Shown: piece by piece, positions 1 through 64,000 of the stretch | Numbering within the stretch: the stretch's first letter is position 1 | Layout: each line of letters begins with the position of its first letter | Virus record (IMG/VR): IMGVR_UViG_3300025684_000014 | Coordinates: 1 to 64,000 of that record | DNA: 64,000 nt | Source of the DNA: a virus | Strand: one strand, 5' to 3' | Made by a program: the position numbers and the translations under genes | Notes under the pieces: generated by a model | What the model was told of the DNA's origin: nothing | Seen by the model: only the letters and a program-made list of their open reading frames with translations | Database searches by the model: none

Positions 1-2
1 AA

Positions 3-1400
3 CCCTGTTGTAAATTCAGTAGATCCTGGAAGTAAACCTTCTATTCCTCTTCTTACGAAAGATAGGCCAGTATATTTTCCAATATAAGATCTTCCTATAT
101 CTATATTGGCAGCTGTAGTAGCTAATCCTTCTATTATGCCTTTATCAAATCCAGGCATAATCATTTGTACTGCAAAAGCACCTATTCCTAATTTTGTACT
201 TAATCCTTTTATTGGGCTTTTTGCTAATTTGTCATAACCATAACCTATACCCATAGATACTGCAGAAGATGCAACTATATTACCTAAAACTCCAAATTTA
301 TCTCTATAGTGATCTACTGTAGCTACTCCTAAAGAAACCGCTCCTAATTTACTAGCTTTTAATCCTAAAGATAAAAATTGTTTATAAAATGCATCTGGAG
401 TTGTTTTTAAATCTAAGCCTGTTCTTTCTAAAAAATGTTCTGATATTTTTCCTAGAACAGGTATTTGATTGTATGTTGCGCTTAATAGTTTATTAAACCT
501 ATTGATACCCATTGAAAGAAAACTAGCAGGTACAGCAGTTCTTCTTTTTAAAGCCTCAAGAGAATTTATCTCTCCAGACATAGAAGGTACTGGCATTATT
601 CTAGCTTGAGTTCCATCTGAAGATCTAAAAACATTTTGATAATCTACTTCATCTCCTGATACTAGGTTCTGATAAACGCCTTGAATTGCAGGGTTTGTTC
701 TTTGATCAATATTTTCAGCTAATGCAATGTCGTAAACATCTGCTCCATACACACCATGTTGAGCTTTTACTTCATTACTTACCAGTACTGTACTGTTTGC
801 TTTTGGAGTTCTTATTTTTTCTTTACCAACAACATTTCCTGAAGAATCAGTTACGTCTTGATACGTTTCATCGTATCTTTGAAATATCAAATTCATATTA
901 GCGTTAGGATCATCTACAGAAGCTTCTAATCTTAATTCATAATCTTTTATGGTATCACTACCTAAAAAAACTCCTATATTCGAATCTTGAAAAGCTTGTT
1001 CTCCCACTACACTTCTTAATATTCTTACTGTATCTTCATTCATCATGTCAGGAGTATAAATTTGCGCTCTTACTTCTTTAGTAGGGTCTAAAAGAGAAGC
1101 CATTTTTTCCATACCTAAAGCTTCTCCACTCAAACCATAAGAACCCATTTCTGACAAACGTAAAGTATTACCAAAACCAAAAGGAGTTTTATTCATTAAA
1201 TTTCTTGTTCTACTGTGCAAGATATCGTAATGAGTAAGCTCTTGGCTATCTTTGTATTTTGTATTTTTTAATAAATACGCACCAGCATACAAACCAGCAT
1301 AAGGGGAAAGAGATGCTCCTAGTTCTATTAATGGATGCATCTCTGGCTCTTTTTCTATCGCAGAGTAATATAGTCCTCCTGGTCCATGGCTAGCGTACAT
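3..1400 (-). CDS. 5' part of a very large virion protein, probably tape measure protein (runs off the window)
   Basis: Open frame from ATG at 1400 (MYASHGPGGLYY...) to the window edge, absent from the ORF track. It has Gly/Ala-rich amphipathic stretches and follows the tail tube and chaperone genes. Confidence 0.6.
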   Translation of the reverse strand, partial: MYASHGPGGLYYSAIEKEPEMHPLIELGASLSPYAGLYAGAYLLKNTKYKDSQELTHYDILHSRTRNLMNKTPFGFGNTLRLSEMGSYGLSGEALGMEKMASLLDPTKEVRAQIYTPDMMNEDTVRILRSVVGEQAFQDSNIGVFLGSDTIKDYELRLEASVDDPNANMNLIFQRYDETYQDVTDSSGNVVGKEKIRTPKANSTVLVSNEVKAQHGVYGADVYDIALAENIDQRTNPAIQGVYQNLVSGDEVDYQNVFRSSDGTQARIMPVPSMSGEINSLEALKRRTAVPASFLSMGINRFNKLLSATYNQIPVLGKISEHFLERTGLDLKTTPDAFYKQFLSLGLKASKLGAVSLGVATVDHYRDKFGVLGNIVASSAVSMGIGYGYDKLAKSPIKGLSTKLGIGAFAVQMIMPGFDKGIIEGLATTAANIDIGRSYIGKYTGLSFVRRGIEGLLPGSTEFTTG

Positions 1401-1403
1401 ATT

Positions 1404-2087
1404 TTACCCTTGTCTTTGATCTAGTTTTGCTAAATGTTCTCTTGTTAAACGAGCTTTCTCTTCAGCGATAAATCTTTCTTCTGCTTCTTTTACTTCCCAA
1501 TAACCTAATTCTTGTTCCATTCTATTTACATTATGAACTACTTCTGATTTTTGTTCTGCTTGCTTATCATTTTTCTTTTCATAAACTTCTTCATAAATAC
1601 TTTTGAGATCAATTCTTTGAAAACCATTTATAGTTTTTACTAATTTATTTTCTGCTTGAACAAAGTATTTTATAAATTGTTTTTCTGTAAGATTGTCTAT
1701 GTCTTTGGGACTGAGACTTGAAAAAGCTGTATATATTATACTTTTCATATGCTCTAAAATACTATCTGCAGGAGCAGCTTTTCTTTCATTTGCTACATCA
1801 AGTAAAAAATCTTTTAATTCTTTTCCTCCTGAAAGTTCGTATATTAAATTGCCTGTAGTTATTACATAACCATAAGCAACATCTTTTGGATAATACTCTA
1901 CAGCATTTATACTACATAACTTAAAAATTTCTTCATAAATAAAAATGGGCGGCATAACACCACCCTGAATTACTTTATTAAAATAATTATACTCTCTTAT
2001 AGAAAGTAATCTGTACTGAAATGTTATTTCATCATATGTTGTGCTGTAGAGCTCAGAATCATATTCTAAAGCTCTTAAAAAACTCAT
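1404..2087 (-). CDS. putative tail assembly chaperone
   Basis: 227 aa, located between the tail tube genes and the tape-measure-like ORF; positional call. Confidence 0.45.
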   Translation of the reverse strand: MSFLRALEYDSELYSTTYDEITFQYRLLSIREYNYFNKVIQGGVMPPIFIYEEIFKLCSINAVEYYPKDVAYGYVITTGNLIYELSGGKELKDFLLDVANERKAAPADSILEHMKSIIYTAFSSLSPKDIDNLTEKQFIKYFVQAENKLVKTINGFQRIDLKSIYEEVYEKKNDKQAEQKSEVVHNVNRMEQELGYWEVKEAEERFIAEEKARLTREHLAKLDQRQG

Positions 2088-2959
2088 AGTTGTGTAGTCA
2101 ATAACATCGCTTGTTGAGGGGTTAAGAAACCACTGTTAAGAAGGATCATTTGATAAAGAGAATCTAATACACCCGCCTTACAAGTATCTAACCAGCGTTC
2201 GTTTAAAGAGGGGTAAAGCGTACAATAAAGGACTACTTTTTCTTTCAACTTCTCTTCTACTTCTTCACTGTCTTGAGTTTCTGAAAGCCTTGCCATGAGA
2301 TCTCTAATCTTACGCCATTCACTTCTTGTAAGGTGATGATAGATGTATACATCGCCTTCACCAAAAGCCATTACGTGAATACCATTCTTTCCATAACGCT
2401 CTTTCCAAGCATTTATCGTATCTAAACTTGGTGCATCTTCTTCGCCTGCTAAAAGCTCTAAAATTTGATCTTTCATTTGCGGAGGTCCTTGAGTTTCTTC
2501 TTCGTAAACTATTTTTGGCTCTTCTATAACTTGTTTTTTCTTTGCTGTTACTTCTGCTTCTAAGGCTGCTAATTCTGCTTCTAAGTCCATTGATTCCTCT
2601 TTTTCTTTTATAATATTTTCTATAAAAGTAGTTTTTTCTTCTACTTTTTCTTCAAGTATAACTTCTTTTGGTTTTTCTTCAACTTTTTTGCGCTTCTTTT
2701 TTCTTTCTCTTCTATAAGCAGCGCTTTTTAATGCTTCCTTTTCTGCTTCTTCTTTTGCTTTCTTTTCTTCCAATAACTTAATTTTTTCTTCTTCTTTTTC
2801 AATTTCATTTGATATTGGAATAAAAGCACTTGGAGGCAAAGAAGCTAAAATTGAGTCTGCAGTAGGAGAGTTTCGTTGTAAAACTTCTAAAGCTTTTCCA
2901 GTTGCAGGCTCTCCAAAAATAGCTAATCTATCATCTATTTTTCTTCCTTCAAATCCCAT
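2084..2959 (-). CDS. putative tail assembly chaperone
   Basis: 291 aa, positional call. Possible internal start MDLEAEL at 2590 with an AGAGGA SD. Confidence 0.45.
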   Translation of the reverse strand: MGFEGRKIDDRLAIFGEPATGKALEVLQRNSPTADSILASLPPSAFIPISNEIEKEEEKIKLLEEKKAKEEAEKEALKSAAYRRERKKKRKKVEEKPKEVILEEKVEEKTTFIENIIKEKEESMDLEAELAALEAEVTAKKKQVIEEPKIVYEEETQGPPQMKDQILELLAGEEDAPSLDTINAWKERYGKNGIHVMAFGEGDVYIYHHLTRSEWRKIRDLMARLSETQDSEEVEEKLKEKVVLYCTLYPSLNERWLDTCKAGVLDSLYQMILLNSGFLTPQQAMLLTTQL

Positions 2960-2968
2960 AAGAATCCT

Positions 2969-3394
2969 TTATCTAAATATTTCTATATTTCGAGCAATAA
3001 ACCCATACTCTTCTACAATAACTTGTTCTGTTATTTGTATTGATTTACCCATAGATACTATATGACAATCTTTTAATTTATAAGATTTACTCAAGGTATT
3101 ATTATATCTTATTTCAATATCAAACCCCGGAGTTGTCAATGCATTATAAGATATATTTTGGCTTTCTTTATTTAAAATTTTCATTAAATAATTTGGTTCA
3201 ATATAGTTGATTAAAAAATTACCTTGAATAATTTCTCTTCCAGGCAGCATCGCATCAAATAAGCTTGAATTGTATCCGTAAATAGGCTGTCTTGAATTTT
3301 GATAAGAGTAACTTATCCCTGCGCATTCAATCAATTCTTTTTCATTTAAATAAATATTTACATTTGCTCCTGAAAAGTATTCATAATTACTCAT
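2969..3394 (-). CDS. tail tube-like protein (paralog 3)
   Basis: YFSGANV..., PIYGY, GNFLIN motifs shared with 4207-5094. Confidence 0.6.
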   Translation of the reverse strand: MSNYEYFSGANVNIYLNEKELIECAGISYSYQNSRQPIYGYNSSLFDAMLPGREIIQGNFLINYIEPNYLMKILNKESQNISYNALTTPGFDIEIRYNNTLSKSYKLKDCHIVSMGKSIQITEQVIVEEYGFIARNIEIFR

Positions 3395-4137
3395 TACTGT
3401 CCTCTACTTTTTATATTAATTCCATTTAATGGGATTATTCCTGGGATTCCTCCTCGAAATCCTCCTCCTCTAATTTCAAATTCTCCTGATTTCATAACAT
3501 TTCCGCCAACTCCTTCTACAACAGAAGCTGTTTCTATTTTTAAATTATTTTCTTTTTTAATATCTAATTGTCGTAGATCTTCTGCAACAAATTGTATTGA
3601 TACTTCTGTTACTAAATCGTTTACTGAACTTATTATACCTTCATTGACTATGTGGATGTTTTTTATTTCCAAAGAAGCTGATTTGTCAAAATAATCTTTA
3701 GTACTAATATTTTTTTTATATATTTCGCTTTTATAAAAAAGCCTTATATTGAATGGCAAAAGTAAAGTGCTTAATTTTCTTTTATTATTTAAACTTAACC
3801 CGTTTACTTCAGGGGCTCTAGTATCCCTAGACCATGTGTTTCTTTTTTCATTAATATTTTTTAATGGCTCTGTTATTTTTTCTTCATCGATTTCTAACAA
3901 CTTTGCTAATGGGTGATCCTCTATTACTAAAAATATCATTGATCCCGCAATAGTTCTTGTACTACTTGTGTAACCTACTGCATTTCTGTTTCCTAATCTT
4001 CTAACTGGAGATTTAGCTTCATGTAAAGATATAGAGATTGTCGCTAAAGAATTTAGATGAATTGTTTTATCTGGTTTGTTTTCAAAATAAGCATATGCAT
4101 CACAATCTGCGCCTGAATAAGAGTAAGTATAGTCCAT
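3394..4137 (-). CDS. tail tube-like protein (paralog 2)
   Basis: YSYSGAD, KSPV, RTIAGSMIF motifs shared with 4207-5094. ATG at 4137 has a GGAG SD. Confidence 0.6.
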   Translation of the reverse strand: MDYTYSYSGADCDAYAYFENKPDKTIHLNSLATISISLHEAKSPVRRLGNRNAVGYTSSTRTIAGSMIFLVIEDHPLAKLLEIDEEKITEPLKNINEKRNTWSRDTRAPEVNGLSLNNKRKLSTLLLPFNIRLFYKSEIYKKNISTKDYFDKSASLEIKNIHIVNEGIISSVNDLVTEVSIQFVAEDLRQLDIKKENNLKIETASVVEGVGGNVMKSGEFEIRGGGFRGGIPGIIPLNGINIKSRGQ

Positions 4138-4147
4138 AATTTTCTCC

Positions 4148-4174
4148 AAAAAAAAGGAGGCTAATGCCTCCTTT
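4148..4174 (-). terminator. intrinsic terminator after the main tail tube gene
   Basis: Minus strand GGAGGC-ATTA-GCCTCC followed by T8. Confidence 0.8.
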
Positions 4175-4206
4175 ATAACACTTATTTGACTACTAATTAA
4201 AGCTTT

Positions 4207-5094
4207 TTACTTTGTTGTGTATGTTCCACTAGTTGCGGTAGTGTAGTTAACTGCAGCAGAACCACCACTTGGTGTCTGTGCTCCACGATTATCTTTTGTA
4301 CCTTGTCTTTCGTAAAGTGCACTTCTTGCAGCTACAGTGTCTGTGCCGCCATCAGGTCCAATCGCTTTAATATCAAAGCTACGCCAAGGAAGAATTGTAC
4401 GACAAACATAAGTCATTTGGTTTTCAATGACAATATCATCAATTGAAAAACCAGAACCTTCATTTAAAATTTCGCAACCATATAAACGCATTTGAGCAGA
4501 TTGCCCGTACTCGTTTGCAGCAACAATTGCAATATCAAAAGGTAAAATTTGGTCCACATAATAAACTGGAGCAACGCGGTAGTTTTGTCCAATATCTGTA
4601 AGTGAATAAGAAGTTTCTCTAGTCAAACGTTGTGTCGCTGGAGATCCTATTGATGCAGAAGTTTGTCCAGGTCCTACAGTAGCCTGTGAACTGCCAAATC
4701 TTAAACTATTTACTGTTGCTAAGCTTAAATTATCATTAATTTCATTGTTTAGATTATTATAGTTAGGAGAACTATTTTTAGGGTTACCTAAATTTTCTTT
4801 ATCTTTCACAACAAGTTCATCACTATCTCCTAAATAATATTCTCCAGTAAATGAAGCACTATAAAGCAAGTGAGTATCCATCATAAGAGAAATCATTGTT
4901 CCAGCGATACCTCGTTTACCGCGAGAATAAGAAATAGGATCAACTGAACCCATCACGTAAATAGGAGCTTTTTCACGCTGAATAGCATAAGAAAGCGCTT
5001 GCATTGAACCAACTTGAGCTCCATTGATTACAACGCGAATATCAACACCTGAATAAGAGGTGTATGTTCTAGCTAAGTCTAATGATGTAGCCAT
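4207..5094 (-). CDS. major tail tube protein
   Basis: Directly after the sheath gene; YSGVDI, REKAPIYVMGS, SRGKRGIAG motifs of myophage tube proteins; followed by a terminator. Confidence 0.75.
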   Translation of the reverse strand: MATSLDLARTYTSYSGVDIRVVINGAQVGSMQALSYAIQREKAPIYVMGSVDPISYSRGKRGIAGTMISLMMDTHLLYSASFTGEYYLGDSDELVVKDKENLGNPKNSSPNYNNLNNEINDNLSLATVNSLRFGSSQATVGPGQTSASIGSPATQRLTRETSYSLTDIGQNYRVAPVYYVDQILPFDIAIVAANEYGQSAQMRLYGCEILNEGSGFSIDDIVIENQMTYVCRTILPWRSFDIKAIGPDGGTDTVAARSALYERQGTKDNRGAQTPSGGSAAVNYTTATSGTYTTK

Positions 5095-5118
5095 TTTATT
5101 TTCCTTTCAAATTTTAAA

Positions 5119-7680
5119 TTAAGCGCTAGGAGCGTCAAGAGTAATGTCAATTGAGATTGCTTCAATTGACAAAGGTGGTACAAAACGTACATTTGCTCTC
5201 AAAACTCCATTAATCCTATCAAGACGTGAAGCATTCAAGCTTACGGTAAGTGTCCCGCTTTGAGCATATCCAGCTTTTTCCATAGCCAAAGACATGCCAT
5301 CAAGTCTTTGAGTAAGGCTTTGAATCTGTTGGTCAGTGTAAGCTGCTCCAATAACAGGCAAACAAGCTGCTCTTACATTAGCAAGAATAGCGTTAGCTGC
5401 CATAATAGAAGAAAGCTTAGAGTAATCAGAAGTGCGAAGAGCTGAAGTGTAAATGGAAGAGATAACTCCAGATTGATCAATCATGCAAACGCGCAGCGCA
5501 GCAAGGTTATCAAGCATCGCTTTTGGTGTGCGTTGTGCAGGAGTTATTCCATCTACAACACCGCGTACAGGACCAATAGGCTCTGTACCTGGTTGAAGGC
5601 TAGAAAGCTTTCCTGCGATAGCGCTAGCAGCTGAAACAAAAGCTGAGCTTCTTTGGTTTGTTCTGATTCTTGAACCCTTATTAACATTACTTGTGCTTGC
5701 AGGATCTGTCATGAAGCCCCAAGAACCTACAACAATTGCATGCTTTCCAAGGTCAATTGGGTTCCCAAATGTATCAAGAGCTTCGTCTTGGTCATCAATT
5801 CCGTAAGGAATTTCGTTTGGCAAATCGTTACCATTAGTAAGAATTACACCACCAAAAGCAACTCCACCACGATAATCAGGATGACCAGCAAGAAGTTTTG
5901 TTCCAAGAACACCGGTACCTGCTTTTGTAACTACAAGCTCTCCTGCAGAAGTAACTTGGTATTCTGCAGGATTTCCAGCCCACTCAGAAACTCCACTATG
6001 CGAAATAGCAGGCTTAGAGCAAGGAACAATAGCTACTGTTTGAGAGTAATTTGTTGACGCTGTATAAGCAGCTTGAGCAGCTTGATGGAGGAAAGAAACC
6101 TCTCTTACCTCAACATTTGCAGCTGCCAGAAGAACACTCTCTGCAGCACCTTCTTCAGGGAAAGTCATCAACCTGTTGCAAACAGCTTCAGCAACAAGGT
6201 CTCCAACTAACTTGAAGTGATTAATAACAAATGGATCTTGGCTTACAATACTATTTGTTTCGTTAGAAATAAGATAGTCTGAAAGCGCTCTACTTCCACC
6301 AATTACTGACGGACGAAGCTTGTGTGAAAGCTTTTGGCCATCAGCCAAATCAGCAGACAATGTAAGTGTTGCAAAAGGTGTAACAACACTTACTGAAGTT
6401 GTACCAGCTACAGTAAAGTCTGCAGTTACGTGACATTCAACTTCACCTCTATCATTCCAAAATGACTCTACAGAAGCAGCTGCACCTGAAACGCTATGTA
6501 GATGCATATTTACTAAGTTCAAAAGATCTCCAACAGATTTGTTATCGTCAGATAAAACAATTTGCAAATCTCCGGAAACATAACTTGCTACATTTTCTGC
6601 CAAAAATGGATTCTTTCTTGCGAAGAAAAACATATTTGGTTCACCATTAAAAATATATTTCCAAAAGTAACCAAGCTTTGTTTTGTGCCACTGTAGTTGT
6701 TCTGCAAGAGTGTCACTGCTAGACAGCTCTACAGGAGCTGTGTCTGCATAACACCCTTCGCAATAAAGCATATCAATATTTTCAAACTCAAGATTTTTGT
6801 AAGCAAGCTCTGCTCCAGCATAACGCTCAAGATTATCAATATAATCAGGAGCGCTTCCATCAATACGGTCAAGATGGAAACTTAGGTTTGTTAATGTATC
6901 TGTATTGCTCGAATCAAAAATATCAACAAAACGAATTTCCCCTAAAAGATTTGCACTTTCACCACTTAGTCTTTCTACATTTGTTGTAGAAGAAAGAAGG
7001 TCTCCAAGAAGTTTAATATCTTCTAATGTGTAGCTGCCATCATTTACAAATTTGTTAAGAAGAACTGAATCACTTACAGCGTCTGCGGTAAACAAAAACT
7101 CTCCTGCAGGAACGTTAATTTCTACGTCAAAAGCAAGATCACCATCAGCTCTAATAATTCCTTCTGAGTCATAAACAAGTACACTATCCCCTCTCAAAGG
7201 CTTTGCATACAAGAGAACTCTTTGGCGAACAAGATTTCCTTCTACATAAGGCTTCAACACCATCTGAAGGCCTTCTAGTGTAGATTGAATGTTGCGATCA
7301 GCTTCTCCTTCTTGCATAAAGATAGGCTTGATCATAATGAGTGTTTCAAGTTCATTAGAGTCAGGAATTTCGCGCTTGATCATTACATGGCTGGGCTTTG
7401 CTCCAATGCGACTAACAACCAAAGGAGTTGAAGCATTAGCGTTTTTAGCAGCTACTGCTGCTCTAACCAGTTCTGATCTTGGATCAAAAACTGTTTGTAA
7501 CTCTACTCTATTTTGATAACCAAAAGGCTGAGCAATAAAACCGCTTTTTGCAGTACCAAGAGAAAAAAGTACTGGTCCTGAAGCAGGCTCTGGGGGAAGT
7601 TGAGCGCGCATATTGTTGTCATTAAAAACAGCAGTTAGCTCGCCAGCGATGTTTCGCATAGTTAAGTTCTGGTATGCCAT
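5119..7680 (-). CDS. contractile tail sheath protein
   Basis: 853 aa; sheath-like C-terminus (LRANVRFVPPLSIEAISIDITL); immediately upstream of the tube gene. Confidence 0.8.
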   Translation of the reverse strand: MAYQNLTMRNIAGELTAVFNDNNMRAQLPPEPASGPVLFSLGTAKSGFIAQPFGYQNRVELQTVFDPRSELVRAAVAAKNANASTPLVVSRIGAKPSHVMIKREIPDSNELETLIMIKPIFMQEGEADRNIQSTLEGLQMVLKPYVEGNLVRQRVLLYAKPLRGDSVLVYDSEGIIRADGDLAFDVEINVPAGEFLFTADAVSDSVLLNKFVNDGSYTLEDIKLLGDLLSSTTNVERLSGESANLLGEIRFVDIFDSSNTDTLTNLSFHLDRIDGSAPDYIDNLERYAGAELAYKNLEFENIDMLYCEGCYADTAPVELSSSDTLAEQLQWHKTKLGYFWKYIFNGEPNMFFFARKNPFLAENVASYVSGDLQIVLSDDNKSVGDLLNLVNMHLHSVSGAAASVESFWNDRGEVECHVTADFTVAGTTSVSVVTPFATLTLSADLADGQKLSHKLRPSVIGGSRALSDYLISNETNSIVSQDPFVINHFKLVGDLVAEAVCNRLMTFPEEGAAESVLLAAANVEVREVSFLHQAAQAAYTASTNYSQTVAIVPCSKPAISHSGVSEWAGNPAEYQVTSAGELVVTKAGTGVLGTKLLAGHPDYRGGVAFGGVILTNGNDLPNEIPYGIDDQDEALDTFGNPIDLGKHAIVVGSWGFMTDPASTSNVNKGSRIRTNQRSSAFVSAASAIAGKLSSLQPGTEPIGPVRGVVDGITPAQRTPKAMLDNLAALRVCMIDQSGVISSIYTSALRTSDYSKLSSIMAANAILANVRAACLPVIGAAYTDQQIQSLTQRLDGMSLAMEKAGYAQSGTLTVSLNASRLDRINGVLRANVRFVPPLSIEAISIDITLDAPSA

Positions 7681-7711
7681 TTCGTCTCCTTAAAGAGAAA
7701 AAGTAATTATG

Positions 7712-8428
7712 TTATTTAGGTAATATTCCAATATCAATCATGATATTACGAATCATTGTATCAGCTTTAGCATCAAATTCTCTAAATCTTAAGAAAAAAC
7801 GTAGAGGTCTGCTAAAAACTCTTTGGCCATTAATAGCCATATAGTTGTCAGAAAGTCTATCTTTAAAATAAAATCTTTCTGCGCCTTTTACTTCAAAAGC
7901 AAAAGCAGAATTTATTAAAAGTTTTTCTAACCAAATAGCTCTAGAATTAGCAAGTTTATTGCTTGTTGCCCAGCAATTCAATTCTACTACATGATCTACT
8001 GGTCTAGATTCCACTGTAATAACTTTGTTAGGCAAATCAGGTCGAATCTCTTGATGAGAATAAGTAGCTTTTCTATGAGGTCGACCTGTTCCTTTTGCAT
8101 TCATCATACCAGGCTTTCTTTCTACTACTTTAAAAGTAATAACTTCGTTACCATAACTAGCCATATCTTCTGGTGGGTATTCTTCTACTAGTTTTACTTT
8201 AAATTTTTCTTGAATACCTTCTCTATCTTGAGCATCAAGTATAAGTTTTTGACATGTATCAAAAAATATATCTAGTGTCATTGGTTCAGTATTTGGTAAA
8301 AATACTGAGGAAATATTTACATTGTAAGGATTGTCAATTACTAAATCATTTACATTCAATTGATTAACTATTTCTCCATTTGTATCTAATACATTTATAA
8401 TTACAGATTCTTCAGTATTACGAGCCAT
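7712..8428 (-). CDS. putative tail completion/terminator protein
   Basis: 238 aa, directly upstream of the sheath gene; positional call. Confidence 0.45.
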   Translation of the reverse strand: MARNTEESVIINVLDTNGEIVNQLNVNDLVIDNPYNVNISSVFLPNTEPMTLDIFFDTCQKLILDAQDREGIQEKFKVKLVEEYPPEDMASYGNEVITFKVVERKPGMMNAKGTGRPHRKATYSHQEIRPDLPNKVITVESRPVDHVVELNCWATSNKLANSRAIWLEKLLINSAFAFEVKGAERFYFKDRLSDNYMAINGQRVFSRPLRFFLRFREFDAKADTMIRNIMIDIGILPK

Positions 8429-8979
8429 TATATATTTCCTCTAATAGAGCTTTCTTCACGAGCATAAACAGCTATGTACTCTACTCTTCCATAGTCAGCT
8501 CTATATATTTGAATAGTTTCTGGTTTGTATATTGTTTCTCTTTTGTAAGGTACAATTAAATTTCCTTCTAAATCAAGACTAAGTTCTATTATTTTATCTT
8601 TATATGATATTTTTTCATCATATCTTAAGTAAAAGACTTTATAATCAGTTCTTATCTCTCCAGGCATTATTCTTTTTGTGCGGTTTCCTTTTCCACCATC
8701 AGCACCTACTAAAGAAGAATATACTCTTACAAATCTTTCATCCCAAATGTAACCCTCTCCTAAACAATATCGACATGTATTTTCTGCGTCTGCTTCTCTT
8801 GTAAGCGGATCTCTACAAGAGCAATCAATTCTATTAAAACTAGAATCTAATCTAGCTTCTCTAATTAAAATTAAATGGTTGTGTGGTTTGCATCCGCCTT
8901 TTCCAAATACTATGTTATCAAACTCTTCTCTAAGATCAATCTCGCATTTTTTATTTCTAACTTTATTTAAGTTAATCAT
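8428..8979 (-). CDS. putative head-tail connector (neck) protein
   Basis: 183 aa with a CSC...CRYCLGEG Cys cluster, in neck position. Confidence 0.45.
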   Translation of the reverse strand: MINLNKVRNKKCEIDLREEFDNIVFGKGGCKPHNHLILIREARLDSSFNRIDCSCRDPLTREADAENTCRYCLGEGYIWDERFVRVYSSLVGADGGKGNRTKRIMPGEIRTDYKVFYLRYDEKISYKDKIIELSLDLEGNLIVPYKRETIYKPETIQIYRADYGRVEYIAVYAREESSIRGNI

Positions 8980-10044
8980 TTAAATGCCTCTTTTTCTTAT
9001 TCCGTACCCAGTATGATATTGCCCCCAACTAGAATACCCATGCTTGTATTTCTTTTCTCCAGGTTTTTTATACAGTGAGTTTTGCGTTGGTTGAATATAG
9101 TGTTCTTGCCAAGGATCATGCCATTCTCTAGATTTTCTTATTGTTTCACTATGATTTACACTCTTAGTAGCTGAAGTAGGACCAAGTCCTTGTCCAGGAA
9201 CAATACATCCTCCTGCGTTTACAACTCTCCACCACTCTTCTCTTTCTGCTTTTAATTCTTTTACAAGATCTTTTAAATTAAAATCTAAGCTGCTTCCTGA
9301 TTCAATTAACAAATCGCCTAATTGTTTTTGTTTTCCAGAACCCTCCCCACTTACTCCAGTAGGCATGCTAAATAATTTTATTGCAGCATCAAACATTACA
9401 AATCTTGTTCTAGCAAAATAATATCTTTCTGAAGTAGGCCTTACTCCTGTAATATTGTTTGCTTCTAAAGATGACCAGTGAATTGCTAGTGCAATCGTAT
9501 CATCAGATACCAAATCTACCCAAGACCCCATTTCCATTCTTAACATTTCTACTGAACAATAAAAAGGATTGTATTCACTACTAAAGCTAAGAATTGTTTC
9601 TTCTTCTAAAGAAAAACCTTCTATATCTTTCAATTCTTTAGAAAGTTTAATTACAATTAAAGAATTAAAATCTAATCCTTTTTGAATTTTAGTAATAATA
9701 TTTTTATTTTCTACTAAAATAGTTTCTGAATAATTTGTAATTACTCCATCTTTAGTTACTGACCAAATAATATTCCATTCCCCCAAAGCATCTAAAGTAA
9801 ATTCTTGATAATAAAAACCAGTGTCTGCTTTTGTAGGTATTTCAGGACCAATTAATTGTCCGCTTGGATAAATTGCATTTACCGTTATTACTTCTGGATC
9901 ATATGTTTCATTACAACTGTCTGTTAAAACTATTTTAAATTTATAGCTATTATTTAAATCATAACATTCTTTTACATAATTTCCTTTTCTAGAAATTTTT
10001 ATGGGCACACAATTTTCAAAGTTTCCTATTGTAGAACAACTCAT
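8980..10044 (-). CDS. putative head completion/neck protein
   Basis: 354 aa with a beta-rich N-terminus, between the capsid and tail genes. Confidence 0.4.
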   Translation of the reverse strand: MSCSTIGNFENCVPIKISRKGNYVKECYDLNNSYKFKIVLTDSCNETYDPEVITVNAIYPSGQLIGPEIPTKADTGFYYQEFTLDALGEWNIIWSVTKDGVITNYSETILVENKNIITKIQKGLDFNSLIVIKLSKELKDIEGFSLEEETILSFSSEYNPFYCSVEMLRMEMGSWVDLVSDDTIALAIHWSSLEANNITGVRPTSERYYFARTRFVMFDAAIKLFSMPTGVSGEGSGKQKQLGDLLIESGSSLDFNLKDLVKELKAEREEWWRVVNAGGCIVPGQGLGPTSATKSVNHSETIRKSREWHDPWQEHYIQPTQNSLYKKPGEKKYKHGYSSWGQYHTGYGIRKRGI

Positions 10045-10054
10045 AATTTTCTCC

Positions 10055-11245
10055 TTATATTTCTAGAATAAGCTTATTTTGATTTACATTTATTATTTTA
10101 TATAATTTTCTTTCCCTGTCACTCCTTGTACCAGGTGGACCATCAAAACTTCCGCTCACTGGATAACTAAATAGTTCTATGTTTTCTTGAGTAAAAGTAC
10201 TTGCGTCTAATTCTTTATTAAATTCAATTACAATTCTTTTTGTATTTAAAGATACATTAACTGCACCATCATATGGTGACACAGAAATTACTTTTAAAGC
10301 GTCTTTGTTTACAGGGGTAGTCTCATCTACCCCTGGTAAGAAATCTTCTCCAAAAACACCTATAGGAGAGCTAGATACATTGCTTGGGTGAGTATAAACA
10401 GAATCACTTGTTGTTTTGAATTTTATTAAAAACGATTCTTGAAGATATTCTTTTTCATAACAATAAACTTTAAAACTTTCACCAACTTCGTAAAGTGATC
10501 CGTCAAAACGAAGAAGTACGCCTCTATCTGTAGCTCTCCATCTTTGAACACATCTACTTACTCTATTTTTGTAATTTGGGTTCGAGGGAGTTGGTTCTGA
10601 CTCGTCTGCAAACCACCAAATATATTTAGCTTGAGAACCTTCTCCAGCTTCTATAATTTTTATATTTAAATAAGTTTGCTGTTCATTGTTCTTAGGTTCA
10701 AACGAACCTTTACTTTTTATCCTGTCTTCAAAATCTGTTTCTTTTAAAACAGAATAAACACTTTTAATTGAGAGAGCTTTACTTTTAGCATACTCAGATA
10801 CAAAGTCAGGTAATTCTCCTGTTGCTGTATCTACGTTTTCTCCAATAATATAAAGATAATACTCTGCGTACTCTCCAAGTACTTGTTTTGGAGTCATACT
10901 TACTAATGTTGCTTGCTCTAAAACTTGTTTACTTATTCTTTGTTCTTCTAAAGCAACTTTAGTTTCTGGAGAATCTATTGCGATCTCTTCAAAATCACAT
11001 TCAACAAATCCAGGAAAATTTGGTGATCGTAAAAAAAATGGATTTGTTGCATCTGAAGTATTAAGCCATAAAGAATTATTTGGTCCGCTTGTCCTGTCGA
11101 AGTCTTTGCCAAATAGTACGCAGCTTTCTTTCAGCGTGTCCAAGTCTACCCTGTTTGAGAATATCAAATAAAAGCTCTGCCCTACTGGAAATCCTGTTTC
11201 CAGATTTTGGGGGTAGCTGTTCAGAGGAAGGAATGTTATTGCCAT
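10055..11245 (-). CDS. virion protein with Ig-like domains
   Basis: C-terminal VISVSPYDGAVNVSLNTKRIVIEFNKELD resembles SbsA/Big_5-type Ig domains; start MAITF with an AAGG SD. Confidence 0.6.
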   Translation of the reverse strand: MAITFLPLNSYPQNLETGFPVGQSFYLIFSNRVDLDTLKESCVLFGKDFDRTSGPNNSLWLNTSDATNPFFLRSPNFPGFVECDFEEIAIDSPETKVALEEQRISKQVLEQATLVSMTPKQVLGEYAEYYLYIIGENVDTATGELPDFVSEYAKSKALSIKSVYSVLKETDFEDRIKSKGSFEPKNNEQQTYLNIKIIEAGEGSQAKYIWWFADESEPTPSNPNYKNRVSRCVQRWRATDRGVLLRFDGSLYEVGESFKVYCYEKEYLQESFLIKFKTTSDSVYTHPSNVSSSPIGVFGEDFLPGVDETTPVNKDALKVISVSPYDGAVNVSLNTKRIVIEFNKELDASTFTQENIELFSYPVSGSFDGPPGTRSDRERKLYKIINVNQNKLILEI

Positions 11246-11414
11246 TATCTTGCCTTTCTTCAGAGAGAGGTTTGATCTCAACCATCTCTCCTTCTTCTTC
11301 TATTTCTATTTCAAAATTATATGTAAAATCTTCTTCATATTTAAAGTTTTCTTCAATATATAGTTCTACTTCTGTTTTTTCTTCTTTAAAATATCCCATA
11401 ATAAAAACTCCAAT

Positions 11415-11445
11415 AAAAAAGGCTGGTATTTCTACCAGCCTTTTT
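11415..11445. terminator. intrinsic terminator after the major capsid gene (potentially bidirectional)
   Basis: A6-GGCTGGTA-TTTC-TACCAGCC-T5. Confidence 0.85.
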
Positions 11446-11481
11446 ACTACATAAAAGTGACTCTAGTAAAGTTAAACTTTA

Positions 11482-12831
11482 TTAGATGTTACCCTTTACG
11501 TCTGCTTCGCTAACAGGGTCAATGTCTCCAGGACGAGCATCAACGCTACCGTCCCACATGTTCTCTGCACGCTTAACATTGCGGAATACACCAATTCCCT
11601 GACCCTCATGAGCAACAGCAAAACCGTAACGCTCACGAATCTTGATCTTTACAGTCTCAGTGTTCTCATCACGCCACTCAACAGTAGTAGCCTCCTCATC
11701 AACAAGGTGGAATCCAACATTTCCAGAAGAAAGAAGGAAGATGTCACCAGTCTCAGTCTCAGGGTCATAAGGACAAAGAGGAGAAACAATGATGTTGAAG
11801 CTGAATGGGAAGTAGCTAGGAAGCTTAGGCGCAGAGGTCATCTCTTGGCTACGCTCGAGAACTCCAGTTACTGCACCTGCAGGATCGCCACCAGCTGTAC
11901 CAGTTCCACGAGGATTCACAACCTTTGTGCCCATTGAAGGACCACGGCTACCCATTGCACCATTGCTATAAGGAGCAAGAGGACCAGGATTTCCTGTGTA
12001 AGGATTGAAGATTGAACCACCACCATGAGCAAGCATCATTGTACGCATGACAGGATCTTGAACAAATGTGTAGTAGAAAAGAGGGTGCATAAGCATTACG
12101 TTAGGAGTAAAGCCTTCTTCGCTCATATGAGCCATAGCACGCATGAGGTTCTCCATAGTCATAGAACCATTAGCAGAAAGCTTAGAGCCACCGTTTACTG
12201 CATCCTCTACAAGGCCGCGACCTGTGAGAACACCATAAATAGACTGAGCAGGATTAAGGTTATCAAAAAGAGTAGTTCCGAGTTGCTTAAGGAAAGCAAC
12301 TGCCTTTTGCTCTTTGTGACGAACCATAGCTGCGCCCATCAACTGAAGGTTCTTAGACATAATATCAAAAGTACTGTAACGAAGAGCCTCGTCAGTAAAG
12401 CTAGCAGCAATACCGCTCTTTCCAATGAATGCTGTGCTTACGGCACCACCCATTTGGAAGTTAACCTCAGGATAAGTACCTGACTCCTGAACGTCACCTG
12501 CATAAACAGCACCCATCGCTCCTGCAAGAATTTGAGTATTCAAACCCTTAGCAGCAACACGATCAAAGAGAGGGGTAATTGTCATCATGGGCTCTACAGG
12601 CTCACGAATAAGAATTTCCATAGACTCTTGAAGGAGGGGTGTGATTTCAGAAGAAGAGATAGCGTCGCGATTCTTAGGAGAAATTACCTCAGCAAAAGCC
12701 TCCCAACTAACTTTCTCATCACGATCAGGAAGCTCACCACGATTACGAATCATGTCAGCAAGATAACGAGCAGCGTTCTTGGTGCTCTTAGGAAGAGTTA
12801 GCTCTGTTCCGTCTGTAAATTTAATTGCCAT
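11482..12831 (-). CDS. major capsid protein (HK97 fold)
   Basis: 449 aa; downstream of protease/scaffold; strongly biased codons; IKIRERYGFAV C-terminal motif; followed by a terminator. Confidence 0.8.
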   Translation of the reverse strand: MAIKFTDGTELTLPKSTKNAARYLADMIRNRGELPDRDEKVSWEAFAEVISPKNRDAISSSEITPLLQESMEILIREPVEPMMTITPLFDRVAAKGLNTQILAGAMGAVYAGDVQESGTYPEVNFQMGGAVSTAFIGKSGIAASFTDEALRYSTFDIMSKNLQLMGAAMVRHKEQKAVAFLKQLGTTLFDNLNPAQSIYGVLTGRGLVEDAVNGGSKLSANGSMTMENLMRAMAHMSEEGFTPNVMLMHPLFYYTFVQDPVMRTMMLAHGGGSIFNPYTGNPGPLAPYSNGAMGSRGPSMGTKVVNPRGTGTAGGDPAGAVTGVLERSQEMTSAPKLPSYFPFSFNIIVSPLCPYDPETETGDIFLLSSGNVGFHLVDEEATTVEWRDENTETVKIKIRERYGFAVAHEGQGIGVFRNVKRAENMWDGSVDARPGDIDPVSEADVKGNI

Positions 12832-12861
12832 AATTTAAATATCCTTTTAAATAATTTTTTA

Positions 12862-14133
12862 TTATTGGAGCTTGACGTTAACGACAGCGATTTCGTCAGC
12901 GACTTCCTCACCGTGGTGAGAAGAAAGAGTAATAAGGTCAGAGAAGCCACGAGTAGCGCTACCAGGCATCTTAGCAGTAGCATCAAACTCATCTCCTTCA
13001 AAACCAGTACGAACACGCTCAAGAAGTCCGCGAGGCTCCTTGTATGTAGCAAGAAGGCGTCCTACAACAAGATGTGCTGTGTGATCAGCGTCACTCGCAA
13101 CAGTAAAGTTGCTCATTGCGTCAAAAGTAACAAAATCACCAGGACGAGCGTCGCCAGCAAACATCATCATGCGCTCTTGGCTTGAAGCAGCTGAACCGTA
13201 AGCATGAACAAGAATGTTTCCAGCAAGTCCAGCAGGAGCTGCATCTCCACCATCCTCATAGAACAAAATCATTCCTGCATCTGCATCAAGAGTCCAATCA
13301 CCAGCTTTTGAAAGCAAAGCAATATCTCCACGATGACGAGCAGCAGCAAATGCGCTGAAGCTAACAGGAGTTCTTGTTGTGTGAGAAGCGAGCTTTCCAA
13401 GTCCAAGGTCATAAGCTACTACGTTAGTAGTATCAAGGCCAGCAAAACGAGGCAATGCAGCAAGCTCAGCACCAGTAACAAGAGTAAGTCCTGCAACTGC
13501 AACTGCTTGAGCATCAGTGCAAACGTGAGCAACCTTCATCTGAATGTCAGTAAAGAACTGAATTAGATGTTGCTTCTGATAGTTTGTAAAGTGAAGGTTC
13601 GCAGGATCATCGCCAGCCCAAACGTAAACGTCATAAGCAAGAATACCTACAGGAGCTGAAATGAATCCAGCAACGATGTCTTGGAGATCAGCAACAAGCG
13701 TAGCTCCATCAGGCATTGCAACTGAAGGTGCCCAACCGTTTCCAACAATTGCTTGAGCAAACTCAAGAAGAGATACAGGACCTACATCAAGAGTCTCTAC
13801 AAAAGCCCCTGTGCGAATGTCGATTACACGAGCATCAACATCATTGCTTGTGTAAGCAAGGATTTCATCACCTGCTCCAGTTGCTTCAAGAGCACGACGA
13901 AGAAGCCCTGAAGGAACTACGCGTCCACTTGCATCAAGAGAAACAACTTTCCCAGATGACATTGTGAACCAGTCTTTAGACTTCTCATTCTGCCAAAGAG
14001 TAGGCAACCAAGAAGCAGGCTTCCACTCACCATGAGGAACAGAAGCATTCATCTGGACTGTGTTATTTGGTGTGATCTGATCCATAAGATCAGTACGAGT
14101 CTTGAAACGACTAGCAAAACGACTAATAGCCAT
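12862..14133 (-). CDS. abundant capsid-associated (decoration-like) protein
   Basis: 423 aa between scaffold and capsid genes, with the same codon bias as the capsid gene. Confidence 0.55.
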   Translation of the reverse strand: MAISRFASRFKTRTDLMDQITPNNTVQMNASVPHGEWKPASWLPTLWQNEKSKDWFTMSSGKVVSLDASGRVVPSGLLRRALEATGAGDEILAYTSNDVDARVIDIRTGAFVETLDVGPVSLLEFAQAIVGNGWAPSVAMPDGATLVADLQDIVAGFISAPVGILAYDVYVWAGDDPANLHFTNYQKQHLIQFFTDIQMKVAHVCTDAQAVAVAGLTLVTGAELAALPRFAGLDTTNVVAYDLGLGKLASHTTRTPVSFSAFAAARHRGDIALLSKAGDWTLDADAGMILFYEDGGDAAPAGLAGNILVHAYGSAASSQERMMMFAGDARPGDFVTFDAMSNFTVASDADHTAHLVVGRLLATYKEPRGLLERVRTGFEGDEFDATAKMPGSATRGFSDLITLSSHHGEEVADEIAVVNVKLQ

Positions 14134-14162
14134 ATGTTATTCTCCTAGGATAAAATAGTCTT

Positions 14163-16877
14163 TTAAAAGTTTTCGGGATTAAATCCACGAGGTAAGTAAT
14201 GAGCTTGAGTCGAGAACCAGCTATCAGCAGCGTACTGGCCATTTGACTCTTTGATTTTTTTATAGTTGTCAACAATGCTTTGTTCAAAGCTATCAAGAAT
14301 GCTTTCTTGTTTCTTGTTAACAACATTATCATCTTCTATAGCATGCTCAGAAGGATTTTCAACTTTATTATCTGTTAATTCTACATTTTCTTCAAGTTTA
14401 TTATCAATATTTTTTTCTTCATCAATATTATTATCTTTTTCTTGCTTAAATACTAAAGCTTCTAGAGTTTCTTTGAACTTTGTTTCTAGATCATTATAGC
14501 TTGCTTGCAACTCTTCAAAACGCTTTTCAAGAGCTAAAAAATCATCCGATTTGTCACATTTAAAGCTTTCTGCTTTCTTATCTACACAAGACATAATTTT
14601 CTTTTTAACAGAGTCAGAATATTTAGATCTTTCAATCAATCTACGTGCAGCTGTTACATGCGCACAATCTGGTACTGGAAAAGATCTTTCAGGTCCACAA
14701 AATGCCGAGTCAGGCAAATTGTTTCTTGCTTCGGTTGAAAGCTGTGCATCATTTTGAATTAAAGCACCTTGTAATGCAAGATCTAAAAATTCCCAATCTA
14801 CATCAATTGAATCTTCAGCATCTAATGTTTCTTCTTCACTAAAAGATTCATCGTGCTCTTTTTGTTGACTTTCTGTAGGTTCTACAGCTTCAATTTCCAA
14901 ATCTAAATCTTTATCTGAATCTTCTTCAAGTTCAATTTCTAGATCTAAATCTTCTGTAATATTATTTTCAGACATATTTGAGTCCTTTTGTTTTGTCATT
15001 TTATTTGATGATTTTCTTGGGTGCCCGCTAGGCAACAAGTCATTATCTTGTTTGTATTTAGAATTTGAAGGCCTACCACTTCTTACTAACTTCAAGAATG
15101 CATTTACTCTTGCTACTCCCCAACCAGACCTAGACATTCCTGGACGGTGTGTGGTTGAGAAAGCACCTGCACCTCTACGATAAACAGCCTTTAGCATTCC
15201 AAGAGTAACTCTTTTACCTGCTTCTTTACCATATTTCTTATTGTGAGAAGAAACTTTTTCTTTTAAAGATTCTAATACTGATCCAACTTCAATTTTTGAA
15301 TTAGCTTTAGAAGCTGACCCTTCTGCATTCTTTTTTGAACCTTTAATTCTTTCTGAAGGCTTAGCGGGAGTTTTTGCTCCTTTGCCTTTTGGTGATGACC
15401 TTTCTGCATCTAGATCAAAATCACCAATCATCATTTCTTCTAATTCAGAATCATTAGCAGCACTAATTTTTACTGCCCAATCAATACCAGAAGTTCCTCC
15501 CCAACCAAGCCAAGCTACATATCCACGGTCTTTCCATGGCTCTGATTTATATTCAGGAGCAACAACTGCATTTTTTCTGTGTCGATTGAAAGCAGCCATT
15601 CTTTTGACTGTTGAGAGCCCAATTTCGCTCTTAGTGGCTAACTGTCTGGCTCTTGCCCAACCAACAGGTGTCATACCTTTTACTTCTGAACCCTTTTCTT
15701 TTTTCCAATTAAGAACTTTTTGAGCGTTACCTTTTGCACCTGCAGGAACTTTAAACATTTTTTCATCATTTAATTCTTCTGCAAATTCATCTAGCTCTGT
15801 TTCAAACATTTCAAAATCTAAAGAATCTTTACGCATACTACCTGAGTACTTAACTTTAATAACCATAGTCTCTCCATCGCCTCTTTGAGTGATATAAGTT
15901 TCACCCTGTTCATGGAGTTCCATCATTGCTTTTTCAGAAATACTCATTTCGTGATCGTATTTCTTTTCTACTTTTTCTTTGGGCTTTTCTTCTTTTTCAT
16001 TGGTTTCTTTACTGTAGGCATCGATTTGCTCGGTTGTTTGTAAGCCATCTTCTTTTCTCCATTCTTGAATTAATGAATCACTCATAATAAGCTCGTAAGG
16101 TATATCTTTCTTGTCTTGCTGTTCAATATTTAAAGAGTCTGAAATTTCCATGGAAACTACTTGAGAAAGATCATCTGCAGGCGTATTCACTACAGACCCC
16201 TCAAGTACAATAAAGTCCCCTGTAATAAAGACACAAGTCTCTCCATCATAATTTTGGCCGTGTCGGTGCTCACACATTCCATCCATAGCCCAGTCTGTTT
16301 CGCAAATAGAGCATACATGCCTATCTGTAGTTGACCCAGCAGAGAAAGTAATATAACGCCCATCCATAAACTTTCTAATAGCATCTTCATCTGTAATATT
16401 TGCTTGAACACGCATACGTCCAAGACCTGGCCATCTTTTATTTTGAATAAGGCCATTCTTTTTCATTACAGAATAAATTTCTCCTGGTTCATCTCTAATA
16501 AAAGCATTTCTAATATCTAGTACTTGATCTGCAGCTCCAAAAAAACCAATAGCATCTTCGTAAAGATCTTCCCATTGACCACCAATAAAGCGACCAATAG
16601 GCTCGCTGCTTTGATCATGGTTTTTTAAAATTGGCTTTGGATAAGGAGAAACCAAAGATTCAATTCCTCTTTGCTGACCCTTAGTAGAATAAATTCGGTT
16701 ATTAATCTTTCTTCCCGAATGAGAAAGATCATAAGTTACAATAAGACCTTTTCCCTTACTATAAGCAGAGTTCAAAAGATTGTCTGTCATGACAATCTTT
16801 TCTTGCTTATCAAGAGTTAAAATCTTTTTGTCTGGGTTTATTTGTATGAAATCATTGTATTTAATAATCTTAGACAT
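14163..16877 (-). CDS. prohead protease / scaffold fusion with accessory domains
   Basis: N-terminal PILKNHD..PIGR, FSAGS, CSIC..CEH, EGSVVNTPAD; acidic coiled-coil C-terminus; internal ATG at 14975 with an AAGGA SD. Confidence 0.7.
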   Translation of the reverse strand: MSKIIKYNDFIQINPDKKILTLDKQEKIVMTDNLLNSAYSKGKGLIVTYDLSHSGRKINNRIYSTKGQQRGIESLVSPYPKPILKNHDQSSEPIGRFIGGQWEDLYEDAIGFFGAADQVLDIRNAFIRDEPGEIYSVMKKNGLIQNKRWPGLGRMRVQANITDEDAIRKFMDGRYITFSAGSTTDRHVCSICETDWAMDGMCEHRHGQNYDGETCVFITGDFIVLEGSVVNTPADDLSQVVSMEISDSLNIEQQDKKDIPYELIMSDSLIQEWRKEDGLQTTEQIDAYSKETNEKEEKPKEKVEKKYDHEMSISEKAMMELHEQGETYITQRGDGETMVIKVKYSGSMRKDSLDFEMFETELDEFAEELNDEKMFKVPAGAKGNAQKVLNWKKEKGSEVKGMTPVGWARARQLATKSEIGLSTVKRMAAFNRHRKNAVVAPEYKSEPWKDRGYVAWLGWGGTSGIDWAVKISAANDSELEEMMIGDFDLDAERSSPKGKGAKTPAKPSERIKGSKKNAEGSASKANSKIEVGSVLESLKEKVSSHNKKYGKEAGKRVTLGMLKAVYRRGAGAFSTTHRPGMSRSGWGVARVNAFLKLVRSGRPSNSKYKQDNDLLPSGHPRKSSNKMTKQKDSNMSENNITEDLDLEIELEEDSDKDLDLEIEAVEPTESQQKEHDESFSEEETLDAEDSIDVDWEFLDLALQGALIQNDAQLSTEARNNLPDSAFCGPERSFPVPDCAHVTAARRLIERSKYSDSVKKKIMSCVDKKAESFKCDKSDDFLALEKRFEELQASYNDLETKFKETLEALVFKQEKDNNIDEEKNIDNKLEENVELTDNKVENPSEHAIEDDNVVNKKQESILDSFEQSIVDNYKKIKESNGQYAADSWFSTQAHYLPRGFNPENF

Positions 16878-16915
16878 AAAAAGCCTTTTTATTGTAAGTT
16901 AAAGTATTAATTAAT

Positions 16916-18568
16916 TTAATTAGCTTTTTCAAGCGTTTCTAATAAGTCTAAGATTTTTTTACCTTCTTTTATTTCAAAAAACAATCTTTCTGTATCATTA
17001 GAAAATTTAGGACTTGTTCTTACTCCTGTTTGATTTTCTGGCCTTGCTATATTGTTTGAAGTGTTTTTAGGACCACTAGGCATTGACAATTCCCTGCCAG
17101 GAAGGTTCTTTTTTTCGTTATTATTGTTTTTTTCAATTTCTTCTTTTTTAATATTAGAAGAAGGAGATTCTGCTAAAGCTGCAGAGGCAGGAGCAAAAGC
17201 AGACATACTTTTAATCAACGCCAAAGGTTCAGTATAAAGTTTATAATTAGTTTTATCTTGAAAACTTTCGTCTGTTGGCTGCTCACCAAGTCGTTTTCTT
17301 GCTTCTTGCTCAGAGATAAGATTATTAAGCCAAAGTTGAATTGTTTGGTTTTCTTCTTTTGATTTCTCTTCTTTATCTACTGATCCAAATTTAATGTAAA
17401 CCATTTTGTCTGTATCAAATAAAGAATCCTTATATCCGCCTTCCAAAAGAAGCTCTCCTATTACATAAGTTTCAATAAATACTTTTACTCTTTCTTGAAG
17501 TGCTTCAACGCTTTGGATAGCTATTTTAGATAATGTATTTGCAGTACTTCTATTTGCTGAATCAGCTTCTCCCATATCCATAGGAGATACACCCAATCCA
17601 GCAAATACTCTCTTCTTAAAATACTCTAAATAATCATCTATTTTTAACGCTTTTCCTTCACTTCCAATAGCTTCTATGTTGTGCCTATGGTCTGAAACAA
17701 AAATGCCACCAGAAGGCATATACTCTATTGTTTGGCGTACAAGATCAGATTCTTTAATACCATCAGGGCCATATCTTTCAGGCATTACATCGTTACCTAC
17801 TTTATAATGAAATAATGGATGTAAATTTGCATCAATCATATTTTCGATTGATTCTTCTAAACGTCGTAAAAGAGATAAGTCTTCTAGTACTGGAAGTATC
17901 TCTGGAGTTCCCATTGTAAATCCAGGTTTTTTATTATTATAAAAATGAATTACATCTTTAGGATCGAATTCTCTCCAACCGCCAGTGTTAGGTTGCTCTT
18001 GCATTATTTTTTTAAGCTCGCCGTTCTTTTTTACTTTAAACCATAAGGTCTCAAAAGGAAGTACATAATATCCAGCAATAGGATCTACTTGCTTTCCATT
18101 TAGCATTCTTACTTTTCCAGTAGAAGCATCTTTATTTCTTACTTTTACCCAAGCGTGGTTAGAATACCTAACAAGATCATGAGCAAGGTCTGCCATTAAT
18201 AAATCAAATGGCTGTCCAGACGTATATTCGATTTCTTTAATTCTTCGTTTAACATAATTTACTCGTTCTTTATCATTTCCTACAAATTCCCACCCTGCTA
18301 AAACAAAACGTTCTACTTTTTTTTGAATTGCTTTATATAAAAAAGAATCAGTATCTTGAGCTATTTGAATTTCAGTAAGATCATATTCTGGTTTAAACCA
18401 ATTTCCTCTATGTCTATCTGCGTAAGACATAGAGCGGCTGCTTACTTTTTTTACTCTTGCTCCAGAAACAGCTTCTCCCAACAAGGCTACATTTCTGTTA
18501 TCTGATAAACTAATTTCTTTTTTATCTGCTAAGGCTTTTAATGCTTTGTTTATCGTATCTAATCTCAT
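16916..18568 (-). CDS. portal protein
   Basis: 550 aa; DVIHF, G.P.I.PVL, LGVSP.DMG...NRSTA portal-like motifs; upstream of the protease gene. Confidence 0.8.
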   Translation of the reverse strand: MRLDTINKALKALADKKEISLSDNRNVALLGEAVSGARVKKVSSRSMSYADRHRGNWFKPEYDLTEIQIAQDTDSFLYKAIQKKVERFVLAGWEFVGNDKERVNYVKRRIKEIEYTSGQPFDLLMADLAHDLVRYSNHAWVKVRNKDASTGKVRMLNGKQVDPIAGYYVLPFETLWFKVKKNGELKKIMQEQPNTGGWREFDPKDVIHFYNNKKPGFTMGTPEILPVLEDLSLLRRLEESIENMIDANLHPLFHYKVGNDVMPERYGPDGIKESDLVRQTIEYMPSGGIFVSDHRHNIEAIGSEGKALKIDDYLEYFKKRVFAGLGVSPMDMGEADSANRSTANTLSKIAIQSVEALQERVKVFIETYVIGELLLEGGYKDSLFDTDKMVYIKFGSVDKEEKSKEENQTIQLWLNNLISEQEARKRLGEQPTDESFQDKTNYKLYTEPLALIKSMSAFAPASAALAESPSSNIKKEEIEKNNNNEKKNLPGRELSMPSGPKNTSNNIARPENQTGVRTSPKFSNDTERLFFEIKEGKKILDLLETLEKAN

Positions 18569-18571
18569 TGC

Positions 18572-20785
18572 TTAACCTTTTGGAATATATCTGATTTCTG
18601 GATTTAATATTTTCTCTGCTTTTTTTTCTATAATTTTACTATCAATAAAATCTTCTTCTATAAATCTATATGTATTATATAATCCATTTTTTAGAATATC
18701 ATACTCTTCTAATTTAAATGTTGTTGACCATTCAATATCACCATCAAAAGGTTCTGATGGTGAGTAAGAACTTTTATAATCTACTGTATCACCTTCATAA
18801 GCTTTTATACTTATTTTTAAATCTTCTTCTATGAGAAAATCAAAACTGTCTTCATTTACGTAATTCTCTGGATAAAAGAAAATTTCGTTGCTTTCTGCAA
18901 GCATCATATGCCCCCCAATTTTACGTCTAGAAATATTTACTAATAAAATGTTTCCTTTTTTAATATATTTTTGTAATATATTTTTTGTTGTTTCTTTTAG
19001 CTCACTATATTTTCTTTCTTTTTCTTCTTCTTTAAAAGAATTTATTTTTTTATATTCTTTTTTATAGTTCTCAAAAAAACTATTATTAATATTTATAGAA
19101 TTAAATTTTAAATCTCTTTTTGTATTTTTAAAATGATTTACAAATTTTATAATGCTCGAAAAATATTTTTTCCTTATATTCTCTTTCAAAATATTTTTAA
19201 ATGTTTCAGCAACCGCTACACCACACCATAAAAATGGTTCTAGTACAATTACTCCAACACCACTTTCTTCTGATTCAAATATTTTTATATTATTGCTATA
19301 GTTTTTTAACGAACTATTTTCCCTAATTATATTTTCTAAAATTTCTTTAGATTCCATTATTTTATTATAACTTTCTTGACTTGATCCAAAGAAGAGATAA
19401 TTTTTACTTCCAATTATTTTTTGGGTTTCTCCTTCTCCAAATTTGTTTCCAAAACCATCCCAATACAACTTTTTTGTCAAATGATAATAAAACCCAAATT
19501 CATCTTTTTTTACACTAATATATCTTGAGATATAGTTTTCGTATTTTTTTTCATTTTTTAAATAAAAGAGAGTTGTTGCGATATTTTTTTTAGCTAAAAT
19601 GTCAGCTTCTTTTATTGCTTCTTCAAAAAGAAGATCTACGGCTGTTTTTTCTTCAACTTGCCTTTTTTCGCTTATAAATATTTCTTTTATTGTTGATGAA
19701 TCAAAATCTAAATTTTCTTTTAAAAATAGATCTATTGTTATTTCTACTTCTTCACCGAATTCATTAAAAACATCAATTGTTGCTTGTATTTTTGCAGCTA
19801 AATCTATTTCTTTTTTTATATTTAAGTATAGTTTTTTTGTACTTATTATAAAACGTTTCAATATTCCGTCTACATTTAAAAATAAAAGACTACCTTTTTT
19901 AAATAAATTTTTAAAATATTCTGCTTGTTGAATTTTAATTTCTTTGTTTAACTCTCCTGCTGCCCATTCTGCACTTTCATAAAAACTATATAAAAGTTTA
20001 TTTATACTAGATATAGCTTTTGAAAGTTCTTCCGTAGAGTTTTCTTCTACTTCTGAAGCAGGAATATTTTCTTCAACTTTTTTTAAAAGTTCTAAAATTC
20101 TATCATCTATTTCAAAATAATCGTATATGTCTTTTATGCTTTGCAATGAAAAAAAGGGTTCTGGTTTTTTAAGAAGAGATAATAATTTTTCCGCTTCTGA
20201 TTGTTTTTCTAATCCCTCTTCTGTTTCTTTTATTTCGATAGTTCTTTTTATTTCATTTAAAAATTCATCAAGATAATCGTCATCTACATCTTCGGTTTCT
20301 TCAATTACTTCAACTTTTTCTTCTGGCTCTGCAATTATAGTTTCTTTTTTATCAATCAGCTTTACCTCTAAAACAGTTCCTTTTACTACAGGAACTTTAT
20401 ATCTTACATCTAAAATTTTTCCTGACGTTCTAGGTACAAGTTTGCTTTCTTCTTTTTCAGGCATTTTAATTTCAGAAGAGATTACAGGAGAAAGCATTTT
20501 TTCTATTTCAGATTCTAAATCAAATATTTCATTTAATTGATCTGTTTTTCTTTCACTTTCTTTTGCTTTTTCTTCAAATTCGTATTCTTCAAACAAAGCG
20601 ATTGTTTTATCTTGATTCTTTGTTATTTCAAGATTTCTTGCAGGATTTAATCTGGCATCACCCAAATATAAATTATATGAGTCTTTAACAAAATCAATAA
20701 TAAATTTTTCTTCTTTGGCTACTTGAGCTGCTGCTTCAGTTTCTATTTTTTCTGGAGCTAATTTTTTAAATTCCGAAGTAGCCAT
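18572..20785 (-). CDS. hypothetical protein (probable virion protein)
   Basis: 737-aa ORF tightly coupled within the morphogenesis operon. Confidence 0.5.
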   Translation of the reverse strand: MATSEFKKLAPEKIETEAAAQVAKEEKFIIDFVKDSYNLYLGDARLNPARNLEITKNQDKTIALFEEYEFEEKAKESERKTDQLNEIFDLESEIEKMLSPVISSEIKMPEKEESKLVPRTSGKILDVRYKVPVVKGTVLEVKLIDKKETIIAEPEEKVEVIEETEDVDDDYLDEFLNEIKRTIEIKETEEGLEKQSEAEKLLSLLKKPEPFFSLQSIKDIYDYFEIDDRILELLKKVEENIPASEVEENSTEELSKAISSINKLLYSFYESAEWAAGELNKEIKIQQAEYFKNLFKKGSLLFLNVDGILKRFIISTKKLYLNIKKEIDLAAKIQATIDVFNEFGEEVEITIDLFLKENLDFDSSTIKEIFISEKRQVEEKTAVDLLFEEAIKEADILAKKNIATTLFYLKNEKKYENYISRYISVKKDEFGFYYHLTKKLYWDGFGNKFGEGETQKIIGSKNYLFFGSSQESYNKIMESKEILENIIRENSSLKNYSNNIKIFESEESGVGVIVLEPFLWCGVAVAETFKNILKENIRKKYFSSIIKFVNHFKNTKRDLKFNSININNSFFENYKKEYKKINSFKEEEKERKYSELKETTKNILQKYIKKGNILLVNISRRKIGGHMMLAESNEIFFYPENYVNEDSFDFLIEEDLKISIKAYEGDTVDYKSSYSPSEPFDGDIEWSTTFKLEEYDILKNGLYNTYRFIEEDFIDSKIIEKKAEKILNPEIRYIPKG

Positions 20786-23108
20786 CTTCTAATGCCTCAT
20801 AAATTTCATCTAGATTGTTATTGTTATTTATATTACTAATAATATCGCTACAGTCATTTAAATTTAAAGAAGAGATATATATCCCATTTTTACTTTTGAG
20901 TTCTATTAAATCTTTATCCCTTTTATTTAAAGAAACTCCTTCGCCGACTACCCCTTCAGCAGTTGGGGTTTCTTCTTCTATTACTTCTAAAAGTTTATCT
21001 TTTTCTTTTTTATAATCTTCGCAACCAGTCAGTCCTTTAGATAACAATTTATAAATAACTCTAAATAGCCTAATTAAATGAATTAGCTCTTTTATTTCTC
21101 CAAGAATTTTAAATTCACCTTGAACTAATTCTCCAAGAAAAGCATCTAAATTTTTAAAACTTAAAACAATATTTCTTGTTATTTTTAAAATAAAATTTCT
21201 TGCTTCATCTATCTTTGATACCATCATTTTTTGTATAGAATCAAAAGTATCTGTTAAATCTTTAGAAGTATTATTTGTAGTTTTTCTTAGATTCTTTATG
21301 AATTCGTATTCATGTTCTACGTAAGGGCTTTGAATATCAATTCCATACTTAAACATCATTAAAGACGAAAGTGAAAACTTATCTCTTTCACCTGCTCTTT
21401 GAATTGGTTTTCCTGAAATAGCTTCCCACGTAAAAGGTTTCTTACCTCCAGTACCTTTATTTATTTTAGGAAAGAAACCCTCATTTTGACTAGCGTAACG
21501 AGCTCTTTCAGCAACTAATTCTGCGCTCATTCTTTGGGTAGCCATTTTGTTTTCTAAAGATTCTATTTTGTTTTCTTCAATTTGCTGTGCTCTTTTTACA
21601 GCGTCTATTTGATTCTCTAAATCTTGATTTAGTTTTTTACTTAATTGATCTTCTTTAATTTTTAATCTTTCTAGTTCTTTCATTAGATCTTTTACTTGAG
21701 CAAGCTTGTAAATCGATTCTCCCATAAGCGGATTTTCACTTACAAATTCAAGAAATAAATCTAAAAATTCTTGATAACTAAATATTTTAATTTCTGTTCT
21801 TTTTTCAAAAACGTAATCTACAAAATATGTTTGCAACAAAAGGTAATCATAAAAATTATTTATCTGTTCTTGTTGATTTTGACGGATTTGGTTTTTTGTA
21901 TTATCAACATCTATAAATCTTTGTCTTATTTCATAAGATAATTTATCTAGATCCTCTTTAATCTCTTTCCGTTTTCTTTCTTTTTCTTCTTCAAAAGTTT
22001 CTAAATCTCCGCCTAAAAAGTCATAAAGACTTAGCATTGTTTTATGAATTGCACTTATTGTTTTATTTACTAGGTCTAAAGAATCGTTAGCTATTTTTTC
22101 TATTGATTTTACAATTGTCTTCAAATAACTAAAAACGCTAATGGTTGCATTTTTTACACAATCTAAAAATGGCAATATTAGTCTTGGTATGTTTTCAACT
22201 AGTGAAACAACACCATTAATTGCACCGCTTATAATCTTTCCTATAGTAGCCATTGGATCTATTCTTATAGAAGCAAGATCCATTGAATACTTAATAAACA
22301 AAGCAGGTAATGTTAAGTTTAATCCGACAAGGTTGGATGGGCATATAATATTTTTTCCAAACCCTAAAGAAAACTTACATATCATTTCATATATTTTAGT
22401 AGGGTCTAAATCTTTTTTAAGATCAGCTAAAAGCTTTTTAGTCATGTTTAAGAATTTTGTAAAATCTACAACAAATTCTAAAGCAGGCATTGCAAATTCT
22501 AAATCTATTTTAATCATGCAATTAAAACATTTTTCGATACCAAAGTTTAATTCTTTATCACTCTTGCCAACGTTTATTTTTCCGTCACCTAAACCTAATA
22601 CTCTATCTATTGCTCTAGTAAGATTCACTCCTGCTTTTCTATTTATATCGTTGGTTAATCTATTTTTATAATAATAACCATCTCCTTCTCCAGGCTCTGT
22701 AGACCAAGAGCTAGAATTTTCAAAAGCAAAAAAGTCATTTGTCTTTTCACCTTTTGAATCTGTAATAGAACATTCTTTATAACTTTCTTCTACAAATATA
22801 TCTTTTACATCTTTGTATTCTTCAGATATTTTATCAATTAAAACTCCAAACCCTGCTTTGATTTCTTCTGTTTCTTTTACATTTTGCTCTACAATAGAAA
22901 GCATTTGTTGATTGCTGACAGTACCGCCTATTTTTGCTTCTAAACCTGTTTCTAATCTTACTAGTGGTGAGAAATACATTATTGATGAATTAGTATCTAA
23001 TTCTTCCATATCAAAAGAATTTTTTATTCTTTCTTCTATTAAGTTTTGCTCATAAGCTTTTATCAATTCTTCGATATCTGGAAGCAGAATAGATATATCC
23101 ATTATCAA
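20766..23108 (-). CDS. hypothetical coiled-coil protein (probable virion protein)
   Basis: 780-aa ORF with overlapping stop/start junctions. Confidence 0.5.
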   Translation of the reverse strand: MIMDISILLPDIEELIKAYEQNLIEERIKNSFDMEELDTNSSIMYFSPLVRLETGLEAKIGGTVSNQQMLSIVEQNVKETEEIKAGFGVLIDKISEEYKDVKDIFVEESYKECSITDSKGEKTNDFFAFENSSSWSTEPGEGDGYYYKNRLTNDINRKAGVNLTRAIDRVLGLGDGKINVGKSDKELNFGIEKCFNCMIKIDLEFAMPALEFVVDFTKFLNMTKKLLADLKKDLDPTKIYEMICKFSLGFGKNIICPSNLVGLNLTLPALFIKYSMDLASIRIDPMATIGKIISGAINGVVSLVENIPRLILPFLDCVKNATISVFSYLKTIVKSIEKIANDSLDLVNKTISAIHKTMLSLYDFLGGDLETFEEEKERKRKEIKEDLDKLSYEIRQRFIDVDNTKNQIRQNQQEQINNFYDYLLLQTYFVDYVFEKRTEIKIFSYQEFLDLFLEFVSENPLMGESIYKLAQVKDLMKELERLKIKEDQLSKKLNQDLENQIDAVKRAQQIEENKIESLENKMATQRMSAELVAERARYASQNEGFFPKINKGTGGKKPFTWEAISGKPIQRAGERDKFSLSSLMMFKYGIDIQSPYVEHEYEFIKNLRKTTNNTSKDLTDTFDSIQKMMVSKIDEARNFILKITRNIVLSFKNLDAFLGELVQGEFKILGEIKELIHLIRLFRVIYKLLSKGLTGCEDYKKEKDKLLEVIEEETPTAEGVVGEGVSLNKRDKDLIELKSKNGIYISSLNLNDCSDIISNINNNNNLDEIYEALEDGYFGI

Positions 23109-23413
23109 TCCTCTATTACATCTTTATATTTTTTACGTTTATGTTTTGGTCTTTTTAAATTTTCTTTATATTCTAAAGCTTTGTTTACAGCAGAATCTCT
23201 TTTATTTTCAAATGTATTATCTTGTAAGGATTCTTCTAGCCCTGGAATAATTGTAAATAAATATTCAGTGTATTCATTCATTATTGAGGCAAGATCATCT
23301 TTGTGTACAAAATCTCTAGCAATTTTTTTAAACATTCTTTGATACTGCTCTTCTAATTCGTCATGTTCTGTAGCACCTTCAACATCTTTTTTTTCATTTA
23401 AAGCTTTAAACAT
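23105..23413 (-). CDS. hypothetical protein
   Basis: 102 aa, coupled to its neighbours. Confidence 0.5.
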   Translation of the reverse strand: MFKALNEKKDVEGATEHDELEEQYQRMFKKIARDFVHKDDLASIMNEYTEYLFTIIPGLEESLQDNTFENKRDSAVNKALEYKENLKRPKHKRKKYKDVIED

Positions 23414-23885
23414 TGTCTTCTATTATTCCTGAAATTAAATCTTTTATTTCATCAGTTTCTATTTGTTTTCTTAATTCTAATAAAGTTAAGTAATCTTCAT
23501 AAGTAATTTCTTTTTTATTTCCACCAAAAACATTTGTAGCTGATCTTTTTAAAGGCGATGATTTAGATATATCTAATGTATGCGTATTGTTACTTCTTTG
23601 AATATCTTCGTAAAGTCCATCTTTAATTACTTTTATTTCTTTTAAAAGATGATTTGCTTCTTTTAGATTATCTTCTAACTTTTTATTAATTAATTCTGCT
23701 TCTTCTTTACTAAAAGCTCTTTGAGGATTGTTTCTTGCTTTTGATAATAGGTTTGTAATTTCATCATTTGTTACTGGCTCTGTTCTTTCTTTAGATGCTA
23801 TTTGAGCTTTCTTTACACTTCTTTTTAAATCTTTAAATTGCTTGTTAAATTTACCTTCGTAAATATCATCAAAAATAGTGCTCAT
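23406..23885 (-). CDS. hypothetical protein
   Basis: 159 aa, coupled to its neighbours. Confidence 0.5.
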   Translation of the reverse strand: MSTIFDDIYEGKFNKQFKDLKRSVKKAQIASKERTEPVTNDEITNLLSKARNNPQRAFSKEEAELINKKLEDNLKEANHLLKEIKVIKDGLYEDIQRSNNTHTLDISKSSPLKRSATNVFGGNKKEITYEDYLTLLELRKQIETDEIKDLISGIIEDNV

Positions 23886-24307
23886 TAGTTTACTAGTTTC
23901 TCCGTAAATCTTATCTTTAAAGAAAGATCTTTTTTGATCTGAGGCTTACTGTGTCCTGGGCAAAAGATTCTTACCCAAATAGGAAAAATTGATTCTATGT
24001 TTCCTACAGAGCTATTACCAATATTTGGTACGCTTACTGGCGTATTTGGTAATATATCTCCCCACTCCTCTTCTGTAGGTTGTTCTGACCCAAATGATAA
24101 TTTAATTGACCAACCTGACTCTGAAAACAACGCACCTTCTTCTAAATCAATCATACTTGGAACTACAGTAATCCCAGTGTAATAAAATTGAGGATCATTA
24201 TTTCTTATATAAATAAGTTTAACATCTTCTTCGCCAGTAAATGAATTATGACTGGTTGTTAAAGATGTAAGTGTTTCTAAGTTTTCATCTAAAAATATAA
24301 GACTCAT
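23885..24307 (-). CDS. hypothetical beta-rich virion protein
   Basis: 140 aa, coupled to its neighbours. Confidence 0.5.
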   Translation of the reverse strand: MSLIFLDENLETLTSLTTSHNSFTGEEDVKLIYIRNNDPQFYYTGITVVPSMIDLEEGALFSESGWSIKLSFGSEQPTEEEWGDILPNTPVSVPNIGNSSVGNIESIFPIWVRIFCPGHSKPQIKKDLSLKIRFTEKLVN

Positions 24308-25209
24308 ACTCTATTTCCTCTATTTCTGTTAAAACCTCTTCTATGATCTCTATTAGAAGAAGACAATCCCATTCCCATCAAAGCAGATCCAGCCATTGTT
24401 GATACTCTACCAACTCTTCCAACATTAAGAGTAGACTTACCTAAAAGCAAATCTCTTTTATATTTATCTACAGTGCCCATATTGGCTGTGTCCATATTTT
24501 GTAGCTTATTTAAGTTTTGACTTCTCATTTCAGAACTAGTTAGATTTATTTCAATATCTGAAGATGTTTTTGTATCACCCCTTTTTATATTTTTAAAAAC
24601 TCTTTCGTTTATAATATCTTTTAAAGGTTTTTCTTCGTTACTTAATCCTAATTCTTTCATAGTTAAATTTTGATTTTTTATATTTTTTAATTCGGTTCCG
24701 GCTTCTATAATTCCTTTTTCTGCGTAATCACTTTTAAGAATACCTTTCATAAAAGTTTCTTCCATATTTACCATGTTTTTAGCTAATACTTTACTTGCTC
24801 CTCCGATAGACAATCCTGCTAAAGCTCCGTACATTGCGCCTTCTGCTTTATCTCCTCCTGCAATACCAGCTCCCATAACGCCAAGAAGACCAGCCCCTGC
24901 AGCTGTTTGAAGTATATTACCTCCCCCTCCAAAAGCATTAGTTAAACCAGTACCTCTTCCTGATTGCGCAGCCAAACCAATTCCCGCTTCTTGACCAGCT
25001 TCTACGTTTCTAACTGCTGCTCCAATAGCATCATCAGACATTACTACTGAATCGTCATCAAATCTTCCTTGAAAAAAATCTGTTACTTTCTTTTTACCTG
25101 CATCATCTAAAGATGATCCACTCAAAACACCATCAAGACTTCTTCTTCCTGCATCAAACATTTCTTGATACACATCTTTGCTTCCAAATAATTTTGTTAA
25201 AAAACTCAT
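24304..25209 (-). CDS. Gly/Ala-rich putative internal virion (ejection-like) protein
   Basis: Glycine-zipper-like hydrophobic segments (AAGAGLLGVMGAGIAGG) and an Arg-rich C-terminus. Confidence 0.4.
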   Translation of the reverse strand: MSFLTKLFGSKDVYQEMFDAGRRSLDGVLSGSSLDDAGKKKVTDFFQGRFDDDSVVMSDDAIGAAVRNVEAGQEAGIGLAAQSGRGTGLTNAFGGGGNILQTAAGAGLLGVMGAGIAGGDKAEGAMYGALAGLSIGGASKVLAKNMVNMEETFMKGILKSDYAEKGIIEAGTELKNIKNQNLTMKELGLSNEEKPLKDIINERVFKNIKRGDTKTSSDIEINLTSSEMRSQNLNKLQNMDTANMGTVDKYKRDLLLGKSTLNVGRVGRVSTMAGSALMGMGLSSSNRDHRRGFNRNRGNRV

Positions 25210-27323
25210 TATTTCCAACTCCTTTTAGATGGTTTATTTAAAAAACCTCTCCTGTTAGCATGTTTTAATTCACTAATAGGAGTCATTCCACTAGAAGTAC
25301 CTTTATATTTACTAATTCCTTCAAGTATAGAAAAATTCTCTTCTTTTTTTCTAGTGGCTTTTCTTTCTTCTCTATTTATTTCTAAAAGATGCAAAGCTCC
25401 TGGTATACCTCTTTCTTTTGCGTAATCAAACACTGCACTTGTAGAATCCGACGCTTCTTTTTTTATATCTTTAACTTTATGATAAGAAGGAGTACTAGGC
25501 ATCATTTGCCTACCCGAATAAACTGATTCTTCTAATACCAAAGCTGCTAAAGCTAACATAAAAGCATCAAGTCTGTGATCTCCTATTTGCTCGTTAGCTT
25601 TTCCATAAACAGGCTTATTATTTTGTTTATTATATTTTTCTACTACGTAATTGAAAAATTGATCTTTTAATACTTCATCTTCTGTAGGAAATTTAAATAA
25701 TCTTTCTTGTAAAATGCGTACTGCATTTTCTACCAAGAAATGCTTACCCATCTTTTTAATATCTTTATTAGTAATTGGGTCTTTTAAAGTAATATTGCTA
25801 GAGAAATTAAAAGCCTTAAGCCTATCAGGTATTTTTGCTGTTTCTTTTTCAATAGGGCTTTTGTCTGCTTTGCCTCTTAAAGAATACGCTTCGTAAATTA
25901 CGTCTTCAATAATTGTATGCCCATATCCTTCGTCAGCATAAATATAATCTGGCTTCCATTTGTAATTTAAATTAATAAGTTCTTTTATCCATCTCCTAGC
26001 AGAAAACTCACTACTGCTTACATTAATAGCATCAAGGCCAAGCCAAACTTTATCTTGTGGAAAATATCCTACTACATAAAATTCTGTACCTGCATTTTTA
26101 TTCCAGTCTATCCCAATAGAGATGATTGCATCATTTACAGATTTAAGATTGAGACGTCTTTGTAATGTGCCTAAGTTTTCACAATCAGAGTATTTATAAT
26201 CTAAACGAGCAGAATTTACCCAATTCTTCTTAAATACACCTTTTTCATCTTCAATAAATACACCCATGTACTCTGCTAAAAATGAATCTGGCGTAGAATC
26301 TCTTATAATATCTTCTTTTATCTGATCCCAAAATGGAAGTATTGAAGTAGGTAAATGGTCTGATTTAAAGTCGCTACGCTTGTGACACCATTCATAAAAC
26401 TTACCTTTTTCACCAATTGGTGTAGAAGTAGCATACATAACTGTATCCGGGGTAGTAGCAAGAATAGGATTGATTACTTTAGTAAGTACTTCTTCTGGAA
26501 TCATATCCATCTCGTCTAGATAAATAATATTCGCAGAGAAACCACGCATAGTACCACCACCAGAACCATCTTGACGCATACCAATACCTGATACGAAACC
26601 TTGTATTAAAGCGCCATTTTTAAACTCCATTTTAAAAGTAGGAGTTTTTACATATAATGAATCCCCTGTACCAGTTGTTATTTCTTGCCTTAGCTCTACG
26701 TTTCTTTTTATTAACTTTTCTATTTCTTCAAAGATGTTTGTTAACTGAGCTTGGTAGGGAGTAACAATCATTATAGTAGGTCCCATATAAACAGGGTTGC
26801 CTTGTGAATCTCTACCTCTTTCTAGTTTACTATTATAAGCGTGATAAATAAGCTTTAAAGCCATTGCAAAGGTTTTACCTGAGCGACGACCTTCAAGAAT
26901 AGATACACGTTGAGAAGTACATCTTATTTGTTCTTTCTGGTAAGAGCGGATAAACCATTTATCGTCTTCATCAGAAAATCCAAACATTAATTCACACCAA
27001 GTAACAGGATCAATAGAGGCTTTTAATAATTTGGTAGCATGTTCTCTACTAAAGCCTGTTTCTTTAGACAAGTTCTCTATTTTGTTTGCTGCTCCATCAG
27101 GAAGTTTTCTTGGAGTTAGTTTACATTTTATTTTATTCTCTCCATACTTATAATATTGTCTTATTTGACAATTTATACAAGCTCTACTTGTGTCGGTATT
27201 AATTGCGCCGCCCATTTCTTTAATTAAGGCTTCTGATGCTTTTGCTTCAGGATTCTGGTGCTCAATACCATATTCGTTTATTACAAAAAGTTCTTCTCTT
27301 ATTTTTTCTTTAATATTTTTCAT
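25209..27323 (-). CDS. terL: terminase large subunit
   Basis: Walker A GRRSGKT, Walker B IIYLDEMD, motif III ATSTP, RNase H-fold GIDWN ... DHRLDA. Confidence 0.93.
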   Translation of the reverse strand: MKNIKEKIREELFVINEYGIEHQNPEAKASEALIKEMGGAINTDTSRACINCQIRQYYKYGENKIKCKLTPRKLPDGAANKIENLSKETGFSREHATKLLKASIDPVTWCELMFGFSDEDDKWFIRSYQKEQIRCTSQRVSILEGRRSGKTFAMALKLIYHAYNSKLERGRDSQGNPVYMGPTIMIVTPYQAQLTNIFEEIEKLIKRNVELRQEITTGTGDSLYVKTPTFKMEFKNGALIQGFVSGIGMRQDGSGGGTMRGFSANIIYLDEMDMIPEEVLTKVINPILATTPDTVMYATSTPIGEKGKFYEWCHKRSDFKSDHLPTSILPFWDQIKEDIIRDSTPDSFLAEYMGVFIEDEKGVFKKNWVNSARLDYKYSDCENLGTLQRRLNLKSVNDAIISIGIDWNKNAGTEFYVVGYFPQDKVWLGLDAINVSSSEFSARRWIKELINLNYKWKPDYIYADEGYGHTIIEDVIYEAYSLRGKADKSPIEKETAKIPDRLKAFNFSSNITLKDPITNKDIKKMGKHFLVENAVRILQERLFKFPTEDEVLKDQFFNYVVEKYNKQNNKPVYGKANEQIGDHRLDAFMLALAALVLEESVYSGRQMMPSTPSYHKVKDIKKEASDSTSAVFDYAKERGIPGALHLLEINREERKATRKKEENFSILEGISKYKGTSSGMTPISELKHANRRGFLNKPSKRSWK

Positions 27324-28468
27324 TAGTATCTCTTGTATTGGCTAAACATGTCTCGGTTCATATGCATAATAGTTGCTTCTTGTCCAAAAGCGCTTCTACC
27401 ATTTAAATGGGATTTGTTAATTGCTTGTACTGCACGCTCTCGCATCGTAACAGCATTTCTTGTAAAGTAAGAAGCAGTATCTCCAGCATACCCCAAACCT
27501 TTGTTTTTTCCAATATTTTCAAAACCAGCTTCTAATATTGATTGGCTTGCTTTAACTGTAGCTGTTGTAGCTAAAAGACCAATTCCTCCTCCAATTAACC
27601 CAGGCAAACTAGTCATCATATACGCGCCCATAGCAGCACCTCCAATAGCTCCTGCACCACCACCTAATACTCCTGCAATAGTTTCATTCATTCCCATTAC
27701 ATTACCTGCAAAAGCACCTATAGAACTACCTACTTCCATACCAATAGTTGACATTACTATAGAGCCCATTACAGGAAGCATTCTTCCTAGCATACCAGAA
27801 CCCATTATGGGGCTAATTCTTGCTAATTCTTGACCTTCCGTCAAAGCTGTATATCCTGATCTTAATGCGCCACTAGAATCTGTGATTCCCAGGGTTGACA
27901 TAGCCCTTGCAGCATCTGCCACTTTATAACCTTCTAAAGCCATTTGGGTTCCATAATAGTTGCCCAATATGTCAGATACCATATACTTTCCAGCTTCTGA
28001 AACACCACCATCAGCATAAGAAGAAATAATACCGTAAGCTGACATACCTAATGGCATTGCTCTACTTAACCAGTTTTGAACTTGCACTCCTTTTCCAGCA
28101 GCACTAGAATAAATACTTCGCGTATTATACCTATTTACCATATCAGTGCGTGTTGCGCCTAAATTTGCATTTAGCTGTCCATTTGACGTTCTTATCCTAC
28201 CATTTATTCCGCCTTCTCCTGACAAAGCAGAATTCTGTATATACTTAAATCCTCCACTATCAGAAACAGTATAACCAAAACCTAATTCCCCAACCAATGG
28301 CTCAGCACCTATTGAATAAGCTGCACCATACATTATTTGATTCGCGCTTCCAGCAAGCAACTTTCCTGCTCCAACTATACCAAATAAGTTTAGTCCTATT
28401 TCTGTTGCACTACTGGGACTATCTATATCTGGAAGCATCCCTGTTATTAATGAAGATATTGATCCCAT
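27323..28468 (-). CDS. Gly-rich putative internal virion / membrane-penetrating protein
   Basis: 381 aa with glycine-zipper hydrophobic helices (GVLGGGAGAIGGAAMG). Confidence 0.4.
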   Translation of the reverse strand: MGSISSLITGMLPDIDSPSSATEIGLNLFGIVGAGKLLAGSANQIMYGAAYSIGAEPLVGELGFGYTVSDSGGFKYIQNSALSGEGGINGRIRTSNGQLNANLGATRTDMVNRYNTRSIYSSAAGKGVQVQNWLSRAMPLGMSAYGIISSYADGGVSEAGKYMVSDILGNYYGTQMALEGYKVADAARAMSTLGITDSSGALRSGYTALTEGQELARISPIMGSGMLGRMLPVMGSIVMSTIGMEVGSSIGAFAGNVMGMNETIAGVLGGGAGAIGGAAMGAYMMTSLPGLIGGGIGLLATTATVKASQSILEAGFENIGKNKGLGYAGDTASYFTRNAVTMRERAVQAINKSHLNGRSAFGQEATIMHMNRDMFSQYKRY

Positions 28469-28470
28469 AA

Positions 28471-31400
28471 TTACATCCTATGGTGGGCTATTGGAGAGTT
28501 AAAATAATTTCTGTTTGCTAGCTGTTGCATTTCTTCCATACGTTTTAATCGTATTTGGGCTTGCATGCTTCTTTTTTGTTTTGCTAAATTATTTATTACG
28601 GCTTCTTCTTGATAAACATCTTTTGCTAAAGTACTACTAGTTAATTCTAAATTGTTTTTGTTAAATTTAGAGCTTTTAAATTGATCTTTTTGATGTTTAC
28701 TATTTCTGGTTCTCATTAAGGAACCTATTTCGTATTTTTGTTGATCTAGAACAGTCAATATGCTGTTATTAGTACCTCCAAAAGTCTGGAGATCTGTTTC
28801 TGTCCAGCCACCATTTCTTGTATCTGGTTCAAAAGGTTTATCAGAACTATTAATTACTTTTCCTATAGAAGCGATTTCTTCTTTTAATACTGAGGATATA
28901 CCACCTTCTCTTTCCGCTTTTTCCATTATTCCAAGCATAGACATATAATTAGAATTTTGTGCTACTTTTTTGGGATTTGCCAAAGTGTTAAAAGTTACTG
29001 TTTGTCCGCTTGCTACAGAAAGCTCTTTATATGCTTTGAAATAATTTTCTGACCACATACCTCTATTAGATTTATAAGCCATTTCTTCGGCTTGTTTAAA
29101 AGCTTTTGTATCGTATAATGGTTCTTTGCCTTTCCCTCTGTAAGGCAGGTGCGCAGCAAAACCTCTTTTTACTAATTCTAAGTTAAGATTTTTTCCATCT
29201 GCATATACAACACCTACTTGTCGACCATATGTAGTATCTGTATTATCTGTTACAATTCTAACATCTTTAGCATTTGCTAACATTTCGCTTACCAATGCTT
29301 TAGCTTGCTCAGCAAATGGTTGAGCAGATCTGCCTCCGTGTGCTGTCTCCGGTGCGTCAATTCCTGCTAAACGAATTGAAACATCTCTGCCACCTTTTTT
29401 AATTGTTAATGTATCTGCGTCTTCTACAGTTACGCTTCTTCCTTCCAAAATATGTTCTGATAGTTCAGGTCTATTAGCTAAATGTTTTGAAGGATATCTT
29501 CTAGGATCTAATGGTGACCCTGCTGGAGAATATCCTTGTTTAAGAGAAACACCTAATTGTTCTCTAAAAGACGAGTCAATAAAACTTTTTAAGAAAAAAC
29601 CAATATCACCTTTTTCGCTGAAATATCTTTCAGCAAATTTAGCTGACATGTATCTTTCTCTTTCACGCCTCACTTGATGGTTTTCTAATACAGACATTGA
29701 GTAACCTGGATTCCTGTAAGGAGATCCAAAATCTGTAGTAGCTTTTCTTAATAAAGCAGCTAATCCGTTTTCTTGCATACCTTCAATTTCATTATATCTA
29801 CCAAAATTAGGATCAATTTGCTGTTTTCTTTCTAACCACTTTTCATAAGTAGGCATTAAAAGGCTTTTTGCTTGTCCTTGATCTAAAGGCGCTTTTCCTA
29901 CAGATGCTAAACTGCTTGCTCCAAACAAAGCAATTGCACCTAAAACTCCTTTTCCTACTTTAGAAAAAACAGCATCTTTAAAAGAAAAACTTTTAGATAT
30001 TTTTTGCTCTACCGATTCTTTAAAAGAAGAAACTATATTTCTTTCTGGGGAACTATCTAATACTGGATCTATTCTTTTTAAATTTTCTGCACTGGTGCCA
30101 ATTCTTTCCGAAGCGCTTAAAGTACTTTGTGTTACAGTTGCCTTTGTCTTTCTTCCTCTATTTGAAACTACCATTTTCTCTATAGAAGCTTTTAAATCAT
30201 TTTGAAAACCTTGTGCACTAAAATGCCTTTCCATAGATTCTATTTGTGCGCCTGCTGACTCAGAATAGCTCAAAGCTTTAGATCTGAATAAATCTAAATC
30301 TTTTATTTCCATAGTAGATTCATCATAAGTACCTTTAAAATGAGTCAATATTTCTTGTTTAACAACATCTTTCCTAGCCATTTTGTATTCTGGAAGATCC
30401 ATAATATCTTCTAGCATTTCTCCAAAAGAAGTTTTCTTAGTAGCTTTCGTAGGAGAAATAAAATTATGGCTTTGTTTTTCTAACCCACCCACTTCACTTG
30501 TTACTCTTACTGGCTTTAATCCAGGCGCACTTTCTCTAGTTTCGTAATATCCTTGCTCTGCTATATCCAAAGCATAACGACCTGCACGAGCTTTTAAGTG
30601 TACGTCATGCAACGATTCTATAACTGTGCCAGAAGCATCCCTTAGTGGTTGATTTAAAAAGTCCATTAACTGTCCGTATTGAACAGCTCTATAATAAGCA
30701 CCTTCACCTTTCATAGCTTGTTTTAATAAATCTTCACTACCATCTTTTTTATTCATTACTATATCTAAAGCATTTATTTGATCTAAAGCTTCTCTAAGTA
30801 TAGGTGTTTCTGATAATGCAGTATCTCCTAAACCTGAGTGAAGTTCTTTTTGAAACAATCTGTAAGCTGATTCTTCAACTGATTTACCTTTTCTTTGTTG
30901 CTCTAAGAAGCCATATAAACGTGCCTGTACTTCAACACCAAAAGAAGTTGGTACTTCTGAGCTAGTCATCAATCCACTTTTAATAAGCATTGATTGTTGC
31001 ATTTTAGGCAAATCTAAAATGTCTCTTACTGAACCTTCAGTTGTAGTCTCAAGAAAAGTTTTCCATAACTTAGACCAGTCTCCTGTTTTTTGAGCCATTG
31101 CCCTAGCTCTAGTAAAATCTTCTCCAGTAACAAAGAATGGTTTTCCAGACATAGTAGAGATACTTTCTACTGTTCCGAAAAACGGGTTTTTAGTAATTAA
31201 TTGTTTATCCGCAGCTCTTGTTAAATTTAAATCTATTAATTCTTGTTCGTATCTTCCTGAACCAAATCCTTTAATAAAAGTAGATTCTTTTATTGGGTCT
31301 AGTCCTTTAGCAACCCTATCTGTATTTAAAGCTTCAAAAGCTTCTTTTGCATAAGCATCTATCTGTCCACCAAATTGAGTAGACTCGAATGCTGCGTTAG

Positions 31401-32301
31401 CAATCCATGTTACTTTGTTTTGTAATTTTGGAGCGAGTTCTTCTCTTAAAATATTTCTCATAGACATCGGCTGAAATACTTCTAGCCCACCTGAAAATAT
31501 TTTATTGAACGCAGCTCTCCCACCTGTGCCTTGTTCAAAATGTTGCTTAATTACGCTCTCATCAACCCTGCCTTCATTTATAGCAGAGTAAAACTCTCTT
31601 TTATTCTGTATATCTGCATATATTTCACCTGTACTTGGATCTATTGCTCTACTACCTGCATATTTTCTCAAAGATTCTTCTGAAACCATTTGTTCTGCTT
31701 GAAAGAAATCTTCTTTAATAAGTCTTTCTTCTATTTCGTCTAATAAGATTTTGCTTGCGTTTTTAACTTCTTGCGCAGCTGCGTCAGGCGTTAAACTAGG
31801 ATTTATACGCATTAAAGTTTCTGTATATTTTAACTCTTTAAAGGATAAATCAGTTAAAGAGGATAATTCAGATTGAATACTTTTATATGCGGACTCACCT
31901 TTTGCAGGATTAATTAATGCATTTGCAGTAGGAAAATATGCATAACCTTTTTTACTTGCAGGCTCATAAATACCGATCTGAGTAATACTATCTGAACCTA
32001 ATTTTCCTGAAGTTTCAATATCAAGCACTACGGACTTTTTAAGTATTGCATCTGCAGTACCAAGTGCCTTAGGTTCTGTAAGCGAAATTACTGAGCCATC
32101 TTTTCCACTTACAGATACATCCACAATAGCATTTTTAGAATTTACCATATTAATTCTAGCAGTGCTATCAGTCATTACTTCTTTGGGATTCAAAGCTACA
32201 TAAGTTACATGTGTATCACCTTTTTTATCTAGATAAGTGATAATTACTTTTTGTACTTCTTTAGTATTATTTATATATGCAAAATGTTTATTCCTCATCA
32301 A
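28471..32301 (-). CDS. large protein with an N-terminal DnaQ/DEDDh-like exonuclease and a C-terminal staphylococcal nuclease (thermonuclease) domain
   Basis: ExoI VVLDIETSG, ExoII-like WIANAAFE, ExoIII-like ELHSGLGD; SNase motifs DADTL, IRLAGIDAPE, YGRQVG, NLELVKRGFA, RGMW. Confidence 0.75.
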   Translation of the reverse strand: MMRNKHFAYINNTKEVQKVIITYLDKKGDTHVTYVALNPKEVMTDSTARINMVNSKNAIVDVSVSGKDGSVISLTEPKALGTADAILKKSVVLDIETSGKLGSDSITQIGIYEPASKKGYAYFPTANALINPAKGESAYKSIQSELSSLTDLSFKELKYTETLMRINPSLTPDAAAQEVKNASKILLDEIEERLIKEDFFQAEQMVSEESLRKYAGSRAIDPSTGEIYADIQNKREFYSAINEGRVDESVIKQHFEQGTGGRAAFNKIFSGGLEVFQPMSMRNILREELAPKLQNKVTWIANAAFESTQFGGQIDAYAKEAFEALNTDRVAKGLDPIKESTFIKGFGSGRYEQELIDLNLTRAADKQLITKNPFFGTVESISTMSGKPFFVTGEDFTRARAMAQKTGDWSKLWKTFLETTTEGSVRDILDLPKMQQSMLIKSGLMTSSEVPTSFGVEVQARLYGFLEQQRKGKSVEESAYRLFQKELHSGLGDTALSETPILREALDQINALDIVMNKKDGSEDLLKQAMKGEGAYYRAVQYGQLMDFLNQPLRDASGTVIESLHDVHLKARAGRYALDIAEQGYYETRESAPGLKPVRVTSEVGGLEKQSHNFISPTKATKKTSFGEMLEDIMDLPEYKMARKDVVKQEILTHFKGTYDESTMEIKDLDLFRSKALSYSESAGAQIESMERHFSAQGFQNDLKASIEKMVVSNRGRKTKATVTQSTLSASERIGTSAENLKRIDPVLDSSPERNIVSSFKESVEQKISKSFSFKDAVFSKVGKGVLGAIALFGASSLASVGKAPLDQGQAKSLLMPTYEKWLERKQQIDPNFGRYNEIEGMQENGLAALLRKATTDFGSPYRNPGYSMSVLENHQVRRERERYMSAKFAERYFSEKGDIGFFLKSFIDSSFREQLGVSLKQGYSPAGSPLDPRRYPSKHLANRPELSEHILEGRSVTVEDADTLTIKKGGRDVSIRLAGIDAPETAHGGRSAQPFAEQAKALVSEMLANAKDVRIVTDNTDTTYGRQVGVVYADGKNLNLELVKRGFAAHLPYRGKGKEPLYDTKAFKQAEEMAYKSNRGMWSENYFKAYKELSVASGQTVTFNTLANPKKVAQNSNYMSMLGIMEKAEREGGISSVLKEEIASIGKVINSSDKPFEPDTRNGGWTETDLQTFGGTNNSILTVLDQQKYEIGSLMRTRNSKHQKDQFKSSKFNKNNLELTSSTLAKDVYQEEAVINNLAKQKRSMQAQIRLKRMEEMQQLANRNYFNSPIAHHRM

Positions 32302-33016
32302 TTAAAATCTCATGTTTGGAACCTCCAGCATCTACAGAATATAATGCTTCTCTAAGCATAGAGATTTCTTCTAATACTCTAGACTGGGTTTTGTTATCTT
32401 GCATCTTAGCCAACATTTTTGCTTTAGAGTCTCTTGTCTCTACTAAACGTTCAAGCCAACGCTCTCTACGCTTTTCAAGACGATCGATCATATCAATTAC
32501 AGGGTGAAGCTTAGTGTTTTCAGCTCGATCGCCGTTTTCATTAAATGCTACTACATCTCGTATTAAAAAATCTCTACCTTCTCCATTTTTATCGCCTTGA
32601 GAGAGTACTAATAAGCATCTGTTTTTATATAGATCGATAAGTGCTAACTCGTTCACAATAGACATTTCTACAGGGTTGGTTGGATCTACATCTAAGTATT
32701 GAACATAGTCTATTGTTTTCTGTTCAACTAAAGAGCGTTCCATAAGACATTCAAACCCAATAGGATAATCAGAATCATCGCCTGCAATTAACTTACCTTG
32801 ATCATCTCTTTCAACGAGTGGACATTTATCAAGAAAAGGGCATTTCTTTGGACCGAAACATAAAATAGGTGCCGAGGCATAGACTCCTGTTTTATAAGCT
32901 GTTATACGGCCTTGTACACGTCTTAATTTTTCAGGACTAAGTTTAGCTAAATATTTGTCATAAGCAGTGTCATTTGAAAGCTCTTGAAATAAAGCTAATT
33001 GTTTCTCTTCAGACAT
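32288..33016 (-). CDS. hypothetical protein, first gene of the late operon (terminase small subunit possible)
   Basis: 242 aa with a Cys cluster and helical C-terminus; function is positional speculation only. Confidence 0.35.
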   Translation of the reverse strand: MSEEKQLALFQELSNDTAYDKYLAKLSPEKLRRVQGRITAYKTGVYASAPILCFGPKKCPFLDKCPLVERDDQGKLIAGDDSDYPIGFECLMERSLVEQKTIDYVQYLDVDPTNPVEMSIVNELALIDLYKNRCLLVLSQGDKNGEGRDFLIRDVVAFNENGDRAENTKLHPVIDMIDRLEKRRERWLERLVETRDSKAKMLAKMQDNKTQSRVLEEISMLREALYSVDAGGSKHEILIDEE

Positions 33017-33312
33017 ATTAAAAATCCTTTTATATATTTAAATATATTATATTAATAAATTTCTATTATATCAATTTAAAAAATTTCAGTAAAAAATTTA
33101 GATTTAAGGATTGGGTAAGAATCTAAAAAGTTTTTTAAACAAGGGGGTAGGGTAAAAAATCCAATAGTGGGAAATGAAAATATAGACTGTTTTTGGGGGT
33201 ATTATATTTTAATGTGGTTTTCAACCCTTAAAGTTGGGAGGCCACCCGGGGTAAAGACTTCCCGGTCCGCGTCGGAGAATTAGTCAATCGGGCGATATGC
33301 CCACATTCTTGT

Positions 33313-33336
33313 TGTCAGGTTCAAGACGTTAAAACC
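33313..33336 (+). ncRNA. compact H-type pseudoknot (repeated island motif)
   Basis: TGTC-aGGTTcaa-GACG-TTAA-AACC, immediately before the SD of 33350. Confidence 0.5.
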
Positions 33337-33349
33337 AAAGGAAGTCGTC

Positions 33350-33964
33350 ATGACTACTATCATCAACACCCTCAATATCCTCTTCGCCCTCATCATCAGC
33401 ACTTCTGTCTTGGCTTGCCCTCCATCACAACAACACCAAAACCTCCCCTCAAACGAGGTAGTAGAAAGTGCAATCATCGACTTCCAAGAAGAGGTCAAAG
33501 CCTTCGAAGTCCTTGGTGATGAATGGGGTCGTTACATGGGGATGATAGAGGAGTTGAACCAACTCCCCATAGTAGACAAAAGAAGAGATAAAGTAACAGA
33601 TCTTTTCATAAAGGTGAATAAGTACACTCTTTTTGGCTACCCAACCCATATCCGCTCCGATAGGAATAGTGCCTTTTATAACGATTTGGTAGCCAAAAAG
33701 TACGGCAGCCAAGTGTCTTTCGGCATTGGTCCGGATGGTTTCATGGGCAAGATTGTACTTGCTCACGAAATCGGTCATAGCTTTGGTTATGGCGAGGCGG
33801 ATGCAGATTATTTTGCCGCGTCTACCGATTACGATATGTGGGATCTAGCAGAGTATTACCTGACTAAAAAAGACCCAACTGATTGGGATTCCTTGGAGAA
33901 GGGCTCCAAGGACTATTTGCCCAATGGCATTAGACTCAGGTTGATGGCGATACCCTTCATGTAG
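33350..33964 (+). CDS. secreted zincin-like metallopeptidase
   Basis: Signal peptide; VLAHEIGHSFG (HExxH) followed by EADADYFA. Confidence 0.65.
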   Translation: MTTIINTLNILFALIISTSVLACPPSQQHQNLPSNEVVESAIIDFQEEVKAFEVLGDEWGRYMGMIEELNQLPIVDKRRDKVTDLFIKVNKYTLFGYPTHIRSDRNSAFYNDLVAKKYGSQVSFGIGPDGFMGKIVLAHEIGHSFGYGEADADYFAASTDYDMWDLAEYYLTKKDPTDWDSLEKGSKDYLPNGIRLRLMAIPFM

Positions 33965-33968
33965 TAGT

Positions 33969-34099
33969 AACTCTGGCTCCGGCCCTCTTCGGAGGTGTCT
34001 GGAGCCGAAACTAGACTGACAAGCCCTTAGGGGCTGTCAGGTCAGGTCTTGACAAGCCTGTTTACTAGTCGCGCGGAACGCGCCTGATGAGTCAGAGTT
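33969..34099 (+). ncRNA. hammerhead ribozyme HH1 (type II)
   Basis: C-GAAA(34007-10)-CTAG...CTAG-TC, cut after 34070; stem I GCGCG-GAA-CGCGC; CTGATGA(34084-90)-G. Confidence 0.85.
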
Positions 34100-34159
34100 G
34101 TTTCTACTATCAGCAACCTCGTGTCAGCACAGACATTAAAAGCAGAAAAGGAGCGGCGT

Positions 34160-34669
34160 ATGGCTGCTTTCATCATCAATCTTTTCCAGTTCGCACTGGT
34201 TGTTCTTTTTTCTCTGCCTGTCTTTGGGCAGATGACCGTCTCTGTTGAGACTTCTTACGATGGTATGGCCAATACCACTACAGTTTCTCTCAAGGATGTC
34301 GTCTTGCTCAACATCACAGAGAACCGTGATACTACAGGCATTTGCACTGTCATCTACGCAGAGGGGGATATCCCACCGCATAAGATGGAGGCAATCATGA
34401 GCTTGGAGAACCTGTGCGCAAAATATAACCGCGCGCAAAAGTTGGCTGACGAACTCGCCAAAGAGTTTGGTACGTCTCGTTATCAAGCCCTGAAGGTCGT
34501 CTTAGAGAGCGCCTTTGGGTGGAATGAGCGCTATCAGATCTATCCCACCAAGGGCATTATCTTCGAGGCTAAGAAAATCGCGCGTAAATATCTGCGCTTA
34601 AAGAAGAAGGTTGAGAAAAAGAAAATGAGCAAGCGTCTCATTAGAGATGCACTCGGATCTCGCCGATAA
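34160..34669 (+). CDS. secreted/membrane hypothetical protein
   Basis: AAGGAG SD; signal peptide MAAFIINLFQFALVVLFSLPVFG; basic C-terminus. Confidence 0.65.
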   Translation: MAAFIINLFQFALVVLFSLPVFGQMTVSVETSYDGMANTTTVSLKDVVLLNITENRDTTGICTVIYAEGDIPPHKMEAIMSLENLCAKYNRAQKLADELAKEFGTSRYQALKVVLESAFGWNERYQIYPTKGIIFEAKKIARKYLRLKKKVEKKKMSKRLIRDALGSRR

Positions 34670-34723
34670 CCCTTTGCCTTGAAGAAGGCGTTATAAATAC
34701 TAGCCTCGGGGTCGCACTTACCC

Positions 34724-34805
34724 AAGCGAAACTGGAACTAGTTTAACTAGGTAGAGAATTAGCACACTCTTTTATCCAGTCTAAGGAAGCCTTACTGACG
34801 AGCTT
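34724..34805 (+). ncRNA. hammerhead ribozyme HH2 (type II)
   Basis: AAGC-GAAA-CTGGA...TCCAG-TC, cut after 34781; TAAGG-AAG-CCTTA; CTGACGA-GCTT. All three stems are perfect. Confidence 0.92.
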
Positions 34806-34817
34806 TCATAACCCTTT

Positions 34818-34850
34818 ACTCTTAGCCTCGAGAGTTAAAATATTGCAGGC
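34818..34850 (+). ncRNA. compact H-type pseudoknot (repeated island motif)
   Basis: ACTCT-taGCCTcg-AGAGT-TAAAA...AGGC, abutting the GGAG SD of 34861. Confidence 0.5.
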
Positions 34851-34860
34851 GGAGATAGCT

Positions 34861-35658
34861 ATGTCTTTCATCATCAACCTCTTCCAGTTCGCCCTCATCA
34901 TCCTTTTCGCACTCTCCGCCTTCGGAGAGGTGGTATGTACCGCCGCTAAGGTGCAGGCCAATGAAGTCTCAATTACTCATGGGTACTACTTGTACCCTGA
35001 GTGCGTTAAGGCGCCAGAACCACCGAAACCTCAACCTAAGGAGGCGAAGCAGGTCATCGACCTCGAAGCCTCAATTAAAGCTTTCCTCAAAGAGGAGTGG
35101 AGGAAGGAGGTTAATTCCACTACCTGGTGGAAAGACCGCGTGGAGGAAAACCCCAAGCGCTTCAAGGAGGTTGAAAAAGCCTTCTTTGCTGTTTGGGGGA
35201 AGTCTCCCCTCGAGCAGCAGAAACTGGCACTCGCACTCTGTCTCGTTGAGACTGGGTGCGGGTTCGGAGAGATGCGCAATTGGCGAGTTCGCGGTAAAAA
35301 GTGGACCCGTCACAAGCGTTTCTTTGAGACGCACAAATTCCTTTCTCGGGCGGGGGCTTGCGGTATCACCCAGGTGGTACCGCAGGTCCTCGGCCTGCGA
35401 TGTGCCGACGCGAACGCCTCTTATCTCGCGGCTTTCAAGCTGCAGAAGAGGTGGCTGGAGGAAAAATGGAATGATGGTATTAAGGGCGGGGCTCGAATCC
35501 ACCTCAAAGACCACAAGGTCTGGCTCACCCCCATCCAGCGTGGCGGCAAGACCACCTACTACCCTTACCGTTACAACGGTGGGGGAAAAAGCGCCTGGAA
35601 TTACGGGCGCAAGTGGAAAGTCGCTTATGATGGGATTGTTCTTATTAAAAAAGAGTGA
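34861..35658 (+). CDS. secreted lytic transglycosylase (SLT/lysozyme-like)
   Basis: Signal peptide; catalytic-type LVETG, SRAGACGITQV and YNGG motifs. Confidence 0.65.
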   Translation: MSFIINLFQFALIILFALSAFGEVVCTAAKVQANEVSITHGYYLYPECVKAPEPPKPQPKEAKQVIDLEASIKAFLKEEWRKEVNSTTWWKDRVEENPKRFKEVEKAFFAVWGKSPLEQQKLALALCLVETGCGFGEMRNWRVRGKKWTRHKRFFETHKFLSRAGACGITQVVPQVLGLRCADANASYLAAFKLQKRWLEEKWNDGIKGGARIHLKDHKVWLTPIQRGGKTTYYPYRYNGGGKSAWNYGRKWKVAYDGIVLIKKE

Positions 35659-35708
35659 CCCCCATTTTCCCTCGCATACTTTTACCTGAAAGGTAAGGGA
35701 GCGTGAGG

Positions 35709-35738
35709 GACGACCTAAATAAGTCGTTAAACTGTTTG
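35709..35738 (+). ncRNA. compact H-type pseudoknot (repeated island motif)
   Basis: GACGAC-cTAAATAa-GTCGTT-AAAC-TGTTTG. Confidence 0.5.
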
Positions 35739-35740
35739 AA

Positions 35741-35811
35741 AAATCCTAGGGTCTCTTTACCTAGGTCGAAACGCTTTTTTGCGTCGCGGGAAGCCCGCCT
35801 GATGAGTATTT
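35741..35811 (+). ncRNA. hammerhead ribozyme HH3 (type II)
   Basis: C-GAAA(35768-71)-CGC-T6-GCG-TC, cut after 35785; GCGGG-AAG-CCCGC; CTGATGA-G. Confidence 0.85.
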
Positions 35812-36325
35812 ACTATCAGAACTCTTACCATGGTTTTTCTTTATAAGAACTTATCATGGCTAGTTACTAGTACAGAAGTTAATAACAGACGAGGTCTGGC
35901 TTCTTGTGACTGGTACAATTCACACATTCTCTTAGCTAAAACATGCTACAGCTTAGAGTCTTATTGATTGTATGTAAATATTCGTCAACACCCTCCCTCT
36001 GCCAAAAGATTAAATTAACACTGGTTCTGTAACAGAACGAAGCATAGGCAGCGTCACTCGCTAGCCATCCGGGTTTCACGATAAAACAACCCAGGCTCTA
36101 CATACGAGCAAAAAAAAATCGTGGGGTACGCTTCTCCCGTTACATGTAATGGTCCTTAGCCTCCTCTCTGCGCAAGGCAAGACGGCTCCCCAGAACCTAT
36201 TTAATCAGCTTGGACTGTAGTCAGCAGTAATTGACCCGATGGAATGCCTTCCAGGAGGCGCACACAATTTTTTAGAGGACCTGGAATTCCTCTTCTCACT
36301 CACTGGTAAAAGGAGAAATCTTACC

Positions 36326-39300
36326 ATGAGTAATCTTAACAAACCCCGCAAGACGGCGTTTGATCGACTGTCCGCTGAGCAGCAGCTCAACTGGCAGAAG
36401 ATCAGCGTCGCTTGCGAGAACGACGAGGGGTGCACTGCCCCTCTTGCTCGCAAGAGCAAAAAAGTCGTCAAAGTGCCCCGCCCTAAGCGTCGTCAGGCGC
36501 AAAGGGCGGCCAAGCGCGTTGAGCGCCAGAACCGCCTTGAGAGCACCATCAACAACCTCAGCACAACCTCTGAGGGCCCTAGCGCCCTCAAGGCTCTCTT
36601 TGAGGGCCTAATGGTTAGTGTGTTGGTGATCGGAATGGTGATGGGCTTCTTTGCCCTCACCAACGACACCAACACGCAGTCTATCGGCTTCGATAATGGT
36701 GGTGTGTACGCCGTGAACTCTGGGAGCTCCGTGAAGAACGCGGACATCACCAGCCGCCAAGGCGCTGTGAACGCGATTGACACCATCGATCTCGCCCTTG
36801 ACCTCGCTATCAAGCACGCCCCTTCACAGAGCGCTGACCTCGGCGCTTTGGGGCTTCCTCCTCGCAGGAGGAATGACTTTGAGGGTGACGCACCCTTAAA
36901 TCCCATGAAGGGTGATCACCTCCAGAAGTTCTGGAAAAATTATCTGCACGAGCGCGCCATTTTTGAGAGCAAGCAGACCTATGCACGTCGTAAGCGTGCT
37001 TTGATCGCTCGCCTCAAGAGGGCGCAAAAGCAGGCGGCGGCAGCCCACGCCAAGAAGATGAACGCTCACGCGAACATCCTCACCGGCCAGCTCTGCTACC
37101 TCTCGAAGCGCGCCCAAGAGCACAGCGACGAGGATTTGTTGATTCAGGTCAACAAGGCCTTTGAGCTTGCTCAGGCCGCGAAGAGCGAGGAAGAGATCAT
37201 CGACCTGGTCCGTGCTCTCGAGCGTGAGATCAATGGCGACCTCTGGCGCTTTGACAACACCATTTACTTCCAGTACGAGTGTGACGCCCGTCGCTCTGCT
37301 GGTACTTCTGATCAGACGGGCAAAAAGGAGAAAAAGACATTGCGTAAAGCATTTGTCTTTGCAATTAAGCTCATTGCCGCGATGATCATCTTTAAGCTTC
37401 TTCAAGGGTTCTTCCCTGAGGATAGCTTTGGGTTGATCTTCGTTGCTGTGGTCGGCGGGACTGATGTTCCTACCGATTTTGTGGGCGACGATCTTGAGAC
37501 GGTTGCTGAGAAGCTTCAGCCTCACAGCAACCTTGGGCAGGCCCTTGCGTCCATCGAGCGTCGTATGGGGCACTTGCCGATGAGCACCATGACCCTCCTC
37601 CCTGGAGGTGATGGCGCACCAAAGGTCATCTTTAAGACCAACGGGCGCGACAACATCGGCCTTGTGCCCTTCGCTCAGGCGTTTGGTCTCGAGGCTTTGG
37701 GCGAGGACGACGTGCTTCTTATCGAGGCTAATGGCGTTCAGCAGGACGCCATCAACGAGGCTTGCCAGGCGTTCGTCCAAAAGGGCTATCGTCCAGTCGG
37801 TACGCGAATGCTCATTAAGGCGTTCAACGACGATGGGACTAGGGCTCTTGGCGCTGATTATATCGAGGCTATCGACGTCTTCCTTGGCAAAATGGTTGAC
37901 GTCAGGTCTTACTTCAGCCTGGGCAGTGCTCCTGCGCTTAAGACCTTCACCCTCGATGACGACATCTACACCGAGCGCGAGGGCGAGGACGAGGGCCGTA
38001 AGGTCTTGTGGTTCACGGGTAAGGCCAAGCACATTTTTGCCGATCTCGACGGCGTTGAGGGTGGCCTTCCCATCTCCGAGAAGGCAATGGAGGCGATCTT
38101 CGGCTCCAAGAACCCCGGTCAGCCACGCTTGATCGTCAAGCTGTGTGACGGCGTGGCTGCGATGGTCAAGGGTAACTTTGCCCCTATGGCTGTCCGCGCC
38201 TTCTTGCAGGCTGACGGCTCCTGGAAGTTCCTCACCCGTGCTCATTTCGAGAACACCGATGAGGGTAAGGCTGAGTGGCGCAAGGGCTATGACTTCGTCT
38301 TCATCGAGGACGACACGCCCAAGGGCCGTGGGAAAGACCAGCTCAAGACCGAGGATATCAAGCTCTTCGACGCGAATGGTAAGATCTCGGGCTGGCTCAT
38401 CGCTCAGGCCAAGAATGAGCAAGGCAAAAGCTTGGTTTCGTACCAGGTGCTCGCTCTCGTAGCCAAGAGTGCCGGCCTTGATGCAATCGCTGCGCACATG
38501 GAGAGCTTGATCTCTAACAGTGTGCAGAAGAGCGTTGATCAGGTCGAGCGCGATCTTGACAAGCTCGACATCCCTGGTGCTACCGTGAGCGACTTGGAGA
38601 AATTCAAGGAGCTCTTGAGCGCCATCGCACCCGGGTCTGCCCGCCAGACTCGTAAGAACCACCTTGGCTTCGGTGCTGAGGTGTTCACTGGCTACATCCA
38701 CATGAACGTGCTCATTAAGAAGGGCACAATCGTCGTGGGTGATGGCTTCGGCCTCAACAACCGTGCGATGGTCAAGCGCCGCGGCAAGTTTGGTGCAGAG
38801 GATGCTTGCGGCGGTAAGAACCCCATTCTCGACCACCAGCAAACGTGGGTCGGCAAGCTGATCCGCATTGGTGACGTCCAAAAGCTCAGGGAGAGCTTGG
38901 ACAACGGCAAGCCTCTCAGCGACGAAGAGAAGGCTTTTGCTGCTGACTTGTTTGGTGCTGACAAGCTCGATAAGGTCATTTGGATGACCGAGCAGATCAA
39001 GTGGGTTTTGAGCTTCGCTCCTGCGCTCACCCGTGGCTCGATCCTCATGAACGCAGAGGACGTCGCTGACCTTGCGGGTGATGATGACGGGGACCAGCTC
39101 TGGTTCTCGTTCGGAGATGAGCGCATCCTCGAGGTGTTCCGCCTCATCAAAGACCAGGCACAGGGCAATACGCTCTATGCCATTGAGAACAATAAGGGTG
39201 CTCAGCTCCCCTCCGAGACGGGGGCTAGAGACTTTAAAGATCTCTTGACCGCAGAAGGTGACGAGCTTACCGCGCTCTGCCGGTTCATCATGGCTCCTAA

Positions 39301-42300
39301 CAAGGGTCAGGGTCCAGTCGGCTACATGGCCAACATCTGTACCATTCTGATGGCGACCTTCCAAAAGGTTGACAATGGGAATGGCGGGATGGCTTATGAA
39401 AACGATTGGGTTGAGCGCCTTCAAGCCACACTCAACCTCATGCAACAGACGTCAATCGATCTCCAAAAGAGGATCTACTTGACGATCTGCCTCATGAGGT
39501 GGACCAAGGGTGACCTCCGCAAGGAGAAGCTGGACGGTCGTGGTCTTGTGCCTGGGTACGACTTCCCTGGCCTCGCACACGACTTCAACCCGAACGGCTT
39601 CCACCCTGAGAGCTTCAGCTCAGACGAGTACAAGGCAGCCTTGACTCAGGTTGAGATGCCCCACGTCCCAAGCCACTGGGTCTCAGGTGAGAGTTTCCCT
39701 GTTTGCACTGACAACGACAGTCAGTATGCAATCAGGGCGATTGGCTCTTGGTTGATCTGGGAGGTTTTGAGCCTCATTGTCACAGGTAAGCCTGCTGACT
39801 GGGGCGATGTTGCTGATGACGCGAAGGGCGGCCTTGATCCCTGGAGCGTGAGCAGCGAGTTTATCGGTGAGGATGGTCCTGACTTTGAGGCTTTTGCCAA
39901 GAAGTACGCCCTTACCGACGAGCAACATGCTCAGGTTCTCAACGCCTGGCGCAAGAGCCCTTCCGAGCTGTACAGCTGGAAGACGCAAGGCAAGGACGAG
40001 CCATTCGTCCAGAGAGCGCCTGCGGCTCTTGAGCTCAACCATGAGATCGCTATGCGCCTCAAGGAGAGCTACAAGCCCTCTGGCGAGGTGAAGGTTCACT
40101 TCCGCGAGGTTGAGGCCGAGATCAAGCGTCTCTTCTCCACTGACTTTGCTGGACAGGAGTGGCGTGCGCGCAAGTTTGTAGATACCCTCATCGACGGTTT
40201 CTATCTCGAGGCTGCGCTCGCTAACAACAATAAGGCAACCTCAGAGCGATTCCAAAACTCTGAGGAGCGCTCAGGGGTCGAGGCTCTTGGCTATATCCTT
40301 GAGTCGCTTGAGAACAGCTTTACGGCTTCTACAGGGGCTACAAAGGCTGACATCAAGCTGGCTCGTGCTTTTGCGGCTGCTCTCAACCCCCGTGAGCGTC
40401 GCGACAACAAGGCTCGCGAGATCGGTGTCTTCGTGATGCTCATTTCTTGGTGGACGTTAGAGTACGCAAACCAGGAGTGGATCGACCTTATCCAGCGGAA
40501 CATCACTCCTGAGGAGGGGGACAAGACTCCTAAGTACAAGGTCGCGATGGCTAAGTACGGGGTCGACGAGGCAACCGCCAAGAAGATGGTGAATGCCAAG
40601 CACTCAAAGACGATTGCGCCTGAGCTCCTCAAGTTCATCAAGGGACTCGTCAATGAGCACTTCTCGGTTAACGCTGAGAAGATGGAGGCTAAGGCCACCT
40701 GGCTCGTCGATGATGCTCTGAGCGCAGCCGTCAAGGCGATCGAGAACACAGAGATCGTGATGGCTAAGCGTGACGTCCTCAAGGAGGTCAAAGAGGCGAC
40801 CATCCGCTGGACCGACATGCGTGACAGTTGGGACCAGCGTCGTGTTGCTGTTGAGATCCTCCTCGCGGCTACAGGCTGGTTTGAGGCTTCGTGGTTTGAG
40901 GCTATGAAGGACGAGCTCAAGATGATGGCTTCCCAGACTACCAAGACTGTGGGTCAAATCCGTAAAGAGCTCAAAAACGCTGCTCCCGACGCTGACGTCG
41001 CGGCTCTCAAGACTGAGCTCAAGGTTGCATCAAAGGCTTCTTCTGCAAAGAAGTTGCTTGCGATGCTGGCTGATGATAGCCTCGGCTATGTCACTATCCT
41101 CAACGCGCTCTGTAACCCAAAGCAGAATCCTCTTGCGCGTGAGTTTGTCACCACAATGCTCGACAACAGCGGTCCTATCGTGAACGTTGAGCGTGCGTGG
41201 CAACGTGCGGATGATCTCGGCTGTGACAAGTCTGACGTCCGCGACTGGACCTGGGAGCTCGGTGACTGGGTGACTCACAAGGGCAAAGGCACCGACCCCA
41301 ACACGGGGATGCCACGTCAGAACAAGACAGTACTCTACGCGCACTCACGCGTCGAGTGGTCTTTGACTGACACGGCCACTGCACGCTTTACGCGTATTCT
41401 TCTCGAGGGTGGTGTGAGCATTTACAAGCTCACCAAGGTGCCTGCTCAGAGCTTCAAGACCTGGCGTTACTTTGACGCTTTCGTCTATGAGGCAGAGCGT
41501 ACGCCCGATTACTCCCTGGTCCATGGTGTCGGTCACCTCGTCAGCCTTGCTATCCCTACCCAAAAGCAGGCCGACGAAGAGCGTTACCGCCGCATGGCTC
41601 ACCTCGGTCACCTCGAGTGGGCTTGCCAAGCGTGGACTGATGTCGACCCCACGCTTAGCCAGGCAGACGTGCGCTATCACGTTGAGGGTCTCCGTGAGGA
41701 GATTGATCGCGTCGAGGCTCTCAAGGACAACGCCCTCATGGTGAGCTGGGGTCACCTGCTTAGTCCTATTACTTGGGGCATGCAGATCCATAGCTGGGCT
41801 GGCAAGCTGACCAAGAAGGCCATTAACGGTCGTGCTTGGGCTGCACTTGCACAGCTTGGCAAACGCGACCCCGCCTACCACGACCAGCCCAAGGTCAACA
41901 ACCTCGGGGCTGAGATCGTGACCACCGAGCTCAAGGCCCTTAACTCCAATGGCAACCACATGCCATTCAAGCGCAACTTTGGTCCTCGTAACCAAAGCCA
42001 GGCTCTTCAAAGGGCTAAGCGCATGGCGGGCAAGAACGAGGGTGAGCTTGACGACACCACCGACCTTGTGCCCTTCACCTTCGGTGATGACGAGAACACC
42101 CAGCACACTTACGCTGAGTGGCTCGACTTTATCGAGGGTGTAGCCGCCAACGGCACTGGTCCTGCTAGCGCTATGGTCCTGGCAGGCCTCTGGTACGGTG
42201 CTCATGGTGGGCGTATTGCCGCTCTGGATCCCAACGGCTCAATCTTCTCCAAGGAGATTGCTGAGAAGATCCAAAAGCGTCTCTTGCGCTGCCCCGCCTA

Positions 42301-42427
42301 CGAGGTTCGCCTCCACATTGAGGACCTCCTCAAGGGCGAGTACGTCGCTCCTGTTAGCAAGCCAACTGACAAAGAGAGCGCGGAGGCCTTCTTCGCCGTG
42401 CTTCGCCGTAAGGCTGGCCTCGCTTAA
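36326..42427 (+). CDS. single-subunit double-psi-beta-barrel RNA polymerase (YonO / eukaryotic RdRP-like) with N-terminal hydrophobic helices
   Basis: Motifs in the expected order: G.G..IS, Q.R...KG, KNP, LAGDDDGD (GDDDGD at 39077-39094), VG.MAN, SIDLQK. AAGGAG SD before ATG 36326 (2033 aa). Confidence 0.8.
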   Translation: MSNLNKPRKTAFDRLSAEQQLNWQKISVACENDEGCTAPLARKSKKVVKVPRPKRRQAQRAAKRVERQNRLESTINNLSTTSEGPSALKALFEGLMVSVLVIGMVMGFFALTNDTNTQSIGFDNGGVYAVNSGSSVKNADITSRQGAVNAIDTIDLALDLAIKHAPSQSADLGALGLPPRRRNDFEGDAPLNPMKGDHLQKFWKNYLHERAIFESKQTYARRKRALIARLKRAQKQAAAAHAKKMNAHANILTGQLCYLSKRAQEHSDEDLLIQVNKAFELAQAAKSEEEIIDLVRALEREINGDLWRFDNTIYFQYECDARRSAGTSDQTGKKEKKTLRKAFVFAIKLIAAMIIFKLLQGFFPEDSFGLIFVAVVGGTDVPTDFVGDDLETVAEKLQPHSNLGQALASIERRMGHLPMSTMTLLPGGDGAPKVIFKTNGRDNIGLVPFAQAFGLEALGEDDVLLIEANGVQQDAINEACQAFVQKGYRPVGTRMLIKAFNDDGTRALGADYIEAIDVFLGKMVDVRSYFSLGSAPALKTFTLDDDIYTEREGEDEGRKVLWFTGKAKHIFADLDGVEGGLPISEKAMEAIFGSKNPGQPRLIVKLCDGVAAMVKGNFAPMAVRAFLQADGSWKFLTRAHFENTDEGKAEWRKGYDFVFIEDDTPKGRGKDQLKTEDIKLFDANGKISGWLIAQAKNEQGKSLVSYQVLALVAKSAGLDAIAAHMESLISNSVQKSVDQVERDLDKLDIPGATVSDLEKFKELLSAIAPGSARQTRKNHLGFGAEVFTGYIHMNVLIKKGTIVVGDGFGLNNRAMVKRRGKFGAEDACGGKNPILDHQQTWVGKLIRIGDVQKLRESLDNGKPLSDEEKAFAADLFGADKLDKVIWMTEQIKWVLSFAPALTRGSILMNAEDVADLAGDDDGDQLWFSFGDERILEVFRLIKDQAQGNTLYAIENNKGAQLPSETGARDFKDLLTAEGDELTALCRFIMAPNKGQGPVGYMANICTILMATFQKVDNGNGGMAYENDWVERLQATLNLMQQTSIDLQKRIYLTICLMRWTKGDLRKEKLDGRGLVPGYDFPGLAHDFNPNGFHPESFSSDEYKAALTQVEMPHVPSHWVSGESFPVCTDNDSQYAIRAIGSWLIWEVLSLIVTGKPADWGDVADDAKGGLDPWSVSSEFIGEDGPDFEAFAKKYALTDEQHAQVLNAWRKSPSELYSWKTQGKDEPFVQRAPAALELNHEIAMRLKESYKPSGEVKVHFREVEAEIKRLFSTDFAGQEWRARKFVDTLIDGFYLEAALANNNKATSERFQNSEERSGVEALGYILESLENSFTASTGATKADIKLARAFAAALNPRERRDNKAREIGVFVMLISWWTLEYANQEWIDLIQRNITPEEGDKTPKYKVAMAKYGVDEATAKKMVNAKHSKTIAPELLKFIKGLVNEHFSVNAEKMEAKATWLVDDALSAAVKAIENTEIVMAKRDVLKEVKEATIRWTDMRDSWDQRRVAVEILLAATGWFEASWFEAMKDELKMMASQTTKTVGQIRKELKNAAPDADVAALKTELKVASKASSAKKLLAMLADDSLGYVTILNALCNPKQNPLAREFVTTMLDNSGPIVNVERAWQRADDLGCDKSDVRDWTWELGDWVTHKGKGTDPNTGMPRQNKTVLYAHSRVEWSLTDTATARFTRILLEGGVSIYKLTKVPAQSFKTWRYFDAFVYEAERTPDYSLVHGVGHLVSLAIPTQKQADEERYRRMAHLGHLEWACQAWTDVDPTLSQADVRYHVEGLREEIDRVEALKDNALMVSWGHLLSPITWGMQIHSWAGKLTKKAINGRAWAALAQLGKRDPAYHDQPKVNNLGAEIVTTELKALNSNGNHMPFKRNFGPRNQSQALQRAKRMAGKNEGELDDTTDLVPFTFGDDENTQHTYAEWLDFIEGVAANGTGPASAMVLAGLWYGAHGGRIAALDPNGSIFSKEIAEKIQKRLLRCPAYEVRLHIEDLLKGEYVAPVSKPTDKESAEAFFAVLRRKAGLA

Positions 42428-42502
42428 TTAATAATCCTGGCGTGATGCACTATCCAAATATCTAGCCGTCTTTTTCGGTGAGATAAGTGTGTTGCGTCAG
42501 GG

Positions 42503-42566
42503 CGTGTCAGGTCGGAGCAATTCTGCCGAGATCTCTGATGAGTATGTCTCAGGACAACGAAACACG
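42503..42566 (+). ncRNA. hammerhead ribozyme HH4 (type III)
   Basis: CGTG-TC, cut after 42508; AGGTC...GATCT; CTGATGA; GT-a-TGTC-tcag-GACA-AC; GAAA-CACG. Confidence 0.88.
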
Positions 42567-42604
42567 AATCAGCAGCTCAAAATACATTCATAAGGAGAAT
42601 AAAA

Positions 42605-43096
42605 TTGAGCGATTTCGATAAGCTCCTTGCCGCCCTCATGGCGGGGGGTTCGACTGTCAACGTGACCGTAATCAACGCGGTACACCCTGGCGGTGTAGTC
42701 AACATCAAGAACGGGTGCGTTGATGTTGAAAAGTCTAATGCACCCACCCCTAAGAAGGCTCAGGGGGAGAAGAAGAGCCAGGAGGAGCCACTCCACGATG
42801 ACCACACCTCTGCAGCTGAGGATGCTGTTGGTGGGGGTGACGAGGCTCCAATCGACACCACCCCCGCTGAGCGGAATCGCGGTGGTGGTACTCCAGAGGG
42901 GTCACCGCTCCTCGCTCAGGTGAAGGGCAAGCTCCTCGCCTTGAGTGAGGAATTGACGAACAGGGTTGTCAGCCATATCGATCGCATCAGCTCGCTGAGC
43001 AAGGACGATCTCGAGAAGATCGCTGCGATTGAGGACAGTGACCTCGACAACCTCGACGAGATCCTCGACAACCTCTTTCCTGACCTTGCTTCTTAA
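42605..43096 (+). CDS. hypothetical acidic protein
   Basis: TTG start with an AAGGAG SD; island codon usage. Confidence 0.65.
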   Translation: MSDFDKLLAALMAGGSTVNVTVINAVHPGGVVNIKNGCVDVEKSNAPTPKKAQGEKKSQEEPLHDDHTSAAEDAVGGGDEAPIDTTPAERNRGGGTPEGSPLLAQVKGKLLALSEELTNRVVSHIDRISSLSKDDLEKIAAIEDSDLDNLDEILDNLFPDLAS

Positions 43097-43251
43097 ACAA
43101 GGTTAACTTTAAACTCATCATACACTATCACTCCTAAATCATTATAATATGGTGATAACGACTCCGCCAAACTCCGCCAAGCGGAGCTTGGCACCCCTGT
43201 CGGGGTGAGGAAATGGAGGGCTCTGCCCCCCAAACCCCCCGTGTTGTAGGG

Positions 43252-43714
43252 GTGAGGTGATGTATGGTGAAAGGAAATCAGTATGTCTGACACAACTTTC
43301 GACCCAAAGTTGCTCTGTTTTATTTCCCCCTCGGGGGAGTTTCAAGCACTAGCTCCTCTGATCGCACTTGTGCGTGATGAGCAGCTCGTTTTCCAGGCAA
43401 ACCGGCCTCTTTTGGAGGGGTTCGGGTGCCAAAGCGATGAGCAGACCAAGCAGGGATTCGACTTTCTCAAGTCAATCTCTCTCTCGTCCACTTTTAATTC
43501 ATGGGCGAATGAGGAAGAGGGGTCCTCCGGGATTTCGTCTAAGTCACTGGTCGCGTCGGCAACGACGCCCGGTGCAATCCTGACCCTCGTGGGCCTTCTA
43601 AGGAGTCATCCTGACGCTTCGGCGTCAGGAACCTTGACCGTCAACTACGCCAACCCCGCGCGCCGCGCAGGGGTGGGGCGTCCCCGCTAACTAAACCCCC
43701 ATACATCACCTCAC
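43252..43714. repeat. 16-bp perfect inverted repeat enclosing the 135-aa ORF
   Basis: GTGAGGTGATGTATGG (43252-67) and CCATACATCACCTCAC (43699-714). Confidence 0.85.
43283..43690 (+). CDS. hypothetical protein
   Basis: 135 aa with an AAGGA SD. Confidence 0.6.
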   Translation: MSDTTFDPKLLCFISPSGEFQALAPLIALVRDEQLVFQANRPLLEGFGCQSDEQTKQGFDFLKSISLSSTFNSWANEEEGSSGISSKSLVASATTPGAILTLVGLLRSHPDASASGTLTVNYANPARRAGVGRPR

Positions 43715-43829
43715 ACCGCTTAGCGCGTTCTTTTCCGTAAGGAGACGAGACGCTGAGTGGCACCTCTTTGAGTAGAGGGGCGTAGGATAAGCGTTAAAAG
43801 CGTAATCCTTGGTCGCCTAGACCTAAACT

Positions 43830-43894
43830 CGTCCCCCTAAAGCAGAGTAAAATCTGTGGATGGGGCTGATGTGGCTCTTTCGGGAGCCGAAACG
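43830..43894 (+). ncRNA. variant hammerhead ribozyme HH5 (type III, core CUGAUGU, short stem III)
   Basis: CG-TC, cut after 43833; CCCC...GGGG; CTGATGT; GGCTC-tttcgg-GAGCC; GAAA-CG. Confidence 0.55.
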
Positions 43895-44895
43895 CATCAG
43901 TAGTCACCGTTGATGACTTTAAACTCAACCCCTGTGAGTTAGGGCAAAATACTTGCTACCTTTAGGGGTAGCGCCTCAGTGTGTGTGGGTGAACCACCAT
44001 CGCACATAGAAGGAAGCAGTGTAGGTACTGTGACCTGATGAGGTAAAAACGGTTGGCAACCATGTTGCTGGGCACCTATGCCTCACACTAGCTATCCTAC
44101 AATAGCTAAGAGAAAAATAGGGAGGTTAAATCACCTCGGTCTTTTTTAAAGGTTGAAGAATGGGGTTAGCGATTATAGACATGATCGTGAAGCTCAATGC
44201 GCTATGAAGGGAACATAGTAGCGCGACTCGTTGTGAGTATAAAAACCGAAAGCGGAAATCCTAGGTATCCGTAAGTAGAAGAAGAATGTCTCAGGTTGTT
44301 GAAACTGACCTGGATTACTTTGGATTGATCCCCAAAGAATTAAATAGTCAGCGGCTAGCATAGTATGCCGCGATCTTGGATTGGAACCCCAAGATCAAGG
44401 AGTTGCTTGTAACTTCATCACTACCTTATAAGGGGCAATTCTGGAAGCTTTTCCAGAGCTGATAGATTGTCTTTTATAGGGTAGGCATCACAAGATCGAC
44501 ATTGTTGGGCACGGCAATGTTTAAAGATTAGCAACTATTAGTTGTTATAGTGTCCTGCCGTAGACCGATTACTGTAGAGTAATCATCATAGGCGGGGTAG
44601 GGACGGTATCTGTGGATACTATAACCCTTCAATTTTATGCCCCTTCAGACTGGCTACTTCTTCGTAGTTAGGGGACAGGCAATGCACTTTAGTGTAGCAG
44701 AGGCCAGTCAGCCGGTGATAGGTATGCCGGTGGTGATTTTGAGGTTAATCGTACTCAAACTCAAGAACCAAGACACCTGCGGGGACATAACTCCCTTTGA
44801 TCGTTGACCAGGCGATCAGCTATCTACGGATAGGCACATTGGGCGACTGCAGGCATGTAGTCTAGAAGTGAATGCTAAGTACATCCCTCACACAC
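43895..44895 (+). ncRNA. large, densely structured non-coding RNA (unassigned)
   Basis: No ORF of 60 aa or more on the plus strand; tandem pseudoknots at 43902-43956, 44089-44122 and 44500-44555; 19-bp helix 44421-39/44466-84 with 4 G-U pairs; many further hairpins. Confidence 0.65.
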
Positions 44896-44909
44896 GAAAG
44901 AAGGTCGTC

Positions 44910-45026
44910 ATGACTGGTATCGTGGAGTGTACATCAGGCTTCCGCGTCTTTTGGCGCGGTTGCCTGATCGGTGCGTTTGCCTCTTTTGAGGTGGCGCACC
45001 GTGAGCTCCTCTCTATCTCAGAGTAA
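44910..45026 (+). CDS. small protein, 38 aa (not in the ORF track)
   Basis: AAGAAGGTCGTC-ATGACT start context nearly identical to that of 33350; island codon usage. Confidence 0.55.
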   Translation: MTGIVECTSGFRVFWRGCLIGAFASFEVAHRELLSISE

Positions 45027-45483
45027 AATCTGAGTAGGGAGTGAGCTTCTCCTGAGCATGACGTTAAAAGGCTCAACATGCTTTGGCTGACAGTATCGAC
45101 TGTTGACTCGAGCAAAATAGTGTCTCTTTTAGAGAGGAGATGCTATTTAGTCTTACGGCTCTTTATTTAAGGAGACGTTAAGGCAAGCCCTTTTATCAGG
45201 GTATAGGTTATAGGTGAGACACCGAGCCTAGTAGAATATATATTCTATGAAGTTACGTTTAGTAACAAAAAAGTTCACCATGGCAGGGTAAGTAAAAGCC
45301 CGGTGAGGAAGGTAAGCTTCTTAATATGTCATTTATGGCCACCAAGGTTGGTGCCAGAGGGTTCTAGAGTCCACTACGTGCGAAGTTACAGCTAGTACGC
45401 AGTGAACTCATTCAAAGAGACTGTAATCTCTTTGCTCTGGTAGCCGGTTCAATCCCGGCATGGTTATTTAACGCACCCCGTAG

Positions 45484-45590
45484 CTGGGGTCGAAACACAG
45501 TCTTTCTCGGATGTAGGAGAGAGTTAATAGGAGTCGCGTACCTATTGTTAAAACTGTGTCGGGCTAGCTTAGGCCCCTGAAGAGAACCAG
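45484..45590 (+). ncRNA. hammerhead ribozyme HH6 (type II)
   Basis: CTGG..TC-GAAA-CACAGT...ACTGTG-TC, cut after 45560; GGGCT...GGCCC; CTGAAGA-GA-a-CCAG. Confidence 0.85.
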
Positions 45591-45636
45591 ACATCCCGCC
45601 TTACTTCAGCCTCGTTGCATATAAAGGAGAAATACT

Positions 45637-46005
45637 ATGCAATTCCTTAACATCTCTAACCACCCCGTAGAGGGTTGGTCAGCGTCACAGCGCGAGGCGG
45701 CCCTCGCGCTCGCTCCTGAGGCTGACTTGCTCGATGTTGATTTTCCAACCCTCGACCCTCAGTGGTCGAGGGTAAAGGTCAAGGTGAAAGCGATCGAGTT
45801 TATAGACGATCTCGACCCTCGGCCTGGCGCGAGGGCAATGGTAGCGGGTGAGGAGCCTATAATGTGTTTCTACCTCGTGCGTGAACTCCAGGCACTCGGG
45901 GTGGCCTGCTACAGCGCGACCACTGAGCGCGTGGTCGAGGAGCGCGACGGTGTAAAAACCTCGCGCTTCTCATTTGTGCGCTTTCGTGAGTGGCCTGCTC
46001 TCTAA
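45637..46005 (+). CDS. Csx20-like putative cyclic oligoadenylate ring nuclease (candidate anti-type III CRISPR)
   Basis: N.SNHP...WS..Q..AA, D..FP..DP, V.GE, ATTER, F.FVRFRE pattern of the Csx20 family; strong AAAGGAG SD. Confidence 0.6.
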   Translation: MQFLNISNHPVEGWSASQREAALALAPEADLLDVDFPTLDPQWSRVKVKVKAIEFIDDLDPRPGARAMVAGEEPIMCFYLVRELQALGVACYSATTERVVEERDGVKTSRFSFVRFREWPAL

Positions 46006-46274
46006 GAGTTAGGTCGCTCCGGGCAGAGTAAACTGCCATAAAAAATCCAGGTAATGTTATTCACCTGCTCTTACAATAAGAGAAAAGAAATAACAAACTT
46101 CTTTGAGGAGACGAGACTCGAAGAGACCGCTAAGGTAATGTAGCGGTATATAAATAACGAGGCGTCACCCCCAATAAGTCTAATAGGCAGGGGGAACTAC
46201 ATCCACGCCTACATCGGAACAACATAAGAAGCTTAGGAATTTCTTATGCCGTGAGCATTATCTGGGATGATTAG

Positions 46275-46439
46275 GCAGGGTTAGCTCAGTGATAGAGCGC
46301 TAGCAGCCAACCGTCTGTTGTAAAGAAAGTCAAGCCTAGGAAACTTGATAAGTAATTACAATGGGTTAAGGTAAACATACGAGCTTCCTATCGTATGGGC
46401 AACATGCTAGAAGCGTTGGTTTGATTCCAGCACCCTGCA
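46275..46439 (+). ncRNA. tRNA-like RNA with a ~100-nt structured insertion replacing the anticodon loop
   Basis: Acceptor GCAGGGT/ACCCTGC; D-arm GCTC-AGTGATA-GAGC; anticodon stem CTAGCA/TGCTAG; T-arm GTTGG-TTTGATT-CCAGC. Confidence 0.75.
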
Positions 46440-46549
46440 GCAGCCAAGAATGTATGAAGCCTCCACGTGGCTCTTGGCGGAAATGGCAATCATTGAAGTG
46501 ATTGCGTCAGCTAATATCATACACAAACCATTAAAAAGGAGAAAAAGAC

Positions 46550-46678
46550 ATGTGTATCTGTTGTCATCAGTACACTGTCAGATGGTGGAAAATCCGCCGT
46601 CTGACAGCAAGCACTGTGCTTTACGGAGCACAGTGCGATACTTGTGGCGCTGACTGGGAAGAAACAGTCAAAGAGTAA
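46550..46678 (+). CDS. small Zn-ribbon protein, 42 aa (not in the ORF track)
   Basis: AAGGAG SD; MCICC...QCDTCG. Confidence 0.55.
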   Translation: MCICCHQYTVRWWKIRRLTASTVLYGAQCDTCGADWEETVKE

Positions 46679-46867
46679 TAGCGCCGCAACCCCTAGAGAA
46701 TCCAAAAAGCTTGATTCCAGAGCGTATGAATTGGGTACTCTAGGGGGTAAACACTTTTCTTACACCAAACTCAAATTTGAGAAAACCTCGATTCCAAAGC
46801 GTAAAGAGACATTTTAGTCAAAAGTCGCGGCGGAAGAAAAATTCTCAGGATTAAAAGGATCAAAAAA

Positions 46868-47152
46868 ATGAGAAAGCCTAAGAAAATAATAAGCTTTTGT
46901 GAGTATCACGAAAAGTTCAATTGTGAGGAGTGTGAGGGGCTCCTCTTTGCTACCTTCGAGGAGGTGGCGAAAAGGTACGGTGACTTTGATGTCACCTACC
47001 GTAATGGAGTATTGGAGGGGGTGTGGATTAAGAGCTGGAGCGAGTTTACTTGCTCCAGCTTTAAGAACCACTACAAAGGAGGGTGGGTCATTATAGAGCC
47101 CGGGGCATGGGCTTGGGAGGTTAGGAAAGTGCGCGTGGAGGCGCACGACTGA
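46868..47152 (+). CDS. hypothetical protein
   Basis: 94 aa with an AAGGA SD. Confidence 0.55.
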   Translation: MRKPKKIISFCEYHEKFNCEECEGLLFATFEEVAKRYGDFDVTYRNGVLEGVWIKSWSEFTCSSFKNHYKGGWVIIEPGAWAWEVRKVRVEAHD

Positions 47153-47463
47153 TGGGTGGCGCCATGTGCTTAGCAATCTCAGTCATCTCCCTCGTGTGGG
47201 GAGGGATGCACTTGGGATGGGGTGATTGGTATGTGGCGCCGTTTCTTCTTGTCTTTTTAACTCCTTCTCTTTACGAAGAGACACTGTTGAAAGGATACGA
47301 GGAGACGGCAAGGATACACGTAGACAACGCATGGTACATCTTCACGTATCGTGCAGTACTGTTTTGTATTCTATGTGTATTCTACATCCCATGGATCTTA
47401 GTAAGTGACATTGCAAAAGACTCATGGGAATATCTCGAGGAGACTTTTTCTCCTAATCTTTAA
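47152..47463 (+). CDS. hypothetical membrane protein
   Basis: Hydrophobic segments; coupled start. Confidence 0.5.
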   Translation: MGGAMCLAISVISLVWGGMHLGWGDWYVAPFLLVFLTPSLYEETLLKGYEETARIHVDNAWYIFTYRAVLFCILCVFYIPWILVSDIAKDSWEYLEETFSPNL

Positions 47464-47535
47464 ACTTTTTTTAACTTTTTTTGTTTCAGACTTGAAACAT
47501 CAGCAAGTAATCTGTAAATAATAAGGAAAAATATA

Positions 47536-47961
47536 ATGAGTAACGAGACTACATCTTCAACCCTTTCTCAAACCCTTTCTTCAAACCCTTCTCAGACCCT
47601 TTCACACAAGACAGTTCAGCAAGCACATCAAGCTCTGTTTGACAGCCTTCCTGAGAGTCTTCGCAAGTACTTGCAGATTCATGCGTTTACTTCAAAGGTC
47701 TCTTGCATTAAGCTTCAGAAGGGAGCGTTCCGCAGTTTCATGGCGGAAGGCGGCCGTATTCTCAAGACAGATAACTTCGAGATTATTTGTCAAGATGCAG
47801 TTAATACGATCTTGAATCACGTTGTTTCACAAGATGCAACAATGCGTGTTGATGCACGACACCTTTACAACGATTACCTGGGTATTCACGTATACCTTGG
47901 TACTAACAACGTAGATGATCTCATTAAGTGGATCGCCGCTCAGAATGGTGGTAATCAATGA
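47536..47961 (+). CDS. hypothetical protein
   Basis: 141 aa; AAGGA SD; short S-Q-T-L-S repeats at the N-terminus. Confidence 0.6.
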   Translation: MSNETTSSTLSQTLSSNPSQTLSHKTVQQAHQALFDSLPESLRKYLQIHAFTSKVSCIKLQKGAFRSFMAEGGRILKTDNFEIICQDAVNTILNHVVSQDATMRVDARHLYNDYLGIHVYLGTNNVDDLIKWIAAQNGGNQ

Positions 47962-48287
47962 GTAGCGAATCTTTAAGAGAGAATGTTTACAAGACAGCAC
48001 TTAGAGACTTACAAGATCTACCTTCTTGGGGTAGAATCGTACTGGCTTTTCTAGTGTTGTTTGTTATTGTGAAATGGACGCCTATTTTTGATTTGTTATA
48101 CCTGGCGTTCATGATTGTTTTAGTACCAACAGCATTTCTTATTTGTTTAGCATTATTTTCTATGGATACTTTTAATATGTTTCTCAGTACAGTTAATATG
48201 ATTGCTGAGAGTATTAAGCAAGGTATCAGGGAGAATAATCAGGATGCGCCGGCTGATCAGCAAGTTGATCAAGAGGAGCAGGCTTAA
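47958..48287 (+). CDS. hypothetical membrane protein
   Basis: Two hydrophobic helices. Confidence 0.55.
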   Translation: MSSESLRENVYKTALRDLQDLPSWGRIVLAFLVLFVIVKWTPIFDLLYLAFMIVLVPTAFLICLALFSMDTFNMFLSTVNMIAESIKQGIRENNQDAPADQQVDQEEQA

Positions 48288-48289
48288 TC

Positions 48290-48532
48290 TTGAATTATTT
48301 ATTATGCGGCTTCATCATTAGTATTATTATTGTCGCTTATATGGATTATCTGATTAGAGGTATTCTAGGAAAAGATAATAAATATGGCGCGGGGTATTAC
48401 GTACCTCACTTAACTGTAATCACATTAGTAACTTTTTGTTGGCCTCTTGTATTGTTCAAGATGGCCTTTCTTGACGGTTCAGTACAAAAGCTAGCCTCTC
48501 AAATGGCTAAAAACATAAAGGAATTCGCATAA
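48290..48532 (+). CDS. hypothetical membrane protein
   Basis: TTG start after AGGAG; two hydrophobic helices. Confidence 0.5.
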   Translation: MNYLLCGFIISIIIVAYMDYLIRGILGKDNKYGAGYYVPHLTVITLVTFCWPLVLFKMAFLDGSVQKLASQMAKNIKEFA

Positions 48533-49011
48533 TGGCTTCATTCAACGAGATCGTAAATTTTCTTAGCGACAAAAACAACATCCGCGTGGTCAAGACAATC
48601 GTCGGAGCTAACTACAAGCTATCAAATCTCATTGTAGACCGCGCACATACTGGTGCGAAGTTTCTAAAAGAGATGCAAAACGGTGACCGTCAAAATACTG
48701 TTGACATGCTAATCGAGCTTGCTCTTCCTGGTGCAAGGGAAATCATGAATAAGCTGCAAGAAGATGTCTCCAGGATCCATGAAGAGGCTGAGTCAAGAAA
48801 TGCAAAGCTGAACAAGCATGCAATCCGTATTGCAATGGAAGGACGTGTGCATCTTAGTGGACTGTTTACAGAGGTAGAGAGGCAAAATATTAGTAACGCA
48901 TCATATATCGAGCGCTACACAAACTTCTCAGCAAACTTGATTGATGGAAAGACTTATATTGTCTACTTCCATGAGGATAGTCCAAAGACTTACCTCTATC
49001 ACGGTGCATAA
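48532..49011 (+). CDS. hypothetical protein
   Basis: 159 aa with an AAGGA SD. Confidence 0.6.
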   Translation: MASFNEIVNFLSDKNNIRVVKTIVGANYKLSNLIVDRAHTGAKFLKEMQNGDRQNTVDMLIELALPGAREIMNKLQEDVSRIHEEAESRNAKLNKHAIRIAMEGRVHLSGLFTEVERQNISNASYIERYTNFSANLIDGKTYIVYFHEDSPKTYLYHGA

Positions 49012-49014
49012 TAC

Positions 49015-49047
49015 TTGACATAAAAAAAATCGTCGTTATCTTATAAT
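49015..49047 (+). promoter_or_regulatory. sigma70-like promoter for the tRNA cluster
   Basis: TTGACA-N16-TATCTT with an overlapping TATAAT, just upstream of tRNA-Arg. Confidence 0.5.
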
Positions 49048-49072
49048 CAAAGAGGCTATATAGCCTCATAAC

Positions 49073-49146
<74 letters not shown>

Positions 49147-49231
49147 CTCCCCGCACCCTATTTTTCAAAGAAAGTTAAATAGGCAAAAGTCAAAAAAGCT
49201 CCTCAAAACTTTTTAACTCGTGCGGGATTTT

Positions 49232-49304
49232 GGGCAGTTAGCCAAGAGGTTAAGGCACCGGTCTCATAAACCGGCGATCCTGGGTTCAACCCCCAGACTG
49301 CCCA
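49232..49304 (+). tRNA. tRNA with CAT anticodon (Met or lysidine Ile2)
   Basis: Cloverleaf; CCGGT-CTCATAA-ACCGG. Confidence 0.9.
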
Positions 49305-49310
49305 CTTCAT

Positions 49311-49392
49311 GCCATCATGGTGGAATAGGTAGACACAGGGGACTTAAAATCCCCCGACTTATGTCGTGCGGGTTCGATCCCCGCTGATGGTA
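49311..49392 (+). tRNA. tRNA-Leu(TAA)
   Basis: Cloverleaf with variable arm; GGGGA-CTTAAAA-TCCCC. Confidence 0.95.
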
Positions 49393-49419
49393 TTTCTTAA
49401 ACTGTAAAAAAGAGGTAAA

Positions 49420-49680
49420 ATGCTTAACAAATATAGCAACATGAATGTGTATATTGATGAGAAAACCTTCAATAAATACTTCGAAAACCCAGTAATAATG
49501 CAAGAAGTAACAACCTGGTCAAGTTTATCATGTTGTTACCTAATTGTGCAAAACGAAACAAGTGCGCAAAACCTCAAGTTCAACAAAAAAGTAATCAGTA
49601 CCGACTTAAGGGTTAGAGCTGTTATTGCTAAAAACCTTAAAAATATGACTTACTACACCCCTGTAATCTTAACAAAGTAA
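49420..49680 (+). CDS. hypothetical protein
   Basis: AGAGGT SD. Confidence 0.55.
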   Translation: MLNKYSNMNVYIDEKTFNKYFENPVIMQEVTTWSSLSCCYLIVQNETSAQNLKFNKKVISTDLRVRAVIAKNLKNMTYYTPVILTK

Positions 49681-49693
49681 AAAAGAGGTAAAA

Positions 49694-50020
49694 ATGGACT
49701 TCAAAGATTTCTTGCAACATTATATTGATAACAAATTCGAGAGTTCCTTTGAGGAGCAAGTCTTTTCAATAGAAGAGAAGTATGAGTGTGACCCATTCTC
49801 ATTCTTCCCAAACTGCCCAGAAGATGCAAAGACAAGCGTAGAAAGGTTGATCAAGTTAAGATCAACTGATACACAATTCTTTGGTATCGGTGGATGGGAA
49901 ACCATCAAGGGCATTGACAACTCAACGCCCAAGCACCATTACAAAGGTTTAGTAGAGTCACAAATCCGAAGAGAGGATCGTGCTTATATTTCCTATATGG
50001 TCCATGAGTTAAGACGATGA
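49694..50020 (+). CDS. hypothetical protein
   Basis: AGAGGT SD. Confidence 0.6.
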   Translation: MDFKDFLQHYIDNKFESSFEEQVFSIEEKYECDPFSFFPNCPEDAKTSVERLIKLRSTDTQFFGIGGWETIKGIDNSTPKHHYKGLVESQIRREDRAYISYMVHELRR

Positions 50021-50199
50021 CAACATTACAATTATGTTTTGCTGTAATCATGATAGGCGCACTATTTGGTCTAACAAACTACGACGAAAACATCAAAGAT
50101 AAAAATCCAATCAGAATGGCAAAAGCTATAGGCGTAGCTGTTTTATTTGGCTCAGTATTCTTATCTTGGTTTTTCATCATTCATGCAATGGAGTTGTAA
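50017..50199 (+). CDS. small membrane protein
   Basis: Two hydrophobic helices; coupled start. Confidence 0.5.
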   Translation: MTTLQLCFAVIMIGALFGLTNYDENIKDKNPIRMAKAIGVAVLFGSVFLSWFFIIHAMEL

Positions 50200-50384
50200 T
50201 GTTCACAATCTTGCCAAAAAAGAAAAAGAATGGCGGCTCTAAAACTAGCTAGTATCTTCTTTTACTTTTCATTTGTGTGGGGCTTAGAAACAATTCTAAA
50301 CCTCATAGAAAAAACACCAGCAAATAAAGTAATCGCTCACTCAGCAATTATATACTTGTACGTAGAAAACATTAGGAGTTTGTT

Positions 50385-50672
50385 ATGGTAAGGCAAATTT
50401 GTATGGTATATTCTTCAAATGTCACTAGGTACGACTGGGTTACAAACGAGTACCTAATGAGTAGAATTATGACAAACGAAGAGATAGAAATTCATTCAGA
50501 GATCGAGATAGATGTAACAGACAAGTACCAAATGAAATACTTTGGTCCTGCAATCACTATCAACGATGATGGCGAGCAACCAGACGCCTACATCTTCTTC
50601 AGTGATGACCCTAACCTTGACAATTTCATCTCTCTGCTAGATCTAACAGACCATGATTATTATCTGTTCTAA
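50385..50672 (+). CDS. hypothetical acidic protein
   Basis: AGGAG SD. Confidence 0.6.
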   Translation: MVRQICMVYSSNVTRYDWVTNEYLMSRIMTNEEIEIHSEIEIDVTDKYQMKYFGPAITINDDGEQPDAYIFFSDDPNLDNFISLLDLTDHDYYLF

Positions 50673-50936
50673 TATATGTTAATGATCTTTAGCTGCATAA
50701 CAATTATATTCTCAGCTATTGGTTACGCTATCGAATACAATTCATTCAGTATTATTCGGTGGTCAGCTATGGCAGTGGTGTTGTTACTTTGCAACACTTA
50801 TGAAAAATCAAATAGCGAATGCGTTGTTTATAAATAAAATCTTAAGCAATAGAGGTTTTCTTCTCCTTTGCTCTATTGCTTATGAGTGTCGTCAACTGCT
50901 CTTGTTCCGTAGCAGTATAATATACGGAACACCTAT

Positions 50937-51009
50937 GCACCTGTAGCTCAGTGGTAAGAGCAGGCGTCTTATAAGCGTCAGGTCACGAGTTCAATCCTCG
51001 TCAGGTGCA
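50937..51009 (+). tRNA. tRNA-Ile(TAT)
   Basis: Cloverleaf; GGCGT-CTTATAA-GCGTC; acceptor GCACCTG/CAGGTGC. Confidence 0.92.
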
Positions 51010-51041
51010 CTCCCATTAACTAGTAAAAGAAAGAGTAGAAA

Positions 51042-51377
51042 ATGGATATCTTAACCGTTATCAACAAATACAGAATCGAAGAGTGGATAACACATGCTGG
51101 TATGCACCGATGCAAAATAAACGTAAATGATAAGTTTTACGTTTCTATTATTGCAGGAGAGGGTGCTTACTCAAATCCAAGAAAAAAACTACATGATTTC
51201 AGTCACTATTCTGAATATGAAGTGGCATTTTTTGACATGGAAAACAATTGGCTCAGAATTGTAGACGAAGAAGAATTCTTTTACGAGCGCTTCGAGTTTA
51301 CAGACGTAATGGGCAATCTCGCACCATTCGAAATCGATGAATTAATCACAAAACTTGATAAAAACTGGAAGGGTTAA
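51042..51377 (+). CDS. hypothetical protein (paralog of 52153-52527)
   Basis: Shared INKY...KF.VSI..G....S.P pattern. Confidence 0.6.
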   Translation: MDILTVINKYRIEEWITHAGMHRCKINVNDKFYVSIIAGEGAYSNPRKKLHDFSHYSEYEVAFFDMENNWLRIVDEEEFFYERFEFTDVMGNLAPFEIDELITKLDKNWKG

Positions 51378-51378
51378 G

Positions 51379-51657
51379 ATGAAAAGTTACTACTTAAAAG
51401 CTACAAAGTTAATGGGCAAGCCTTCTTTTAGTGATGTTCTTGATGAAGTAAAAGAGCTAATTCAAGATCGATCATTAGAAGAAGTTTCTGATGTAATGCA
51501 TTCTCTTTGCAGGTACTTAAATGTGCCTGATTCAATTACATGGTATGTTGCTAATAAAACAGCAATGAAACATGCTATGAGAATGGAAGAAAGAGGATGC
51601 CCGCGTTCAGAGCGCAATTGCTTAGCATCAGCAGAAAACTGTTGTTGTCGTAAGTGA
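51379..51657 (+). CDS. hypothetical protein, possibly a MazG-like NTP pyrophosphatase
   Basis: DEVKEL...EEVSDV acidic pattern and a Cys-rich tail. Confidence 0.35.
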   Translation: MKSYYLKATKLMGKPSFSDVLDEVKELIQDRSLEEVSDVMHSLCRYLNVPDSITWYVANKTAMKHAMRMEERGCPRSERNCLASAENCCCRK

Positions 51658-51664
51658 TTAGCCT

Positions 51665-51700
51665 GCCCCCGACAGGGGGCTAATGCCCCGACAGGGGCAT
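51665..51700. repeat. tandem GC-rich palindromes with a GACA loop
   Basis: GCCCCC-GACA-GGGGGC and ATGCCCC-GACA-GGGGCAT. Confidence 0.75.
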
Positions 51701-51788
51701 TACTACAATATTATCCAATATTTCACCAACCTTAACCCAAAAAAGGTGGGCTACGTAAGGAGACCTACCCTTGGCTCAAGGAGCGTTT

Positions 51789-51974
51789 ATGTCTTTTAAC
51801 ACATGGTTATCAACTTTTAACGCAACAAAATCAATGCAAGCAAAGATTGTACTACTGTCATACCTAGACAAAGGTAAAGTTACGTCAGTACACTTTGTAA
51901 ATAAATCAAACCCATATCACGATAATATAAATAGTATTTTAAAGAGAGTATATGCTTTACGAGTACAACACTAA
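51789..51974 (+). CDS. hypothetical protein
   Basis: AAGGAG SD. Confidence 0.5.
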   Translation: MSFNTWLSTFNATKSMQAKIVLLSYLDKGKVTSVHFVNKSNPYHDNINSILKRVYALRVQH

Positions 51975-52143
51975 AGAGCAAATAGATATTCTACAAAGAA
52001 TGTCTAATTTGTCTACAATACTGTCTCAATTTGAATTAACAGGAAAACAAGATTCAAAAGATTATGAAGAATACTTAAAGATGCTTGATAATCTAGAAGA
52101 AATACTTGTCGAATTAAGAGAAAATCAAAACAAGAATACGTAA
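51952..52143 (+). CDS. hypothetical protein
   Basis: 63-aa helical ORF. Confidence 0.5.
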   Translation: MLYEYNTKEQIDILQRMSNLSTILSQFELTGKQDSKDYEEYLKMLDNLEEILVELRENQNKNT

Positions 52144-52152
52144 GGAGACGAA

Positions 52153-52527
52153 ATGGCTCAAACAAACGTAATTGATATGATTAATAAATACGCGCTTTCC
52201 AATATGCTCTGTAATAATCACGAAGGGCATATTATTCGCTTAGATATCGAAAATAAATTTGAAGTATCTATTGCTTTAGGTTGCAATAATCAATCACTGC
52301 CAACCACACCAATGTCTAGAATTGACCTTTATACTCATGCACAAATTGTATTTGCAGATTATAACAACAATCCACTAAATGTATCTTTTGAAGATATGTA
52401 CAAAGTGGATTCAATTGAAGTATCTGATTTTCTTAAAACTTACGATAAAGTTTGTTTTGATGAATTAGATTATATGATTATCGCAATTCTAAATTACATG
52501 GAAGAAAACGATGTCTGTATTCTTTGA
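52153..52527 (+). CDS. hypothetical protein (paralog of 51042-51377)
   Basis: AAGGAG SD; shared motif pattern. Confidence 0.6.
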   Translation: MAQTNVIDMINKYALSNMLCNNHEGHIIRLDIENKFEVSIALGCNNQSLPTTPMSRIDLYTHAQIVFADYNNNPLNVSFEDMYKVDSIEVSDFLKTYDKVCFDELDYMIIAILNYMEENDVCIL

Positions 52528-52753
52528 TTTAGATGCCTGTAATAACTTTCAACAAGTTTATGAGTACTTTTTAAAAAATAAACTTTTTGATGAGGCTTAC
52601 CTACCTATGCTTCGCTCTGTTTTTGATAAAGAAGGTGGTGTAAATATTTTAATAAATGAAAATGAACTCATTAGATTTACAGGTCTGATGCAAGAAAAAG
52701 ATATTGATTTTTGGGTTCAAACAGGTTGGACCGTTTACACATTTACTGAATAA
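52511..52753 (+). CDS. hypothetical protein
   Basis: 80 aa, coupled start. Confidence 0.5.
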   Translation: MSVFFDLDACNNFQQVYEYFLKNKLFDEAYLPMLRSVFDKEGGVNILINENELIRFTGLMQEKDIDFWVQTGWTVYTFTE

Positions 52754-52766
52754 GATTTTATATATA

Positions 52767-53042
52767 ATGAATAACAGTTTTACTAATATTGCCAATGAGA
52801 TTGGCAAGCTATTAGATGACAAAAACACTCAATATGGTTCTGCTTTCGAAACAGTTCCTCAAATACTTTCTATTTTGTATCCTAATGGTATCGCTCCAAA
52901 GGATTATCAAAACCTATTAACACTTACACGTATCTTAGATAAGGTACAAAGGATTGCTACAAATAATGGTAATGACCCAGAAGATCCGTGGCGCGATATC
53001 GCAGGTTACGCAATTTTGCAACTTTCAAAACAAGATAATTGA
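52767..53042 (+). CDS. DUF1599-like / nucleotide-modification-associated small protein
   Basis: KNTQYGSAF ... RILDKVQRI ... EDPWRDIAGYAIL. Confidence 0.6.
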   Translation: MNNSFTNIANEIGKLLDDKNTQYGSAFETVPQILSILYPNGIAPKDYQNLLTLTRILDKVQRIATNNGNDPEDPWRDIAGYAILQLSKQDN

Positions 53043-53403
53043 AATCTCTCAAAATAAACTAAATGCATTTAAAATTTTTATTTCTACTTATGAGCCAAGT
53101 TCTTATTTTGAGCAAAATAAAGCTAATTTTTTATTTGAACCAATGCAATTTATTGGAAATTATCAAGAAAAGCTTTTTGAAATAAAAGATACTTATTATC
53201 TTGCTCTTTTAGAAGAAATTTCTACTAAGCAATTTATGATTTATGGATTGCTTGATAACGATGCTTTTATTTTTGATCAACAAAACGCTTTAATTGAATT
53301 TGATACTTTATCTACTGAAGTTATCGATATATTTCAGTCTGAACTTTTTAAGATTTGTCAAAAGAATAGTTACTTACTTAAGAGTGATTTAGAAGGACAC
53401 TAG
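52954..53403 (+). CDS. hypothetical protein (start uncertain)
   Basis: ORF fills the gap between its neighbours. Confidence 0.45.
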   Translation: MLQIMVMTQKIRGAISQVTQFCNFQNKIIEISQNKLNAFKIFISTYEPSSYFEQNKANFLFEPMQFIGNYQEKLFEIKDTYYLALLEEISTKQFMIYGLLDNDAFIFDQQNALIEFDTLSTEVIDIFQSELFKICQKNSYLLKSDLEGH

Positions 53404-53404
53404 T

Positions 53405-53686
53405 ATGCCGTTTTTAGATTATATGATTTATGTTTTTGGTATTTATGGTTTATCTTGGTTGCTTACTCAATCAGCAATCTTTTTTGAGCCTCGAGACTGG
53501 CTTATGACTAAGTTTGATTTCATGGATGGTTTGCTCGGATGTATTGTTTGTACATCTGTGTGGCTCTCAAGTTTGTTTGTAATGTTTTATTTTCCAAATG
53601 AACTTTGGTTTACGAAAATAATTGTTGTTGGAAGTACAGTAACAACAACTTGGGCTTTAGCACAAATACTCGGAGACGCAGAGTGA
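53405..53686 (+). CDS. DUF1360-like membrane protein
   Basis: TM helices with LLGCIVCTSVW. Confidence 0.55.
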   Translation: MPFLDYMIYVFGIYGLSWLLTQSAIFFEPRDWLMTKFDFMDGLLGCIVCTSVWLSSLFVMFYFPNELWFTKIIVVGSTVTTTWALAQILGDAE

Positions 53687-54768
53687 TAGTAACAAATAAA
53701 GTAGACGTTATTTTTGGATTACAATATGGAGACGAAGGTAAAGGTAAGATTGCCGCCGCTATTGCTCAGTTAAAAGCGCATAACCTCACCGCTCGTTACA
53801 ATGGTGGACCTAATGCAGGGCATACTATTGTTAGAGAAGATGGTAAGCGTTTTGAACTACACCAACTCCCAAGCTCTGTAGTTTATGGAGGCGATGCTTA
53901 TATTGGCCCAGGTACCGTTTTAGATATTGATAAGCTAGATCAAGAAATCGAAACCGTTTTATCTAAAGACCCAACTCTTAATTTTAATTTATATATTGAC
54001 CCAAGAGTACCAGTTATTGATACATCTCATATAATTGAAGATACTGACTATCAACATCGATTTCAGGGAAGTACAAATAGTGGTATCGCTCCTGCTTATG
54101 CTTCTTTTTATAATAGACGCGCGCGGACTGTAGTTGATGAAATTGAAGACAATCCTCCTAAACCAACAAGAAGCTATACAGTTAAGAAGATTGATTGCGT
54201 AAACTCTTTATTGCTTGAGGGAGCTCAAGGTTTTTATTTAGATATTAATCAAGGCGTATATCCTTATACAACTAGCTCACATTGTTTGCCTGCTGCAGCT
54301 GCAGCGACTTTTGGTTTTGATCCACGTACATTTAGAAACATTATAGGTGTTGCAAAGTGTTACGAAACTAGAAGTGGCACTGATCCGTATTTTTATGAGC
54401 ATGAATGTCGTGACCAAATGCCTCTTTTTGATCAAATTCGTAGGGCAGGTAGAGAGGTTGGCGTTACTACTGGTCGCGATCGCAAAGTAAATTACTTAGA
54501 TCTAGATAAACTTGTGAACGCTATAATTTCTTCAGGTACAAATATTGTAGTTATCAACAAGTGGGATATTCTCGAGGAGCTTCAAGTTTTTAAACTTTGG
54601 TATAATAAAAATCTTATAAACTTTAAAACTTTAGAACTTATGCAAACCTTTGTAGAAGAAACTATTAATTTTAAATGTTTAAATGCTTTCGAAAATGATT
54701 CTCAAACCCCTATTGTTATTCATTCTTCTTCTCCCCAAAACGATATAGATTGGTCTAAGTTTTTTTAA
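53683..54768 (+). CDS. purA: adenylosuccinate synthetase
   Basis: GLQYGDEGKGK, GGPNAGHT, EGAQG, YPYTTSS, GVTTGR; GTG start at 53683. Confidence 0.93.
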   Translation: MIVTNKVDVIFGLQYGDEGKGKIAAAIAQLKAHNLTARYNGGPNAGHTIVREDGKRFELHQLPSSVVYGGDAYIGPGTVLDIDKLDQEIETVLSKDPTLNFNLYIDPRVPVIDTSHIIEDTDYQHRFQGSTNSGIAPAYASFYNRRARTVVDEIEDNPPKPTRSYTVKKIDCVNSLLLEGAQGFYLDINQGVYPYTTSSHCLPAAAAATFGFDPRTFRNIIGVAKCYETRSGTDPYFYEHECRDQMPLFDQIRRAGREVGVTTGRDRKVNYLDLDKLVNAIISSGTNIVVINKWDILEELQVFKLWYNKNLINFKTLELMQTFVEETINFKCLNAFENDSQTPIVIHSSSPQNDIDWSKFF

Positions 54769-55890
54769 ATGATTGAAAGATACTCTACACAAGAAATTTC
54801 TAGTATTTGGTCTCAAGATACTTATTTTAACAGCTTGTTTTATTTTATCACTGCTTATTTAAATTCTATTCTTGGTAGAGATATTAAATTGAAGTCTTAT
54901 CCTTCAATACCAAGAATTAAAGAAATTGAGAAGAAAACAAAGCATGAATTCGCTGCTGTGCTTTTGCATTATGAAAACCTACTAGATGATGAAGAAGCAA
55001 AAGCTTATCTAAATCATAAACTTACTTCTTCTGATGCCCTAGATACCGTTTTTACTTTTCAAATACAGTCAAGTGTTAACATTTTATTGCAACAGCTAAT
55101 ATCTTTGTATGATACTTTAGATGGTATAAATGCTGCTTATTTTACAAAACTTACAGTAGGTAGAACTCATGGTCGCCATGCTGAAGTAATTCCTTATACT
55201 CAACGTTTTGAGCATCTTATTTTTGAAATACAAGATTTTGAAGATAAACTTTTAGATATACAGAAATCTCTTTATCCAAAACTTTCTGGTCCTACTGGTA
55301 ATACTAATATTAGTTTAGAGATTTATGAAAAAATGACTTCAAAATATCCTTCTTTAAATTTCAATGAAGCCGCTTTTACTACTCAAGTAGTACCTAGACA
55401 TTTGCACGCTGATGTTATTTGGGCTTGTGCTTCTTTTGCAGCTTCTGTAGAAAGATTTTCTACTAATATGAGAATTCTTTCTATTGATGAAATTGCAGAG
55501 GTTTCTGAGTCGTTTACTCCAGGGCAAATTGGATCTTCTTCAATGCCTCACAAGAAGAATCCTGTTGGATTTGAAAATCTTTGCGGCATTTCAAGACTTA
55601 TTAGAAGTAATGTTACGCCTGCTTTGGAGAATATTGTTTTATGGTTTGAAAGAGATATGTCTCATAGCTCTGTTGAACGAGTTATTTTTCCTGATACATT
55701 TCAATTAACACATTATATGATTCGTAGATTAGATAATATTCTTAAAACTATGAATTTTAATACCAAGCAATCTAATAAAAATATCAAGCAATCAAATGTT
55801 TTAACTGCAACCAAAGAGTTTAATGATCTTCTTAAAACTATGCCTAGAAGTGAAGCTTACTCTATTATTCAAAAGAAGTATTTAGGATAA
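54769..55890 (+). CDS. purB: adenylosuccinate lyase
   Basis: MIERYS, LTSSD, GRTHGRHA, GSSSMPHKKNP, ERDMSHSSVER. Confidence 0.93.
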   Translation: MIERYSTQEISSIWSQDTYFNSLFYFITAYLNSILGRDIKLKSYPSIPRIKEIEKKTKHEFAAVLLHYENLLDDEEAKAYLNHKLTSSDALDTVFTFQIQSSVNILLQQLISLYDTLDGINAAYFTKLTVGRTHGRHAEVIPYTQRFEHLIFEIQDFEDKLLDIQKSLYPKLSGPTGNTNISLEIYEKMTSKYPSLNFNEAAFTTQVVPRHLHADVIWACASFAASVERFSTNMRILSIDEIAEVSESFTPGQIGSSSMPHKKNPVGFENLCGISRLIRSNVTPALENIVLWFERDMSHSSVERVIFPDTFQLTHYMIRRLDNILKTMNFNTKQSNKNIKQSNVLTATKEFNDLLKTMPRSEAYSIIQKKYLG

Positions 55891-55895
55891 TAACT

Positions 55896-56126
55896 ATGTC
55901 TAAAGATATTGATCTGCAAGCTTTCGCCAACGACCTATATGATTTGTTAGATACTTATGATGTAGCGCTGACTAGCGCTCACTTTGCTAGACGATTACCT
56001 CAACGCAAAACAGGTGTAATGAGAATGCAACCTCTATTCTCTGCATTTTATGATGAGAATGGTCAAGTTTGGCTTATAGATGTTAATACTCGAGAAACTT
56101 ATTCTCCTAAAGATTTTGAACCATGA
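55896..56126 (+). CDS. hypothetical protein
   Basis: 76 aa with an AGGA SD. Confidence 0.5.
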   Translation: MSKDIDLQAFANDLYDLLDTYDVALTSAHFARRLPQRKTGVMRMQPLFSAFYDENGQVWLIDVNTRETYSPKDFEP

Positions 56127-56290
56127 GCATTTTAACTCCTAAACAAAATTATAAAGACAGACTCAAAACTTGTTTTGATTGCCCAAGTTACAATCCTACC
56201 CTTAAGCAATGTAAAGAATGCGGCTGTTTTCTTATTCTAAAAGCAGCTTTTGAATCAACTAAATGTCCCTTAGGTAGATGGAATGAATAA
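56123..56290 (+). CDS. small Cys-rich (DUF6171-like) protein, 55 aa (not in the ORF track)
   Basis: CFDC...CKECGC...KCPLGRW; ATGA coupling. Confidence 0.6.
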   Translation: MSILTPKQNYKDRLKTCFDCPSYNPTLKQCKECGCFLILKAAFESTKCPLGRWNE

Positions 56291-56678
56291 TTTCTTTTTT
56301 TTTGTTTTAACTAATCCAGCAATTGTTTTACTCTTTCTTTCTCTTTTTACTATTATTTTTTTCCATATTTTTGTTTCAATTACAAAAGAAAAACAAGTTA
56401 ATTCATATATAAACTCTTCTAAATCTAAATATCTTGTAGTAGATGATGAAGGGTGGGAACTTTTTTGGGGATTTTCTTTAAGTTCAAGAAATTCTCATCA
56501 AGAAATTTTAGATACTTATTACTCTCGAGGTTATCAACTTCATAGTTTTACATTAAGAAACAATATGATTCCAAATGTTCCTTTAATAAAAAGCCTTTGT
56601 ATTTTTTTTATATATCTCTTAACTTTTGGTTATGTTAGTTATTATACAGGAAGTACTTTTATTTTTTACAAGGTTTAA
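56283..56678 (+). CDS. hypothetical membrane protein
   Basis: Two hydrophobic helices. Confidence 0.5.
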   Translation: MNNFFFFVLTNPAIVLLFLSLFTIIFFHIFVSITKEKQVNSYINSSKSKYLVVDDEGWELFWGFSLSSRNSHQEILDTYYSRGYQLHSFTLRNNMIPNVPLIKSLCIFFIYLLTFGYVSYYTGSTFIFYKV

Positions 56679-56681
56679 GAA

Positions 56682-57140
56682 ATGAAGTTAAAACATATCC
56701 AGATGAGGATGCGTCAAGTTAAAGAGCTTACTAATATTTCTTCTTGTGAACGTCGTGGTGTAGCAGCTATTGCAGTCACAGAAAATAATATAGTGCTTTC
56801 TGAAGCTTATAATGGGTGGATTAGAGGAACAGAATCTTCTACCTGTAATCCTGAAGGACCTTGCCTTAGAGAAGGTTTAACTTCAGGGTCTAATATGGAA
56901 GTCGGCTGTATTCATGCAGAGCAAAATCTTATTATTAACGCCGCTAGAACGCAAACTAGCCTTGTTGAGTCTTGGGTTTTTCTTAGCACGTACCCTTGTA
57001 TGATGTGTGCTAAGCTTTTAGCGCAAGCAGGCATTTCTAGATTATTTGTATTAAAAAATTCTTACCCAATAGATGAAGGAATTACTTTCCTTCGAGACCA
57101 CGGAGTTATTTGTGTCGTCACAGATGTTACAAGTACTTGA
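56682..57140 (+). CDS. dCMP deaminase
   Basis: S.C.RR.V.A, YNG, IHAEQN, PCMMC. Confidence 0.85.
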   Translation: MKLKHIQMRMRQVKELTNISSCERRGVAAIAVTENNIVLSEAYNGWIRGTESSTCNPEGPCLREGLTSGSNMEVGCIHAEQNLIINAARTQTSLVESWVFLSTYPCMMCAKLLAQAGISRLFVLKNSYPIDEGITFLRDHGVICVVTDVTST

Positions 57141-57363
57141 AGATTATTATTTTGATCCTAAACAAAACTATTATGTTCAAGCGTTTAAGCCAATTGGAGA
57201 TCAACCTGCCTATTATCATGCAGTAGGTTATCACTATGCAGTTAGACCTGAATCATATTTTATATTACCCCATAGGGATCTAACTAAGTTTGTTCTTTAT
57301 AAAGAGCGCACTGTACATCCAGATCAGCTTGAACTTTTTACTAAGGAACAACTCCATGTCTGA
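57124..57363 (+). CDS. hypothetical protein
   Basis: Coupled ORF. Confidence 0.45.
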   Translation: MLQVLEDYYFDPKQNYYVQAFKPIGDQPAYYHAVGYHYAVRPESYFILPHRDLTKFVLYKERTVHPDQLELFTKEQLHV

Positions 57364-57658
57364 TATTTTTTACGACATGATTGGTAAGCCAATTCATGTT
57401 GGCGATTTATTTATTATCCCTGGAGGTAATCCTAGATTTGGCGGTCTCAAACTTCACCTTGGTCTTGTTGTCTCTAAGACTGACAAGACTATGACATGTG
57501 ATTATTTTGAGCTGCCTGAAGGAAAGCCTAAGGGTTCTGGAAGGAAAACACCTTCTAAAGTATTAAAAATTGACCCGCACTATTATTTAAACTATTGTAA
57601 GTTATTCGATGAGCTTCGCGAACGCGGTAATGCTCTTAAGATTAATACCAGGGATTAA
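57356..57658 (+). CDS. hypothetical protein (SH3/KOW-like)
   Basis: AAGGA SD; DMIGKPIHVGD. Confidence 0.55.
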   Translation: MSDIFYDMIGKPIHVGDLFIIPGGNPRFGGLKLHLGLVVSKTDKTMTCDYFELPEGKPKGSGRKTPSKVLKIDPHYYLNYCKLFDELRERGNALKINTRD

Positions 57659-57661
57659 CAA

Positions 57662-58174
57662 ATGAAATGGTTTACACCCTTCAATAAATATATTAACTGG
57701 CAGGAAATTGCCAATAACATCTCTTATATCGTTTCTCAAGGATACGAACATAAAGTAGTAATTGGCACTGACTCTCAACCTTTTAAAGAAGGTACAGTGT
57801 TTATTGTTGCGGTGTGTATCTTTTCTGAACATCCTGATTTTAAACAAACTTATTATTATGGTAAAGAACGCCAAGAAGCGTTCTTGCCTTTTTATCAACG
57901 ACTTCATCATGAAGTTCAATTGAGTTTAGATGTAGCAAATTCTCTTAGAGAATATACAGCTACTACCCAAAGAAAATTAAATATAGCTATTCATTTAGAT
58001 TTATCTGCTCAAGAAGCAAAGACAAAGTCTGGTAAGTATGCTTCTGGATTAATAAATCTTGTGAAAGCTTACGATTATCCTGACGTTGAAGTTAAGCCAA
58101 ACAGTTGGGCAGCTAGTTGTATAGCTGATAAGTACACTAAGAAACGTGAATTAGCACGTTTAGAAAGTAACTAG
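57662..58174 (+). CDS. RNase H-like YkuK (DUF458) family protein
   Basis: IGTDSQ, EV..SL..A, IHLD, KP.SWAAS.IAD. Confidence 0.8.
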   Translation: MKWFTPFNKYINWQEIANNISYIVSQGYEHKVVIGTDSQPFKEGTVFIVAVCIFSEHPDFKQTYYYGKERQEAFLPFYQRLHHEVQLSLDVANSLREYTATTQRKLNIAIHLDLSAQEAKTKSGKYASGLINLVKAYDYPDVEVKPNSWAASCIADKYTKKRELARLESN

Positions 58175-58309
58175 TATGAATTTAGAACTGTTAAAAGAAA
58201 TATTAGCAGCCCTGTATTGGATTCTTATTTTTGTTGGTTTTGTTTATTTACTAATAACATATCCATTTCATGTTTTCTTTTTCCTTTTTATTCTTTGGAT
58301 TGTAAATTA

Positions 58310-58603
58310 ATGATAGATATTCAATTACTTGTATTTAAGAACAGCATTGAGCATCTTAACCATACTTTTACTATGGGTAATAAAGCTTCTGCTTTAGCTT
58401 TTATTCAAAGAATGATTTCTGAATATATGCCAAAATCAAATTACACTCATAGGTATGACAACAGAAACGGTTCAGCCTTAGTTTCTGTAAAGTCATCTGA
58501 TTATTATGCTGAAATTTCAGTTCCCAGTGTTTATGTAAGTATAGAGGAGATAATTCAAACACAATGGCAAAGCTACCCCAAGGGGCGATCGAACTCGCTA
58601 TAA
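58310..58603 (+). CDS. hypothetical protein
   Basis: 97-aa ORF from ATG 58310. Confidence 0.45.
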   Translation: MIDIQLLVFKNSIEHLNHTFTMGNKASALAFIQRMISEYMPKSNYTHRYDNRNGSALVSVKSSDYYAEISVPSVYVSIEEIIQTQWQSYPKGRSNSL

Positions 58604-58935
58604 GTCAGGCTAAGAAGAGTCCAATGTTACATCAACACGGAGCTGTTATTTGGAAAAATAACACTATCTTAGGCGCTGGATATAATTATCATAAAGCACC
58701 TCCAACTACAAGTTCTAGGAGGTACTCAATTCATAGTGAAAAAGATGCTCTTAATGGACTCCGACAAGACCAGATTTATGGCGCTTCAATGCTTGCCATA
58801 AGAGTAAGAAATGATGGAACTATAAGTTCTGGTGCACCATGTAAAGGGTGTACTAAATTGCTTACTAGAAAAGGTATTAAAAAAGTTTATTGGTACGATG
58901 ATAATGACAATCTTAATTGCACTTATTTAAACTAA
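58564..58935 (+). CDS. cytidine/deoxycytidylate deaminase-like protein
   Basis: HGAVI, G.N, IHSE, PCKGC. Confidence 0.75.
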   Translation: MAKLPQGAIELAISQAKKSPMLHQHGAVIWKNNTILGAGYNYHKAPPTTSSRRYSIHSEKDALNGLRQDQIYGASMLAIRVRNDGTISSGAPCKGCTKLLTRKGIKKVYWYDDNDNLNCTYLN

Positions 58936-59204
58936 TCATCTATCTCTGATTTTAAAAAAGTAAATTTAAATTTTAATTCATCTATTTTTGCAGATGATAA
59001 CTCTGATTTATTTTTTACTTCTTCAAAACTATTTTCTAAAGTTTCTAATCTTTCTAAGAAGTCTTCATTTACTTTATTTAATTCAAGTTTTTTTAAATAA
59101 ATCTTATAAACAAAATAAGCTATTACCATTAAAAATAAAATATAAATATTTTCTTCTGCTATTTTAATTAAAACCGGAGCTAATTCTTTGGTTTCTGTTT
59201 CCAT
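58932..59204 (-). CDS. single-TM coiled-coil protein, the lone antisense gene of this cluster
   Basis: AAGGAG SD on the minus strand; TM helix followed by a coiled coil. Confidence 0.55.
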   Translation of the reverse strand: METETKELAPVLIKIAEENIYILFLMVIAYFVYKIYLKKLELNKVNEDFLERLETLENSFEEVKNKSELSSAKIDELKFKFTFLKSEIDD

Positions 59205-59252
59205 AACAACTCCTTTTTTATTTATTATACTCTTTTCACATTAGGAAAAACA

Positions 59253-59522
59253 ATGAACTTAGATTGGTTAATTTTAATTTTATTTATTATGACTGGCATA
59301 GTTTTTGGTATTTTTATAGAACATCACCATGAAAAAACTTATTACAATTGCACAGTTGTAGAAACAAATAAAAAATTACCTCTTCTTAGTAGGTACGATT
59401 TAATTCAATTAGAAAAACTTTATGCTCAAGAATTTAACCAATCTCTTGTTTGCGAAGATACTAAACTAACTGCACACCAAAAAAGAATTTATAACTCAAC
59501 CTTAACAATCGAGGCTAAATAA
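59253..59522 (+). CDS. membrane-anchored hypothetical protein
   Basis: N-terminal TM; YNCT motif shared with 62010-62252. Confidence 0.5.
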   Translation: MNLDWLILILFIMTGIVFGIFIEHHHEKTYYNCTVVETNKKLPLLSRYDLIQLEKLYAQEFNQSLVCEDTKLTAHQKRIYNSTLTIEAK

Positions 59523-60070
59523 TGAACATTTTTACAAAAACACTTATTTCTTTTTCCTTTATGACATCTTTTGCTTTTGCAAACCCAACCGACACTTGTC
59601 AAAACAGTCCTCATCTTCAAGTAAGCCCCTTACATAAGAAGATTTCTTATGGAATGTCAAAGTCTCAAGTAAAGTCAAAGCTTGGTGTTTCTTTTGGCCC
59701 TATTTCTAATTTTGAAAGTGGCTTGGTTATTAGAAGTCCAAAAGCTCCTTACGATATGATTATTATGGCTTTTAGAGATGATCATCTTGTTGGCGTATTT
59801 TACAGCTATTCAAACGCTTTTCAAGATAGCGTAGGCGGACCTTTCAAAGCTGTTGTTCTTGTCCGCGATAAGTTCAAGGAAAAGTTTGGTCTTCCTGACG
59901 ATGCTACTAAGACAGACAAAGGTGTAAAGCTTACTTGGAAGCTAAACAAGGGCGCTGCTCTTGAGCTTACAGGTGAAGATCCTTATAAGGTTACTTACAC
60001 AGTTAAGTGCGAGCAACTTATTGATTCTCTTGACGCAAAAGCTCGAAGGGGAGCAAATCTTGGATTCTGA
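59522..60070 (+). CDS. secreted hypothetical protein
   Basis: Signal peptide ending AFA; GMSKSQVKSKLG. Confidence 0.6.
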   Translation: MNIFTKTLISFSFMTSFAFANPTDTCQNSPHLQVSPLHKKISYGMSKSQVKSKLGVSFGPISNFESGLVIRSPKAPYDMIIMAFRDDHLVGVFYSYSNAFQDSVGGPFKAVVLVRDKFKEKFGLPDDATKTDKGVKLTWKLNKGAALELTGEDPYKVTYTVKCEQLIDSLDAKARRGANLGF

Positions 60071-60383
60071 TCCTCGCTTTTCTGTTTCTTTACTTAAAAA
60101 TATTTTTGTTACTGCTTTACAAGATGGTAGTAATTATTGGCTTATTATAAATAATTGGTGCTTAGAAGAACATATTGCTAATATTACTGATATAGAAGCA
60201 AATCCATTTACACAATATGAAGTAGATTTAAATGTTATTAAAAAAGGGTTTGAAATACTTTATGCACAAAAATCTGAATGGAGCAGTAAAAAGCTTTCTA
60301 ATATTTTAAATAAAAATTATGATGCAGAAGATGCAGATGTAATTTTACAGTACGGTTTATTCGGGGAGCTTCTTTATGGATAG
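59961..60383 (+). CDS. hypothetical protein (start uncertain, probably TTG near 60060)
   Basis: DAEDADVILQYGLFGE C-terminal motif. Confidence 0.5.
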   Translation: MSLQVKILIRLLTQLSASNLLILLTQKLEGEQILDSDPRFSVSLLKNIFVTALQDGSNYWLIINNWCLEEHIANITDIEANPFTQYEVDLNVIKKGFEILYAQKSEWSSKKLSNILNKNYDAEDADVILQYGLFGELLYG

Positions 60384-60579
60384 TAAACATCCTCTTGTTG
60401 GTAAATCTGTAAAACTTTTTCCTAACGACACTTTTGCAAAGTATGGAGTAATAAATAAAATCGATGATCTTGGTTATTATATAGAGATTTATAGGTGCGA
60501 CAATAAGCAAGAATATAAGGTTGGTGATATAGCTTTTTTTAATCACGCTAACCAGTTGCATTTTATTATTTTAAATTGA
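60376..60579 (+). CDS. hypothetical protein
   Basis: GGAG SD; coupled start. Confidence 0.5.
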   Translation: MDSKHPLVGKSVKLFPNDTFAKYGVINKIDDLGYYIEIYRCDNKQEYKVGDIAFFNHANQLHFIILN

Positions 60580-60905
60580 ATACTAATTATATAATACCTT
60601 GCCTTGCTCTTTCTTTTGCTAATATTATTTTCTGGTATAAAGGTAATTCAAAAGCTATTTATGGTTTAGATTGGTCTCCATTCAAGTGGTGGCTTTATAC
60701 TAGTTTAATAACAAACTATATTACACTTCATGCTTGGTGGAAATTAATTGAATTAAGCAATGTTTGGAAAGCTGGTGTTACATGGGGGCTTTGCAGTCTT
60801 TTTGTTGACTTAATTTTAAATACCATTTATTTTGGTTTTAATTTAAACGGCATTATTGCTTTAGCATTCTGTGCTTGCTCTGCTTTTTTTGCACATAAAA
60901 CTTGA
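60576..60905 (+). CDS. hypothetical multi-pass membrane protein
   Basis: About four hydrophobic helices. Confidence 0.5.
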   Translation: MNTNYIIPCLALSFANIIFWYKGNSKAIYGLDWSPFKWWLYTSLITNYITLHAWWKLIELSNVWKAGVTWGLCSLFVDLILNTIYFGFNLNGIIALAFCACSAFFAHKT

Positions 60906-60929
60906 CAAACATTTTTTAATGATTATAAA
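60902..60929 (+). promoter_or_regulatory. sigma70-like promoter for the second tRNA cluster
   Basis: TTGACA-N16-TATAAA. Confidence 0.5.
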
Positions 60930-60974
60930 TCATATCATAAGCAACAGCAGTTGCTTTCTTAGCTCTTTAACCTT

Positions 60975-61047
60975 GCTGGTGTAGCTCAGTTGGTAGAGCC
61001 CCTGTCTTGTAAACAGGTTGTCGGGAGTTCAAGTCTCTCCTCCAGCA
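60975..61047 (+). tRNA. tRNA-Thr(TGT)
   Basis: Cloverleaf; CCTGT-CTTGTAA-ACAGG. Confidence 0.92.
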
Positions 61048-61050
61048 CAT

Positions 61051-61123
61051 GCAAGAATAACTCAATTGGTAGAGTATCTGCCTTCCAAGCAGAATGTTGC
61101 GGGTTCGAGTCCCGTTTCTTGCT
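61051..61123 (+). tRNA. tRNA-Gly(TCC)
   Basis: Cloverleaf; TCTGC-CTTCCAA-GCAGA. Confidence 0.94.
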
Positions 61124-61124
61124 C

Positions 61125-61324
61125 TAATAGCTTAAACAACATTCATACTACTTTTAACCTTTTAGAAAGATTAATCAGTGGTTATGTGTGTCGTGGGTTC
61201 AAACGTTTAAGCTATTAATTGATGCAGCTTAGCGCCTCTTTTTTCCTACTTTCTTTTAACACTAATAATATAGATTAAGAGTTTGCAGGGTTGAGTGTGT
61301 AAAAGTGAACTGTTAAGTTGCATC
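61125..61324 (+). ncRNA. two tandem ~95-105 nt end-paired RNAs between tRNAs (unassigned)
   Basis: 13-bp closing helix 61125-37/61205-17; 14-bp closing helix 61221-34/61311-24. Confidence 0.5.
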
Positions 61325-61327
61325 TAT

Positions 61328-61400
61328 GCTCTCTTAGCTCAATGGTTAGAGCAATCGGCTGTTAACCGATAGGTTCTAGGTTCAAGTCCTAGAGAGAGCG
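61328..61400 (+). tRNA. tRNA-Asn(GTT)
   Basis: Cloverleaf; ATCGG-CTGTTAA-CCGAT. Confidence 0.94.
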
Positions 61401-61431
61401 TTCTTTTATTTTAATTGTAGAAAGGTCAAAC

Positions 61432-61659
61432 ATGTCTGATTACCCTTATCATTTTTCTGATTACGTAGATATTAAAGCAACTAATGGTTACACAATAAGA
61501 TTAAAAAGCAGATCAATGTCTAAAGACGCTTTAACATTGGTTGCTAAAAAATCTGGAGTTAATATGGTTATGTGGGAATGGATGTGGCGCACAGGTAATA
61601 TTTCCTCTATTACTAGACTTCTTAATACTGAAGTTAATGAAAATGGTTATTCAAGATAA
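61432..61659 (+). CDS. hypothetical protein
   Basis: AAGGT SD. Confidence 0.5.
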   Translation: MSDYPYHFSDYVDIKATNGYTIRLKSRSMSKDALTLVAKKSGVNMVMWEWMWRTGNISSITRLLNTEVNENGYSR

Positions 61660-61672
61660 CTGAGGCTTTATT

Positions 61673-62017
61673 ATGAATTTAGATTTTTATCCTTCTTCTA
61701 CTCTCGAGTGGAATCAGGTTACTAAAGATATTGCTAATAAATTAAAAACAATTATTCCTGATTTAAAAATTAACTTTACTTTTTTTGAGTATGAAGAAAC
61801 TTCTATAACTTTATCATTAGAATCTTTTGATAATCTTTGTAAACTTTCTAAAGATCTTTTTTATAATTCTGAAGATAAGTTAGTAATAAAAAATTTATTT
61901 TTGACTAATTATCAAAAGCATTTTTTAGTTTACTGTGATGTAGAATTTCATGATTATAATAATGGTATTCCGCAAAACGTAAAAATATTTTTCGATATAG
62001 AGGAAAGTATTGATTAA
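61673..62017 (+). CDS. hypothetical protein
   Basis: GAGG SD. Confidence 0.5.
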   Translation: MNLDFYPSSTLEWNQVTKDIANKLKTIIPDLKINFTFFEYEETSITLSLESFDNLCKLSKDLFYNSEDKLVIKNLFLTNYQKHFLVYCDVEFHDYNNGIPQNVKIFFDIEESID

Positions 62018-62252
62018 TTATATAATTATTATATTAGTAACTATTTTTATTTTCTTTTCAAATTACAATAATAAAATTACTTCTAAATATAATTGTACCT
62101 CTAATATAAACAATAAAACTTTACAAGTTTCTTTTTCTCAATACCAAAAACTTATTAATTCTCATTTAAAAAATAAAATAAAATGTAGGCTTATTTTTAA
62201 TGAAAATACTTCTTCAAACAAAAGACAAACTTCTTTTTCCCAACTCAATTAA
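62010..62252 (+). CDS. membrane-anchored hypothetical protein
   Basis: N-terminal TM; YNCT. Confidence 0.4.
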   Translation: MINYIIIILVTIFIFFSNYNNKITSKYNCTSNINNKTLQVSFSQYQKLINSHLKNKIKCRLIFNENTSSNKRQTSFSQLN

Positions 62253-62445
62253 TCAAATAACATTAGAAACTTTTGATAATCAAATTGTTGTTTACGGATC
62301 TGATATAAAAAGTTCTCTTTATATTAAAAAATATTCTTCTTCTTCTGAATTGATACATGATTTAAAAAAAATACAAACTAACAAAAATTTAACTAAAAAT
62401 TATTTTTGTTCTATCTTGAAATTTTATTCTTCTCTAAGTAAATAA
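62200..62445 (+). CDS. hypothetical protein
   Basis: 81-aa ORF. Confidence 0.4.
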   Translation: MKILLQTKDKLLFPNSINQITLETFDNQIVVYGSDIKSSLYIKKYSSSSELIHDLKKIQTNKNLTKNYFCSILKFYSSLSK

Positions 62446-62467
62446 CGCTAATCTTCAAGGAGTACAT

Positions 62468-62671
62468 ATGAAGAATACAATACTTTTTACACTAATTTTA
62501 TTTTTAATACTTACTTCTTCTTGTCTAGAAAGCACTAAGATCGAAGAATTACCTGATCTTAATTTTAGAGACCAAGAATTAGATGATCAAATAAATTATA
62601 TTTTAGATGATCAAGGTAATCTTTTAGAATTTCACGACTTTGAATTTTCAGAAATCCCTGACCAAGGTTAA
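62468..62671 (+). CDS. putative lipoprotein
   Basis: AAGGAG SD; hydrophobic leader ending LTSSC; acidic tail. Confidence 0.55.
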   Translation: MKNTILFTLILFLILTSSCLESTKIEELPDLNFRDQELDDQINYILDDQGNLLEFHDFEFSEIPDQG

Positions 62672-62674
62672 AAA

Positions 62675-62965
62675 ATGAAATGTTCTGTAACATATTTTGT
62701 AGATGAAAAAACAAACAAATTGATGTGGCAATGCCCTAACAGAATGGGTATTCCCACTAAACATGATGCTAAAACAACTACCCGTTGTTGGAGACATAAT
62801 TGTAAAGGAATTAAACCTCCGAATCCAATCATGTTTTGTAACGCTCAAAATTGTAATAAAATAAAAAAGAATCATCCTGATTCTTTGTATTGTAGTGACC
62901 GCTGCAGTAAACGCGAAAGAGATCGTAGGTATCGGTTAAAGAAGAAAACAAATGTCTCATTTTGA
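62675..62965 (+). CDS. Cys-rich putative Zn-finger protein
   Basis: C....C ... YCSDRC with a basic tail. Confidence 0.55.
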   Translation: MKCSVTYFVDEKTNKLMWQCPNRMGIPTKHDAKTTTRCWRHNCKGIKPPNPIMFCNAQNCNKIKKNHPDSLYCSDRCSKRERDRRYRLKKKTNVSF

Positions 62966-63566
62966 ATATGTTAAAGATTTTCTTTACAAGAAAGAAGCCG
63001 ATTATTTACAGTGTTTTCTTGAGGAAGAGATACCTTGGCGCCAAGTAAAATATTTTAAACCTGAAAGAGGTTATGTAATTACACCTCGTTTAACTTGGTG
63101 CGCAGGGTTTCACAACAATCTTTATTATAACATAAACAATATAACTCCTAATCCAATTCCAAAAACAATATTACCTCTTAAAGAAATAATTGAAGATTAT
63201 ACTGGTACTACTTATAACTTCGTTCTTTTTGCTAAATATAGAAATGGTCAAGATTCGATAACTTATCATTCTGACGATGAATTATTTTTAGGAAAAAACC
63301 CAACTATACCTTTATTAACTATTGGCTCTGCAAGACCTTTTAATTTGAAAAATAAGATTGATAGATCTGTACAAAGTTTTGATTTAAATCATGGTGATTT
63401 ATTAATCATGAAAAATGATTGTCAAAGAAACTTTCAACATGCAGTACCTAAAGTTGACAACTTTAACGAAGTTAGGTATTCAATTACTTTTAGAAAAGCT
63501 ATAAATGAATACGGTACTAAAAACTATTATACTTATAATGTAGGTAATCAACTTGATTTTAAATAA
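62952..63566 (+). CDS. alkB: AlkB-family 2OG-Fe(II) dioxygenase (ALKBH2/3-like)
   Basis: PRLT, Y.NG.DSI..HSD, H.VPK, RYSITFR. Confidence 0.88.
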   Translation: MSHFEYVKDFLYKKEADYLQCFLEEEIPWRQVKYFKPERGYVITPRLTWCAGFHNNLYYNINNITPNPIPKTILPLKEIIEDYTGTTYNFVLFAKYRNGQDSITYHSDDELFLGKNPTIPLLTIGSARPFNLKNKIDRSVQSFDLNHGDLLIMKNDCQRNFQHAVPKVDNFNEVRYSITFRKAINEYGTKNYYTYNVGNQLDFK

Positions 63567-63689
63567 CTTTTTTTGTATTACCCCCTTTTTATAAAAAGGG
63601 GAAAACATTATGTCTCAAGAATTTTTAGCTTTTTCTTATATACTTTTTTCATATTCAATTATAATCATTCAAGGAATTAATAAATTAAA

Positions 63690-63911
63690 ATGAGCTGTTT
63701 TTATACAAGCGAAGAAAAAAAGCGTAATGTCATTGATTTTTTAAGTCAATTTAACAGTCTTATGAGAGACTGTAATGTAGATATAAACTTTTTAGATGGT
63801 ACTTTATATATTGAAGGTCAGTATGCTGGCAATTTAGAAGACACTTGTAATTCAGTGCGTCTAGAAGACGCTGAAGGTATTGAACTTTATGAAACTGATT
63901 TTATTGATTAA
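63690..63911 (+). CDS. hypothetical protein
   Basis: 73-aa ORF. Confidence 0.5.
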   Translation: MSCFYTSEEKKRNVIDFLSQFNSLMRDCNVDINFLDGTLYIEGQYAGNLEDTCNSVRLEDAEGIELYETDFID

Positions 63912-64000
63912 AGTCATTCCTGCTTTTCTTTGTTTAACTTTTGCAAAACTTAAAGAAAAAAACGAAATAGATATAACAGCTCAAGGTGTTTTTAATAGTT

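Follow-up and report, generated by a model that had tools for sequence, protein, structure and literature searches.

What does a marine phage make from nearly two kilobases of DNA without a long open reading frame (ORF)? The question is raised by record IMGVR_UViG_3300025684_000014, which belongs to an uncultured marine phage, is 79% complete and has a length of 123,667 nt; its first 64,000 nt (hereafter, the window) were analysed. An initial annotation, based on the letters alone, had described about 1.8 kb of the window as nearly ORF-free, continuously folded RNA between two hammerhead ribozymes, and had proposed a new large non-coding RNA (ncRNA) matured by ribozymes as a single ~1.7-kb species. 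We found that the stretch is probably cut into at least two pieces, not one. For the first piece (RNA-1, about 0.8 kb) there is no match among catalogued families; it is abundant in environmental RNA data, and a sister strain lacks it. The features of the locus are listed in Table 1.

Table 1. Features of the non-coding gap and its borders (window coordinates)
Feature	Position	Strand	Basis or remark
Non-coding tail after the 135-aa ORF	43691..43829	+	self-BLAST; alignment to L005; RNA contigs X20, X22
Hammerhead-like type III fold (HH5), predicted cut after C43833	43830..43894	+	relaxed descriptor
RNA species from metatranscriptome contigs (RNA-1), ~757 nt	43848..44604	+ (strand inferred)	X12/X13 contigs; fold z -6.7
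Strain-specific 684-nt insert, junction AAA^TTTT (1-2 A ambiguity)	43949..44632	+	missing in L005
HDV-like self-cleaving ribozyme, predicted cut 44638/44639	44639..44708	+	RF02682, sub-threshold; helices by eye
Body of the second non-coding segment (RNA-2), hairpin series	44709..45274	+	RNAalifold, pair counts
Possible tRNA-like element	45275..45467	+	ARAGORN with introns, -ps90 only
Candidate type II hammerhead (HH6), predicted GUC cut after C45560	45476..45585	+	own descriptor
76-nt leader of the 122-aa Csx20-like gene mRNA after the predicted hammerhead cut	45561..45636	+	sequence

Coding content and folding of the gap

The gap spans 43691-45636 (1,946 nt), and all of its ORFs are of 75 aa or less under four genetic codes (table 11, table 4, TAG=Q and TAA=Q), no long frame being present under the three alternatives to table 11. 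On either strand of the whole record, it is the longest run without an ORF of at least 80 aa. The near absence of ORFs noted at first is thus borne out. Nine small ORFs (34-75 aa) are listed in the gap: compared with Pfam and PHROG they gave nothing significant (best E-values 0.026, 0.1 and 0.22), those within 44868-45115 are disrupted by indels of 1-4 nt between strains, and the 43949-44632 insert has no plus-strand ORF of at least 30 aa. In the non-coding tail that follows the 135-aa ORF, self-BLAST showed that 43699-43714 is perfectly complementary, over 16 nt, to 43252-43267 upstream of the same ORF.

The segment 43848-44604 folds at -264.6 kcal/mol on the plus strand (z -6.7 against shuffles, and -6.7 to -7.0 across computations) and at -202.5 kcal/mol (z -3.9) on the minus strand, in agreement with the strand-specific folding that had been proposed. 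When 43600-45400 was folded in 200-nt windows, the plus strand did better than the minus strand in most of them. Over the whole gap the plus-strand fold contains 93 G-U pairs versus 46 in the minus-strand fold, a preference that is favoured by composition alone because the plus strand has more G than C. Strong folding is not specific to the gap, as it is also found in flanking coding windows (e.g., z -7.2 at 45900-46099).

Among the single elements singled out by the initial annotation, the 19-bp helix 44421-39/44466-84 consists of 19/19 standard pairs, four of them G-U, and the twin hairpins are both present in the minimum-energy fold. The multibranch domain at 44776-44853 folds as claimed in the window (z -2.8), but its middle hairpin is lost in the sister strain L005 (z -1.5). 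The results support 43691-45636 being non-coding and strongly structured on the plus strand.

When the 64 kb were compared with Rfam at gathering scores, no family passed in the gap. GOLLD, ROOL, HEARO, OLE, group I and II introns and RNase P gave nothing at E ≤ 10, either in a 2.7-kb region or in 805 nt alone. The statement that the RNA is not assignable to known large ncRNAs therefore stood up to a cmscan-type check without threshold matches. In E-value mode (2.7 kb, 14.5 kb and 805 nt) we obtained sub-threshold matches to HDV-like and Hammerhead_3 models, the rest being noise (snoRNA and miRNA models). A sub-threshold Hammerhead_3 match is located at 42501-42568.

An abundant RNA and its strain-specific insert

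Parts of the stretch are present in the RNA libraries of three studies, as contigs at 43271-43747, 43848-44604, 44008-44211, 44651-44891 and 45209-45380; no contig of 1.7 kb was found. The four runs consist of assembled contigs, from which strand, true ends and levels cannot be read, and contig depth is a poor measure of expression. Read in this way, the deepest contig of 41000-48000 in both X12 and X13, two estuary metatranscriptomes from one study, is that of RNA-1: it spans 43848-44604 with a depth of 88.9 in X12, and 43847-44601 with a depth of 150.7 in X13, where it runs into adapter-like letters. The other contigs of these two runs in 41000-48000 have depths of 7.3-18.8, and none lies over 41000-43846. 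No contig of any of the four runs covers 41000-43105, and 43106-43807 is covered by X20 (43271-43712) and X22 (43559-43747) only, at a depth of up to 11.3, with none from X12 or X13. The contig-free parts of 41000-48000 are no proof of silence, save for their contrast with 43848-44604. Evenly spread DNA carry-over would not yield such a contrast. Since there is one deep contig and none over the upstream ORF, RNA-1 would either far exceed the neighbouring RNAs in stability or be produced independently of them.

The insert is the part of the gap that most resembles a new large RNA: the 19-bp helix and both twin hairpins fall within it, along with numerous local hairpins. It is absent from the sister metagenome contig L005, whose flanks align on either side of it. 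The two sequences share ~93% identity across the aligned parts and 100% up to about 43816, with a patchy distribution of identity along the locus. Self-BLAST found no second copy of the insert in the record, and no homologue was retrieved from IMG/VR (three insert probes) or from 'phages' (blastn). In IMG/VR, the insert probes and one HDV-like ribozyme probe identified only chance loci without BLAST similarity, the exception being a 26/27-nt hairpin match in L003/L084; the flanking proteins and a 2062-aa 'YonO-like' protein, which has no sequence match in Pfam, NCBIfam or PDB, retrieved one spurious locus only (L002). When metagenomes were scanned with the Csx20-like alignment, 80 loci came up, and the region is carried by L004 and L005 only; L006 and L007, whose Csx20-like genes are 54% identical, have ORFs in place of the gap.

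These comparisons can be read in another way: the insert could be selfish or incidental DNA, such as a non-autonomous mobile element or a recombination scar of a mosaic phage, its RNA accumulating through co-transcription and chance nuclease resistance, with the rest of the gap being fast-changing spacer with processing sites. The presence or absence of the insert between such similar strains with identical upstream flanks, the lack of homologues in Rfam, IMG/VR probes and 'phages', the absence of the whole gap from more distant relatives and the mosaic-like patchiness all go in this direction, as do the TCAA end and the hairpins near both ends, which are reminiscent of the ends of IS200/IS605-type elements. 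Conversely, the insert has no terminal inverted repeats, target duplication or nearby transposase or reverse transcriptase, and it is single copy in the record; its fold is far better than that of shuffles (z about -7), its RNA depth is 5-20x that of neighbouring contigs, and compensatory changes keep helices in the adjoining 'spacer' (see below). On balance we regard this reading as rather unlikely.

Other explanations of the insert were rejected. A CRISPR-repeat mimic (RNA anti-CRISPR) had been considered for the twin hairpins: in the genome collection, 29 loci contain the 18-mer, each a single time, against ~17 expected by chance on a rough estimate, and these occurrences lack both arrays and flank similarity. 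A mobile element or an intron is opposed by the lack of inverted ends, of a second copy and of an Rfam intron match; moreover, the RNA contig is continuous across the left junction. The consensus intron ends are U / G for group I and GUGYG / AY for group II, and the borders of the insert (A...CAA) show neither.

Candidate ribozymes and the second segment

Downstream of the insert, the predicted HDV-like ribozyme begins at 44639; the initial annotation makes no mention of it. Its score with RF02682 is 29.4 bits (E 0.0078 in 2.7 kb) and that of the L005 copy is 38.4 bits (E 5.9e-4), both below the gathering score of 44, in a model that leaves the P2 pseudoknot (7 bp) unscored. The nested double pseudoknot is present, its helices in the expected order and the predicted cut at the 5' end of P1, with P1, P3 and P4 in the model alignment and P1.1 (2-bp) and P2 (7-bp) recognized by eye. 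The helices, as drawn by eye, are P1 GCCCCU(U)/(U)AGGGG-C, P2 ACUGGCU/GGCCAGU, P3 ACU/AGU and P4 UGCAC/GUGUA, and a candidate catalytic C in J4/2 follows P4 (GC-AGA) at the expected place. Instead of the G-U pair usual at this place in P1 of HDV-like ribozymes, there is a G-C pair, accompanied by a bulged A. At 46443-46521, a second copy (24.1-27.1 bits) keeps every helix with a different sequence, and the two paralogues and their strain copies all preserve P1, P2, P3 and P4 despite their sequence differences. This suggests that an HDV-like ribozyme cleaves inside the gap.

At the 3' side, HH6 can be drawn as a hairpin at 45476-89, UC-GAAA at 45490-95, a stem III ACACAGU/ACUGUGU with a 47-nt insert, a stem I formed by the hairpin 45561-76, CUGAAGA at 45577-83 and a 2-bp stem II. 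Stem lengths are 5 bp (I), 7 bp (III) and 2 bp (II), and the CUGANGA and GAAA cores and an NUH cleavage site are all present. The fold is identical in L004 and L005, and a possible 4-bp AGCU/AGCU loop-loop contact with the upstream hairpin was seen by eye only. The HH6 descriptor, which like that of HH5 was written after the sites had been seen, matches in the 64 kb only HH6 and 34728-34801, both on the plus strand, and gave any match in 7/200 shuffles. Rfam hammerhead models (including RF02276) gave nothing at E ≤ 10 at HH5 or HH6, in the case of HH6 perhaps because stem III carries the 47-nt insert and stem II has 2 bp.

At the 5' side, HH5 has a stem I closing with 4 bp, a stem II of 6 bp with a UUCG loop and a stem III of 3 bp. 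Its core CUGAUGU places a U at A9, and the strict core gave no match; with the relaxed descriptor, HH5 was the sole match in 64 kb and any match was found in 6/200 shuffles. In L005 the core is UCGAUGU (C3-U4 to UC) and the base of stem I changes from C-G to U-A. The identification of the 5' site as a hammerhead is, on its sequence, doubtful. Of the two hammerheads proposed as borders, the 3' one fits a type II descriptor without an Rfam match, whereas the core of the 5' one departs from the consensus and is not conserved in L005. As for maturation by ribozymes, the modelled folds indicate that self-cleaving ribozymes probably set some of the RNA ends, the 5' hammerhead being the doubtful part of the claim. 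The contig ends fall short of the predicted cuts, by 14 nt on the 5' side (43847/8) and by ~35 nt on the 3' side (44601/4), so trimming or other processing, or breaks of the assembly graph, must be assumed; the real ends of the 43848-44604 RNA may be 43834 and 44638.

These folds bear on the idea that the stretch is one ncRNA of ~1.7-1.9 kb, cut by hammerheads at both ends and folded as a single molecule. In its favour, structure runs through the whole ORF-free gap, with a hammerhead-like fold towards the 5' border and a good type II candidate at the 3' border, and RNAalifold predicts some long-range pairs, none of which varies. Against it stand the conserved HDV-like ribozyme in the middle of the stretch, the separate RNA contigs with very different depths on either side of 44604-44651, the sister strain without the 684 nt and the unconserved, non-consensus 5' core. 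Because the internal HDV-like ribozyme should split the transcript, no single 1.7-kb RNA is to be expected, and the contig observed is of ~757 nt instead; we consider a single molecule very unlikely. The 'continuous' RNA of the initial annotation is thus retained as a gap strongly folded on the plus strand, but one that is interrupted by a ribozyme and lacks 684 nt in a sister strain.

The segment downstream of the HDV-like ribozyme gives some evidence of selection on RNA structure. Comparing the window with L005 and L004, the hairpins at 44933-44968, 44970-45000, 45001-45049 and 45053-45075 keep their pairing through two-sided changes. In this 3' part, six pairs are changed on both sides, versus a shuffle mean of 2.8 (at least six in 8/500 shuffles) and 0-2 in slid controls, in a test that includes three close strains and a structure predicted from the same alignment. 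In the hairpin 44781-44796, an RNA variant from X13 carries 44783 G>A with 44794 C>U and 44796 U>C, and pairing is kept in a register chosen to fit, while the minimum-energy register breaks one pair. The claim of RNA-level selection is thus sustained by compensatory changes in some 3' helices, all of them outside the 684-nt insert, for which no homologue was found.

Further downstream, the possible tRNA-like element has a canonical T arm (GCCGG UUCAAUC CCGGC, 45443-45459) abutting an acceptor-like helix of seven positions, one of them mismatched; its D arm is poorly formed, and a 122-nt structured insert replaces the anticodon arm. ARAGORN detected it only at the lowered threshold -ps90, which gave five matches in 14.6 kb, of which 3/5 lie in or over long ORFs and were taken as false, and RNAalifold pairs the 3' strand of the element with another 5' partner. 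Inside the element, the hairpin 45367-45409 carries a single two-sided change (C-G to U-A) and a single one-sided one, and two of its cells are mismatched in the window.

The gap is followed by the gene of a 122-aa product that matches PADLOC Csx20 PDLC01397 (E 2.9e-23), with a Shine-Dalgarno AAGGAG 7 nt 5' of its ATG at 45637. Csx20-like relatives (P0003, P0005, P0006, P0011 and P0013) show 51-84% identity and are encoded on contigs of 5-19 kb. That the stretch is a long cis-regulatory leader of this gene, or codes for small proteins, finds some basis in its position directly upstream on the same strand and in the nine small ORFs, but deserves hardly any credence, as the predicted hammerhead would trim the leader to 76 nt and the ORFs lack significant family matches, are indel-broken in 44868-45115 and do not reach 30 aa on the plus strand of the insert.

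Proposed processing and relation to known systems

We consider it fairly probable that the gap is the non-coding part of a plus-strand phage operon, punctuated by processing elements, and not one RNA gene. A plus-strand transcript would run from the 135-aa ORF through the Csx20-like gene, as suggested by gene orientation and by a scan in which neither promoter nor terminator signals stood out from chance: it found 3 promoter-like sites versus 4.2 expected, and the 11 terminator-like sites (4.3 expected) are mostly internal hairpins of the RNA. Given the folds drawn, the transcript would be cut at 44638/44639 by the HDV-like ribozyme and at 45560/45561 by the type II hammerhead. The products would be RNA-1, ending at 44638, and RNA-2, a 922-nt RNA (44639-45560) with the HDV-like ribozyme first, followed by the hairpins with compensatory changes, the possible tRNA-like element and, at the end, most of the hammerhead; the Csx20-like mRNA would be left with a short leader. 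The 5' end of RNA-1 would derive from the hammerhead-like fold (cut after 43833), from another nuclease or from a transcription start. The accessory part of RNA-1 would be the 684-nt insert, and the same slot in the sister strain would yield ~120 nt.

The closest known systems are GOLLD and ROOL, large, highly structured RNAs of phages and prophages with no known protein partner; according to Kretsch et al. 2025 (PMC12286853), they are phage-encoded and often lie near tRNA islands, and the same source indicates that GOLLD expression increases during phage lysis. RNA-1 is likewise large (about 0.6-0.8 kb or more), structured and phage-encoded, with a phage tRNA cluster starting 3.4 kb downstream, and its rank as the deepest contig of its region recalls GOLLD. 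Unlike these RNAs, it matches neither model at E ≤ 10 and is strain-specific, not widely conserved. RNA-1 would most likely be a stable structured RNA acting in trans during infection, of the general kind of GOLLD and ROOL but a member of neither.

For theta (HDV-like) ribozymes, Kienbeck et al. 2024 (PMC10879173) report 526 matches away from tRNAs, 493 of them non-coding, mostly sense to the nearest gene and of unknown function. The candidate at 44639 shares with the theta and minimal HDV-like ribozymes of Caudoviricetes and with RF02682 the same nested double-pseudoknot fold and the strand of the neighbouring genes; like the 493 orphans reported there, it is non-coding and far from ORFs. The 46443 copy comes immediately after a tRNA-like element, just as theta ribozymes are found after tRNAs. 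The two systems differ in that the scores here (29.4 and 38.4) remain below 44, obtained with RF02682 only, that the phage is marine and not from the gut, and that the ribozyme at 44639 follows a large or small non-tRNA RNA.

Regarding the hammerheads, Perreault et al. 2011 (PMC3088659) report type II examples in which stem II is very short, as well as several hammerheads flanking prophage genes, and propose that long phage transcripts are processed to gene-length pieces. Our locus resembles such operons in its several hammerhead-type motifs on one strand, flanking single genes, and in a type II candidate with a very short stem II. It differs in that the pieces would include non-coding RNAs of 0.8-0.9 kb and that the motifs are interspersed with an HDV-like ribozyme and tRNA-like elements; furthermore, the pseudoknot between loop I and the 3' tail, part of the consensus given there, is not evident in HH6.

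Only tentatively do we propose a new class of large structured RNAs (~0.8 kb) in phages, of which RNA-1 would be the first one seen. It would be exchangeable as a cassette within a 'cargo slot' whose ends are set by ribozymes (a hammerhead-derived fold at 5', the HDV-like ribozyme at 3'), in an accessory island beside a Csx20-like putative ring nuclease. If so, a role in counter-defence or host take-over would be possible, as an abundant decoy or scaffold RNA. Ribozyme-made ends (5'-OH and 2',3'-cyclic phosphate), if real, would allow circularisation by the host RtcB; no circular joint is reported in the contigs, which test this poorly, and no RtcB gene is present in the record at its 79% completeness.

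GOLLD, ROOL and other large structured RNAs of phages rank with the least understood RNAs, and the origin of their ends is unsettled. The locus described here combines RNA accumulation in the environment with candidate ribozymes at the ends, and it provides a natural with/without pair, as sister strains carry or lack the 684-nt insert between otherwise near-identical flanks. The proposed processing would explain what some of the 'orphan' HDV-like ribozymes of Kienbeck et al. do. More generally, a 'wall of structure' in a phage genome can be a string of separately processed modules and not one giant RNA.

Coding content and folding of the gap

The non-coding stretch at 43691-45636 (1,946 nt; hereafter, the gap) contains no ORF above 75 aa under table 11 or table 4, or with either TAG or TAA read as Q, in agreement with the initial annotation, which had described it as nearly ORF-free. 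Indeed, considering both strands of all 123,667 nt, it is the record's longest stretch without an ORF of at least 80 aa. Its nine small ORFs (34-75 aa) had no significant match in Pfam and PHROG (best E-values 0.026, 0.1, and 0.22), and the strain alignment contains indels of 1-4 nt in the region carrying the two longest. A second ORF-poor stretch follows the Csx20-like gene (46006-47151, with 808 nt lacking an ORF of at least 80 aa); within it, between-strain identity is just 47-70% at 46500-46700.

The strand-specific, G-U-rich folding proposed earlier was recovered, the + strand folding far better than both its shuffles and the − strand. The fold of 43848-44604 reached −264.6 kcal/mol (z −6.7) on the + strand versus −202.5 (z −3.9) on the − strand, the + strand fold of 43834-44638 had z −6.95, and the minimum-energy fold of the whole gap contained 93 G-U pairs on the + strand and 46 on the − strand. 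G exceeds C on the + strand, a composition that itself favours such an advantage, and very negative z-scores also occur in several coding windows flanking the gap. The 19-bp helix singled out in the initial annotation pairs at 19/19 positions (four G-U), and the twin hairpins and multibranch domain fold as it described.

Predicted ribozymes and tRNA-like elements

At gathering scores, Rfam 15 identified seven tRNAs in the 64 kb and nothing else, so that no family reached its gathering score in the gap. In E-value mode, the sole meaningful match in the gap was sub-threshold: HDV-F-prausnitzii (RF02682), with 29.4 bits (cut-off 44) and E 0.0078 in 2.7 kb. A 7-bp P2 pseudoknot, ACUGGCU/GGCCAGU, completes this fold (found by eye, as the model cannot score P2). 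The copy in the sister strain L005 has one bulged A fewer and scores 38.4 bits (E 5.9e-4). A second copy in the window differs in the letters of P1, P2, P3, and P4 and keeps all helices. The fold at 44639-44708 is thus well supported as an HDV-like ribozyme, its cleavage being predicted. It occupies the middle of the RNA first described as continuous. Non-coding DNA of phages is already known to contain orphan HDV-like ribozymes (PMC10879173).

The second HDV-like copy starts three bases after a tRNA-like element, the same order, tRNA then ribozyme, described for theta ribozymes. A possible tRNA-like element in the gap emerged at a lowered ARAGORN threshold, at which 3/5 matches lay in or over long ORFs and were taken as false. 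Promoter-like sites were not above chance, and terminator-like matches were mostly hairpins internal to RNA.

Two hammerheads had been proposed to bound the gap. Neither site matched the Rfam hammerhead models at E <= 10, nor did the type II model, run alone, match the 3′ site. The 3′ site starts with GAAA and a 7-bp stem III that carries a 47-nt insert; GUC comes next, then the 5-bp hairpin of stem I, then CUGAAGA, and finally stem II of 2 bp. The site is identical in three strains. Judged by its sequence, it is a type II hammerhead, with a predicted cut after C45560. The type II descriptor matched twice in the whole window (this site and 34728-34801, both + strand) and at least once in 7/200 dinucleotide shuffles, odds that are flattered because the descriptor was written after the site had been seen. 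Perreault et al. 2011 (PMC3088659) report that stem II of type II hammerheads can shrink to one or two pairs, that variants of the core occur but are rare, and that in prophages several hammerheads can flank genes.

The 5′ site is ordered as in type III; its stems are 4, 6, and 3 bp long, and the GUC cut is predicted after 43833. Its core, CUGAUGU, is non-consensus, with U at A9. It was missed by a strict descriptor and was the sole match of a relaxed one, which matched in 6/200 shuffles; in L005, the core is UCGAUGU and the pair at the base of stem I is U-A instead of C-G. We consider this site hammerhead-like and its activity doubtful. A type III hammerhead whose core is complete lies at 42501-42568, just past the 2062-aa ORF (Hammerhead_3, 24.8 bits against 48.5), and in L005 at 5694-5761. 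Ribozymes seem to punctuate the + strand block along its whole length between 33 and 46 kb.

Features of the locus and the evidence for each
Feature	Position	Strand	Evidence
2062-aa ORF	36239-42427	+	initial annotation: YonO-like polymerase
Hammerhead-like fold (5′ site)	43830-43894		relaxed descriptor
684-nt insert	43949-44632		absent from L005
HDV-like ribozyme	44639-44708	+	RF02682, sub-threshold
Hairpins with compensated pairs	44933-44968, 44970-45000, 45001-45049, 45053-45075, 45367-45409		three strains
Possible tRNA-like element in gap	45275-45467		ARAGORN with introns, lowered threshold; perfect T arm 45443-45459, 122-nt insert
Predicted type II hammerhead (3′ site)	45476-45585	+	type II descriptor
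122-aa ORF (Csx20-like)	45637-46005	+	PADLOC Csx20 PDLC01397, full-length match, E 2.9e-23
tRNA-like element	46275-46439		ARAGORN with introns, default threshold; 73-nt insert in anticodon region
Second HDV-like copy	46443-46521		24.1 bits in window, 27.1 in L004 and L005

Environmental RNA and related strains

Assembled contigs from four metatranscriptome runs (X12, X13, X20, and X22; three studies) were placed on 41000-48000; such contigs do not reveal strand, ends, or level, and their ends are possibly assembly-graph breaks. Two deep contigs from one study cover 43848-44604 (X12, depth 88.9) and 43847-44601 (X13, depth 150.7), each with one substitution and two one-base insertions relative to the window. 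The remaining contigs in the 7 kb had depths of 7.3-18.8 (X12) and 8.3-8.7 (X13), and neither run had a contig on 41000-43846, including a 135-aa ORF that is 100% identical between strains. Depth this uneven would be difficult to explain by DNA carry-over. At their 5′ ends the deep contigs start 14 nt inside the predicted hammerhead-like cut, and at their 3′ ends they stop ~35 nt short of the HDV-like one; past 44601, the X13 contig runs on into other letters, presumably Nextera adapter. Shallow contigs lie on 43271-43747, 44008-44211, and 44657-44891 (X20 and X22) and on 45209-45380 (X12).

Two further observations concern this region. A perfect 16-nt inverted complement (43252-43267 and 43699-43714) flanks the 135-aa ORF, and an X20 contig (43271-43712) almost exactly fills the interval between its arms. 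Furthermore, a 14-nt hairpin, CAGA-GUAAAA-UCUG, occurs at 43843-43856 and 45019-45032; in the sister strains one copy or the other has the loop GUAA, a GNRA tetraloop, and the deep contig starts within the loop of the first.

Searches of 'phages' and IMG/VR for related sequences gave nothing useful. Metagenomes were scanned with 16 aligned Csx20-like proteins, which gave 80 loci out of 345 relatives. Only two of these loci contain the gap: L004, which covers 44864-46812, and L005, which covers the locus in full. In L005, the sequence aligns to 43030-43948 and 44631-47500 and lacks the 684-nt insert between them; there, just five bases separate the HDV-like ribozyme from the hammerhead-like fold and small hairpin or pseudoknot that precede it. 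Strain identity is patchy: 100% over 43200-43800, 82% beside the indel, 78-79% over 44800-45000, 93-95% over 45000-45400, and 100% from 45500. In two more distant loci (L006 and L007, Csx20-like genes 54% identical), ORFs lie upstream in place of the gap, and the region is therefore lineage-specific.

Covariation was assessed on the window, L005, and L004 (over 44864-45640), with 252 pairs predicted by RNAalifold. Six pairs were kept via two-sided changes (shuffle mean 2.8, sd 1.3; at least six in 8/500 shuffles; slid controls 0-2). The support is modest because the three strains are close and the structure was predicted from the same alignment, and it covers only 44639-45560 (RNA-2, see below). 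A divergent RNA contig carries the joint changes 44783 G>A and 44794 C>U, as well as 44796 U>C; hairpin 44781-44796 stays paired in a register chosen to fit, and in the minimum-energy register G44783>A would disrupt a pair.

Gene neighborhood and proposed modular reading

The window makes up the initial 64 kb of a linear IMG/VR record with an estimated completeness of 79%, and its sequence occurs in marine, estuary, river, and sediment metagenome runs. Genes of structural size occupy the − strand up to ~33 kb, beyond which genes lie on the + strand. The 2062-aa ORF is followed there by a pair of small ORFs and the gap; the 122-aa ORF comes next, then further small ORFs and the seven tRNAs, which start at 49073. 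The 2062-aa ORF had zero sequence matches in Pfam, NCBIfam, and PDB, and its relatives in L005 and L007 are at least 1,837 aa long. NCBIfam CAS_Csx20 matched the 122-aa protein weakly (21.7 bits against 70). Most of its 345 metagenomic relatives sit on long contigs, of up to 596 kb, that look cellular. A 2024 preprint (10.1101/2024.09.24.614671) reportedly regards Csx20 as a ring nuclease. In a phage, such a protein may counteract type III CRISPR signalling.

Our preferred reading of the gap is a series of modules carried by a single + strand transcript. The tail of the upstream mRNA would be followed by RNA-1, from 43834 or 43848 to 44604 or 44638 and containing the 684-nt accessory insert. 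RNA-2 (44639-45560) would begin with the HDV-like ribozyme and also hold conserved hairpins, most of the hammerhead, and the possible tRNA-like element. Last would come the mRNA of the Csx20-like gene, its leader 76 nt long.

The sole variant found in the insert is 44026 U>C, turning G-U into G-C, plus two extra A's. A 27-nt stretch in it (44311-44337, the first twin hairpin, with a 6-bp stem and loop AUUGAUCC) is 26/27 identical to 4709-4735 of L003 (the same locus as L084), an intergenic leader in an unrelated 39.7-kb IMG/VR contig with no other similarity to this record. As a CRISPR repeat, this stretch was rejected: the genome collection gave 29 single matches and no arrays.

The insert may be incidental DNA, its RNA merely stable, a reading that stands because no diverged homologue of the insert was found. 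RNA-1 is a candidate new large RNA, with deep contigs, a very structured fold, no family match, and dispensability in a sister strain. Large phage RNAs near tRNA islands, e.g., GOLLD and ROOL, are a known kind (PMC12286853). RNA-1 would be of that same general kind, with a sequence that belongs to no known family.

What the first reader, a model, noticed from the sequence alone, without database searches (positions are those of the whole stretch)
46275..46439. tRNA scaffold carrying a ~100-nt folded domain instead of an anticodon loop
Seen: a perfect 7-bp acceptor stem, canonical D-arm, 6-bp anticodon stem and T-arm (loop TTTGATT). Positions 46306-46404 form their own structure (CTGTTGTAA/TTACAATGG, TCAAG/CTTGA, CATACGA/TCGTATG). 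The insert is too short for a group I or II intron, and the RNA lacks tmRNA hallmarks (it has a D-stem and no G3-U70 alanine identity). Inference: a natural tRNA-scaffolded RNA, matured by RNase P/Z, acting as a decoy or aptamer, for example against anticodon nucleases or synthetases. Alternatively it is a tRNA with a protein-spliced intron.
Basis: partly seen in the sequence, partly recalled or inferred. Interest (0 to 1): 0.8.

Follow-up and report, generated by a model that had tools for sequence, protein, structure and literature searches.

The report
Phage tRNA look-alike with ribozyme tail
An uncultured marine phage encodes an RNA shaped like a tRNA, with a folded 100-base module where the codon-reading loop should be and a self-cutting ribozyme at its tail; it is probably a tRNA mimic, not a working tRNA, and its job is unknown.

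Summary
46275-46439 (+) is a complete tRNA frame with about 100 nt in place of the anticodon loop. In 8 related phage records it is the only insert-bearing strict frame; 30 shuffles gave one hit in total.

All five helices and the J4/2 cytosine are present, but it scores below Rfam's cut-off (24.1 vs 44 bits). It should cut after A73-G-C-A.

A related complete phage, G002 (64% terminase identity), carries the same arrangement at the syntenic place.

Both inserts are Y-shaped, and their hairpins share a 6-bp loop-loop match with one compensatory change. In the own RNA the elbow pair 19-56 is A-U; it is G-C in G002.

None of 16 possible 7-nt loops has U33. No splicing enzyme gene was found.

Best reading: an unspliced, non-decoding tRNA mimic, probably freed by RNase P at its 5' end and by its own ribozyme at its 3' end.

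Limits: there is no RNA evidence, only two lineages are known, and a model built from the own sequence does not find G002's copy.

This scan noted similar tRNA-shaped phage RNAs before, on other DNA.

The parts
46275..46281 (+). acceptor stem, 5' strand (GCAGGGT); presumed RNase P cut just before G46275
   Evidence: 7 of 7 pairs with 46432-46438. Positions -2, -1, 2 and 3 vary among near-identical alleles. The RNase P cut is inferred, not shown.
46284..46298 (+). D arm: stem GCTC/GAGC, loop AGTGATA with G18 (46291) and A19 (46292)
   Evidence: A19 matches U56 (46422); G002 has GG with C56, and the four canonical tRNAs of this phage listed have C56.
46300..46305 (+). anticodon-stem 5' strand CTAGC plus A
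   Evidence: pairs with 46405-46410
46306..46404 (+). 99-nt Y-shaped insert: helix GCC/GGC continuing the stem, a long bent hairpin (46310-46372), a short hairpin (46376-46397), and an unpaired AACA (46401-46404)
   Evidence: MFE and centroid folds are identical. The insert is 100% identical in L044 and L045. One U.G to C-G change at 46316 in a 90-95% DNA variant.
46337..46342 (+). loop of the long hairpin: TAGGAA, partner of 46385-46390
   Evidence: the only 6-nt Watson-Crick match in the RNA that is not part of a helix; 126 of 20000 loop shuffles do as well
46385..46390 (+). loop of the short hairpin: TTCCTA, partner of 46337-46342
   Evidence: G002 has TAGGAC with GTCCTA, i.e. A-U changed to C-G.
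46405..46410 (+). anticodon-stem 3' strand T plus GCTAG
46415..46431 (+). T arm GTTGG-TTTGATT-CCAGC (U54 U55 U56 G57 A58)
46432..46442 (+). acceptor 3' strand ACCCTGC, discriminator A46439, then GCA (46440-46442) where a tRNA has CCA
   Evidence: C46438 is T in L044, L045 and the X7 contig. The 8-mer CAGCAGCC across the junction is identical in G002.
46443..46523 (+). HDV-like self-cleaving ribozyme: P1 46443-49/46472-78, P2 46451-57/46517-23, P3 46459-61/46469-71, P1.1 46463-64/46479-80, P4 46486-92/46499-505, candidate catalytic C46511; predicted cut between A46442 and G46443
   Evidence: RF02682 24.1 bits, E 0.024 in 501 nt x 4227 families and E 0.0014 for the whole record; this is below the gathering score of 44. 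Helices read: 7/7, 7/7, 3/3, 2/2, 7/7 pairs. The only allele change (46505 C>T) turns G-C into G.U. Cleavage itself is not tested.
46536..46552 (+). AAGGAG ribosome-binding site and ATG of the next small gene (46550-46678), on the ribozyme's 3' product
   Evidence: In L044 and L045 the sequence departs from 46543 on, and a different gene follows the same cassette.

Best explanation
A non-decoding tRNA mimic. The phage transcribes 46275-46439 together with its neighbours on the + strand. Host RNase P is expected to cut before G46275 (inferred from the complete acceptor/T-arm/elbow frame). The HDV-like ribozyme cuts itself off after A46442 (predicted from its fold). This releases an RNA of about 168 nt that ends in A73-G-C-A, presumably with a 2',3'-cyclic phosphate, and it gives the downstream mRNA a structured 5'-OH leader. 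The RNA keeps the L-shaped body of a tRNA. Where the anticodon loop should be it carries a rigid Y-shaped module whose two hairpin loops pair with each other. With no U33 and no 7-nt loop it cannot read codons, and as cut it cannot be aminoacylated. What the freed RNA does is not known. My working guess is that it binds or distracts a host factor that recognises tRNA bodies or acceptor ends. A plainer alternative is that it mainly serves as a processing signal and stabiliser in a transcript punctuated by ribozymes.
For: (1) The frame is beyond chance: 1 insert-bearing strict frame in 856 kb x 2 strands, against 1 in 30 shuffles in total. It is ARAGORN -i's only extra call in the record. With the insert removed in silico, ARAGORN calls a tRNA in 8 of 8 variants. 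A model of the element (R2) hits ordinary tRNAs of related phages across the deleted insert; the four alignments I saw show this (best 40.7 bits, a tRNA-Val). (2) An HDV-like ribozyme lies directly 3'. In the Rfam scan at E<=2 no ribozyme family is listed in 48900-61600, which holds all 7 canonical tRNAs, and the ribozyme model R1 finds nothing beside them. (3) G002 (64% terminase identity) has, at the syntenic place, a 204-nt tRNA-shaped RNA with an insert of about 130 nt (MFE -63.2, z -4.66, 0 of 200 shuffles as good). It is followed by the same A-GCA-GCC junction, the same 16-nt spacing to the ribozyme's L3, and an HDV-like ribozyme (25.9 bits). (4) Loop-loop match: TAGGAA/TTCCTA here, TAGGAC/GTCCTA in G002. 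In each RNA it is the only non-helix 6-mer complement. Loop shuffles reach it in 126 and 80 of 20000 trials. The two matches differ by one compensatory change. (5) The elbow pair covaries: A19-U56 here, G19-C56 in G002. (6) It does not decode: 0 of 8 (own) and 0 of 8 (G002) possible 7-nt loops have U33. In the same register the 5' sides read A-G-C-C-A-A-C and U-G-C-A-A-A-C, and G33-C34 are paired in both folds. (7) Among near-identical alleles, changes inside helices mostly keep pairing: A3-U70 to G.U, G1-C72 to G.U, U.G to C-G at 46316, G-C to G.U in P4.
Against: There is no RNA evidence: the metatranscriptome contigs that could be laid do not cover the element, so expression, both cuts and the absence of splicing are all inferred. 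The ribozyme scores below Rfam's gathering score (24.1 vs 44). Only two lineages carry the element. A covariance model built from the own sequence does not find G002's copy (best 3.8 bits with filters off), so homology rests on synteny, the junction, the architecture and the loop motif. G002's frame is less canonical: an A.C at pair 7-66, a 7-bp D stem, and ARAGORN of 8 insert-deleted variants. In G002 the ribozyme's P1 can be drawn in two ways, so the cut may fall after A73 or after AGCA. A third relative, G012 (61% terminase identity), has no T arm and no HDV-like hit in the syntenic stretch. Allele L044 has a G.G mismatch at pair 2-71. RNase Z plus CCA addition could still turn the product into a chargeable RNA.
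Confidence: 0.6

Rival explanations
1. An intron-bearing tRNA. Host or unknown phage proteins remove the roughly 100 nt and join the halves, giving a decoding tRNA, as proposed for the 'enigmatic' introns of Lak megaphage tRNAs.
For: The frame is complete and tRNA-like. The insert sits in the anticodon loop, where tRNA introns sit. Part of the would-be anticodon region pairs with the 3' end of the insert, as in eukaryotic pre-tRNAs (recalled knowledge). Devoto et al. 2019 report conserved introns in phage tRNAs (PMC6784885, passages). RtcB-type ligases are common in bacteria (control row).
Against: 0 of 8 possible 7-nt loops has U33, and likewise 0 of 8 in G002. The fold shows no bulge-helix-bulge: a 4-nt bulge, a 3-bp helix, then a multiloop. 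No tRNA-splicing endonuclease, RtcB, RNA ligase or CCA-adding enzyme gene was found in the record (79% complete). The conserved loop-loop pairing is more structure than a discarded intron needs. ARAGORN's intron model is strained.
Confidence: 0.15
2. Mainly a processing and stability cassette. The tRNA shape is there only so that RNase P cuts the long transcript, and the ribozyme only to free and protect the next mRNA. The excised RNA has no role of its own.
For: The element lies at the end of a ribozyme-rich, ORF-poor island: a hammerhead-like site at 42501-42568 and a second HDV-like site at 44639-44708. Related phages have minimal HDV-like ribozymes behind ordinary genes. The cassette (leader, tRNA-like, ribozyme, RBS) is joined to a different downstream gene in L044 and L045. 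No sigma-70-like promoter lies upstream of the element within 45500-47000. RNase P recognises the acceptor/T-arm and the elbow (established knowledge), which would explain why the elbow is conserved.
Against: RNase P does not need a D arm, an anticodon stem or a 100-nt module. Yet these are kept, and the loop-loop pair covaries across diverged phages. The substitutions that cluster at the acceptor end among otherwise identical alleles point to an interaction at that end.
Confidence: 0.2
3. A dead tRNA gene (perhaps once tRNA-Val) hit by a random insertion, with no function.
For: The frame's best tRNA match is a tRNA-Val, and ACA precedes the 3' stem strand, as in the 3' half of a Val anticodon loop. 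G012 lacks the element.
Against: All stems are intact. The 19-56 pair is A-U here and G-C in G002, which looks compensated. The insert is identical in alleles whose upstream flank (45885-46175) differs at 19 listed positions plus indels. The same architecture, junction and loop motif occur in a phage with 64% terminase identity. A ribozyme is kept exactly at its 3' end.
Confidence: 0.04

Closest known systems
tRNA-associated theta ribozymes (minimal HDV-like ribozymes next to gut-phage tRNAs; Kienbeck et al. 2024, PMC10879173; section 7 read, passages)
   Same: An HDV-type ribozyme whose cleavage site lies within +/-5 nt of the 3' end of a phage tRNA-shaped gene, on the same strand, so that the ribozyme makes the 3' end.
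   Different: This ribozyme has a 7-bp P4, whereas theta ribozymes lack P4. It follows a tRNA-shaped RNA with no anticodon loop, not one of the phage's 7 real tRNAs. The cut is after A73-GCA, whereas 77% of theta cases are within +/-1 nt of the tRNA end. The habitat is marine/estuary, not gut. No CCA-adding enzyme or RNA ligase gene was found. The paper's sequence lists are in supplements that I could not see.
Phage T5 RNA1 and RNA2, annotated 'tRNA-like stable RNA with unknown functions' (NC_005859, 30501-30644 and 32959-33083)
   Same: Phage RNAs of 144 and 125 nt that fold as tRNA frames (acceptor, D arm, T arm) with an enlarged, branched arm in the anticodon position. They lie among phage tRNA genes, and their function is unknown.
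   Different: No detectable sequence or profile relation: R2 searched the T5 stretch and hit only its tRNA-fMet. The T5 record annotates no ribozyme behind them. Their inserts are shorter, and I did not look for a loop-loop pair in them.
'Enigmatic' introns in Lak megaphage tRNA genes (Devoto et al. 2019, PMC6784885; passages read)
   Same: Conserved inserts inside phage tRNA genes that fit no self-splicing class; in both cases the same insert is nearly identical across samples.
   Different: The Lak cases were called tRNAs with a named anticodon by tRNAscan in eukaryote mode, and intron-less alleles exist. Here no reconstruction gives a normal loop and no insert-less allele was found. The Lak sequences are in a supplement that I could not see, so no direct comparison was made.
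Engineered tRNA scaffolds for expressing RNAs in E. coli (the method is recalled knowledge; PMC3753655 seen only as a listing)
   Same: A foreign folded RNA placed in the anticodon position of a tRNA body, so that the chimera is processed and stabilised like a tRNA.
   Different: That is a laboratory design. This is a natural gene with its own 3' ribozyme and a non-CCA tail.

Membership tests
Canonical decoding tRNA (Rfam RF00005) | Cloverleaf with acceptor, D, anticodon and T stems and a D-loop/T-loop elbow | tested here: met
   All four stems are fully paired. G18/U55 and A19-U56 are possible. ARAGORN calls a tRNA in 8 of 8 insert-deleted variants.
Canonical decoding tRNA (Rfam RF00005) | 7-nt anticodon loop with U33 and a purine at 37; match to the tRNA model | tested here: not met
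   101 nt lie between the two 5-bp stem strands. 0 of 8 possible 7-nt loops has U33. No RF00005 hit at E<=10, and ARAGORN by default does not call it.
tRNA with a self-splicing group I intron | Intron of roughly 200 nt or more with the P1-P9 core; match to the Rfam group I model | tested here: not met
   The insert is 99-101 nt. No Rfam family matches at E<=10. The size limit is recalled knowledge.
Protein-spliced (archaeal/eukaryal type) tRNA intron | Bulge-helix-bulge, or an intron at 37/38 that leaves a normal loop; a splicing endonuclease and ligase available | tested here: not met
   The fold has a 4-nt bulge, a 3-bp helix, then a multiloop. No normal loop is possible. PF01974, PF01139 and PF09414 are absent from the record. 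Host enzymes are unknown, so splicing is not excluded.
tmRNA | tRNA-Ala-like acceptor with G3.U70, no D stem, a tag reading frame and pseudoknots | tested here: not met
   ARAGORN finds no tmRNA. A D stem is present. The pair is A3-U70 here; allele L045 does have G3.U70.
HDV-like self-cleaving ribozyme (the 3' neighbour, 46443-46523) | Nested double pseudoknot P1, P1.1, P2, P3, P4 with a cytosine in J4/2 | tested here: met
   7/7, 2/2, 7/7, 3/3 and 7/7 pairs, and GCTAA in J4/2, read.
HDV-like self-cleaving ribozyme (the 3' neighbour, 46443-46523) | Score at or above the Rfam gathering score; demonstrated self-cleavage | tested here: not met
   RF02682 gives 24.1 bits against 44; E is 0.0014 for the record. 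Cleavage cannot be tested with these tools.
Theta ribozymes (Kienbeck 2024) | Minimal form without P4; cleavage site within +/-5 nt of a tRNA 3' end | tested here: not met
   A 7-bp P4 is present. The distance criterion is met (cut 3 nt after the discriminator), but the neighbour is not a decoding tRNA. Definition taken.
T5-type tRNA-like stable RNAs | Relation in sequence or profile to T5 RNA1/RNA2 | tested here: not met
   R2 searched L174 (T5 30300-33300) and matched only tRNA-fMet. Only the overall shape is alike.
Lak-phage tRNA 'enigmatic introns' | Relation to the published Lak intron sequences | not testable with these tools

The most novel reading that the evidence does not exclude
The freed RNA is an anti-defence decoy. 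It would be a tRNA body with a non-CCA 'GCA' tail ending in a cyclic phosphate, plus a rigid loop-loop module. It is made next to a Csx20-like (candidate ring-nuclease) gene, and it would bind or jam a host factor that senses or cuts tRNAs (an acceptor-end or anticodon nuclease, or a sensor of cyclic-phosphate tRNA ends). The substitutions that pile up at the acceptor end among otherwise identical alleles would then be traces of an arms race. Nothing here tests binding. The reading rests on context, the predicted end and the allele pattern.
Probability: 0.12. Interest if true: 0.85.

Novelty: new variant of a known kind. Interest (0 to 1): 0.6.

Why it matters
tRNA-shaped stable RNAs of phages have been annotated for a long time (T5 RNA1 and RNA2) without a known function. 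'Enigmatic' inserts in phage tRNA genes, and HDV-like ribozymes beside phage tRNAs, are recent and still unexplained.

This locus joins the three themes in one compact cassette. It adds testable detail:
- a predicted exact 3' end (GCA in place of CCA, cut by a ribozyme);
- a conserved loop-loop contact that can be broken and restored by mutation;
- natural alleles that differ almost only at the acceptor end, one of them with G3.U70.

The locus also extends the pairing of HDV-like ribozymes with tRNA-shaped genes from gut phages to marine and estuarine phages, and from real tRNAs to mimics.

If the mimic acts on a host factor, it would be a new type of RNA-based phage counter-measure. If it is only a processing cassette, it is a natural counterpart of the tRNA and ribozyme insulators used in synthetic biology.

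Tried and rejected
Looking for relatives:
- blastn of 46100-46600 against the phage collection gave no match.
- Exact and patterned DNA scans of viral contigs found only G002. The four other loci were chance matches in what looked like coding or unrelated sequence, with no ribozyme fold.
- The C-terminal half of the giant protein found no locus.
- The 122-aa upstream protein alone gave one unrelated locus, L002, with no RNA hit.
- An alignment of that protein's family gave 11 viral and 80 metagenome loci. blastn of all 123 loci held at that point found the element only in L044 and L045, apart from the window's own copies L001 and L030. L047 is GC-rich coding DNA of another kind.
- BLAST of the element against 16 related virus records gave only 15-21-nt chance matches.
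- tblastn of the terminase against cultured phages gave at most 28.6% identity, so there is no cultured relative.

Expression:
- The RNA-run contigs X15, X19 and X20 lie on 46707-47000 and 45938-46191 only.
- Nothing covers the element, which says nothing either way.

Ribozyme search:
- My own descriptor for HDV-like folds was too loose: 26 rows in real sequence against 16-21 in shuffles. It also missed two known sites, so I dropped it.
- Model R1 did not find the second HDV-like type (44639 and G002's), so the two types differ.
- MAFFT alignments of the three ribozymes, and of the own element with G002's, were structurally wrong and were not used for pair counts.

Ideas rejected:
- The shared 11-mer AAACTTGATAA of the two inserts sits in different structural places, so I draw nothing from it.
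- A Val-type identity (ACA before the 3' stem strand, A73) is not shared by G002 and stays a weak lead.
- A Cys-like loop reading in G002 disappeared once the stem register was fixed.
- Neither a tmRNA nor a Y-RNA-like permuted tRNA fits: ARAGORN and Rfam give no hits, and the ends lie on the acceptor side.
Full report
WHERE IT LIES. The window is the first 64 kb of a 123,667-b linear IMG/VR virus record that is 79% complete. The standard code fits. The phage has a tail sheath, a major head protein, a portal and a large terminase, and no cultured relative (terminase at most 28.6% identical). Its DNA recurs in marine, estuary, river and sediment metagenomes. The element lies on the + strand. 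It sits at the end of a GC-richer stretch (0.48-0.56 against 0.26-0.39 elsewhere) that holds a 2062-aa ORF and about 2.5 kb with few ORFs.

THE OBSERVATION. The opposite strand folds worse.

I scanned 8 related phage records (856 kb, both strands) for strict tRNA frames. This gave 12 ordinary tRNAs and one frame with 101 nt between the anticodon-stem strands, which is this element. Thirty shuffles gave one such frame in total.

ARAGORN with introns allowed makes one extra call in the whole record, with exactly these ends, although its intron model is strained. When the insert is removed in silico, ARAGORN calls a tRNA in 8 of 8 variants. A covariance model of the element (R2) matches ordinary tRNAs of related phages across the deleted insert, the best being a tRNA-Val at 40.7 bits. 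Rfam 15 has nothing for the element, even at E<=10 on 173 nt.

Three bases after the discriminator, at 46443-46523, lies an HDV-like ribozyme. RF02682 scores it at 24.1 bits, with E 0.024 in a 501-nt search of all families and E 0.0014 for the whole record with that family alone. This is below Rfam's gathering score of 44, so I checked the fold by hand:
- P1: GCCAAGA/TCTTGGC, 7 of 7 pairs
- P2: TGTATGA/TCATACA, 7 of 7
- P3: GCC/GGC, 3 of 3
- P1.1: CC/GG, 2 of 2
- P4: GCAATCA/TGATTGC, 7 of 7
- GCTAA in J4/2, with the candidate catalytic C at 46511

HDV-type ribozymes cut at their own 5' end (established knowledge). The predicted cut is therefore between A46442 and G46443. The tRNA-shaped RNA would then end in A73-G-C-A, the length of a mature tRNA tail but with G in place of C74, and presumably with a 2',3'-cyclic phosphate.

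No ribozyme family appears at E<=2 in 48900-61600, where all 7 real tRNA genes lie. Model R1 of this ribozyme also finds nothing beside them. The ribozyme therefore belongs to the mimic and not to tRNAs in general.

The same region holds a second HDV-like site (44639-44708, 29.4 bits) and a hammerhead-like site (42501-42568, 24.8 bits), both below cut-off. I checked only these two sites.

RELATIVES.

(a) Near-identical alleles. Two metagenome contigs (L044, L045) carry the cassette at 98.5-98.8% identity over 343 nt. Six columns vary. Five of them lie at the acceptor end: positions -2, -1, 2, 3 and 72. The sixth turns a G-C pair of ribozyme P4 into G.U. L045 has G1.U72 and G3.U70; L044 has a G.G mismatch at pair 2-71. 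The 99-nt insert is identical in all three.

A more distant DNA contig (run X7, 90-95% alike) differs at 19 listed positions plus several insertions in 45885-46175, upstream of the element. Within the cassette it shows only 46316 T>C (U.G becomes C-G in an insert helix), 46438 C>T (G1-C72 becomes G.U), and a 1-nt loss in the ribozyme's J1/2. No change is listed downstream of 46449 either, so this pattern looks mosaic and is not proof of special constraint on the element.

From 46543 on, L044 and L045 continue into a different gene. The cassette is thus a movable unit that ends at the ribosome-binding site.

(b) G002, a complete 161,781-b phage with 64% terminase identity. An HDV-like hit (25.9 bits) is preceded by a 204-nt RNA with a 6-bp acceptor stem plus an A.C, a D arm, an 8-bp 'anticodon' stem, a Y-shaped insert of about 130 nt, and a canonical T arm (GAAGG-TTCGAAC-CCTTC). 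The fold is -63.2 kcal/mol, z -4.66.

The junction C-A-GCA-GCC, and the 16 nt from it to the ribozyme's L3, are the same as here. The place is syntenic: conserved genes on both sides and a giant ORF (2175 aa against 2062 aa) are collinear.

Against this, model R2 does not find G002's copy (3.8 bits with filters off). ARAGORN calls none of its 8 insert-deleted variants. Its ribozyme P1 can be drawn to cut either after AGCA or after A73.

(c) G012 (61% terminase identity). It has the giant ORF, but the stretch behind it is tightly packed with genes and has no T arm and no HDV-like hit. The element is therefore not universal in the lineage.

(d) Other cases in relatives. Minimal P4-less HDV-like ribozymes sit behind ordinary genes in G008 and perhaps G004. 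G002 has a further 110-nt tRNA-shaped RNA with an insert of about 45 nt in its tRNA cluster (R2 21.6 bits, E 0.022; z -2.96).

INSIDE THE INSERT. I listed all 6-nt Watson-Crick complements within each RNA. Besides the helices there is exactly one extra pair in each. Here it is TAGGAA (46337-46342, loop of the long hairpin) with TTCCTA (46385-46390, loop of the short hairpin). In G002 it is TAGGAC with GTCCTA.

Shuffling the loop letters reaches 6 pairs in 126 and 80 of 20000 trials. The two versions differ by an A-U to C-G exchange. This argues that the two inserts are related and that a loop-loop contact is selected, either within one molecule or between two.

The tRNA elbow also covaries. 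Here the D loop has G18-A19 and the T loop U54-U55-U56. G002 has GG and UUC, and the four canonical tRNAs of this phage listed have C56.

DECODING OR NOT. With the 5-bp anticodon stem fixed, all 8 ways of building a 7-nt loop from the two ends of the insert lack U33. The same is true of all 8 ways in G002.

In the same register the 5' sides read A-G-C-C-A-A-C (own) and U-G-C-A-A-A-C (G002), and G33-C34 are paired with the 3' end of the insert in both folds. There is no bulge-helix-bulge.

The record has no match to the tRNA-splicing endonuclease, RtcB, the RNA-ligase family or the CCA-adding enzyme family. The record is incomplete and the host's enzymes are unknown. I therefore rate a spliced, decoding tRNA at about 0.15.

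HOW IT MOST LIKELY WORKS.
- Shown by sequence analysis: the frame, the ribozyme fold, the conserved arrangement in two lineages, the loop-loop match, and the lack of a usable anticodon loop.
- Inferred: co-transcription with the upstream Csx20-like gene (there is no promoter-like site upstream within 45500-47000; the only one found lies inside the ribozyme); the RNase P cut at the 5' end; the ribozyme cut at the 3' end; and a stable product of about 168 nt.
- Unknown: the role of that product.

I give 0.6 to 'an unspliced, non-decoding tRNA mimic released by RNase P and its own ribozyme'. Within that, a trans-acting role (binding a tRNA-recognising host factor) and a mainly cis role (a processing and stability cassette) remain open.

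COMPARISON WITH WHAT IS KNOWN.
- Theta ribozymes (PMC10879173; section 7 read) are the nearest in arrangement. They lack P4, follow real tRNAs (often suppressors), are said to be confined to gut phages, and mostly cut within +/-1 nt of the tRNA end.
- T5 RNA1 and RNA2 are annotated tRNA-like stable RNAs of unknown function. They fold as tRNA frames with an enlarged anticodon arm, but show no profile relation to this element.
- Lak megaphage tRNA 'introns' (PMC6784885; passages read) are the nearest in concept.
- My paper searches listed no paper whose title or abstract start describes a tRNA-shaped RNA with a folded module in the anticodon position followed by an HDV-like ribozyme. These are word searches of open-access texts only.
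- Earlier notes of this scan report similar tRNA-shaped phage RNAs with inserts, some with a 3' ribozyme, on other genomes. I did not see those sequences, and they share no short words with this one.

VERDICT. This is a real, selected RNA element: a new variant of the poorly understood phage tRNA mimics, joined to a tRNA-associated HDV-like ribozyme. Its maturation route needs the ribozyme. Its functional guess is untested. Interest 0.6.

Noticed in passing
window 46273-46277, 46438 (and L044, L045, run X7 contig): Among alleles that are otherwise 98.5-99% identical over 343 nt, 5 of the 6 variable columns lie at the acceptor end (positions -2, -1, 2, 3, 72). One allele gains G3.U70, the alanine identity pair; another has a G.G mismatch at 2-71. 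This is either a local hot spot or diversifying selection at the end that synthetases, RNase P and some nucleases read.
   Followed up: partly
window 45637-46005: The gene just upstream encodes a 122-aa Csx20-like protein (PADLOC PDLC01397, E 2.9e-23; NCBIfam CAS_Csx20 below cut-off). The family is widespread (345 metagenome loci). Csx20 appears in a preprint on ring nucleases of type III CRISPR loci (listing only). In a phage it is a candidate anti-CRISPR.
   Followed up: partly
window 42501-42568 and 44639-44708: A hammerhead type III-like site (24.8 bits) and a second HDV-like ribozyme (29.4 bits) of a different subtype. The second resembles the one behind G002's tRNA mimic more than the one at 46443 does.
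   Followed up: partly
window 43691-45636 and 46006-46274: About 2.2 kb with no ORF over 75 aa and strong predicted structure. The leader 46006-46274 folds with z -4.21. 45276-45467 folds (z -3.70) into a multibranch RNA closed by a 5-bp stem next to a canonical T-arm hairpin, GCCGG-TTCAATC-CCGGC.
   Followed up: partly
window 46543 onward, compared with L044 and L045: Right after the shared ribosome-binding site the alleles carry different downstream genes. Here it is a 42-aa ORF at 46550-46678. The tRNA-like/ribozyme/RBS unit therefore behaves as a movable 5' cassette.
   Followed up: no
L125 (G002) 8950-9110 and 8823-8845, minus strand: Just upstream of G002's tRNA mimic lie two more T-arm-type hairpins with TTCGACT loops. 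One sits in a 161-nt segment closed by a 7-bp stem (z -5.84). Together they form a tandem run of T-arm-containing structured RNAs.
   Followed up: partly
L132 (G002) 13848-13957, minus strand: A 110-nt tRNA-shaped RNA with an insert of about 45 nt in the anticodon arm, lying between tRNA-Met and tRNA-Arg. ARAGORN does not call it, and no ribozyme follows it.
   Followed up: partly
L163 (G008) 16847-16906 minus strand; G008 12159-12549: A minimal, P4-less HDV-like ribozyme (theta-like; R1 25.6 bits, E 0.01) behind an ORF and a hairpin, not behind a tRNA. The same marine-type phage fragment also encodes a tmRNA between two tRNAs.
   Followed up: no
window 34000-46000: GC content is 0.48-0.56 here against 0.26-0.39 in the rest of the window. 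The stretch holds a 2062-aa ORF with no Pfam or PHROG match. G002 and G012 have giant ORFs (2175 and 1858 aa) at the same place, but tblastn at 1e-3 did not link them to this one.
   Followed up: partly
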